Shown here: in pieces, positions 1 through 39,100 of the stretch
Position numbering within the stretch: position 1 is the stretch's first letter
How the letters are laid out: every line of letters begins with the position of its first letter
Assembly: GCA_019429005.1 (NCBI GenBank)
Contig: JAHYJR010000008.1
Coordinates: 1 to 39,100, forward strand
Length of the DNA stretch: 39,100 bases
Origin: Nanobdellati archaeon
GTDB taxonomy: Archaea; EX4484-52; GLR71
Reading direction: 5' to 3'
Program-made: the position numbers and the translations under genes
The notes under the pieces: generated by a model
Databases searched by the model: none
What the model saw: the letters and a program-made list of their open reading frames with translations, nothing else
What the model was told of the DNA's origin: nothing

Positions 1-26
1 GAAACCTAAGACGGAAAAGCACACAG

Positions 27-368
27 ATGATAACACCAGTTACAGTTGAAGAGATTGCAAGATACATCAAAGATTCACCCGTATATGGAATTGACGACAA
101 GCCATATGAAGAAAAACTTGATGTGCCAAGTACAGAACCAACAAACAGAAAATTATTTGAACTAACATTTGAAGAAATAAAAAGATTGAATAACGGACAG
201 GATAGCATAAACGCACACTATGACATGAACATATTTGCAGATAATCATTTTGAAAGATGGAATTCAAATTATGAAGCCGTTCGAAGTGAATATATTGAAA
301 GACTCAGAACCAAAAAAAAGACAATTGGTGAATTAATAAAATATCATACATTTTACAAATTTTTATAA
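27..368 (+). CDS. Hypothetical protein, probably the 3' part of a gene starting before the window
   Basis: The frame is open from position 3 to the TAA at 366-368; no motif recognised. Confidence 0.6.
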   Translation: MITPVTVEEIARYIKDSPVYGIDDKPYEEKLDVPSTEPTNRKLFELTFEEIKRLNNGQDSINAHYDMNIFADNHFERWNSNYEAVRSEYIERLRTKKKTIGELIKYHTFYKFL

Positions 369-405
369 CAATTAAATTATTAAATATTAAAAACCAATTA
401 AAAGT

Positions 406-1425
406 ATGAAAGATTTCAAAGAAGTTCTTATGGCAAATAAACCGATAATATGGGAAGAAGTCCAAAAATACTTAATTAAAGAAAGTCTTTATGGATTTGA
501 TAAACTAGTAAATGATTATCCTACACGACAAGGCAAATATGGTCGTGGCTCACTAATTCTTATGGCTTGCGAGGCTTTTGGCGGAGATATCAAAAAAGCG
601 GTAACAACTGCAGCCGCTATGCAAATGTCTGAAGACTGGCTTCTAGTCCATGATGATTATGAAGACGACTCAGAAGAGCGACGTGGAAAACCAGCATTAC
701 ATAAAATATATGGTAATGAACTTTCAGTAAATGCAGGCGACTATATGCACTTCCTTATGTGGAAAATCCTTTTTGAAAATAGGAAAAATTTCACAGATGA
801 CAAAGTATTCAAGATAATAAAAGAATTTGAACGATTTCTTGACATCACAATCAGGGGCCAACACATTGAAATGTGTACAATAATACAAAAAGACATCGAA
901 ACGCTTACAGATGAAGATTTCATAAAAATAGCATTTGGTAAAACATCAGAATACACAATTTCAGGCCCACTCAGACTTGGTGCAATCATCGCAGACCAAG
1001 ATGAAACTATGCTAAACAAGATATCCGAATTCGGCATCCCTCTAGGCATAGGTTTCCAGATACGGGATGATATACTAGACGTAGTGAACACAGGTTCAGC
1101 TTCATGGGGTAAAAAGATTGGTGGGGACATCAGGGAAGGAAAAAGAACACTTCTTTTAATACATCTAATAAATAACACAGACGGCGAAGAGCACAAAAAC
1201 GTTGTTGACATAATGAAGAAAGAAAGGGTTAATAGAACAGACGAAGATATCAAGTATATAATAGAACTCATGAAAACACGAGGAAGTGTGGCTTATGCTG
1301 AAAAGAAAGCTGAAGAATATGCAGAAAAAAGCATAGAGATATTCAATAAATACTTCTCAGACATACCAAACAAAGAAGACTTCCAATCTGCAATTAATTT
1401 CTTTACAATGAAACGGGATGTCTAA
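406..1425 (+). CDS. Short-chain trans-isoprenyl diphosphate synthase (GGPP/FPP synthase family)
   Basis: First Asp-rich motif HDDYED followed by RRGKP, GQ motif, KT motif, second motif FQIRDDILD, GGDIREGKRT. Confidence 0.93.
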   Translation: MKDFKEVLMANKPIIWEEVQKYLIKESLYGFDKLVNDYPTRQGKYGRGSLILMACEAFGGDIKKAVTTAAAMQMSEDWLLVHDDYEDDSEERRGKPALHKIYGNELSVNAGDYMHFLMWKILFENRKNFTDDKVFKIIKEFERFLDITIRGQHIEMCTIIQKDIETLTDEDFIKIAFGKTSEYTISGPLRLGAIIADQDETMLNKISEFGIPLGIGFQIRDDILDVVNTGSASWGKKIGGDIREGKRTLLLIHLINNTDGEEHKNVVDIMKKERVNRTDEDIKYIIELMKTRGSVAYAEKKAEEYAEKSIEIFNKYFSDIPNKEDFQSAINFFTMKRDV

Positions 1426-2501
1426 AAAGACATCCTTTGTTTTACCCATTCATTGGTCTTTCCGGTTAAAACATAACCTGACTTTTTAAGAGCTTTAATA
1501 TCTTTTGAACCAGTAAGATGCATTACAGTCTTAAGCTCATCAGAAACTTCTAAAATTTTAGCAGATAAAGACTCAGAACTTTTAATTGCATAAGGAAGAA
1601 GTGCTTTTGCAAGAGAAACACCATCAGCACCTAACACAATAGCTCTTGCCGCATCAAGACCCGTATTTATCCCACCACTACCTATAATTTTAATACCAAA
1701 CCCAACTGAACGGGATTCAATAATACTTACAGGCGCAGGAATACCCCAATCCCAAAGCAAATTCCCTAACTTTTGCTTATAAACATCCTTAGCTTTCTCA
1801 GCACGATAACATTCAACAGCAGTCCAACTTGTACCGCTTACACCACTCACTTCAATTGATTTCACACCAACCGCCTTAAGACGCATTGCAACATCCCGCG
1901 ATATACCGCAACCGCATTCCTTAACACTAATATCAAAAGTTTGAGATAAATTTTCAATTGCTTTCAATATCCCTTTAGTATTCTCATCGCCTTCAGGTTG
2001 CACAGCCTCTTGCGGAAGATTCAAGAAAATACTTAATCCGTTCGCACCAATCATATTCATTGCTTTATGAATCTTGTCAACACCAAAACCTTTACTACCC
2101 TTCTGATCAATTAGCTGACCACCACCAATTGATGCCAAAACTACAGGAATATCATAATCTTTCACAACAGAATAAGACTCAATAACATCAGGATTTTCAA
2201 TAGCAGCTCTCTGACTACCAATACAAAAACCAATACCAAGTTCAGATGCAACTTTTGCACAATTTTCATTTAAAATTCTACTACGATTATGTCCACCACT
2301 CATAGCTGCAATAAAAATAGGATGATTAAGTTTTTTCCCGAAAAAATCAATTTTAGTAGAAATCTCACTTCTGTTTATCTCTGGTAACGCATTATGTCTA
2401 AGAGATACATCATTCCAGTAATCATAATTACTATCAACATCTTCATTAAGACAAATATTTATGTGATCAGCTTTTCTCTGTTTAATTAGTTCATCATTCA
2501 T
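1422..2501 (-). CDS. fni: Type 2 isopentenyl-diphosphate delta-isomerase (FMN-dependent)
   Basis: RKADHI N-terminus, MSGG, GSQRAA, QEAVQPEGD, VKECGCG, GTSWTAVE, WGIP, SGGI. ATG at 2501 preferred to 2534 because it overlaps the upstream gene's TGA (ATGAATGA). Confidence 0.95.
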   Translation of the reverse strand: MNDELIKQRKADHINICLNEDVDSNYDYWNDVSLRHNALPEINRSEISTKIDFFGKKLNHPIFIAAMSGGHNRSRILNENCAKVASELGIGFCIGSQRAAIENPDVIESYSVVKDYDIPVVLASIGGGQLIDQKGSKGFGVDKIHKAMNMIGANGLSIFLNLPQEAVQPEGDENTKGILKAIENLSQTFDISVKECGCGISRDVAMRLKAVGVKSIEVSGVSGTSWTAVECYRAEKAKDVYKQKLGNLLWDWGIPAPVSIIESRSVGFGIKIIGSGGINTGLDAARAIVLGADGVSLAKALLPYAIKSSESLSAKILEVSDELKTVMHLTGSKDIKALKKSGYVLTGKTNEWVKQRMSF

Positions 2502-2865
2502 GTTTACCACGATACTCATAGTTTTGATGCTCATTTACAACAGGTTCTTCATCTTTAGCCTTAACTTCCTTTTTTACAACATCTTTCTTTTTTGAAAAAG
2601 AATATGCAAACATTGCAATAAACACAAGCAATACTGCAATATATAACCAATATGAATTAGTATATTAATCAACACCCGCATCTAAGGTATCACCAACAAC
2701 ACTAGTCTCCTCTGAATCATCAACTGAATCATCAACTGAATCATCAACTGAGTCATCAATAACTTCTGAATTGTCATCCACAGGGACCTCTTCAGCATAA
2801 CACACACCCGAAAATACAAATACTAAAAACAGCACAAAACCAAAAAAAACTAATTGTTTATTCAT
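2494..2865 (-). pseudogene. Small surface protein (signal peptide, acidic linker, C-terminal membrane anchor) interrupted by one in-frame TAA at 2665-2667
   Basis: After the TAA the same frame reads YTNSYWLYIAVLLVFIAMFAYSFSKKKD...RGKHE for 56 codons to a TGA at 2494-2496 that overlaps the fni start. Confidence 0.7.
2712..2759. repeat. 12-bp coding tandem repeat x4 (CTGAATCATCAA; encodes VDDS repeats)
   Basis: Three exact copies plus one with a single mismatch. Confidence 0.9.
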
Positions 2866-3101
2866 AAAAATCACATATAATTTAAAAATGATAGCAGATA
2901 AGAATATTTCTACTAATATATTTAATCAGAAAATAAAGTATATATACATTCAAATAAACAATTCTTAAAGGTTTCTATTATTCTGTACACACTATACAAT
3001 AAAGAATAAAACACAATACAATTAATATACTATACAAATAAACGAATAAAACACAAAATTACAAAACTTTTTTAAAAACACGCAAAGAAATATTAACAAA
3101 G

Positions 3102-5120
3102 GTGATTCCCATAAAAAACAGCAAAAAACGTATACTTATAACATCCGCACTCCCCTACATAAACAACACACCTCACTTAGGTAACCTTATAGGATCACAT
3201 TTACCAGCAGATGTTTTTGCACGATTCAACCGAATCCTCGGACATGAAACACTTTTTGTAGGCGGCAGTGACGAACACGGAACACCAACAGAAATCGCAG
3301 CAAAAAAACAAAATATCACACCAAAACAACTCTGTGATAAATACTACCAAATACACAAAGACATATACAGCTGGTTCAATATCTCATACGACATTTTCTC
3401 AAGAACAAGTAACATAACAAACCACAAAACAACAAAAGACATATTCACAAATATAAACAAAAACGGATACATTGAAGAGCAAAATATGGAAATGCCATAC
3501 TGCAAAAAATGCAATATGTATCTCCCAGATAGATATGTTGAAGGTATTTGCCCAAAATGCGGTGCTGAAAAAGCTAGAGGCGACCAATGCGATGCATGCA
3601 CAAGCCCGCTTAACCCAAAAGACCTCAAAAAACCATATTGCATAATATGTAATAGTACTCCAGAAATCAAAACAGTCCCACATCTTTTCTTTAGACTAGA
3701 CAAAATCAAAGACAAATGGGTAAACTGGGCATCTAAAAAACAATTCAAAGAAAATGTCAAGGGTGTTGTAAAAGCCTACATAAAAGATGACATGAAACCG
3801 CGATGTATTACACGAGATCTCTCTTGGGGTGTAAATGTACCGCTTAAAGGATATGAAAATAAAGTTTTCTATGTCTGGTTTGATGCACCAATTGGCTACA
3901 TTTCAGCCACAAAAGAATGGTCTAAACTAAATAATCAGGATTGGGAAAAATGGTGGAAAAATAAAGATACAAAAATATACCATTTCCTTGGTAAAGATAA
4001 CATTTATTTCCACGCAGTATTCTGGCCGTCAATGCTTATTGCAGACGGCACATTAAATCTTCCAGAAAACATTGGAGGTCTTGCAAACCTGAACTACGAA
4101 GGTGGAAAATTCTCAAAAAGCAATAACAGAGGGATCTTTTGCGACAAGGCAATAGATGTAGGATACACTTCAGACATATGGCGATATTATCTTTGTGCTA
4201 TAATGCCTGAACTTAGAGACAGTGAATTCAGTTGGAATCAATTCGCAGAAAAAATCAATTCAGAATTAGTCGGAAACATAGGTAATTTCATACACAGGAC
4301 ACTTACATTCACATACACTAATTTTGAAGGAAAAATACCAAAAGAAAGCACAAACAAAAAAGATCTCAAAATCCTAAACAATATAGAAAAACTTAAAAAA
4401 CAACATATCAATAAAATGGAATCTCTAGAATTCAAAGAAGGATTAAAAACAGTTCTTGAGATATCAAACAATGCAAACCGATATTTCCAAGAATCGGAAC
4501 CTTGGAACTTAATAAAAAATGATAAAAAAAGATGTGAAGAAGTAATTGCAACGTGCATCCATATCTCAACAATATTATCAAAATTATTATACCCATTTAT
4601 ACCAACAGGATCAGAAAAGATATGGAAAACATTAGGAAACCAAAAAGAGATTCTAAACACAGAACTTGATAAAATCAAAATAAACACAGGAAAAACGATA
4701 ATAAAACCTGAGATATTATTTAAAAAAATTGAGGCAAAAGATATGGAAAAACTAAAAGAAGACTTTTCAGGAAATAAAAATGAAACTCTAGAAGATACAA
4801 TATCTATTGAAGATTTTGATAAAATAAAATTAAAGGTCGGCACAATAAAATCTGTAAACGACCACCCTAAAAGAGAGAAATTATACATAATAGAAATAGA
4901 TGAAGGTGCAGACACACCAAGACAAATTGTAGCTGGAATAAAGGCATACTATAAAAAAGAAGATCTTGTTGGGAAACAAGTTATATTTGTATCAAACCTA
5001 AAACCCGTTAAACTCGGTGGTGTAGAATCAAATGGTATGATCATCGCTGCAGATGATGGCAAAGTCGTATGTGTCGTATCACCAGAACAAAAAGTTGAAA
5101 ATGGTGCAACTTTAGGTTAA
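3102..5120 (+). CDS. metG: Methionyl-tRNA synthetase with C-terminal OB-fold tRNA-binding domain
   Basis: ITSALPY, HLGN (HIGH motif), DEHGT, four CxxC zinc knuckles, YVWFDAPIGY, KFSKS, C-terminal EMAP/Trbp111-like domain (RQIVAGI, NLKP, SNGM). Confidence 0.97.
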   Translation: MIPIKNSKKRILITSALPYINNTPHLGNLIGSHLPADVFARFNRILGHETLFVGGSDEHGTPTEIAAKKQNITPKQLCDKYYQIHKDIYSWFNISYDIFSRTSNITNHKTTKDIFTNINKNGYIEEQNMEMPYCKKCNMYLPDRYVEGICPKCGAEKARGDQCDACTSPLNPKDLKKPYCIICNSTPEIKTVPHLFFRLDKIKDKWVNWASKKQFKENVKGVVKAYIKDDMKPRCITRDLSWGVNVPLKGYENKVFYVWFDAPIGYISATKEWSKLNNQDWEKWWKNKDTKIYHFLGKDNIYFHAVFWPSMLIADGTLNLPENIGGLANLNYEGGKFSKSNNRGIFCDKAIDVGYTSDIWRYYLCAIMPELRDSEFSWNQFAEKINSELVGNIGNFIHRTLTFTYTNFEGKIPKESTNKKDLKILNNIEKLKKQHINKMESLEFKEGLKTVLEISNNANRYFQESEPWNLIKNDKKRCEEVIATCIHISTILSKLLYPFIPTGSEKIWKTLGNQKEILNTELDKIKINTGKTIIKPEILFKKIEAKDMEKLKEDFSGNKNETLEDTISIEDFDKIKLKVGTIKSVNDHPKREKLYIIEIDEGADTPRQIVAGIKAYYKKEDLVGKQVIFVSNLKPVKLGGVESNGMIIAADDGKVVCVVSPEQKVENGATLG

Positions 5121-5151
5121 ACTATTATATTATAGAACCACAAAGATAACT

Positions 5152-6660
5152 ATGACAAAAAAGACGTTCTGCCTTATAATTCTTGATGGTCTTGGGCTAA
5201 GCAAAAAACGCGAAGGCAATGCATTCACCCTAGCAAAAACACCAACCCTAGATAATCTTCTAAAGACATATCCAAATTCAAGACTCAACACAAGTGGCAA
5301 ATCTGTAGGCCTCCCAAAAGGACAGATGGGCGGTTCTGAAGTAGGACATATACATATCGGCAGCGGACGAATAATATCACAAGAACTTGAAAAAATAAAC
5401 AAGAAAATTGAAGATAATAGTTTTTTCAAAAACAAAACACTTCTTAAAGCGATAACAAACACAAAAAATAATAAATCAGCTCTACACATCTTAGGTCTTT
5501 TATCAGACGGCGGTGTCCATAGCCACATAAACCATCTCTTCGCATTACTTGATCTCTGTAAACAAAATAATGTCAAAAACGTATACATCCACGCAATTCT
5601 TGATGGTCGTGACACACCACCTACAAGCGCAAAAAAATATATCAGACAACTTCAAAAAAAAATAAAAGAAACAGGAATAGGTAAAATTGCAACAATCATA
5701 GGTCGATATTATGCAATGGATCGTGACAACAGATTAGACAGAACAGACCTTTCATATAATGCACTTACAAACAAAATCGGACGATTTGAAACTGACCCGA
5801 TAAAAACAATAGATAACTCATATAAATTAAACGAAACAGATGAGTTCATAAAACCAATTATTCTTGATAAAACAAATATTAAAAAAGACGATTCTATAAT
5901 ATTTTTTAACTTCCGTGCAGACCGTGCACGACAGATAACAAAAATGTTTATAAAACACGATGATTTCAATAAACCACTTGTTTGCAACAATTTTACAACT
6001 TTCACCAAATACGAAAATGACCTTGAAACAAATGTTGTGTTCGCTCAAGAAACTGTTAAAAACACGTTAGCAGAAACCCTATCAAAAGCAAAAATGACAC
6101 AATTGAGACTTGCAGAAACTGAAAAATATGCGCACGTAACCTATTTTTTCAGTGGTGGACAAGAAGACACATTCGAAGGTGAAGACAGAATCCTCATCCC
6201 ATCACCAAAAATTGCAAGCTACGACCTACAACCAGAAATGAGTGCAAAAAAGATCACAGATGCTGCAATTAAAAACATTAAAAATGCAAAATATGATTTC
6301 ATAATCATAAATTATGCAAACGCAGACATGGTCGGACACACAGGAAAACTTGACTGTGCAATAAAAGCGGTTGAAACGCTAGATTCTAAACTTTCTGAAG
6401 TGCTTAAAACCCTAAAAGAAATGAATGGCTCGGCATTAATAATAGCAGACCACGGAAACGCAGAAAAAATGATAGATTACAAGACAAAAAAACCATATAC
6501 GTCCCATACATTAAATCATGTACCATGTATATATGTTGGTAATGAAAAAATAAAATTAAAAGATGGTGCCTTATATAACATAGCACCAACAATACTTGAA
6601 CTTATGAACATCAAAAAACCAAAAGAAATGAGTGAAAACTCATTAATTCAAAAATTTTAA
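5152..6660 (+). CDS. gpmI: 2,3-bisphosphoglycerate-independent phosphoglycerate mutase
   Basis: LIILDG, GQMGGSEVGH, SDGGVHSH, DGRD, GRYYAMDRD, NFRADRARQ, AETEKYAHVT, DMVGHTG, ADHGNAE. Confidence 0.97.
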   Translation: MTKKTFCLIILDGLGLSKKREGNAFTLAKTPTLDNLLKTYPNSRLNTSGKSVGLPKGQMGGSEVGHIHIGSGRIISQELEKINKKIEDNSFFKNKTLLKAITNTKNNKSALHILGLLSDGGVHSHINHLFALLDLCKQNNVKNVYIHAILDGRDTPPTSAKKYIRQLQKKIKETGIGKIATIIGRYYAMDRDNRLDRTDLSYNALTNKIGRFETDPIKTIDNSYKLNETDEFIKPIILDKTNIKKDDSIIFFNFRADRARQITKMFIKHDDFNKPLVCNNFTTFTKYENDLETNVVFAQETVKNTLAETLSKAKMTQLRLAETEKYAHVTYFFSGGQEDTFEGEDRILIPSPKIASYDLQPEMSAKKITDAAIKNIKNAKYDFIIINYANADMVGHTGKLDCAIKAVETLDSKLSEVLKTLKEMNGSALIIADHGNAEKMIDYKTKKPYTSHTLNHVPCIYVGNEKIKLKDGALYNIAPTILELMNIKKPKEMSENSLIQKF

Positions 6661-6677
6661 AAAATACAAACTTTATT

Positions 6678-6944
6678 CTATTTGCTTACTTCATACCGCA
6701 AGCCACCTATTTTTGACGCAACAAAATTATAGATAACTCCAATAAAAACGCCTTTTATAAAACCAAGTACACCGAACATTACAGGCATGACTAACATTAT
6801 TAAAAAAAAACCAGGAACCATACTATAGTCAATCAAAAGACTAGGAATACCTAAAAAAGCAAACAGCAAAAATACAGCAAAACCATAAGCAGCAGAAAAT
6901 ATTTTTCCTAACTGTATAACATCAACACTTTTTATAACAGGCAT
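6678..6944 (-). CDS. Small two-helix membrane protein, DUF3566-like
   Basis: IKSVD...K N-terminus, two hydrophobic helices, YN..A..IGG C-terminus. Family call is from memory. Confidence 0.65.
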   Translation of the reverse strand: MPVIKSVDVIQLGKIFSAAYGFAVFLLFAFLGIPSLLIDYSMVPGFFLIMLVMPVMFGVLGFIKGVFIGVIYNFVASKIGGLRYEVSK

Positions 6945-7002
6945 AATAATCATCTTTATTATAATTTAAAATAGAAAACATAAATATCTATCATATAATT
7001 AC

Positions 7003-7365
7003 AAAATAAATATAAAATAAATATAAAATAAATATAAAATAAATATAAAATAAATACAAAATAAATATAAAATAAATATAAAATAAATATAAAATAAATA
7101 AAAAATAAATATAAAATAAATAAAAAATAAATATAAAATAAATATAAAATAAATATAAAATAAATATAAAATAAATACAAAATAAATATAAAATAAATAT
7201 AAAATAAATATAAAATAAATATAAAATAAATATAAAATAAATACAAAATAAATATAAAATAAATATAAAATAAATATAAAATAAATATAAAATAAATACA
7301 AAATAAATATAAAATAAATAAAAAATAAATATAAAATAAATATAAAATAAATACAAAATAAATAT
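7003..7365. repeat. Intergenic tandem array of 33 x 11-bp AAAATAAATA(T/C/A)
   Basis: Counted unit by unit; exact 11-bp period with no indels. Confidence 0.97.
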
Positions 7366-7426
7366 AAAAACAATTATAAAATAATTAGTAAATTAATACA
7401 AAATAATACACGCTAAAAAACACACC

Positions 7427-8056
7427 TTATTTTACACCCACCACACACTCAACACCCCAATACACTTTCTCGTGCGATATGTCAGAAAATCCAGCACAAT
7501 CAAAAAAACGTGATGCATATATGGGTCGTGTCCTCATGTTCTTACAGAAAACATCACGAACTACAAAAAATATACGATATAAAAAACGACCAATAACACC
7601 TTGCTCAAAAGTTGTATTAACACCCACAACCTTACCACCTAGTTTAACAAGACGCTTCATCTCAGAAACAGCCTGCTCAATCTCAGCCGTATCAAGAAGA
7701 TCAATAAGGAATGCACTATACACAATATCAAAACTAGCATCTTTAAACGGAAGATTAAGGGTATCTGCCTTTGAAAAACCCAAAGCATTTACACCCTTAT
7801 TCTTAACCCGCCGTACCATTTCCCCTGAAAGCTCTGTACCAAAAACATAAGGTGTTTTTTTAAGAAAATAATTTAACTCTTCACCAATACCAAAACCGAT
7901 ACATAAAACTTTATCAGATTTTGAGGGCTTAGAAATCTTAACACCCCTAAACTTTGGCTTATTATCAATAAGGCTTATAATCCAATAGAATCGACTTAAA
8001 ACATCATAATATAGGCCAACAGATTTATGACTAATATCAGCTCGAGCAATATCCAT
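7427..8056 (-). CDS. Class I SAM-dependent methyltransferase (UbiE-like)
   Basis: VLCIGFGIG motif I, ELSGEM, ADTLNLPFKDASFDIV, EMKRLVKLGG. Confidence 0.85.
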   Translation of the reverse strand: MDIARADISHKSVGLYYDVLSRFYWIISLIDNKPKFRGVKISKPSKSDKVLCIGFGIGEELNYFLKKTPYVFGTELSGEMVRRVKNKGVNALGFSKADTLNLPFKDASFDIVYSAFLIDLLDTAEIEQAVSEMKRLVKLGGKVVGVNTTFEQGVIGRFLYRIFFVVRDVFCKNMRTRPIYASRFFDCAGFSDISHEKVYWGVECVVGVK

Positions 8057-8067
8057 ACAGTTCACAC

Positions 8068-8104
8068 TAAAATAAAAAAATTAAAAAAAGAAAAAAAAGA
8101 AAAA
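8068..8104 (-). terminator. Oligo-T terminator after the pilin gene
   Basis: Several A runs on the + strand (T runs on the coding strand) just after the stop at 8117. Confidence 0.55.
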
Positions 8105-8116
8105 TTGGTGTATACA

Positions 8117-8428
8117 TCAGCAAGCTGCTTGTATACCACCACACTGTGCTTGCCATGCAGTACATGTAACACCATTATATTTCAAACTATCTGCATTATA
8201 TGTACCTTGTGTTGAACAACCAGACATTATCTGAAGATTACAATAAGATACTGCTGTAGAACATTGTGCTGCTACAGAAGATTCATTTGATTGCATATCC
8301 GTTCTCTTGAAAAAGTTTCCAAGACCACCTGACACGATTGTTATCACTACAAGACTTATAACAATCAATACAACTGCTGTTATGACAAGAGTCAAAGCAG
8401 CGCTCATACCTTTATTATTATTGACCAT
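8117..8428 (-). CDS. Type IV pilin-like protein, candidate major pilin
   Basis: NNKG/MSAAL class III cleavage site, ~25-aa hydrophobic helix, 6 Cys; has its own BRE-TATA promoter and terminator. Confidence 0.85.
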   Translation of the reverse strand: MVNNNKGMSAALTLVITAVVLIVISLVVITIVSGGLGNFFKRTDMQSNESSVAAQCSTAVSYCNLQIMSGCSTQGTYNADSLKYNGVTCTAWQAQCGGIQAAC

Positions 8429-8481
8429 AAAAAATCACAAAATTTAAATTGATTAATAATATGATATAGATTAAGGCACTA

Positions 8482-8499
8482 TATAAATATTTCGGTTAT
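8482..8499 (-). promoter_or_regulatory. BRE-TATA promoter ATAACCGAAATATTTATA
   Basis: Matches archaeal BRE (CCGAAA) plus TATA box, 54 bp upstream of ATG 8428; identical copy at 38093-38110. Confidence 0.75.
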
Positions 8500-8511
8500 A
8501 TATATATTTAC

Positions 8512-8832
8512 TCAACAAGAACTAGGCAGTCCACCACAAACATCATTCCAACTACCCAAACCAGTACAAGGTTTATTACTATACTCAAGATTATCACCGA
8601 TAAAATTACCGCTTGATGCACATGCAGAATTTATCTGAAGATTACAAAAAGATACCGCTGTAGAACACGTTAAAGCGTTATTAGAATTATTTGATTGTGT
8701 ACTAGTTCTCATAAAGAAATTATCCATACCACTTGAAACAATAGTAATAACAATAAGGCTCACAACAAGCAATATAACTGCAACTATGATGAGCGTCAAT
8801 CCGGCAGTCATACCTTTTTTGTTTTTAAACAT
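8512..8832 (-). CDS. Type IV pilin-like protein, paralogue of 8117-8428
   Basis: KKG/MTAGL site; shares VSL.VITIVS.G..NFF.RT..QSN.S and CSTAVS.CNLQI; 6 Cys. Confidence 0.85.
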   Translation of the reverse strand: MFKNKKGMTAGLTLIIVAVILLVVSLIVITIVSSGMDNFFMRTSTQSNNSNNALTCSTAVSFCNLQINSACASSGNFIGDNLEYSNKPCTGLGSWNDVCGGLPSSC

Positions 8833-8884
8833 CAATTATCACATCTTACAATTTTATTATTTTACACCGATTTAAATATATGAT

Positions 8885-11800
8885 TTAAGTCTCAACAGAA
8901 TCTCTCAAAACCCCAAAATATACACACCTCTGATATTCATTATTATCCGGCAAATTACAATCACCTACAAAACAATCAACGAAATTCAGGAAAGATGACA
9001 AAAGCGATGTTCTAACTTCCGTAAAGGAATCATATTTACAAACTTCAGGAGCTTCAAAACCCCCAATATCAACTGGTGCACCAATAGGAATAGCTCCAAT
9101 TATAGATTCATTTATTATAGCACCAGGTCCATCGTTCACCTGAATATAAAATCCAATTGATTTATCTGTTGGATGCCCAAAATTATCAAAATAACCATCC
9201 TCCCTAAGCATAGTCACGCTGATATAAACAATAATAGGATGATCTATCCAATAATACCTAAATGCCCGCATCTCACAATCCTCAACCTGCCAACACGTGC
9301 AGGATTCTCTGATACTAGCAGTCTGATCACAATTTGTATGAATTGAAACTTTTTGATCGCACGCTAATATATTAGTCCAAAAAGGTTGTGGTTTAACACA
9401 AAAATTTGTATTGCCACAACAATCAGAAGGACCTGTATTTGTATAATTACAACAATTACCAATACCATTACAATTATCTTTATTTAAATCGGCAGTATAA
9501 CCAGGATATGAACCATAAATAGTACAATCAGAATCACAAGTATTTGGAAGATCTGCATTAGGTTTCCAACAAACAATATTATTTAAATTATTATCCCACG
9601 TATAATCATTTTCACAACAACCATTATCATTATAACAAGTACTATAACGATTAGGGTTTGCTTTTATTGTATTAGGCTCATTAATATCTTCAGGATATTC
9701 ACAACAACTATTATCCTTCCAACACATTTGAAGAGATTCATTAGTATCTGCTCGTGGTGTAAATGCACGATAATTAGGTGTTACAAAAAATGTTGAATCA
9801 TCATAACAACCCGGAGAATCCACAGTATTCACAATCGAAGCATCACAACATACAGAATTACTACAATTCAAGACATTTAACGGTCGTTTATAATCTAAAA
9901 ATAATTCACTTTTGATATAACTCGCTTTCCACTCTTCCGCTTTTATCAAGCTCTGTGCTTCTGTATCATCTATACTTATACCCAATTCTGCAAAATTAGT
10001 TGGAACAATTTCCATAACAACTTTATAATCGGTCGTACTCAAACTTTCAGCATAGATATCAAGAGCAATTTGTAACCCTTCAAGATTTGCATAATGAGGT
10101 ACATGCTGATTAACACCTGCTTTAGTAAAATCTTTAGAAAAATCCGTAATAATATTTGAAAAATCAGTACAATCTAAATTATTTTTAATATAATTATCTA
10201 CATTACCATATATAAGTTTTAACCAAATAAGGCTATTACTATATTCTTCAACAAGTTGTGCCTCAATAACATCACATACAGACTGCTTTTCCGGAAAACC
10301 GAGATACCTATCAGAAGTCTCAAGAAGTGATAAACTTGGACAATGCTGTCGATACTTAAGGTGTGTAGATGTTATATGAGTATTATATGTTAAACCCGCG
10401 TCATCACAAGTAAGAATATTGTCATCAGTCATATCCCACTGATCTTGCCACTGATCTCTCCAAAGTTCCATTTCTTTGCGTAATACTATTGAAATCTGCT
10501 CACCTGAAGAAGAATCTAATTCATCTTCAACGAGTTCTTTTGCAAAATTATAAAGCTCTGGAAGATTTGTATCCATCGTAATATTATAAAGAAAATTATT
10601 TGTTATTGCCGTATCAGATAACTCTTTAGAGATACCATTATATGACGCACATGTCGCAATAAGTTTCCCACCACCAACATCAACTAAACTCTGTAAAGTT
10701 ACAGTCTCTGCATAATTTTCAGTATATTCTAATCTAATATCTTCAATAATTGGTATATAATTGACATCATAAGAAACCATATCAATCTTATACTTTAAAT
10801 TCGTCAAAACACCTGGATCTGTTCCAGTATCTATAATAGAATCATTTGTAACCTCATGCCATGTTGCACCATCATTAACAGATACATTTACCTTAATATC
10901 GCTAACCTTCGGATATAATTGTATTGCATCCCACGAACCATATAATGTTGATGATGCTGAAATATCACCAATAAATAAAAAGAACTTACCATACCGCACA
11001 TCAACCTCACCAAGGTCAACCCACTCAGAACCCAATCCTGCAGAAACAGATACCTTTCTATCTGGAACGGGATTAGAATATGAATACGTATATGTTAAAG
11101 CATCTGAATCTTTATGTAAAAGTGCTAAAACCTTATATTTGCCATTCAAAACATCAAGACTTATATTTACAATTGGAAGTATTTCGTCTGTACAACCAGC
11201 AATTGAAATATTATTAAAAGGTGAAGGGCTGTATGTTGAACTTGAAATATTAGTCCAATTATCATCTGTACAATTAAGAACATTCGGAAATGTAGTACCT
11301 TCTAAAAAATTATATTCAAACTCATATTCATTAGGCTGTAAATTATAATGTGTCTCGCCATCCCATTTAACTTTAACAAATATAATTGGATTTGTTGCAA
11401 TAATATTTTCAGATTCATAAGTACCATGGAAACTATTTATTATATCAACCTCATTAACCGTACTTGTAAAATATTTGTCTGTAAGATTGCTTTTCTCAAC
11501 CCAGCCAAATGATAATTTTACAAAATCTGTATCAGGATAAGAAATACCACCTTTTGCTAACCAAGTCAAACCATCAGAACTCTCAAAAACATTGTAACGT
11601 CCTCTTAAAACTTCAAACTTTAGGTATTTGTCACTTGGACAAACCACATTTGTCTGATATACAAAATTTGAACTATCTCCAGTACCCCAACTATAACCAT
11701 ATTTTTCACTAACACTATCTTTCAATAAAGTCTCAGAACTATCAGTTACGGCTGCCCAAAAATACACAGGATTAGTGTCTGCAAGATTATTTCCAGAATC

Positions 11801-12616
11801 ACAATTTAATTTTAATTTATAATTGACAACATCACCAATTGGAACCGCTCTTGGAACTTTCTCAATTATTTGATATGAATTATTAAGCAAATCATCAGAA
11901 CCTACCCAACTTATACCCGAACCCATAGAAATCTTATTATTTTCATCCAAAACGATATCCCATTTTGAACTATCAAGACTACCTAAATCAAATATATCAT
12001 ACGACGGCACCAAAACAGGATTAAGCTCCAATTGTGTACCTGTACTTAAAATATTATCAAAAATAGCACCAGTTGTTGACCAATCAGCATCATCATTTGA
12101 TATATCTGTCTTTGGAATATAAAATTGCTTACTTGGTTGTTCATCAGATCCAAAAAGAATATACGGAATTGCAATTTGTTTTTGAAGAATCATTGTAAAT
12201 GCTTTATCTATATTTTTAAGCATATCTGGACCAATATCTGTACCTACAACAGTTTCAGGAAATACAGCACCATCTTCATAAAACCAAAATGGAGCAAAAC
12301 CGTCATAAGTATCTATATCCCCAGAACCCTCTTTTTCTTCCATTGTATCAACATAATACCCTCCAGCTTTAGTCACTTGATCAAGTGCCATCTTAAGAGA
12401 ATACTCACAAATATTTTTTACCTTAAAAGCCCGAACTTCCTGTGTTTTTATATCAGACTGTATGATTTTTTGAGAATTATAATCTGCAATTTCCTCAGAA
12501 CCTATAAAAATCATCCAATTAAAAGTACTCATAATAACATAAAAAATCATTACAATAGCAAGTACAGTCATGATTTCACTCATACCTTTTTTATTTAATC
12601 CACCTTTTTTTTTCAT
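8885..12616 (-). CDS. Giant pilin-like adhesin (~1,243 aa) with Cys-rich C-terminal region
   Basis: NKKG/MSEIM plus hydrophobic helix; acidic, beta-rich middle; many Cys and CC pairs in the last ~330 aa. Confidence 0.8.
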   Translation of the reverse strand: MKKKGGLNKKGMSEIMTVLAIVMIFYVIMSTFNWMIFIGSEEIADYNSQKIIQSDIKTQEVRAFKVKNICEYSLKMALDQVTKAGGYYVDTMEEKEGSGDIDTYDGFAPFWFYEDGAVFPETVVGTDIGPDMLKNIDKAFTMILQKQIAIPYILFGSDEQPSKQFYIPKTDISNDDADWSTTGAIFDNILSTGTQLELNPVLVPSYDIFDLGSLDSSKWDIVLDENNKISMGSGISWVGSDDLLNNSYQIIEKVPRAVPIGDVVNYKLKLNCDSGNNLADTNPVYFWAAVTDSSETLLKDSVSEKYGYSWGTGDSSNFVYQTNVVCPSDKYLKFEVLRGRYNVFESSDGLTWLAKGGISYPDTDFVKLSFGWVEKSNLTDKYFTSTVNEVDIINSFHGTYESENIIATNPIIFVKVKWDGETHYNLQPNEYEFEYNFLEGTTFPNVLNCTDDNWTNISSSTYSPSPFNNISIAGCTDEILPIVNISLDVLNGKYKVLALLHKDSDALTYTYSYSNPVPDRKVSVSAGLGSEWVDLGEVDVRYGKFFLFIGDISASSTLYGSWDAIQLYPKVSDIKVNVSVNDGATWHEVTNDSIIDTGTDPGVLTNLKYKIDMVSYDVNYIPIIEDIRLEYTENYAETVTLQSLVDVGGGKLIATCASYNGISKELSDTAITNNFLYNITMDTNLPELYNFAKELVEDELDSSSGEQISIVLRKEMELWRDQWQDQWDMTDDNILTCDDAGLTYNTHITSTHLKYRQHCPSLSLLETSDRYLGFPEKQSVCDVIEAQLVEEYSNSLIWLKLIYGNVDNYIKNNLDCTDFSNIITDFSKDFTKAGVNQHVPHYANLEGLQIALDIYAESLSTTDYKVVMEIVPTNFAELGISIDDTEAQSLIKAEEWKASYIKSELFLDYKRPLNVLNCSNSVCCDASIVNTVDSPGCYDDSTFFVTPNYRAFTPRADTNESLQMCWKDNSCCEYPEDINEPNTIKANPNRYSTCYNDNGCCENDYTWDNNLNNIVCWKPNADLPNTCDSDCTIYGSYPGYTADLNKDNCNGIGNCCNYTNTGPSDCCGNTNFCVKPQPFWTNILACDQKVSIHTNCDQTASIRESCTCWQVEDCEMRAFRYYWIDHPIIVYISVTMLREDGYFDNFGHPTDKSIGFYIQVNDGPGAIINESIIGAIPIGAPVDIGGFEAPEVCKYDSFTEVRTSLLSSFLNFVDCFVGDCNLPDNNEYQRCVYFGVLRDSVET

Positions 12617-12638
12617 AAAAATCATATCAATAATTTAT

Positions 12639-13337
12639 TTAAACAGTACAAATATTATAATTTATAAGTATATCTTCAAATGTGTCGCTATATGCAACAA
12701 CATGAGTATCATACTTATATGCAATACCACAAAGATCTTTAAATTCGTCAGTACAAGTACCATTTATATCCAGTTTATTTTCAATACAAACTTCCATATT
12801 TAATACAGGTATTTCAATCCAACGCGGAGAATCTTCTATAATTTGTGATGCCTGTAATGCAATCCGTATACATCTTTCAAGATCAATAAAATGGGATGGC
12901 ACATTTTCACTTTTATATGCTACAAAATTAGGAGTAACCTTATTATAACCCTCATCTACATCATAACCATAAATAGGTAATTTAACACTATACTGTGTTT
13001 TGACAATACCTATCCATTTACTTAATGGAAACTTATATGGATCTCTAGTATAAACAAGTTCACGATCCTCACAAGAATCTTCATCCTGTTCAATTATACA
13101 TTTTATATATTTAACTTCAACAATTGGACACATATTAAAATTAAGCAAAGTATAAAGCTCAGTCTGTGTCGATGTGATCATATCAGATATGTCCATAATT
13201 CGCTCATATTTCTGCTTATTATATTCAATTATAATTGTACTCATAACAACAACAACCATAACGGCAAGAATTATAACTGCAGGACCTAATATATTTTCAA
13301 GCCCTTTTTTTCGATATAATTTACGCACATAAATCAC
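12639..13337 (-). CDS. Minor pilin-like protein
   Basis: RKKG/LENIL plus hydrophobic helix; start may be the GTG at 13328. Confidence 0.8.
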   Translation of the reverse strand: MIYVRKLYRKKGLENILGPAVIILAVMVVVVMSTIIIEYNKQKYERIMDISDMITSTQTELYTLLNFNMCPIVEVKYIKCIIEQDEDSCEDRELVYTRDPYKFPLSKWIGIVKTQYSVKLPIYGYDVDEGYNKVTPNFVAYKSENVPSHFIDLERCIRIALQASQIIEDSPRWIEIPVLNMEVCIENKLDINGTCTDEFKDLCGIAYKYDTHVVAYSDTFEDILINYNICTV

Positions 13338-13343
13338 CTATCA

Positions 13344-13901
13344 TTAATTCCTAAAACCAAAATCCATTTTTGCAATATAAAAATCATCATCAACCCGTAC
13401 ATTAACAAGTTTAGTTATCTTTTCTTTTTCTGTAAACTCACTCATTATATGAATACCAGAACTTGTAGATAATTCACAAACAGGATTTGATCCAGTACAA
13501 GTCTTCATAACATACAAATTAGTATCAAAAGTTGGATATAATAAATACAAATCGATTGCCCAATCCAACCCTGGACCTATACACTTTTCAATATTAACTT
13601 TAAATTTGCCAGAGGTATCTATTTTTGAATAATTAAATATAAATTTATCACGATTTCCACCATCATCAAGAGATATTAAATCTTTACAACTAAGCATCTG
13701 ATAAAGAGCAATTTGACCAATTGATTTATTGTCAGAATCATCAACACTTTTTGTAAACACATAATTTGTAGATTTCATATGCATTATAAAAAAAACAATA
13801 ACAACCATAAACATTATACCCATTATGGCATCAGTACTGATTGAAAACTGACCTTTTGATGTTTGCCGTCGTGGCATTAATTTCAATTTTTTAAAAAACA
13901 T
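13344..13901 (-). CDS. Minor pilin-like protein
   Basis: TSKG/QFSIS plus hydrophobic helix. Confidence 0.8.
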   Translation of the reverse strand: MFFKKLKLMPRRQTSKGQFSISTDAIMGIMFMVVIVFFIMHMKSTNYVFTKSVDDSDNKSIGQIALYQMLSCKDLISLDDGGNRDKFIFNYSKIDTSGKFKVNIEKCIGPGLDWAIDLYLLYPTFDTNLYVMKTCTGSNPVCELSTSSGIHIMSEFTEKEKITKLVNVRVDDDFYIAKMDFGFRN

Positions 13902-13915
13902 TATATCACAAATAA

Positions 13916-14791
13916 CTATTCAGATTTTATACTAAAACTATTTTCAAAATCAAATGTATGGATACTACCATCAAATTTAGAATCGGCTGAAACATAGATT
14001 TTATAAAAAGTATTATCTTGAAAATCATAAACATATTTCAAAACATTAATAGGTCCCTCAGCATAATGTAAAATTTCGGCATAACATCCATTTTTATTTG
14101 CTCCAGAAGTTGCCTGCCCCACAATATCATCAAAGTAAACTTCAGTATAAATCCCTGTTGCTAAATCAGTTATATTTAAAAAAACAGTATCATTTACAAA
14201 TTTCATATTTTTACCAAATATAACAGCAACACAACCAGGTATATTATTTGCAATACTTGAATTAATATTTTCTGTTGGCGTTAATGATAAAGGTGGCGTG
14301 TCAATCTTTGAAACTTTATATGCTGCATTAGCATCATCTGTAACCCAAAAATGAGTCTCATTTTTGCTAAAACAAATTTCACGTTTACTTTTACTTCCTT
14401 CTTCCCAATTAAACATTCTAGGAGTATCCATAAAGATTGTATCTTCAAGAAGATGAACCTTTTTCTGAGCCCAAATATTATGGCCACCATACATAACTTC
14501 AACACGCACACTGTCATGTGTAATTATTATTTTTGCATCAGCTCTTGTATCAACACAAAGTACCCCCTTATCTACAGTTGAAAGCAACATCATAACGGCA
14601 TAAATATTCCCTGCAGACATCTCAACTGCAGCCTGAAGTGTGTCAGCACTTTCAGTCATAATTTCACCAATAACGGGAGTCATAAGTAATAAAGCAACAA
14701 CAATAAGACCAATTTTGATCATAGGATAATCCATAAATCCTTTTTTAGAAACATTAAAAGATTTTAAAAACATCCAAAAATTATAATTCAT
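13916..14791 (-). CDS. Minor pilin-like protein
   Basis: SKKG/FMDYP plus hydrophobic helix; ATGA overlap with the upstream gene. Confidence 0.78.
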   Translation of the reverse strand: MNYNFWMFLKSFNVSKKGFMDYPMIKIGLIVVALLLMTPVIGEIMTESADTLQAAVEMSAGNIYAVMMLLSTVDKGVLCVDTRADAKIIITHDSVRVEVMYGGHNIWAQKKVHLLEDTIFMDTPRMFNWEEGSKSKREICFSKNETHFWVTDDANAAYKVSKIDTPPLSLTPTENINSSIANNIPGCVAVIFGKNMKFVNDTVFLNITDLATGIYTEVYFDDIVGQATSGANKNGCYAEILHYAEGPINVLKYVYDFQDNTFYKIYVSADSKFDGSIHTFDFENSFSIKSE

Positions 14792-15996
14792 ACAATATCA
14801 TCCTTTGCTATATATACATTACCTGCAAGAGATATATTAATTTGTTCTATTTGATATGGCCAGATAACAGGAACAGGATACATATAAATCATAAAATCAT
14901 CAAAATCACCATCATCATTCAAATCCATATTAATGGCGGCCTCATACACATTATAAACAATCCTAAAATCATCTATTGACGGTAACATCCCAACACCAAC
15001 TACAAAAGAATAACTATTATAAGCATCATAATATAAAATCACAAAATCATCAATATCACCATCAACATTATAATCTAAACCAACACTACTTTCATTAATA
15101 AAATAAACAAAAATATGAAAATATCTGTTTGGAATTGGTCCAATTATTGGAAGAATTTCTCGAGAACTCATATTATATTTTGCATTAATAACGCCATCAA
15201 AAAAAGCATCACCATCAATATCATAACCTAAATAAGCTTCATTTGTTTGAAAATAAATAAGATTTTTATATAACTTAGGCACATTACCCTCAATACCCGT
15301 ATTTATAGTTCTTCGTAAAACAATATCATAATATTGTATAACATTATCATCAATATCGCCATCCTGATTCAAATCATAACCAGCCCACATTTCGGGTGTT
15401 GAAAAGACTATTTTTGAATCCACCATATGAGGATACATCCCAAATTCATAAGTATTATATACCACTTGAGATGTAATATTATAATACCTAATATAAGTTG
15501 GAACCTGTTCAAGTGATGTAATTTCAAAATCAAACATACGTGTATTGGCAGACAAATCAGTATAAAAAGATTGAAATGCTACAACATCACTAAAAAGAGA
15601 TGGATTGAAACCAGATAAATCTAGAACCGTTTCCGTATTATCTGTTAAATTATAATAAGCCAAAATCAAATCAATCTTATCAAGATCATTATTATAATCT
15701 TTAATTTTAACTTCTTCAGAAACATAATATGCTATAAGATTACTATAAATTGATGGATACATACCCTCAATACCAAGATTAACACGCAAACTTTTTGAAA
15801 AATCAATATCATCAATAGTCTCTATCTTTTTAAAATCACCAATATCTCTACCAATATTAGGTTCAGTATTATCAAAAGAATCTGACAAAAATTGCAACTT
15901 GCCCGTATCAACACCAAATAAAATAACTAATTCAATAATAAATAGAGCAATAAGAACAAACCTACTCTTTTTTGAAAAAATATTGATATGCATCAA
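14788..15996 (-). CDS. Membrane-anchored repeat protein, probable beta-propeller with DxNxDGD Ca-binding-like loops
   Basis: N-terminal anchor; ~50-aa repeats G..P.I....I.F...E.....D.N.DGD.DD.VI.YY. Confidence 0.75.
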   Translation of the reverse strand: MMHINIFSKKSRFVLIALFIIELVILFGVDTGKLQFLSDSFDNTEPNIGRDIGDFKKIETIDDIDFSKSLRVNLGIEGMYPSIYSNLIAYYVSEEVKIKDYNNDLDKIDLILAYYNLTDNTETVLDLSGFNPSLFSDVVAFQSFYTDLSANTRMFDFEITSLEQVPTYIRYYNITSQVVYNTYEFGMYPHMVDSKIVFSTPEMWAGYDLNQDGDIDDNVIQYYDIVLRRTINTGIEGNVPKLYKNLIYFQTNEAYLGYDIDGDAFFDGVINAKYNMSSREILPIIGPIPNRYFHIFVYFINESSVGLDYNVDGDIDDFVILYYDAYNSYSFVVGVGMLPSIDDFRIVYNVYEAAINMDLNDDGDFDDFMIYMYPVPVIWPYQIEQINISLAGNVYIAKDDIV

Positions 15997-16074
15997 AATT
16001 ATTTAGGTCTAATCCTATAAATACATTAGATATAACTTCATTAAATATAAAAGCAACTCAATCCAAATAAATGT

Positions 16075-16422
16075 ATGACTGTAAATTCACAACCCATAAA
16101 TCTAATAAATATCACTCAAATCACACAACATCTCAAAATAAATCTTATGTTTAAACTAGACCTATTTAAAATAACTTCAAATATAATCTGGACAAAATGG
16201 CTCACATTCACATCAAGTAAACTTGTCATTAAAAACCGTAAAGGTGAAATGACAATAAATAAGATTATTGCAATACTACTCGGCCTTGTTGTTGTAGCTC
16301 TTACTGCAAGCTTATTTATATCCCTGAAAACTAAAGCTACAGGAAGTATAAATTGTATTTGCACACCCGCCTACTCAGGAATAGTACCTCCTGGCTGTAA
16401 AAATACTATAGCCTGCCCATGA
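16075..16422 (+). CDS. Short pilin-like protein with long leader
   Basis: NRKG/EMTIN plus hydrophobic helix and 4 Cys; start uncertain (16075 or 16147). Confidence 0.75.
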   Translation: MTVNSQPINLINITQITQHLKINLMFKLDLFKITSNIIWTKWLTFTSSKLVIKNRKGEMTINKIIAILLGLVVVALTASLFISLKTKATGSINCICTPAYSGIVPPGCKNTIACP

Positions 16423-16445
16423 TAATAATTTAATGGTAGATAATT

Positions 16446-16703
16446 ATGATATTTAAAAAGAAAAGAAAAGGTATAGAACAGTCAATATGGCTCATAATGG
16501 TAGCCGTCATATCACTTATAATTGCATTAATCATCATAACCATGTTTAGTAGCAGTTTTGAAACAACCCAAAAACATTCTTCAGAATCTATAAATAACAG
16601 TGCAAACAGCCTTGAGTGCACAAGAATCTGCAGAACGTCATGTATAACAAATGGTGAACCTGATAATAGTGGCCCTGGATGTTCAGGATGTACCTGCTTA
16701 TAA
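16446..16703 (+). CDS. Cys-rich mini-pilin
   Basis: KRKG/IEQSIW, hydrophobic helix, CxxxCxxxC...CxxCxC. Confidence 0.85.
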   Translation: MIFKKKRKGIEQSIWLIMVAVISLIIALIIITMFSSSFETTQKHSSESINNSANSLECTRICRTSCITNGEPDNSGPGCSGCTCL

Positions 16704-16724
16704 CATATTTAATTAGGTAATCAT

Positions 16725-16994
16725 ATGACAAAAAAAGCATTATCTGCAGCAGTATGGTATGTAATGGCAATTATGCTTGCAATACTTATGGTCCTTGTAC
16801 TGGTTAATGTGTTTGGTAAAAGTATGGAAATGGCTGGCAATACAACAAAAGAAACCATAAACATGTCATTCACACCAATCCAATGTATAGCCGAATGTAA
16901 TATATGCTGTTCAGATCCAAACGAACAGGATTGTAGTAATCTACCCTCCGAGTGTTCCTGCGATGATACAGATACAAGAAATCCTGGATGTTAA
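16725..16994 (+). CDS. Cys-rich mini-pilin
   Basis: TKKA/LSAAVW, hydrophobic helix, CxxxCxxCC, 8 Cys. Confidence 0.85.
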   Translation: MTKKALSAAVWYVMAIMLAILMVLVLVNVFGKSMEMAGNTTKETINMSFTPIQCIAECNICCSDPNEQDCSNLPSECSCDDTDTRNPGC

Positions 16995-17004
16995 AGGTGT
17001 TATT

Positions 17005-17286
17005 TTGAAACGAAAAGGTATAGAACAATCAATATGGCTTATAATGGTCGCAATAATATCTTTGATTATGGTACTTATACTTATGACACTTTTTAGCAGT
17101 TCAATGGAAAAAACAGGTGTTGAAAGCCAAAAATCAATAAACTCAACAGGAATATCAATAAAATGCACAATCGCATGTAAACAATGCTGTGTTTCACGGA
17201 TAGAACCAGATTGTAAAGACTTTGTAAATAACAATTACTTAGGTTGCACTTGTGTTGATTCAGACACCTCCGAAGTCGGATGTTAA
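17005..17286 (+). CDS. Cys-rich mini-pilin
   Basis: KRKG/IEQSIW, CxxxCxxCC, 8 Cys; TTG start at 17005 after AAGGTG preferred to 16963. Confidence 0.85.
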   Translation: MKRKGIEQSIWLIMVAIISLIMVLILMTLFSSSMEKTGVESQKSINSTGISIKCTIACKQCCVSRIEPDCKDFVNNNYLGCTCVDSDTSEVGC

Positions 17287-17309
17287 CAAATTAAATCAAA
17301 GTGATAATT

Positions 17310-17618
17310 ATGAATTTAAGAAAAAATATAATTGAAAAAAAGCGTAAAGGAATAGAACAAGGTATTTGGCTGATGATGGTCATCGTATTGTGCCTTGTTA
17401 TCGCACTAACACTTATAACAATATTTAGAAGCGGAACAAAAGAAGCTGGAAACCAGACAAGCCAAGGTATAGACCAAAGTGCAGGAGGTGTATATGATGT
17501 TCTTGAAATTTGCGGCTGTGTAGGTGGTGTTTGTACGGCTAGTTGTAATTGTCAACTAAAGTCGTCTTGTCCATCATCACCACCATGTTCCAGTTCATCA
17601 GATTGCACAAGATCATAA
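17310..17618 (+). CDS. Cys/Ser-rich mini-pilin
   Basis: KRKG/IEQGIW, hydrophobic helix, 8 Cys in the tail. Confidence 0.85.
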   Translation: MNLRKNIIEKKRKGIEQGIWLMMVIVLCLVIALTLITIFRSGTKEAGNQTSQGIDQSAGGVYDVLEICGCVGGVCTASCNCQLKSSCPSSPPCSSSSDCTRS

Positions 17619-17628
17619 GTGATTAATT

Positions 17629-17961
17629 ATGAAACAAACAAAACCTCAAAAAAAAGCAATGAGCCAAACAATATGGCTTGTAGTAGTCGTAATTATCTCA
17701 CTTTTATTAGTTCTTGTGCTTGTTGAATTTTTCACAAATGGTAGCGAAAAGATGCGAGATACATCAAGCGATCTTAATGAACAGACAGGAAACGCCATGA
17801 TATGTTCAGTCAAATGCAGTACTTGTTGTACTTTAGAAAGTGCTACGTGTGCAGACAATACGGCTAAAGATAGTGTTCCTGGTATGAGCTATGACAAAAT
17901 GATAGTCAACGGAATTACTTGCCCACTAATGAAAGATTGTGCTTACACTTGTTGCTGTTAA
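17629..17961 (+). CDS. Cys-rich mini-pilin
   Basis: QKKA/MSQTIW, CxxxCxxCC, 10 Cys, ends in CCC. Confidence 0.85.
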   Translation: MKQTKPQKKAMSQTIWLVVVVIISLLLVLVLVEFFTNGSEKMRDTSSDLNEQTGNAMICSVKCSTCCTLESATCADNTAKDSVPGMSYDKMIVNGITCPLMKDCAYTCCC

Positions 17962-17978
17962 AAAAAACTATATTGTGA

Positions 17979-18755
17979 ATGGATATGAAAATAACACCAA
18001 ACATGATAATCAAACTGTTTCTTTTGCTTTTATGTGGCTACAGCCTTCTTGAATCCGAAAATATAGACCACAAAAAAGACACAACACCAAAAACAACAAA
18101 AAAACGTAAAGGTCAACAAGAAGTCGCAAGTGTGCCAGAAATGGCATTAAGAATCTTAATTCTAGTTTTTATCATAGCTATAATAATTAAATATTGGGTT
18201 GTTGGTATCAATATGATATTACAAGTCCTTTTCAAATTATGGCATTTTATTGATCAATTTAGATGGGGTATCTCGTTAGGATCAACAATAGTTTCATACA
18301 AACATGCAACATATGCAGCAATACTTTTTGCATCTGCGACCGCACTAACTGCCTCAGGTATAGGTATTGGGGCTGCCGCGATTTTAACCGATATGGCAAT
18401 AGACCAATTAATAGAAGCCGGATTATGGGGTGCAATTACACAATTAATAACCACATTCAATATATACTCAGACATTGAATTTGGATCTCCTACAAATAGA
18501 GATGAAGAATGTGTAATTAAATGCTTTAATTATTGTGCAAACACAATCAACTCAGCAATAATTAAATTAAATTACACAGATACGTCAGGAACGGATAAAG
18601 AATGTAAAGATAATTGTAATTGTGGTCTAAGAACATTAGAAAACCAAAATATGGGTGGATATGTAGGAACTTTTGCTGAAATACTCCAAGATAGTGGTAC
18701 AGCAGCAATAGATACAATCACAAAAATAACATCGGGTTTTACAAGTATATTCTAA
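17979..18755 (+). CDS. Pilin-like protein with extra hydrophobic segments
   Basis: N-terminal hydrophobic stretch, then KRKG/QQEVA plus helix, an Ala/Gly-rich segment, and CxxxCxxxC...CxxxCxC. Confidence 0.75.
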   Translation: MDMKITPNMIIKLFLLLLCGYSLLESENIDHKKDTTPKTTKKRKGQQEVASVPEMALRILILVFIIAIIIKYWVVGINMILQVLFKLWHFIDQFRWGISLGSTIVSYKHATYAAILFASATALTASGIGIGAAAILTDMAIDQLIEAGLWGAITQLITTFNIYSDIEFGSPTNRDEECVIKCFNYCANTINSAIIKLNYTDTSGTDKECKDNCNCGLRTLENQNMGGYVGTFAEILQDSGTAAIDTITKITSGFTSIF

Positions 18756-19936
18756 GATGTTAATTTTACCCATTTTATAACATAACTATCTAATAAATAA
18801 TTTTCAAAATCAGTTTCATTTACAGTTTCAAAATTAGTAATAAAATTAGATACTTCATTATTATCATAATTATAGTCATGCCACACCATAAGATCACCAG
18901 TTTCTGTTATAAATGGTCCAGTACCAGAAAGCCCCGTATTAACAACCGTACCCCCTATAATATTTGCATATAATATAATAGTATCTAATATATCACCATT
19001 TTGATTAAAATCAATACCAAACGTTGTTTCTTTTACAGAAAAAGGCATATTATAATTAAAATTAATAGACTTGTAATCATCTTCAGACATTAAAATACCT
19101 GTAGTACCTGTCAATAAATTATAATATCTTAAAATATAAGATATTAAATAGGTGTCAAGATCAACATCATTTTCAACAACAAGTTCATTTGTTATAAATA
19201 CAATATAATCGTCATATATCCTAGAATTAATACCCTCAAGACCGGTATTTACAAGACGACCTGATGTTATATTATAAAATGCAATAACAGAATCCTCAAA
19301 ATCACCATCATTTGTAATGTCATTATCATACGATTCAAGAAGCTGAAATGTTATAATATCTTTAAAAATAAATGGATTAAAACCTTCAATTACAGGTATA
19401 TCAAGAAACTGTTTAGAGGATATATTATAGATTAATATTACAGAATCCTCTTTATCTGCATCAAGATTAAGATCTTTATTTACTTTAACTTCAAAAGCAT
19501 CAAAAACTATTAAATCCTCATAAATTGAAGGATACATACCCTCAATACCCGTATTGAAAAGTTGTCCAGAGGATATATTATAATATTGTATAATTACATC
19601 ATCAAAATCAAAATCATTATTTAAATCTTCAATAGACATTTCTTCAACAGTCATAAAAACAATGATATCACCATATGCTTTTGGCATAATACCCTTAATA
19701 TCTGTTGATACACCTTTCAAATTAGCTTTATTATATATTATATCTTCTGGAAGCCAACTACCATTATCTTCAATAATTGGAATATTTTCAAAATCAGACA
19801 TTAAGTCAAAAAAAGGATCATTATCAATACTTGAATTTTGAGGTGTCCATAAATATACAAATATTAAAAAAACAAATAAAATCAATAGTATTTTATTAAA
19901 AACAGTTAATTTATACTTTTGAGATATCATATCCAT
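18752..19936 (-). CDS. Membrane-anchored repeat protein, paralogue of 14788-15996
   Basis: Shares GIEGMYPSIY, GFNP, NTGIEG and DxNxDGD repeats. Confidence 0.78.
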   Translation of the reverse strand: MDMISQKYKLTVFNKILLILFVFLIFVYLWTPQNSSIDNDPFFDLMSDFENIPIIEDNGSWLPEDIIYNKANLKGVSTDIKGIMPKAYGDIIVFMTVEEMSIEDLNNDFDFDDVIIQYYNISSGQLFNTGIEGMYPSIYEDLIVFDAFEVKVNKDLNLDADKEDSVILIYNISSKQFLDIPVIEGFNPFIFKDIITFQLLESYDNDITNDGDFEDSVIAFYNITSGRLVNTGLEGINSRIYDDYIVFITNELVVENDVDLDTYLISYILRYYNLLTGTTGILMSEDDYKSINFNYNMPFSVKETTFGIDFNQNGDILDTIILYANIIGGTVVNTGLSGTGPFITETGDLMVWHDYNYDNNEVSNFITNFETVNETDFENYLLDSYVIKWVKLTS

Positions 19937-20020
19937 ATTAATTAATTGCTTTTAATAATATAAAAAGCTATCAAAAAACTTCAATAATTATAAAAGCAAT
20001 TAAAACTAAATACAAAGATA

Positions 20021-21310
20021 ATGATAACTTCCACAATTAAACAAAAAAACAAAAAAAAAGGCTTAACTCCTGCAATTATCGCAATCATGGGTTTCGGACT
20101 AATTCTTACAACATTTGGTATATTTTCATTTATAAAATCAACACAATTAGGTGGCGAATTTATGGAAAATTTAATGGGTTATCAAAATCAAAAATGCGTT
20201 GAATCATACACAAACCCAAAATATACAGAAGACAAAAATGATATGTATGATAAAGCAATAACAAGAGAAACCGCAAAAATGTTATGTGAAATGGAAGCTA
20301 AAAAAACTGATGGTTGGTTAAGATGTTCCTTTGACTGGAATCAAGTTAAAGACAAAATGGTTGGAAACACTCTATATACCGGATTGACTTGCATGGCCAT
20401 ATCTGGAGATAGTAATAATGTTATATGCACAGGTGCTGCTTCTGCATTTTTAGCAGCCGGTGATATATTTAGCACAGCGATAAACACAAAATGCACAACA
20501 ACCGAAGATACATATGCAGGTATAAGGGGTAGTGATGGTTATAAACGAGCAATATTAGTCAAAATCATCGCCGAAGAAGGCGTAGAGACTGTTGGTATCT
20601 TAACTTTAGGTTCTGCAATTAAAGGTGCAATTGATATCACTGAAGCCACACAAGCAAGCAGAAATCTTGCAACAATGTCTGCAGATGATATTGCAACGAA
20701 AGTGACAAGACTAAATTATAAACAATATGTCACAGCAACTGCATATCAATTAAATGGAATAAGAAATGAAATAAAAGCACTAACACTTAAAATAGCTCAA
20801 CAAGAAGCTCTTGTAGGCAAAATGCTTTATGAGGGTTCTTATAGTGCTACACAATTAACAGATGCAAAACTATTATTATCGAGCCACAGAACAGAATATA
20901 AACGATTATTACAGATAAACAGCGAATATTGGAAACAATTTGAAAGACTTAGTAAAATATTACCTACAGGAAATATCGGATCAGTACGAAAAGTAGCAAC
21001 AAACACATTAAGAACTCTTGAAAATACTCAAAATTTAAAAACAGCATACCAAGCCATAGATCTTGCAGCATCTACAACAAATTTTATTGATTCTGTAAAA
21101 AAGGCAGGACCAGCTACTAATTTTTTACGATTCGGAATACCTGCATTAGGTGCTTTAAGTTCCGGTGTTGTAATTGCAGCTGTTGCAAATCCGGGATTAC
21201 TACCAGATCATCTTGAAACAGCATTAAGTTCGGTAAATCCCTTTGAATCAAAATTAAGACTTTTTGATTACGCTTACGATATGGTTCACATTATAAGATC
21301 AGGAGATTAA
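20021..21310 (+). CDS. Large helical pilin-like protein with coiled coil and hydrophobic C-terminal segment
   Basis: KKKG/LTPAI plus helix, 6 Cys, heptad stretch LNGIRNEIKALTLKIAQQE, FGIPALGALSSGVVIAAVA. Confidence 0.75.
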   Translation: MITSTIKQKNKKKGLTPAIIAIMGFGLILTTFGIFSFIKSTQLGGEFMENLMGYQNQKCVESYTNPKYTEDKNDMYDKAITRETAKMLCEMEAKKTDGWLRCSFDWNQVKDKMVGNTLYTGLTCMAISGDSNNVICTGAASAFLAAGDIFSTAINTKCTTTEDTYAGIRGSDGYKRAILVKIIAEEGVETVGILTLGSAIKGAIDITEATQASRNLATMSADDIATKVTRLNYKQYVTATAYQLNGIRNEIKALTLKIAQQEALVGKMLYEGSYSATQLTDAKLLLSSHRTEYKRLLQINSEYWKQFERLSKILPTGNIGSVRKVATNTLRTLENTQNLKTAYQAIDLAASTTNFIDSVKKAGPATNFLRFGIPALGALSSGVVIAAVANPGLLPDHLETALSSVNPFESKLRLFDYAYDMVHIIRSGD

Positions 21311-21312
21311 AA

Positions 21313-21762
21313 ATGACCCAAAAAAAAGGCAGCATGTTCACAATGGAAAACACAGTAATACTCATAATTGCAATCTTATCTGTAGCATTCATAATCAAAG
21401 CTGGCTTCGCATACCAAACAAGACTTTATACACCACCAATGTGTGTTGATACAGATATTGAACCACCTGTGACCTATGACATAGATTCCTGTTGGACTGA
21501 TAATAAAACAGGATTTGATTTAAACTATACTTGTAGTATAAATAGACAAATTATTGAATGTGGTAAAATACTTAGTGATTCGGCTGGAACCTGCACATAC
21601 GGTTCAGGCTGCGATTGTGTTAAAGGGGGTCAGATTTATCCAATCCATTCTTGCAGAGATGTTGCAGGAACAAATTACAGCTGTGAAAGAAGCAGAAGAT
21701 CACCATACCCTGAAATGATTACTTGTTCAGGATTATGTCACGAAACAATAGGATGTGTTTAA
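21313..21762 (+). CDS. Cys-rich pilin-like protein
   Basis: QKKG/SMFTME plus helix; 12 Cys. Confidence 0.82.
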   Translation: MTQKKGSMFTMENTVILIIAILSVAFIIKAGFAYQTRLYTPPMCVDTDIEPPVTYDIDSCWTDNKTGFDLNYTCSINRQIIECGKILSDSAGTCTYGSGCDCVKGGQIYPIHSCRDVAGTNYSCERSRRSPYPEMITCSGLCHETIGCV

Positions 21763-22075
21763 AAAAAAATCTTACCGAAAAGTATTAATTAAAATAAATA
21801 TAATGATTATTATGACACCATTAATATTCTTCTTTGAAAATATTAAATTGAGAGCAATATTATTAAAAACTAGAAAAGGTGATACCGGCTGGGGTATGAA
21901 TCAGATGATGACTATAATTCTTATACTTCTTGTACTTGCTATGGGACTTATGGTTTTTAGTAAAGTCAGTGGACAGACAACAGCATGGGGTTGTGATTTT
22001 TCAAACAGCCTCATAAGTAAAGTCGCCGCACTTGAAGTCTTTGGTATGGATTCTGAAACAACACGGGTTTGTTAA
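21755..22075 (+). CDS. Short pilin-like protein with long leader
   Basis: TRKG/DTGWG plus helix, 2 Cys; start uncertain. Confidence 0.75.
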   Translation: MFKKKSYRKVLIKINIMIIMTPLIFFFENIKLRAILLKTRKGDTGWGMNQMMTIILILLVLAMGLMVFSKVSGQTTAWGCDFSNSLISKVAALEVFGMDSETTRVC

Positions 22076-22272
22076 TTATGCTAATACGACCATTATTATA
22101 CATAATCGCACGCAAACGAAAAGGTTCAATAGAACTAGATAGTGTTTTTAAGATTGTTCTATCTGTAATAATGCTCGCTGGAGTTCTAATATTCTTACTT
22201 GCTATGAAAGGTGGATTTCTTGATGGTAGTGTCGCAAGTATAAACAGCACATTAAATAAAACATTGATATAG
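22069..22272 (+). CDS. Minimal (Flp-sized) pilin-like protein
   Basis: KRKG/SIELD plus helix; ~48 aa mature; start may be ATG 22078. Confidence 0.75.
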   Translation: MLIMLIRPLLYIIARKRKGSIELDSVFKIVLSVIMLAGVLIFLLAMKGGFLDGSVASINSTLNKTLI

Positions 22273-22284
22273 GTAAAACCCATT

Positions 22285-22482
22285 ATGACAAAACAAAAAA
22301 AAGGTGCAATGGAAATAAATACTATGATGAAAATAATCCTTGTCATTTTAGGAATCGGCGTACTTGCAATATTACTTAGTATTATGAACGGAAATCTTCT
22401 AGGAGATAACGGTGTTGTATCCGAACTTGCAAACGCAAGCAACATGACAAATATGATAAACAAAAATAATTGGCAAATTTGA
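22285..22482 (+). CDS. Minimal (Flp-sized) pilin-like protein
   Basis: QKKG/AMEIN plus helix; ~58 aa mature. Confidence 0.78.
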   Translation: MTKQKKGAMEINTMMKIILVILGIGVLAILLSIMNGNLLGDNGVVSELANASNMTNMINKNNWQI

Positions 22483-22494
22483 AACAATTAGTTC

Positions 22495-22899
22495 TTAAAA
22501 ATTATCCTTTATTTTCAACGCAATCCTATGATTCTCTTCTTTTGTCACATCCACATGATGCGTTATATCAAAATCCCTACCATATGCAGGTATAAGATGA
22601 ATATGTACATGCGAAATCATGAAACCCTCAACATAAACACAGGTCCTTAAAGAATCAAGTGTCTTATCCATCGCACCTGCAACCTTAAAACACACATCCA
22701 TAAGTTTTTGATACGCCTTAGAACCCATCTTAAATAGATTATCACCTGGATGTTTTTTTGGAATAACAAGAACATGTCCAAGAGAAACTGGATTTACATC
22801 AAGAAACGCTAAAAAAGTATCATCCTCATAAACTTTTTCAGATGGAATCTCACCAGACACAATTTTACAAAATAGACAATCACTAATATCAAACACCAA
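22495..22899 (-). CDS. HIT family nucleotide hydrolase
   Basis: CLFCKIVSGEIP, AFLDVNP, GHVLVIPKKH, histidine triad HVHIH. Confidence 0.95.
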   Translation of the reverse strand: MVFDISDCLFCKIVSGEIPSEKVYEDDTFLAFLDVNPVSLGHVLVIPKKHPGDNLFKMGSKAYQKLMDVCFKVAGAMDKTLDSLRTCVYVEGFMISHVHIHLIPAYGRDFDITHHVDVTKEENHRIALKIKDNF

Positions 22900-22969
22900 C
22901 TTTATTATATTACAATAGATAAACTATCTATTACAAAATTTACACAACAAACAATAAATATTTTAGGAG

Positions 22970-24181
22970 ATGCTAATGTTTCACAGTATAAGAAACAAAA
23001 ACATATTTCATAATTCATTCTGGATATTAATGTTCATATCCTTGCTTTGGACTATAGGCAATTCAATAATAGAATTTGTATTTCCGACATACCTACAAAG
23101 TATAGGGATCCCCTTCTGGCAAATAGGAATATTATTATCAATAGTATCAATCAGTGGAATGCTTATTGATATGCCGATTGGAAACGTTTCTGATCAATAC
23201 AGCCGGAAAAATATCATGTTTGCTGGACTTGTTATGTCACCAATATTTGTATATTGCATATTCTCTTATACACAAATATCAATACTCATATTCTTTTTCT
23301 TACTATGGGGTATGGCCTTTCAAATATGGAAAGTTCCAAGAGACGTATATCTTGCAGCACTAACAAAAAAGGGCAAACGATCAGAATCATTAGGTATAGA
23401 TCTTGAATTTAGCAATCTAGGATACTTTATTGGGCCCCTGATAGGTGGTATATTATTATCTTATTTTGGAATAATATCTACAATCATATTTTACACAACC
23501 ACTTGTATACTAGCTGCAATTATGGTTATAACACTCCTAAAAACACAGATACATAACAAAAAAACAGGTATTGCTATAGAACAAGAGATGACATTTAAAA
23601 ATACTTATTACAAAGATTTCAAATATATAAAACTTTTAGGATCTAATACATTACTATTATTCATATTCTCAACATTATTTACAACATGGATAGGTGCCCT
23701 TTGGACACTAGTACCATTATTTTATTCAATATCAGGCTTCAATCCAGCATACGGTGGTATGTTAATTTCATTTTTTTATTTACCTTCAATATTCTTAGGA
23801 TTTCCATTCGGTAAACTTGCAGATAAAATAGGGAAAACAAAAATACTGGCTGCGGGATTAATTGTTACAAGTATAGGACTTATTACATTTTCACAAACAT
23901 TCAGTCTTTCAGGACTTATAATTTCTGCACTCATTATATCAATCGGAACAATCATGGCAACACCATCTTTAAATGGTCTTATTATTGATAAATCGTACAA
24001 CCACACTAAAGGTGAAATTACAGGCATTTGGGATTTCTTTATGGATTTAGGTTTTATAATAGGTCCAATAACAGCAGGATTTTTAGCAGAATTTTACGGA
24101 ATAAGATACGCATTTATGTGTTTCGGAGCACTCTTTTTAATTTCAACAATATTGGTATTATTTATTAAAGAAGAAAAATAA
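22970..24181 (+). CDS. MFS transporter
   Basis: About 12 hydrophobic helices; motif A variants GNVSDQYSRK and GKLADKIGK; GP..GG and GP..AG. Confidence 0.93.
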   Translation: MLMFHSIRNKNIFHNSFWILMFISLLWTIGNSIIEFVFPTYLQSIGIPFWQIGILLSIVSISGMLIDMPIGNVSDQYSRKNIMFAGLVMSPIFVYCIFSYTQISILIFFFLLWGMAFQIWKVPRDVYLAALTKKGKRSESLGIDLEFSNLGYFIGPLIGGILLSYFGIISTIIFYTTTCILAAIMVITLLKTQIHNKKTGIAIEQEMTFKNTYYKDFKYIKLLGSNTLLLFIFSTLFTTWIGALWTLVPLFYSISGFNPAYGGMLISFFYLPSIFLGFPFGKLADKIGKTKILAAGLIVTSIGLITFSQTFSLSGLIISALIISIGTIMATPSLNGLIIDKSYNHTKGEITGIWDFFMDLGFIIGPITAGFLAEFYGIRYAFMCFGALFLISTILVLFIKEEK

Positions 24182-24266
24182 TATTGATTAAATAATATAA
24201 AGGGCTTAAAGAATACAACTAAAAGAAATATGAAATCAAAAAAATAATATAAAAACAATATTAAAT

Positions 24267-24863
24267 TTACCTTTTAACATATCTACCGCGAAGACCAATC
24301 TCTTTAAGTCGCTCCATTACCTCAGATGAATTATTGATTGTCTCAATATAAGATTCTAAAACCAAAGAAAAAGCATCATCAGCAATCTGATAATGTGTAG
24401 ATTCAAAAGCTTCTTTCAATAAATTCAAATCAGTTGCCATATCTTCAACTTTGATTGAATAAAAACCAAGTCCAAAATCAATAAAATAAACTTCATTATC
24501 TGAAAAAATCATATTTGATGTTGTAAGATCACCATGTATAATCTCGGCATTATGAAGTTTTGCTACAGAAATCCCGATTTTTTTGCAAATGTCAGCCATA
24601 TTTTTTGATGTCAATATATTCTTGAGTTTTCCACCCTTTATATGTTCAATCTCAAGCACATATTTCTGTATATCAAACACTTTTGGAACCCGCACTCCCG
24701 CTCTTGCAGCATCTGAAATCAATTTAGCTTCAGCTTTGGTTCGACTTTTCCTGATTGTTTCATCAAGCAATGTTTCTCTATAGCCTTTAGATACACGATC
24801 TTTTACAACAACACCATCTTTACAAGAAATATTCGCCTCTGCGCCGCGTTGTAAAATTTTCAT
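24267..24863 (-). CDS. bud32: KEOPS complex kinase Bud32 (stand-alone)
   Basis: RGAEA, K.R..K.YR, RT..EA, HGDLTTSN, IDFGL, C-terminal RGRY. Confidence 0.95.
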   Translation of the reverse strand: MKILQRGAEANISCKDGVVVKDRVSKGYRETLLDETIRKSRTKAEAKLISDAARAGVRVPKVFDIQKYVLEIEHIKGGKLKNILTSKNMADICKKIGISVAKLHNAEIIHGDLTTSNMIFSDNEVYFIDFGLGFYSIKVEDMATDLNLLKEAFESTHYQIADDAFSLVLESYIETINNSSEVMERLKEIGLRGRYVKR

Positions 24864-25046
24864 AACAATCAACTAATAAAAATAAACAAAAAATGTGAAT
24901 ACCACTATATTTATAGCATATTTATAATCTATTATAATATATTAGATTATTATACCCCATCAATTAGGTATAATACTATTAATTATTAAACAAATAAACT
25001 TTAAATAAATACATAGATATAAGGAAACATCTAAAAGTTGATTTAA

Positions 25047-26225
25047 ATGAAAATAATTAAAGACGCAATCCACGGCGATATATACCTTACAGATTTTGAT
25101 TTAGCTATACTTGATACACCCGAATTCCAAAGACTCCGTCACATAAAACAGCTTGGACTTGCAGATCTTATATACCCTTCAGCGACACACACACGATTCC
25201 AACACAGCTTAGGAACCTTCTATATAACAGCAAAAACCGCTGAATCTCTTGAACTAGATAAAGACACAATAAAAGAGCTTAAAGTGTCAGCATTACTTCA
25301 TGATATCGGACATTTACCATTTTCACACACTTTAGAAAAAACATTAAATCGCTCACAATTTTCAGATCATGTTGATATCAGCCGAGACATCATACTTAAC
25401 AAAATGAGTAAAATACTTGAAGAAAACGGTGTTGACCCTAAAAATGTTGTGAAAAACATTGAAGGAAAAGGTAAATTTGGAAAAATATTTTCATCTGGAG
25501 CCGATGTTGACAAAATGGATTATCTCCTGAGAGATTCATATTTTACAGGTGTAGCATATGGATTATGTGATTTAAGTAGATTATTATCAACATCAATCCT
25601 TGTTGATGACATATTTGCATTCAAACATAAAAGCCTCAGAACAATTGAATCTCTTGTACTTTCACGATTCATGATGTTTTCAGCAGTATATGATCATCCA
25701 GTTAAAAAAGGTGCAGAAAAAATGCTTATGCTTGCTATGGATTCAATGGATAAAAGAAGTCTTAATATAAAAAAACTTATTGAAGGCGACGAAATTGATT
25801 TCTTAAGCATTATGAGACAGCAAGATGGTATTACTAAAGATATGATAAATCGTATAGATAACAGAAATCTTTTCAAAAGAGCAGGTAAAATAACCAAAAA
25901 AGAACTTAAACCCGAACAGCTTGATAAATGTTTTGAAATCAAAAATAATCTAAAAACAATAAGGCGTATAGAAAACGAAATCGCTGAAGCGTTAAAAATA
26001 CCTAAAGGATACATATTAATAGACATATTAAGAAAACCAAAAGGTATCGAAAACATAAAGATATACAAAGACAACGAACTTGTAAACCTTAGCGAAGTAT
26101 CCTTATTTTCAAAAAGTTTATTAAATCTTGGTTGGCAAGATTGGCGTGTTTCTTTTTATTGTCCTAACAAATATAAAGAAATAGTAAGCAATAAAGCTAA
26201 AGATATTTTTATATCATTCCTTTAA
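25047..26225 (+). CDS. HD-domain phosphohydrolase (SAMHD1/dNTP triphosphohydrolase-like)
   Basis: D.IHG, FQRLRHIKQLG, HTRFQHSLG, LHDIGHLPFSH, DVDKMDYLLRDS. Confidence 0.92.
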   Translation: MKIIKDAIHGDIYLTDFDLAILDTPEFQRLRHIKQLGLADLIYPSATHTRFQHSLGTFYITAKTAESLELDKDTIKELKVSALLHDIGHLPFSHTLEKTLNRSQFSDHVDISRDIILNKMSKILEENGVDPKNVVKNIEGKGKFGKIFSSGADVDKMDYLLRDSYFTGVAYGLCDLSRLLSTSILVDDIFAFKHKSLRTIESLVLSRFMMFSAVYDHPVKKGAEKMLMLAMDSMDKRSLNIKKLIEGDEIDFLSIMRQQDGITKDMINRIDNRNLFKRAGKITKKELKPEQLDKCFEIKNNLKTIRRIENEIAEALKIPKGYILIDILRKPKGIENIKIYKDNELVNLSEVSLFSKSLLNLGWQDWRVSFYCPNKYKEIVSNKAKDIFISFL

Positions 26226-26280
26226 TTTCCGCAAACAATATAAAAATAACAAACAATTTTATATAAACAAAACAATAAGC

Positions 26281-26353
26281 AGTCCTGTGGTGTAGAGGCC
26301 AATCATTCCGGTCTTTGGAACCGGGTACCCAGGTTCGAATCCTGGCGGGACTA
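26281..26353 (+). tRNA. tRNA-Gln(UUG), no intron, CCA not encoded
   Basis: Acceptor stem AGTCCTG/CGGGACT with the archaeal Gln A1-U72 pair; anticodon arm CCGGT-CTTTGGA-ACCGG; T arm CCAGG-TTCGAAT-CCTGG; T run downstream. Confidence 0.97.
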
Positions 26354-26480
26354 TTTTTCTTTTTTAAAAATAATTTATGACAAATAGCTAAACAAATACA
26401 CAAAAGACTATAAATAAACCAAAAAATTAATTTTAAAACAAAAAGTATTTAAACGAGTCTTAAACACAGAAAAAATATTA

Positions 26481-26512
26481 AAAAATAAAAAAAAGAAAAG
26501 GGTTTAAACCCT
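26481..26512 (-). terminator. Palindrome plus T-tract terminator
   Basis: Perfect 14-bp palindrome AGGGTTTAAACCCT (26499-26512) followed on the - strand by T runs. Confidence 0.55.
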
Positions 26513-26530
26513 CTCCTTAAAGAAACAAAC

Positions 26531-27154
26531 TTATTTCTTTTTCTTTACAACAATATACTCTTTTGAAAGGTCACGCACCGTATCCTTAAGACCAAGACCT
26601 AGAGCAATAGCCATACCCACAGCCACAGATCCTACAATCAGTAATAATATCTGATTAATTAGGATTGGGTTTATTCCAATCAATGGTAATGCTGTTGCAA
26701 TACCAACATATAATACAAGGAAGAAAGTCAAATGACCTGCGATTTTAGTATAAACATCTGTTGTACCAATCACATAATCCTTAATATATATACCGATTCC
26801 ATCTGCTGCAATTATCACAGCGGCTGCACCAACAATTCCTGGTATGAAACCAATTATCTGATTAACAATTCCAGATATTACAGTTACACCAAGTATATTA
26901 GTTGCTTGCTGAATAAATATAAGATATACTACCCATCTTACTATCACAGCTGTAAGTCCACTCACTTCAAATTTGAAATGTTTATGACTTACATATTTAT
27001 CTATTTTTGCTTCTTCTAAAGCTCTTTTAACAACATATCCCAATGTTTTACCTACAACATAACCAATTACCAAAAATACAATTGCGTATATTAGTGCCGG
27101 TACCTTAAGGACAAAACTCTGAGTTAATACTGCTAAAGCATCAACTATCATCAT
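26531..27154 (-). CDS. Conserved TM-helix repeat membrane protein (MscS-associated/CmpX-like)
   Basis: Repeated P.L..A...L..G units and ALGLGLKD C-terminus. Confidence 0.8.
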   Translation of the reverse strand: MMIVDALAVLTQSFVLKVPALIYAIVFLVIGYVVGKTLGYVVKRALEEAKIDKYVSHKHFKFEVSGLTAVIVRWVVYLIFIQQATNILGVTVISGIVNQIIGFIPGIVGAAAVIIAADGIGIYIKDYVIGTTDVYTKIAGHLTFFLVLYVGIATALPLIGINPILINQILLLIVGSVAVGMAIALGLGLKDTVRDLSKEYIVVKKKK

Positions 27155-27190
27155 ACATATATCACCTAAAAGATAATTGATTTTAGAGGT

Positions 27191-27206
27191 TAAATACTTT
27201 TCGGTT
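27191..27206 (-). promoter_or_regulatory. BRE-TATA promoter AACCGAAAAGTATTTA
   Basis: Variant of the 8482/38093 element, ~37 bp upstream of 27154; AGGTGAT ribosome-binding site follows. Confidence 0.6.
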
Positions 27207-27266
27207 TTTCAGAAAATAAAAATAACTATTGTCGATTAATACAATATAAAAAATAAAAAAAAAGAC

Positions 27267-27458
27267 TTAGAAAGCCTTATTTTTTGCAACTTTAACAATA
27301 TAACCAGCAACTCTATTTACAGTTCTTTTACTACTTATAATCTTAAGAGCTTTAAGTGAATTCTTGTTTTTAACAAATTCTGCACCAAAACGAGAACTAT
27401 CTTGTGTAAATAATTCTTCTGCAATTCTTTTTATTCCCGTTTGTCTAATCCTTCCCAT
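27267..27458 (-). CDS. rps17e: 30S ribosomal protein S17e
   Basis: MGRIR...IKR, F...F..NK, SKR..NRVAGYI. Confidence 0.95.
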   Translation of the reverse strand: MGRIRQTGIKRIAEELFTQDSSRFGAEFVKNKNSLKALKIISSKRTVNRVAGYIVKVAKNKAF

Positions 27459-27580
27459 TAATTATACACCATCTTTTTATTAATAATTATTTAGAATAAT
27501 TATATCTATTTAAGATATTAATTTGTTAAGATTATAAACTTATAAAAGTTTGCACAACTGCTATTATTAAAGGTCGTATT

Positions 27581-28654
27581 ATGAAATATTATATTATAAG
27601 CACACCACTTGCTGTGTTCGCATTCAACGAAAACACAGATATTGAACATAGTATATGGTATAAAGATACAGAAGAAGATAGGCTTGAAGCATTTAATGCA
27701 TCTAAAAGCATGCAATTATCAAAATATGAATCAGACATGATTAAACACATAACTAAAAAAGATAAGACTGCAAAAATTATCTTTGAAAATATGAAAGATA
27801 CCTACGAATCAGAATTTCCAAACATAGGTGGAACTACACTAAGACAAAATTTACGAAATATCATAAACGGTAGCGTAAAATTCAAAAATATCACTGAATA
27901 TTATAATTCGATCTTAAATGTCACATTACTTCTTACAAAAAAGAAAATAAGTGAATCGGTAACAAATGATAAACTAATAATTCAAGCAACAAATGCTATA
28001 GAAGACCTTGAAGAAGCAGCAAACATATTATCTGTTAGATTACGAGAATGGTATGGTTTCCTAAACCCTGAATTATCTCAAAAAATACATCAACATGAAG
28101 CTTTTGTTAATGCGATTATAGATAAACAGGATGAAAAAACATTAATGGGTGCTGAACTAGACCAAGCTGATAAAGATAAAATTGAACAATTCGCAAATTC
28201 ACTCAAAAAAATATATGAAGAAAAACAGAATCTTGAAAATTACATTGAAAAAAAGATTCGTGAAGTACTTCCAAACGCAACATCATTAATTAATCCAACA
28301 CTAACAGCACGACTTCTTGCAACCGCTGGAAGTCTTTCAAAACTTGCAAGATTCCCTTCATCAACAATACAAGTTATAGGTGCAGAAAAAGCACTATTTA
28401 GACATATACGTGGACAAGGCACCTCACCTAAACATGGTCTTATATTCCAATCCCCTTTTGTAAACCAAGCAAAAAGAGATGTTAGAGGAAAAGTTGCAAG
28501 AATGCTCGCAAGCAAATTAAGCATAGCGTTTAAAGTTGATTATTTTAAAGGTAATTTTATAGGTGATACCCTTAAAGAGGATTTTGAAAACAAGATTAAA
28601 AACATCAATATTAAATCAAAAAATAAATCAGAAAAAAAACATAAAAAACATTAG
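27581..28654 (+). CDS. nop5: Box C/D RNP protein Nop5 (Nop56/58)
   Basis: RLREWYG...PEL, PSSTIQVIGAEKALF, PKHGLIFQ, RGKVARMLA.KL.IA..VD. Confidence 0.95.
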   Translation: MKYYIISTPLAVFAFNENTDIEHSIWYKDTEEDRLEAFNASKSMQLSKYESDMIKHITKKDKTAKIIFENMKDTYESEFPNIGGTTLRQNLRNIINGSVKFKNITEYYNSILNVTLLLTKKKISESVTNDKLIIQATNAIEDLEEAANILSVRLREWYGFLNPELSQKIHQHEAFVNAIIDKQDEKTLMGAELDQADKDKIEQFANSLKKIYEEKQNLENYIEKKIREVLPNATSLINPTLTARLLATAGSLSKLARFPSSTIQVIGAEKALFRHIRGQGTSPKHGLIFQSPFVNQAKRDVRGKVARMLASKLSIAFKVDYFKGNFIGDTLKEDFENKIKNINIKSKNKSEKKHKKH

Positions 28655-28662
28655 TGATACTT

Positions 28663-29319
28663 ATGAATGAAATATCAAAAGGAATATACAGGACAAATAA
28701 AGATATCTTAACAATCAATTTAGTTCCTGGATTTAAAAGTTATGCTGAAAAAAGTATCAGGATAGGTAAAGGCGAATATAGAATTTGGGATCCTAAAAAA
28801 AGCAAGCTTTCGGCTGCAATTACAAAGGGATTAAAAGAAATACCACTTTACAAAGGTTCAAAAGTACTTTATTTAGGTATTGCAAGCGGTACAAGTGCAA
28901 GCCATATCTCTGATGTTATCGGCGAAACTGGAATTATATACGGTATTGAATTTGCACCAAGATCAATTAGAGATCTCACATATGTTGCAGAAAAGCGAAA
29001 AAATATAATACCAATATTATCTGACGCACGAATACCTGTAGATTATGCAAGCATTGTTGAACAAGTTGATTTCATATTTGAAGATATAGCACAAAAAGAT
29101 CAAGTTGAAATTTTTACAAGAAACGCAAAAATATTCTTAAAAAAAGGCGGTTATGGAATGATTGCAATCAAATCAAGAAGTATAGACGTATCAAAAAATC
29201 CAGAAATAATCTTTAAAGAATCACGCAAAAAACTTGAGACTGATTTCAATGTAATACAGCAAGTGAACTTAAATCCCTTTGAAAAAGATCATATGTTATT
29301 TTTTGTGAAGATGAAATAA
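28663..29319 (+). CDS. flpA: Fibrillarin-like rRNA 2'-O-methyltransferase
   Basis: YRIWDP..SKL.AAI, VLYLGIASGTSASHISD, NIIPILSDAR, L.PFEKDH. Confidence 0.96.
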   Translation: MNEISKGIYRTNKDILTINLVPGFKSYAEKSIRIGKGEYRIWDPKKSKLSAAITKGLKEIPLYKGSKVLYLGIASGTSASHISDVIGETGIIYGIEFAPRSIRDLTYVAEKRKNIIPILSDARIPVDYASIVEQVDFIFEDIAQKDQVEIFTRNAKIFLKKGGYGMIAIKSRSIDVSKNPEIIFKESRKKLETDFNVIQQVNLNPFEKDHMLFFVKMK

Positions 29320-29421
29320 GTTATATTATGACAACTTAAATCCTTATAATATAACAAATTTTTTTATATACCTTTTTTGAAATTTTATAAAACGACATAA
29401 ATAGTACTTTAATTCTACTTA

Positions 29422-31548
29422 TTACATCACACTTAATGCCCCATCTATTATGTTTCCAAACATCACTGTTATCACAAAAAGCACAATAGTATATACTAAA
29501 ACACCAGTAATCATAACTTTCCATAAAATGTCTGCTTCTTTAATCTGATCTCCACCATTATCAATTTTATCAATAAATCTAGAAATTATAACGAGAAGCT
29601 GAATTAGATAAATTCCTACAATCACCTGAAGAACCTCTGGAGGTGTAGCATTCTCAAGATCAAACATAAACATGGCATCTGTTGGAAGCGACAAATCCCC
29701 TGTACTAAACACAGCCATTTTTTCTGTAATAACTGCAAGCATACGCATTATAATTTGAGATACACCAACAACAACGCCAGATATTATTGGAATTAAAAGA
29801 TACGCTTGAAACCTCATATTATTTACAGTCTCGGATAGAAGATCTTCAATCTTTTCTTGAGTCGTCCTCAAAGCCCTAAGATACTCCGAAATAATTATCA
29901 TAGTCATTGCTGCCGACTTTGTACCTTTTTTTACAGACTCACTTATAGCGAGCATGATTGTCCGTATCATCTTTGAAGGATAAAATATCAATGCACCGTA
30001 ATCAACATCAAAAAGAGATTGCTTAAATGTCATACTTAAACGATTCATATTTTTTGCACTAATATCAAAAAGCCCTGAAATCTCAAGATCTTTTGTGTCT
30101 TCAGCTGCTTTTATAAGAGATATCTCAAGCGGAGCACCACCTGAAAGACGATTACCTAAAGCAAATAACGCAGCTTCAAACTGATCTTCAATCAAATTAA
30201 TAATCCTAATAAGATCTATTTTTTCAGCACTCCTAAAATAACCATAAACAATAAATCCTGCAGCTACACCCCATATCACAAACATACTATGTAGAAGACT
30301 TGATGCAAAAAAAGATTGAAATATATTTACAGGTTCAATTCCTGCCATTGAAATTTTTAAAAAATACCCCATAAACAAAATCGCTAACGTTGTTGCAACC
30401 GCAAATGGCCAAACTGGTACAACCAAACCCATAAAATGCATCTTATTCACAGGTAATGCCTTAGGATGGTGTGATATATCTGTTGCCGTAGTTGTTGAAG
30501 GCCTTCTACTTAAAATATTTTCAAGTAAGAACAAAAGCACCGATGGAAGAAGTATATTATATCCGAAAAATAAATAAGTTGTAACATTAGGTATAGAATC
30601 CCCCATAAATATAGAAATCAAAGGAAACATAATCATACCCATAACTGGAAGAAGTATACCAAGACCCTGAAGAATCATAATAGGCATATTCAAACTTCTT
30701 GCATACATCTTCATTTTCTCGTCGGTACCCCTTAAAATATTATCAACAGCCCGATCAAGTAATAAACTACGTCTAGTTTCATCCATCTCATGCATTGATG
30801 CTCGTATATATTCAATAGAATCCATAAATTCTCGATTATACATCTTCCATGAAGCAACATAATCCATAAGCCCATCATCAAGATCTTTAATTTCTCCTGA
30901 TTCAAGACGCCATAACATCCTTTTAAAATCATTTGAAAGTTTACCTGTTGTGTTTTTTGCTGCAAACCGTATTGCACCTTCCAGACTAGGATTGGATTTC
31001 ATATATACAACAATATAAAGAACAGCAATAACAAGATTACCGCTTGTCTGAATCCTCAAAGATAGAGAATGATTCATTGGATATATTATAATCAATAATG
31101 ACATAATAGGTCCAAGAACAATCATAAATAATTTAATAAGAATAGGTATGACTGCTGTTGGAATTATTAACGACAAAATAATAGATATAACTGTAATTAT
31201 AGACCCTGTAAGTATAGCAAAAGCCATAACACCTTCAGGTGTAACTTTCAAATTTGAAAAATTTGTAGCATTAATTATCTTTTCTTTTGTGTCGTCATCA
31301 GGTGTCACATGTATAAATTTACCAGAAAATGCACATGCTTTTTCATACCATGTTGAAGGCTCACTATTAAGCTTTTCCTCAGCCATATATTCCTCATATG
31401 CACGAGTAACTAATTTAGGCTCATACTCAGAAGCTTTAGGCTTAAGAAGATCATTATTATAATTTGAAAGAGCAAAATCTAAGGCTTTATCATGTTCTAC
31501 CTTTTTTTTACGCTCAGCGTCCTCTTTCTCTTTTACCCGATTTGTCAT
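29422..31548 (-). CDS. Type IV pilus/T2SS membrane platform protein (TadB/TadC/ArlJ-like, two domains)
   Basis: Two cytoplasmic helical domains (PSLEGAIRFAA; LGNRLSGGAPLE), each followed by transmembrane helices; TGATG coupling to the ATPase stop gives start 31548. Confidence 0.85.
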   Translation of the reverse strand: MTNRVKEKEDAERKKKVEHDKALDFALSNYNNDLLKPKASEYEPKLVTRAYEEYMAEEKLNSEPSTWYEKACAFSGKFIHVTPDDDTKEKIINATNFSNLKVTPEGVMAFAILTGSIITVISIILSLIIPTAVIPILIKLFMIVLGPIMSLLIIIYPMNHSLSLRIQTSGNLVIAVLYIVVYMKSNPSLEGAIRFAAKNTTGKLSNDFKRMLWRLESGEIKDLDDGLMDYVASWKMYNREFMDSIEYIRASMHEMDETRRSLLLDRAVDNILRGTDEKMKMYARSLNMPIMILQGLGILLPVMGMIMFPLISIFMGDSIPNVTTYLFFGYNILLPSVLLFLLENILSRRPSTTTATDISHHPKALPVNKMHFMGLVVPVWPFAVATTLAILFMGYFLKISMAGIEPVNIFQSFFASSLLHSMFVIWGVAAGFIVYGYFRSAEKIDLIRIINLIEDQFEAALFALGNRLSGGAPLEISLIKAAEDTKDLEISGLFDISAKNMNRLSMTFKQSLFDVDYGALIFYPSKMIRTIMLAISESVKKGTKSAAMTMIIISEYLRALRTTQEKIEDLLSETVNNMRFQAYLLIPIISGVVVGVSQIIMRMLAVITEKMAVFSTGDLSLPTDAMFMFDLENATPPEVLQVIVGIYLIQLLVIISRFIDKIDNGGDQIKEADILWKVMITGVLVYTIVLFVITVMFGNIIDGALSVM

Positions 31549-33809
31549 CAAATACGTCTTTGTTCTTTTATTTTTTGTTTTACCCATTCATCCCATAATG
31601 CAAAAATTCTCTGACTATCTAAAGAACCAACCTCTTTTTTAACAGTACTTGAAATCTTATGAAATTTATCATTTGCATTTACTGTAAAATCTGCTTCAAG
31701 TATAGAATAATTTCCAGTCTTTTTAGCATATTTAAGAAGAGTTTCCTTCATATCACTTCTAAGCTTAATATTACCCCACATAGATTCCCAATCATCTCTC
31801 CAATCTTTAACACGCTTTGCAATCTCATTTAAAATCAAACTTTCACCATTTAAAAGACGCTCCGTTGGCTCTAAATGATCCGTTTTTGAATTATATACCA
31901 TAAGTTGCTGAAACCCTTTTTCCCTAAGAGGATTATCATCCCAATCTTTTGTTACTTCGGTTATTTCCATAATTCTTCTAAAAGTGCTAAGACCGTCCGC
32001 ACTCTTAAGACGATTCACAACCGTTATGATATCTGTCGCCTTAAAACTTGTAGCAGGAACACCTAAATCATTTACAACACGATCAAACACACCATACGGT
32101 GAATCTCCATGGATTGTGCCCGCTACAAGATTTGCAAGAGCACCAATACGCATAGATTCATAAAGCGCTTTAGCTTCAACAGAACGTACCTCACCAACAA
32201 TTAAGCAAGAATCGCCTAACCTAAGCGATGTTCTTATAGCTTCATCTGCAGGAAGCTCAGTCTCTACATGTGTCAATATAGAACGCGACTTCAAAGACTG
32301 TATATCATATTTAAGATTCCTTAATGCTTCAATTGGAAGTTCAAGTGTATCTTCAACCGTGATGATACGTACCTTTCGCATTAATTCTGTAAGAGTTGCA
32401 CCAAGAAGAGATGATTTACCTGCAGACCTAGTACCTGCAAAAAGCATTGTACGTGCTCCATCTATAAGAAAGCTTAAAAGACCAGCCGAAAGTGGCGTCA
32501 TCATATTATAATTCATAAAAAGAGGATATGTCCACGGTTTATCCCTATGCCGTCTTAAAACAAATGTAAACCCATCCGGGCTAAGACTATTTGTTAACGC
32601 AGCAACCCTAGCACGAGCACCAGGAACTGAAATTTCTGTATCAAGAACAGGATTTGCTTCATCAAGAGGTCTACCACTTTCAATCCTAAATCTTGTTGCC
32701 CATGCAAGAGCATCTTCTCTTGTCGGAACAATATTTGTCGTACATTCTTCATGAGTACCATGATATACATAAATTGGTGAATACCCCATAGGTGCATTAA
32801 TATAAATATCCTGCACATTTTCATCTGCTAAAATAACCTCAAGAATACCATAACCGGCAGTATATCTTGTAAGAATATTACTTAAAACATCAAGATTTTT
32901 AGAATTCAAAGATACATTCATTTTATCTGAAAGTTCAGAAATCATATCTCGTCCGATATCCATAAATATCTGTCGCATCCGTTTAGGTTCTGCAAATTCG
33001 GTCTTTCTAGGTTTATGCACAGACATATATCTCCTTGCAGCATCAAGAATTGAGTATTGATCTTCTCGTAATTTAAACTCGGGTGGTATAATATGATATA
33101 TCTTTTGAATATCATCATCAGTTTCAATTATCTGTACCTCAGTATCACCGACCATATATTTATCAATAGTCTTACCCTTTGAAGGTGGTGTTATCATATA
33201 CCTTGTAAGCATAAAATTAGGCTTAATCATAGGTCTAAAAAATTCACGATATAACAACCGGTCACCAATAACATGACCCGAAAGACGATTCTTAATAACT
33301 TGTATCAATTCTAAACTTTCAAATACCTCTTTAATTGGCATCAAAACATTATCTAAATATTTAGAAAAACATAAAGACGTTTGTGTATTTACAGCATTCA
33401 AATATTCTTTCACATAACGTATTTCACGAATAATAAAAACATAAGCACCGATAGGATCTTCACGTAACATAACAGTTACAATATTATGCATTTTATCCAT
33501 AGAACTTGATAAAATATTATTACATGAAGCACCACCAAAATTTGATTGTGATAATATTTTTCTACTTTTTAAAAGATACACTAAAATCTCTGCCAACTGA
33601 TTAAGAAGCTTTGTCTGATACTCATTATATTCATATTCACGACTTCCTGCCAAAATTATATTACTGGCACCTTTTGTTTCAATCAATTTATCAATTGTCC
33701 GTGCCATACAAACGGGATAATCTTCAACCGAAGAACCATACATACAATTAAGACAATTAACCTTCAATTGACGTGTATCACTATTATATGTATAATCACA
33801 GACAACCAT
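31548..33809 (-). CDS. Type IV pilus assembly ATPase (VirB11/TadA/ArlI family)
   Basis: Walker A GTRSAGKSS, Asp box TVEDTLEL, Walker B LIVGEVR, His box GTIHG, PLDEANP.LD. Confidence 0.95.
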   Translation of the reverse strand: MVVCDYTYNSDTRQLKVNCLNCMYGSSVEDYPVCMARTIDKLIETKGASNIILAGSREYEYNEYQTKLLNQLAEILVYLLKSRKILSQSNFGGASCNNILSSSMDKMHNIVTVMLREDPIGAYVFIIREIRYVKEYLNAVNTQTSLCFSKYLDNVLMPIKEVFESLELIQVIKNRLSGHVIGDRLLYREFFRPMIKPNFMLTRYMITPPSKGKTIDKYMVGDTEVQIIETDDDIQKIYHIIPPEFKLREDQYSILDAARRYMSVHKPRKTEFAEPKRMRQIFMDIGRDMISELSDKMNVSLNSKNLDVLSNILTRYTAGYGILEVILADENVQDIYINAPMGYSPIYVYHGTHEECTTNIVPTREDALAWATRFRIESGRPLDEANPVLDTEISVPGARARVAALTNSLSPDGFTFVLRRHRDKPWTYPLFMNYNMMTPLSAGLLSFLIDGARTMLFAGTRSAGKSSLLGATLTELMRKVRIITVEDTLELPIEALRNLKYDIQSLKSRSILTHVETELPADEAIRTSLRLGDSCLIVGEVRSVEAKALYESMRIGALANLVAGTIHGDSPYGVFDRVVNDLGVPATSFKATDIITVVNRLKSADGLSTFRRIMEITEVTKDWDDNPLREKGFQQLMVYNSKTDHLEPTERLLNGESLILNEIAKRVKDWRDDWESMWGNIKLRSDMKETLLKYAKKTGNYSILEADFTVNANDKFHKISSTVKKEVGSLDSQRIFALWDEWVKQKIKEQRRI

Positions 33810-33865
33810 AACTTATATATGATACACGTTATAATAAATATTATTGTATTAAATATGTGATATTA

Positions 33866-34273
33866 ATGGTAGATTTTCAAAACACTCAAGATTTAAAAGA
33901 ATTTATACCAGAGATATCAAAACGAATAAATGAAAATGTACAAAGAATACGGTTACTTGAAGAAAGTATAAACAGCATTGAATCAAGGATAAACACAATT
34001 GAACAAAATTTTATTGAATTCGCTGAAGAAAATAACAAAAATAAAAATCATACAACTTCAGATTTATCTGAAATGCGCGATAAAGTTATCAATCTATCTG
34101 TAGATGTACAAAAAATAAATAGACTTACTGGAAAACTAGCAAACAAAAATGACATAAAAGAAATTCAAGAATATGTTAACCTTATTATGCCAATGACAAG
34201 TAAATTCGTGACAAAAAAAGAAACTGAAACAATGATAAAAGAAGCAATAAATCAGCAAAAATATAATCTTTAA
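33866..34273 (+). CDS. Cytoplasmic coiled-coil protein
   Basis: Heptad pattern RIRLLEESINSIESRINTIEQ; no signal peptide; divergent from the ATPase. Confidence 0.75.
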   Translation: MVDFQNTQDLKEFIPEISKRINENVQRIRLLEESINSIESRINTIEQNFIEFAEENNKNKNHTTSDLSEMRDKVINLSVDVQKINRLTGKLANKNDIKEIQEYVNLIMPMTSKFVTKKETETMIKEAINQQKYNL

Positions 34274-34284
34274 ATGGTGTTACT

Positions 34285-35055
34285 ATGGATAAATACAAAT
34301 TTGAACTTTTTGGAAAACTGAAAAAACAGACAACAGACCAACAAGCATCAGTCACACAATCTGCAATGACACATAATTTACAAATACCATCAAACACACA
34401 ACAAATACCAACAGAATTAATAACACAATTATCATCACAAGGTTTAAGTGAAGCTGAAATAATTAAACAACTTAAACAAAAAGGTTACTCTTTCGGACAA
34501 ATTGATCAAGCACTTAACGCAACACTAAAATCAAGTATAGATAATCGACCCGTAACACATTTAGGTGTATTTAACAACACACAATTCAATACACAACCAC
34601 AAGCAATACAACAACATCAACAACCAAATATGCAACAACAAATACCACAAAGAACAGATAGTATGCTTGAAGCACATATTGAAACAATTGTTGAAGAAAG
34701 ACTTGAAATGCTTAAAAACACAATTGAATCAATCGAAAATGCTCTTGAGAGAACACACGAAGAGATTGATAACCTAGATATATCAATGAAACAACTTGAA
34801 AAACGTAATCAAGAAACCATTGAAATAATATCTAATAAATTTGACTCTCTTGATACTAAATTTGATAATATTAACCCAAAAATTGTAAGCATTGAAAAAG
34901 CATTCAAAGATGTGATTCCAAATATCATAGACAATATGCGTGAACTAACAGAGATTGTTAAAAAAGAAAAACATGTAGATATCGATATGTCAGAGATAAA
35001 TATAGATAAACCCATAACGTCTAACGAACAAAGAAAAGATACCGAAAACGATTAA
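34285..35055 (+). CDS. Coiled-coil protein with small helical N-domain and Gln-rich linker
   Basis: QGLSEAEII.QL.QKGYS..QIDQAL, Q/P-rich linker, long heptad region, SIEKAFKDVIP. Confidence 0.78.
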   Translation: MDKYKFELFGKLKKQTTDQQASVTQSAMTHNLQIPSNTQQIPTELITQLSSQGLSEAEIIKQLKQKGYSFGQIDQALNATLKSSIDNRPVTHLGVFNNTQFNTQPQAIQQHQQPNMQQQIPQRTDSMLEAHIETIVEERLEMLKNTIESIENALERTHEEIDNLDISMKQLEKRNQETIEIISNKFDSLDTKFDNINPKIVSIEKAFKDVIPNIIDNMRELTEIVKKEKHVDIDMSEINIDKPITSNEQRKDTEND

Positions 35056-35076
35056 TATTCGTTCTGAAATACAAAT

Positions 35077-35553
35077 TTAACCGCTACCACCACTAGTATT
35101 ACCACCAATCATCATAACTCCAAGAACCATGACAAAAAGAAGAGCAACTGTTGTGATTGTACCACTATTTACCGCAAACAATTCTGTTATTGATGTGCTT
35201 AAGAAAACAACTATTGTAAGCAAAAGGATTCCAATTGCAATAGCACCCTTATTATCACCGAAGACATCATCAATTTTTATACCAAAAAATGCACCAAAAA
35301 GCACAAATACAAGCATACCACCAATTACGATACTACTTAAACCAAAAAGTGATGAGAAAAACATCCCAAGCGGTGTATAATTAATTATGAAAAAGGATAT
35401 TGAGATTGCTATTATTCCGTTTACACTAGGTTCATCACTCAAATCAGATTTATCTAAAAGTGCATAAAGAATTGCTATAAATAATACAAAAGGAAGAAAA
35501 AAGTCATAGAAACCTATATATCGCAAGTTTCCAATTAGAATATCAAGACCCAT
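35077..35553 (-). CDS. Multi-pass membrane protein, LPF-motif family (divergent copy)
   Basis: G.YD..LPF.LF.AI...LL, YTP.G; 4-5 hydrophobic helices. Confidence 0.82.
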   Translation of the reverse strand: MGLDILIGNLRYIGFYDFFLPFVLFIAILYALLDKSDLSDEPSVNGIIAISISFFIINYTPLGMFFSSLFGLSSIVIGGMLVFVLFGAFFGIKIDDVFGDNKGAIAIGILLLTIVVFLSTSITELFAVNSGTITTVALLFVMVLGVMMIGGNTSGGSG

Positions 35554-35599
35554 AAGTATTATATGTCGCCTTGATATTTAAATGTTTTGGAATTACTTA

Positions 35600-36193
35600 T
35601 CACTTATAGTTAGGAAATTTCTTTTTAACTGCAGCTTCAATTTCATCTGTACCCTTTCCAACAGCATGTAATTTCTTAATATACGCTTCAACTTGTTCTT
35701 GCTCAGTTTTATCATTACTTGCCCAAAAGACTGCACCTATTATAGCAGCAAGCAATACAAACGTCCATACAGTATCACCGCCAAAACTGCCACTAGCACT
35801 AATGCCAGGACCTGCTATAAACCAGATAATACCCGCAACAATAATCACAATACCCATACCGAGTTTTTCATGACCTTTTGTTAAATCGCTCATGTTAAGA
35901 CCCATCATACCAGCAATCAATATCAAAGCCAATACGCCAACAATGATTGTGCTTGAACCACCAAAGACCATTGTAAGATAATCACCCATAAGATTTCCAA
36001 ATGGTGTGTATGCCACAATAAACATTGACAATGTAAATGCCATTATCTGCTTTAATGATTGCTTTTTACCTAAAACATCTCCGGCCTTAGTTGTAAGAAT
36101 ACCTAAAAATATCGCATAGAAAAGTAAAAATGGTAGAAGAATATCCATAGCACCCATCTGCTTTAGAATCCCCATCAATTGATATAAGTCCAT
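35600..36193 (-). CDS. Multi-pass membrane protein, LPF-motif family
   Basis: MDLYQ..., LLPFLLFYAIFLG, AYTPFG, GGSSTII; charged C-terminal tail. Confidence 0.85.
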   Translation of the reverse strand: MDLYQLMGILKQMGAMDILLPFLLFYAIFLGILTTKAGDVLGKKQSLKQIMAFTLSMFIVAYTPFGNLMGDYLTMVFGGSSTIIVGVLALILIAGMMGLNMSDLTKGHEKLGMGIVIIVAGIIWFIAGPGISASGSFGGDTVWTFVLLAAIIGAVFWASNDKTEQEQVEAYIKKLHAVGKGTDEIEAAVKKKFPNYK

Positions 36194-36854
36194 AAATAAT
36201 CACATATCGTAAACATACTAGTTTTAAAACGTATTATTATTATTAAATATCTTGATTTATTAAATATTTAAATCACACAGGAGGTATGTCCCCATCAACA
36301 GGCACCTTATTTCGTTTAGCATCATCCTCTAATTTCTTTGCTTTCCTCTGTTCAGCAGTTAAACCGTCACGACTCATAAAAAAAACAATAACAACTATAG
36401 TTTCAAAAATTTGTAAATAAATCAAATTATTAAAATTAAACCCAACATCCAACGGACCTATCATAAACCATATTAAAGCCACAAAACCCATCACAGAACC
36501 CAGAACAAGCACTTCATTACCGCCTGTCAGATCACTCATCTTAAGACCAAGCATACCCGCAAGTAAAATCAAAACTAAAAGTCCAACAATAACTGTACTT
36601 GAACCGCCAAATATCATTGTAAGATAATCGCCCATTAAGTACCCAAACGGTGTGTATGCCACAATAATCATTGACAAAGTAAATGCCATTATCTGCTTTA
36701 ATGCCACTTTTGTGCCTAAAACATCCCCTGCCTTAGTTGTAAGAATACCTAAAAATATCGCATAGAAAAGTAAAAATGGTAGAAGAATATCCATAGCACC
36801 CATCTGCTTTAGAATCCCCATCAATTGATATAAGTCCATAAATAATCACATATC
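36084..36854. repeat. Perfect 125-bp direct repeat (36084-36208 and 36730-36854)
   Basis: Compared base by base; covers the RBS and first ~36 codons of two paralogues. Confidence 0.9.
36273..36839 (-). CDS. Multi-pass membrane protein, LPF-motif family
   Basis: Same N-terminal motifs; divergent C-terminal half. Confidence 0.85.
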   Translation of the reverse strand: MDLYQLMGILKQMGAMDILLPFLLFYAIFLGILTTKAGDVLGTKVALKQIMAFTLSMIIVAYTPFGYLMGDYLTMIFGGSSTVIVGLLVLILLAGMLGLKMSDLTGGNEVLVLGSVMGFVALIWFMIGPLDVGFNFNNLIYLQIFETIVVIVFFMSRDGLTAEQRKAKKLEDDAKRNKVPVDGDIPPV

Positions 36855-36914
36855 TAGATTAAGACATATAATAATATACAATCGCTGAATACTTAAAGAT
36901 TTTAAAATTTTGAG

Positions 36915-36943
36915 AAAAAAAAGGGATTCCATTTAAGGAATCC
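36915..36943 (-). terminator. Hairpin plus T-tract terminator
   Basis: GGATTCC-N6-GGAATCC followed on the - strand by an 8-T run. Confidence 0.6.
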
Positions 36944-36967
36944 ATCAATGAGATTATTTTTACTAAA

Positions 36968-37504
36968 TTACTTATCAGGCTCATCAGATCCAGGTGGTGC
37001 AGGTGGTATTACATCATCATCACCCTTACTAGCCCAAAAGACTGCACCGATTATAGCTGCTAACAATACTAAAGTCCATACAGTATCACCCGCGAAACTG
37101 CCACTAGCACTAATGCCAGGACCAGCTATTAACCAGACTATAGCTGCAATAACAATCACAACACCCATACCAAGCTTTTCATGACCACCTGTTAAATCTT
37201 TCATTTCAAGACCCAACATACCTGCAATCAATATCAAAGCTAAGATAGCGACAATGATTGTACTTGAACCGCCAAAGACCATTGTAAGATAATCACCCAT
37301 TAAATACCCAAACGGTGTGTATGCCACAATAAACATTGACAAAGTAAATGCAATTATCTGCTTTAATGATTTCTTTTCACCTAAAACATTTCCAGCCTTT
37401 GTTCTAAGAACACCTAAAAATATTGCATAAAAAAGAAGAAAAGGCAGAAGGATATCCATAGCACCCATCTGCTTTAAGTTTCCCATCAATTGATATAAAT
37501 CCAT
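36968..37504 (-). CDS. Multi-pass membrane protein, LPF-motif family
   Basis: Same motifs; Pro/acidic tail. Confidence 0.85.
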   Translation of the reverse strand: MDLYQLMGNLKQMGAMDILLPFLLFYAIFLGVLRTKAGNVLGEKKSLKQIIAFTLSMFIVAYTPFGYLMGDYLTMVFGGSSTIIVAILALILIAGMLGLEMKDLTGGHEKLGMGVVIVIAAIVWLIAGPGISASGSFAGDTVWTLVLLAAIIGAVFWASKGDDDVIPPAPPGSDEPDK

Positions 37505-37529
37505 AATATCACTTATTCATTTATCATAT

Positions 37530-38042
37530 TTATTTTGATGCGTAAAGTACAGTACCAATTATGACTGCAAGTAAACCAATTGTTACAACTGTATCACTGA
37601 TACCAACTGTAAACATACCAGGTCCTGCAATGTACCATACAACTGCTGCAAGTGCAAGAAGTACTAAAAAGACATTTCTTTTCATACTTGGATCCTCTTG
37701 ACCATCTGCTTTCCATAATGCATCAAAATTAAGCCCAAGCATTCCTGAAATTAGGATTAAAGCTAAAATTCCAATGATTATTGTACTTGACCCACCGAAA
37801 AGCTGTGTAAGGTATAAACCCATAGTCATACCAAATGGTGTGTAAGCTACAACAAAGAATGACAAGACAAGACTGATGATTTGATAAATCTTATCACCAG
37901 TACCAGATGTTGATCCATCTTTCTTAAAAGGATCTGCTTTTGAAAGCAATCCTAAAAATATTGCATAGAATAGCAAAAATGGCAGAAGTACGTCAAAGAC
38001 GCCTAAATGCTGCATATTTCCCATAAACGAGTATAAATCCAT
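37530..38042 (-). CDS. Multi-pass membrane protein, LPF-motif family
   Basis: MDLYSFMGNMQ subtype; AYTPFG, GGSST, AGPG. Confidence 0.85.
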   Translation of the reverse strand: MDLYSFMGNMQHLGVFDVLLPFLLFYAIFLGLLSKADPFKKDGSTSGTGDKIYQIISLVLSFFVVAYTPFGMTMGLYLTQLFGGSSTIIIGILALILISGMLGLNFDALWKADGQEDPSMKRNVFLVLLALAAVVWYIAGPGMFTVGISDTVVTIGLLAVIIGTVLYASK

Positions 38043-38092
38043 ATTTAATCTACCTAAAAATTATAGTTAAGATTAATTTAAATATCTGAACT

Positions 38093-38110
38093 TATAAATA
38101 TTTCGGTTAT
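38093..38110 (-). promoter_or_regulatory. BRE-TATA promoter identical to 8482-8499
   Basis: 18/18 match, 51 bp upstream of ATG 38042. Confidence 0.75.
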
Positions 38111-38243
38111 GTTGTTATTCAAAACAAACATAAATCAATTATAATAGACTAATAAAAACCAAAAAAAATCTTAATTCCAATATCTGTGTAGAATAAACTC
38201 CTACACAAATATCAAAATTTAACTAAACAAAAACATATTATTC

Positions 38244-38750
38244 TTAATCTGAGTTAGATGCATAAAGCACTGCACCGATTATAACGGCAAGAAGCACAAG
38301 TGTCATAACGGTATCATTTATACCAAAACCCACACTCATACCTGGACCTGCAATAAACCATACTATTGCTGCAATAATTAAAATAACAAAAAAACCAGTT
38401 CTTTTATTTTTAGCTGGATCTGCACCAGCCCATAAAGCAGACACATCAAGCCCAAGCATACCTGCAATAAGAATCATTGCTAAAATTCCAACAATTATTG
38501 TACTTGAACCACCGAAAAGCTGTGTGAGATAAAGACCAAAAGTCATACCAAACGGTGTATAAGCAATAACAAAGAATGCTAAAACAAGACTTACTATCTC
38601 TGCAAGTTTACCTTTACCAGTCGTACCCCCTTTTAAAAAATCAACCTTGCTCAATAACCCTAAAAAGATTGCATAAAACAATAAAAATGGTAGAAGCACA
38701 TCAAAGACGCCTAACTGTTGCATATTTCCCATAAACGAATAAAGATCCAT
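38244..38750 (-). CDS. Multi-pass membrane protein, LPF-motif family
   Basis: MDLYSFMGNMQ subtype; closest to 37530-38042. Confidence 0.85.
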   Translation of the reverse strand: MDLYSFMGNMQQLGVFDVLLPFLLFYAIFLGLLSKVDFLKGGTTGKGKLAEIVSLVLAFFVIAYTPFGMTFGLYLTQLFGGSSTIIVGILAMILIAGMLGLDVSALWAGADPAKNKRTGFFVILIIAAIVWFIAGPGMSVGFGINDTVMTLVLLAVIIGAVLYASNSD

Positions 38751-38947
38751 AATAATCATCAAATATTAATTAATACCATTAAGATTCTTGCTATTTATAT
38801 AATTTTTTATGATATTTGAGTTTTGAGATTTTCTTATAAACATAATTTTTGTATTATAGCTTATAAGATAATTTATATTTTGTATATATTATTGATACAA
38901 TTTTTGTATATCTATATATTATAGTATATTAACAAAAAACGATAATT

Positions 38948-39100
38948 TAGATATACTATAAATATACACATTATAGATATACTATAAATATACACATTAT
39001 AGATATACTATAAATATACACATTATAGATATACTATAAATATACACATTATAGATATACTATAAATATACACATTATAGATATACTATAAATATACACA
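38948..39100. repeat. Perfect 26-bp tandem array TAGATATACTATAAATATACACATTA, ~5.9 copies, truncated by the window end
   Basis: Units start at 38948, 38974, 39000, 39026, 39052 and 39078 with no spacers. Confidence 0.97.

Follow-up and report, generated by a model that had tools for sequence, protein, structure and literature searches.

Several archaeal type IV filament (T4F) systems can be set beside the locus described here. The Epd locus of Methanococcus maripaludis comprises 11 genes, several of them for minor pilins, and at least five minor pilins are described for clade-1 loci (PMC13705601, PMC4858521), so that a first-pass annotation went too far in stating that only a few pilins are used by characterised archaeal pili. 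System-1-type pilins are reported in 1990 Nanobdellati genomes, where pilins are described as scattered away from the ATPase and platform genes and hard to assign (PMC13705601), and in related lineages the pilins are reported as not annotated (PMC9563170). Cluster-2 DPANN archaea have conserved loci that combine a CpaF-type ATPase with TadC and coiled-coil proteins (Hamm et al. 2024, PMC11291902); that account describes the motor module and gives no pilins for one of its two loci.

The locus lies at positions 8117-22482 of the window, meaning the whole stretch of 39,100 nucleotides that was analysed. The source genome is of DPANN type and 1.08 Mb in size, and its relatives are Nanohaloarchaea, Aenigmatarchaeota or Nanobdellati MAGs, in keeping with the DPANN-like organism suggested at first pass. 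The region is likely to be a T4F pilin island, which provides the substrates and accessories of the filament but no motor. As described for Epd and archaeal T4F ‘system 1’, many genes with class III signal peptides are gathered in one locus, and as with Epd these include large adhesin-like class III proteins (PMC13705601, PMC4858521). The major pilin of Epd is also very short and lacks a globular domain; in size, the mini-pilins of the island are Flp/Epd-like. Unlike the Epd locus, which is described with an ATPase of its own, a pair of platform genes and a dedicated peptidase, the island has none of these, and it holds 18 prepilin-like genes against a handful at Epd, with no sequence match to curated Epd or pilin models (Pfam; NCBIfam on three proteins). 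The pilins of Thermoproteales subsystem 4E have conserved cysteines, and the likeness to the island lies in components that are nearly all Cys-rich and presumed disulfide-stabilised, and in pilin genes that sit away from the motor genes (PMC4858521, PMC13705601). Subsystem 4E, however, belongs to another lineage and its pilins have a C-terminal domain, whereas the small pilins of the island are predicted to be a minimal helical subunit with a CxxxCxxCC-type cap.

Twenty consecutive ORFs span the island (ORF map and N-terminal read-out; Table 1), arranged in four transcription-unit-like blocks with intra-block gaps of -8 to 83 nt by ORF coordinates. They encode seven small Cys-rich pilins, four mini-pilins, seven larger pilin-like proteins including a 1246-aa giant, and two beta-propeller-like paralogues. 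A prepilin-type site, consisting of a short basic leader ending in K/R-G/A and followed by a hydrophobic helix, is present in 18 of the 20, the exceptions being 14788-15996(-) and 18752-19936(-). This bears out the 18 of 20 counted at first pass and supports the class III (prepilin-type) signal peptides proposed there; the predicted mature sizes, from 48 aa (22069-22272) up to 1232-1238 aa (8885-12625), likewise agree with the range of ~48 to ~1,235 aa given earlier. The site was defined by a relaxed rule, a custom regular expression rather than FlaFind, that requires [K/R/N/S][K/R][G/A] with a hydrophobic stretch downstream, no more than 14 residues away, in which at least nine of 15 residues are A, I, L, M, F, V or W and no more than one is charged. 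Elsewhere in the genome, with a crude greedy ORF set of the whole genome as background, the relaxed rule picks out 40 of 1164 ORFs, giving an enrichment in the island of about 250-fold as an odds ratio (Fisher p ~3e-23). Genome-wide the relaxed motif occurs on 55 of 1182 ORFs, including a 3708-aa ORF on contig C10, and a stricter rule retains 37 of 1182, with 10 of those 37 in the island. The greedy caller chose an antisense ORF (22011-22487) over the three smallest island genes; other genomes contain weak relatives of two of these (E about 1e-4 to 3e-5).

Other features accompany the motif. An acidic residue (D/E) is found by eye at +1 to +7 in 13 of the 18 motif-positive proteins, and 16 have one N-terminal hydrophobic segment only, when the first segment of 21755-22075 is discounted as lying upstream of the proposed TTG start. 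The two with extra segments (17979-18755, 258 aa; 20021-21310, 429 aa) are atypical pilins, and the former is possibly a membrane component instead. The leaders of 16075, 17979 and 21755 are uncertain because there is no canonical start codon near the site or TTG is required. Cysteine makes up 1.4-9.1% of residues in 16 of the 18, compared with 1.26% genome-wide, and at least 2.2% in 13; the two smallest have no Cys.

Table 1. Island ORFs and neighbouring T4F-related genes in the window (↓, predicted cleavage site)
Coordinates	Strand	Feature	Length	Leader	Other details
8117..8428	-	small Cys-rich pilin	103 aa	MVNNNKG↓	6 Cys; paralogous to 8512..8835 (54% id); orthologues in relatives, E 6e-20
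8512..8835	-	small Cys-rich pilin	107 aa	KNKKG↓	6 Cys
8885..12625	-	giant pilin-like	1246 aa	KKKG or NKKG↓	one hydrophobic helix after the site; 38 Cys
12639..13337	-	pilin-like, candidate minor pilin	232 aa	RKKG↓LENIL...	8 Cys
13344..13901	-	pilin-like, candidate minor pilin	185 aa	TSKG↓QFS...	
13916..14791	-	pilin-like	291 aa	SKKG↓FMD...	weak relative G032:C64, E 5e-6
14788..15996	-	non-pilin, beta-propeller-like			N-terminal membrane anchor; 0 Cys; paralogue of 18752-19936; ~50-aa repeats with D-x-N-x-D-G motifs; 150-nt repeat period in DNA
16075..16422	+	mini-pilin	~58 aa mature	NRKG↓EMT...	start codon uncertain
16446..16703	+	small Cys-rich pilin	85 aa	KRKG↓IEQSIW	
16725..16994	+	small Cys-rich pilin	89 aa	MTKKA↓	
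16963..17286	+	small Cys-rich pilin	107-aa ORF	KRKG↓IEQSIW	likely TTG start at 17005, giving 93 aa; AF2-modelled
17301..17618	+	small Cys-rich pilin	105 aa	KRKG↓IEQGIW	9 Cys
17629..17961	+	small Cys-rich pilin	110 aa	QKKA↓MSQTIW	10 Cys
17979..18755	+	motif-positive, atypical	258 aa	KRKG↓QQE...	three hydrophobic segments
18752..19936	-	non-pilin, beta-propeller-like repeats, membrane-anchored	394 aa		0 Cys
20021..21310	+	motif-positive	429 aa	KKKG↓LTPAII	helix-rich by eye; second, weak hydrophobic segment 368-386; orphan among 7 syntenic loci compared
21313..21762	+	pilin-like	149 aa	QKKG↓	12 Cys
21755..22075	+	mini-pilin	~64 aa mature	TRKG↓DTG...	TTG start probable
22069..22272	+	mini-pilin	48 aa mature	KRKG↓SIELD	weak relatives in genus g3, E 3e-5
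22285..22482	+	mini-pilin	58 aa mature	QKKG↓AMEIN	weak relatives, E 7e-5
29422..31587	-	T4F platform, candidate partner machinery	721 aa		Pfam T2SSF
31548..33809	-	T4F secretion ATPase	753 aa		Pfam T2SSE; TadA/FlaI-like, below family cut-offs
33857..35055	+	two coiled-coil protein genes	138 and 256 aa		adjoin the ATPase in relatives too

None of the 20 island proteins matched the curated Pfam pilin models (Pilin_N, Class_IIIsignal, Arch_flagellin) at E<=0.1, and none of the three scanned matched the NCBIfam pilin models. This test is insensitive here, since only two of ten other pilin-like proteins of the same genome gave Pilin_N or Arch_flagellin matches, both sub-threshold, which shows that curated pilin models miss essentially all pilins of the lineage. 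The small Cys-rich pilins have a predicted mature length of 76-100 aa (48-64 aa for the mini-pilins), and their profile finds members in 41 of 41 genomes (set A1) and 42 of 42 phylum genomes (set A3), at 1-11 copies per genome and often in tandem. As the family is present in all 42 phylum genomes, a profile with which to find it now exists. Within a family alignment of 36 sequences the Lys at -2 is at least 90% conserved, and by eye the -1 column is G or A in nearly all rows. The AF2 model made with these 36 sequences (pLDDT 72.5) shows a helix spanning 4-64, then a short one at 70-77, such that the small pilin is predicted, with moderate model confidence, to be mostly helical. Foldseek returned no pilin structure with this model, its sole match having an E of 6.9, and no Pfam domain was found on the 86 database proteins matched by the family.

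The giant, which contains a Cys-rich region at about 920-1120, is a candidate modular pilin or adhesin. No relatives were found apart from one 227-aa fragment with 55% identity to its C-terminus. It has no PDB match and no Pfam match, even as four pieces at E<=10, and neither the whole protein nor the pieces contain a beta-propeller or DUF2341 domain according to Pfam; Atlas gives only a ConA-like lead (0.79). In genus g3, analogues of the giant score 21.7 bits, weakly above the cut-off of 20, for an NHL/beta-propeller repeat, with no single stretch passing alone. The idea of several mid-sized candidate minor pilins beside a very large candidate adhesin recalls the bacterial minor-pilin/PilY1 tip complexes (PMC8179133, PMC4858521), and the modular pilin PilB of Streptococcus sanguinis is described as a pilin moiety fused to a functional module (PMC8179133). 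Unlike PilY1, the island giant carries a pilin-type N-terminus itself, and there is no sequence relation and no detectable domain.

Similarly laid-out islands occur within the same family (G003:C90, G002, G004, G008 and G032). In the first of these, 20 kb contain 13 motif-positive ORFs, and the genes follow one another as a non-pilin of ~430 aa, pilins of ~180 and then ~240, a giant pilin of 1443-1521 and a small Cys pilin. Comparison of the large island proteins with their positional analogues detected no similarity (phmmer; hhalign probabilities 0.1-1.1%), so that ‘synteny’ rests on the small pilins together with size, order and motif. A shared layout without similarity could reflect non-orthologous replacement. 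The K/R-G/A site is kept in the family alignments and also in positional analogues that are otherwise diverged beyond recognition. No published characterisation of an orthologous locus was found in a literature search.

No match to T2SSE, T2SSF or Peptidase_A24 was obtained for any of the 20 island ORFs, and the last of these domains has no match within the window either, as had been noted before. The sole genomic match to Peptidase_A24 (PF01478) is at C10:122020-122376 (37.6 bits against a cut-off of 26.5), and its ORF can be aligned with FlaK (structure 3S0X) so that both Asp residues coincide, at what we take to be the catalytic positions. Lack of a prepilin peptidase had been named as grounds for refuting the pilin assignment, an argument that fails given that the genome has one. 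The suggested search for further ATPases yielded five T2SSE matches clearly above the cut-off, each paired with a T2SSF platform, and one marginal ATPase. One pair is indeed found, by Pfam T2SSE and T2SSF, 6.9 kb from the island, where about 7 kb had been stated. Its ATPase has orthologues in 41 of 41 genomes of the order, at 54-72% identity over the full length, and the coiled-coil genes are kept beside it in 12-15 relatives' loci; these genes, previously thought perhaps to work with the island, belong to a conserved ATPase module and not demonstrably to the island. With a platform, an ATPase and two coiled-coil proteins, window positions 29422-35055 have the exact composition given by Hamm et al. 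2024, as matched by description (PMC11291902). The pilin island is a separate block 7 kb from this module and is not co-located with it in relatives: in six relatives whose contigs are long enough, no pilin island was found within ~14-20 kb of the ATPase/platform orthologues on the side examined. Hence the link between the island and the nearby pair, which had been proposed from proximity, is unproven.

For a T4F pilin island, the following scheme can be envisaged. Each of the 18 precursors would insert into the membrane via its N-terminal helix, and the single A24 (FlaK/PibD-type) peptidase encoded on C10 would cleave after K/R-G/A. One of the five or six ATPase/platform pairs, acting in trans, would then polymerise the mature subunits by helix packing. 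Candidates for the filament body are the seven small pilins, predicted to be mostly helical with a C-terminal cap rich in Cys, and the mini-pilins. The giant and the pilin-like proteins of 149 to 291 aa are candidates for minor or modular pilins, which might prime the filament or form its tip and bear modules for binding. The beta-propeller-like pair, anchored in the membrane, would serve as accessories. Adhesion to surfaces or to a host cell would be the most likely use, and the ‘tip complex’ and ‘kit of host-recognition filaments’ of the first-pass annotation may be understood in the same conditional sense. The island is probably a parts kit for adhesive surface filaments. Its biology is an elaboration of the known T4F scheme, of which it is an unusually large and unannotated example. 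Little is known about the means by which DPANN archaea recognise their hosts and keep hold of them; the locus offers a concrete, testable parts list, and its fast-diverging large pilin-like proteins are natural candidates for host specificity.

More tentatively, the island could be the pilin set of the order-wide CCP-ATPase-TadC machine of cluster-2 DPANN, with small Cys-capped helical pilins as the body and a fast-evolving tip module; the island would then determine host specificity, evolving in an arms race at the interface of symbiont and host. The tip module would here be the three mid-sized pilins and the giant modular pilin, whose position and size are kept between species. The small helical pilins would be a phylum-wide family, previously unrecognised.

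It is unlikely that the island serves surface display rather than a long filament. In that case the class III signal would act as a route for export and anchoring, and the cleaved proteins would form a short pseudopilus or stay at the membrane and present binding or enzymatic modules, much as in the bindosome of Sulfolobus or in the ‘functionalised T4F’ put forward for substrate-binding proteins. Class III signal peptides are described as widespread on binding proteins (Sivabalasarma and Albers 2026, PMC13705601), and the spread of the relaxed motif through the genome, up to the 3708-aa ORF, is consistent with such a role, as are the seven island proteins that far exceed the size of a filament subunit and the sub-threshold match (65 bits) of the ATPase at 31548..33809 to the bindosome ATPase BasE. 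However, 11 of the 18 are tiny (48-100 aa when mature), with no space for a binding module, and as a phylum-wide, multi-copy family they fit structural subunits. Moreover, Pfam finds no substrate-binding-protein domain in any island protein.

Somewhat less likely again is a competence-type DNA-uptake or nutrient-scavenging pilus in place of a host-attachment organelle. Pilus-mediated DNA import is hypothesised for related DPANN (PMC9563170), and one database homologue of the small pilins is named ‘competence protein ComGC’ by its source, but this is an automatic label on one of 86 matches. No DNA-binding or ComEC-type component was seen in the 20 island proteins and the other window ORFs scanned, and adhesion is where a pilin-like protein of such size and Cys content would more typically be expected. 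Finally, it is very improbable that these are ordinary type II (signal-anchor) membrane proteins with no T4F relation, in which K/R-G/A arises from the positive-inside rule and chance: the absence of curated pilin-family matches and the several hydrophobic segments of two members would suit this, but under the search rule all 18 have G/A immediately after a basic residue, while the site is missing from the island's two genuine signal-anchor paralogues, and both its retention across family alignments and diverged positional analogues and its enrichment in the island tell against this reading.

The island of 20 consecutive open reading frames (ORFs) between positions 8117 and 22482 of the window is best read as a type IV filament pilin island without a motor. 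The genome that carries it is 1.08 Mb in size, is divided among 15 contigs and is 93.5% complete, with a G+C content of about 30%, and archaeal housekeeping genes for Nop56/58, fibrillarin, RIO kinase and MetRS are found within the window, which is contig C12 in its full length of 39.1 kb. The phylum is represented in the genome collection by only 42 species genomes, all of which come from one order. The 20 ORFs are arranged as four tight blocks that resemble transcription units (see the table), with gaps of -8 to 83 nt within blocks. A search of the island for invertible or phase-variation repeats returned only paralogue and blade repeats.

Coordinates of the island blocks and of the other features discussed (window positions unless a contig or locus is named)
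Feature	Position	Strand	Content
Block 1	15996 down to 8117	minus	seven genes
Block 2	16075-18755	plus	seven genes
Block 3	18752-19936	minus	one gene
Block 4	20021-22482	plus	five genes
Motif-negative paralogues	14788-15996; 18752-19936	minus	two genes
Giant pilin-like protein	8885-12625	minus	1246 aa
Class I SAM methyltransferase	7427-8065	minus	
Antisense ORF	22011-22487	minus	158 aa
T2SSF platform	29422-31587	minus	721 aa
T2SSE ATPase	31548-33809	minus	753 aa
Platform, ATPase and two coiled-coil genes	29422-35055		
Membrane-protein paralogues	35077-38762	minus	six genes, 158-197 aa
Eighth small pilin	G000:C14:86-433 (L110)		
Large ORF of the same genome	G000:C10:128230-139356		3708 aa
ATPase/platform pairs with adjacent pilin-like genes	C11 ~186-194 kb; C13 ~54-63 kb; C15 ~12-16 kb		
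Subtilases of genus g3	L087:15529-19545; L092:1824-5879		~1340 aa
DsbD_2/FmdE genes of G003:C90	L091:2804-5517		
Membrane paralogues among pilin-type genes, G010:C1	L062:12553-14761		

The first-pass annotation had described a cluster of prepilins, and this is borne out: 18 of the 20 ORFs encode a [K/R/N/S][K/R][G/A] site followed by a hydrophobic stretch, with predicted mature sizes from 48 to about 1235 aa. Outside the island the same rule picks out 40 of 1164 ORFs in a crude genome ORF set (Fisher p ~3e-23), and a stricter rule retains 37 of 1182 ORFs genome-wide, ten of them in the island. A single hydrophobic segment directly follows the site in 16 of the 18 proteins, extra segments are present in those of 258 and 429 aa, and the starts of three island genes, those at 16075, 17979 and 21755, are uncertain. 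None of the 20 proteins matched the curated pilin models. Since these models also miss most of the other pilin-like proteins of the genome (only two of ten controls gave even sub-threshold matches), this failure is more informative on the models than on the genes.

Directly adjoining the island is the gene for a class I SAM methyltransferase. The antisense ORF, probably not a real gene, runs across the three smallest pilin genes; a gene caller that favours the longest ORF would be expected to choose it and miss the genuine ones.

The motif-positive proteins fall into three classes, the first of which consists of seven small paralogues of 85-110 aa with 6-10 cysteines within the last ~40 residues, where they form a CxxxCxxCC-type cap. 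An eighth copy lies on C14, a contig of 3.9 kb that may be part of another such island. A profile of the family finds matches in 41 of 41 relatives and, once enlarged to 36 sequences, places the family in all 42 genomes of the phylum, with 1-11 copies per genome that are often in tandem. In a collection of 5.8 billion proteins, 86 match the family at E<=1e-5; none of these contains a Pfam domain, and most are unnamed or 'hypothetical', although one is called ComGC and one lies in a record labelled Patescibacteria. An AlphaFold2 (AF2) model built from the 36-sequence alignment (pLDDT 72.5) predicts a long helix at residues 4-64 and a short one at 70-77; a Foldseek search of the PDB with this model was uninformative, returning nothing comparable. 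The second class comprises four mini-pilins with mature lengths of 48-64 aa, and seven larger proteins, 149-1246 aa long, form the third.

The largest of these, the giant, has one pilin-type N-terminal helix and 38 cysteines, with a cysteine-dense stretch at approximately 920-1120. Comparison with forty relatives gave three marginal short matches only (E 1.7e-5 to 3.8e-4), none of them across the body of the protein, and a word-based search of the 5.8 billion proteins found just the giant itself. HMMER run in full against 1.84 billion representatives added a single fragment of 227 aa, with 55% identity to the C-terminus. Nothing meaningful came from a sequence search of the PDB, and the protein in four pieces had no Pfam match at E<=10. 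Its Atlas score of 0.79 is a lead only, with no reliable match. As far as sequence searches go, the giant is an orphan.

The two motif-negative proteins are paralogues of one another (29-37% identity), both with an N-terminal membrane anchor, no cysteine and repeats of ~50 aa that appear in the DNA as a 150-nt periodicity; one of them contains D-x-N-x-D-G motifs. An AF2 model of the 394-aa protein, made from four sequences (both paralogues and two database relatives), has a low overall pLDDT of 56 with a confident all-beta core at residues 80-250, and was used, alongside the periodicity, for the fold class of its matches only. Foldseek returned 76 matches at E<=0.001 with TM ~0.3, and all of the top ones are beta-propellers, including TolB, Kelch and acylaminoacyl-peptidase propeller folds. 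With moderate confidence, the pair can be regarded as membrane-anchored beta-propeller-like proteins.

Comparable islands are found in g3, a genus of the same family, on contigs G003:C90 (13 motif-positive ORFs within 20 kb), G002:C4, G002:C17, G004:C26 and G008:C121, with a fragment in another family (G032:C64). Their gene order of a membrane-anchored non-pilin (~430 aa), pilins of ~180 and ~240 aa, a giant pilin (1436-1521 aa) and a small Cys pilin mirrors the minus-strand block of the window, whilst a second module, composed of small pilins divergent from mini-pilins together with a ~400-aa pilin, mirrors its plus-strand blocks. Detectable homology with the related islands is confined to the small pilins, with E values as low as 6e-20, and, more faintly, the mini-pilins, two of which have weak relatives in g3 at E 3e-5 to 7e-5. 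Orthology of the mid-sized and giant proteins is not claimed, because hhalign comparison of the g3 positional analogues with the 185-, 232-, 291- and 1246-aa proteins of the window gave no significant match; these proteins have either diverged extremely fast or been replaced.

The g3 islands are broken up by unrelated genes, read by eye as including those for a prolyl-tRNA synthetase and an ATP-binding protein. Two also hold a subtilase gene, which has no counterpart in the island of the window; the domain scan covered the L087 copy, which has a Peptidase_S8 domain and weak cadherin-like/Big_9 matches, and the L092 ORF was taken as its equivalent from its size and place in the island. In the G003 island, genes for a DsbD_2+FmdE fusion and an FmdE protein separate the giant from a small Cys-rich pilin, and their products may act as a thiol-redox helper; with this pair as query no homologue was found in the window's genome, which is 93.5% complete.

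The genome-wide search proposed in the first-pass annotation for a prepilin peptidase and further ATPases returned a single Peptidase_A24 gene on C10 and five clear T2SSE ATPases, together with a sixth that is marginal. In an alignment of the 295-aa peptidase to the FlaK structure 3S0X both aspartates coincide, and T2SSF platform domains lie next to each of the five clear ATPases. Three of these ATPase/platform pairs are accompanied by pilin-like genes of their own, and AglB is also present. An ATPase/platform pair does lie some 7 kb from the island, as had been pointed out, but the linkage is not conserved: among six relatives with enough contig, none has a pilin island on the equivalent side of the pair within ~14-20 kb, and only G010 has a small pilin gene group, ~12 kb away. 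Synteny thus gives no support to this pair as a dedicated motor for the island, and the assignment was rejected. Assigning a motor by elimination fails as well, since two other ATPase matches, C11:19.6k and C8:105k, are also without a nearby motif-positive ORF.

The window pair, whose ORFs overlap by 40 nt, is conserved to an unusual degree, with orthologues of 54-72% full-length identity in each of 41 genomes out of 41, and two coiled-coil genes adjoin it in the loci of 12-15 relatives. On sequence comparison, these four genes are an order-wide conserved module, which fits the composition of the 'CCP + CpaF + TadC' loci of cluster-2 DPANN described by Hamm et al. 2024 (PMC11291902). A contig in a record titled Campylobacterales bacterium (L098) is probably mis-binned or mislabelled, because its ATPase is 70% identical to the archaeal one of the window.

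For the motor-less pilin island, the single A24 peptidase would cut the precursors and the products would be assembled in trans, an arrangement reported as typical of Nanobdellati in PMC13705601. The small pilins and mini-pilins are likely to form the filament body; for the giant and the mid-sized proteins, a likely role is that of minor or modular pilins with an adhesive function, by analogy with the minor pilins and PilY-type adhesins outlined in PMC4858521 and the modular pilins outlined in PMC8179133. The island products may serve in host attachment. The cysteine enrichment parallels that of the Cys-rich Thermoproteales pilins (PMC4858521, PMC13705601). Archaeal loci that combine several pilins with adhesins and Cys-rich components are already known. 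What is new is the scale, with 18 prepilin-like genes and no motor, the phylum-wide, unannotated family of minimal helical Cys-capped pilins, and the contrast of that family's conservation with large proteins whose divergence cannot be traced. No published description of such a locus type was found, the supplementary locus and arCOG tables of PMC13705601 and PMC11291902, which might include relatives, lying outside the search.

Two further surface or membrane candidates were observed. The six tandem membrane-protein genes of the window are paralogous (pairwise E down to 1e-87), and in G010:C1 two of their homologues are interleaved with two pilin-type genes, a hint that the family is functionally linked to pilins. 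The 3708-aa ORF on C10 has a class-III-like N-terminus and is a candidate giant surface protein.
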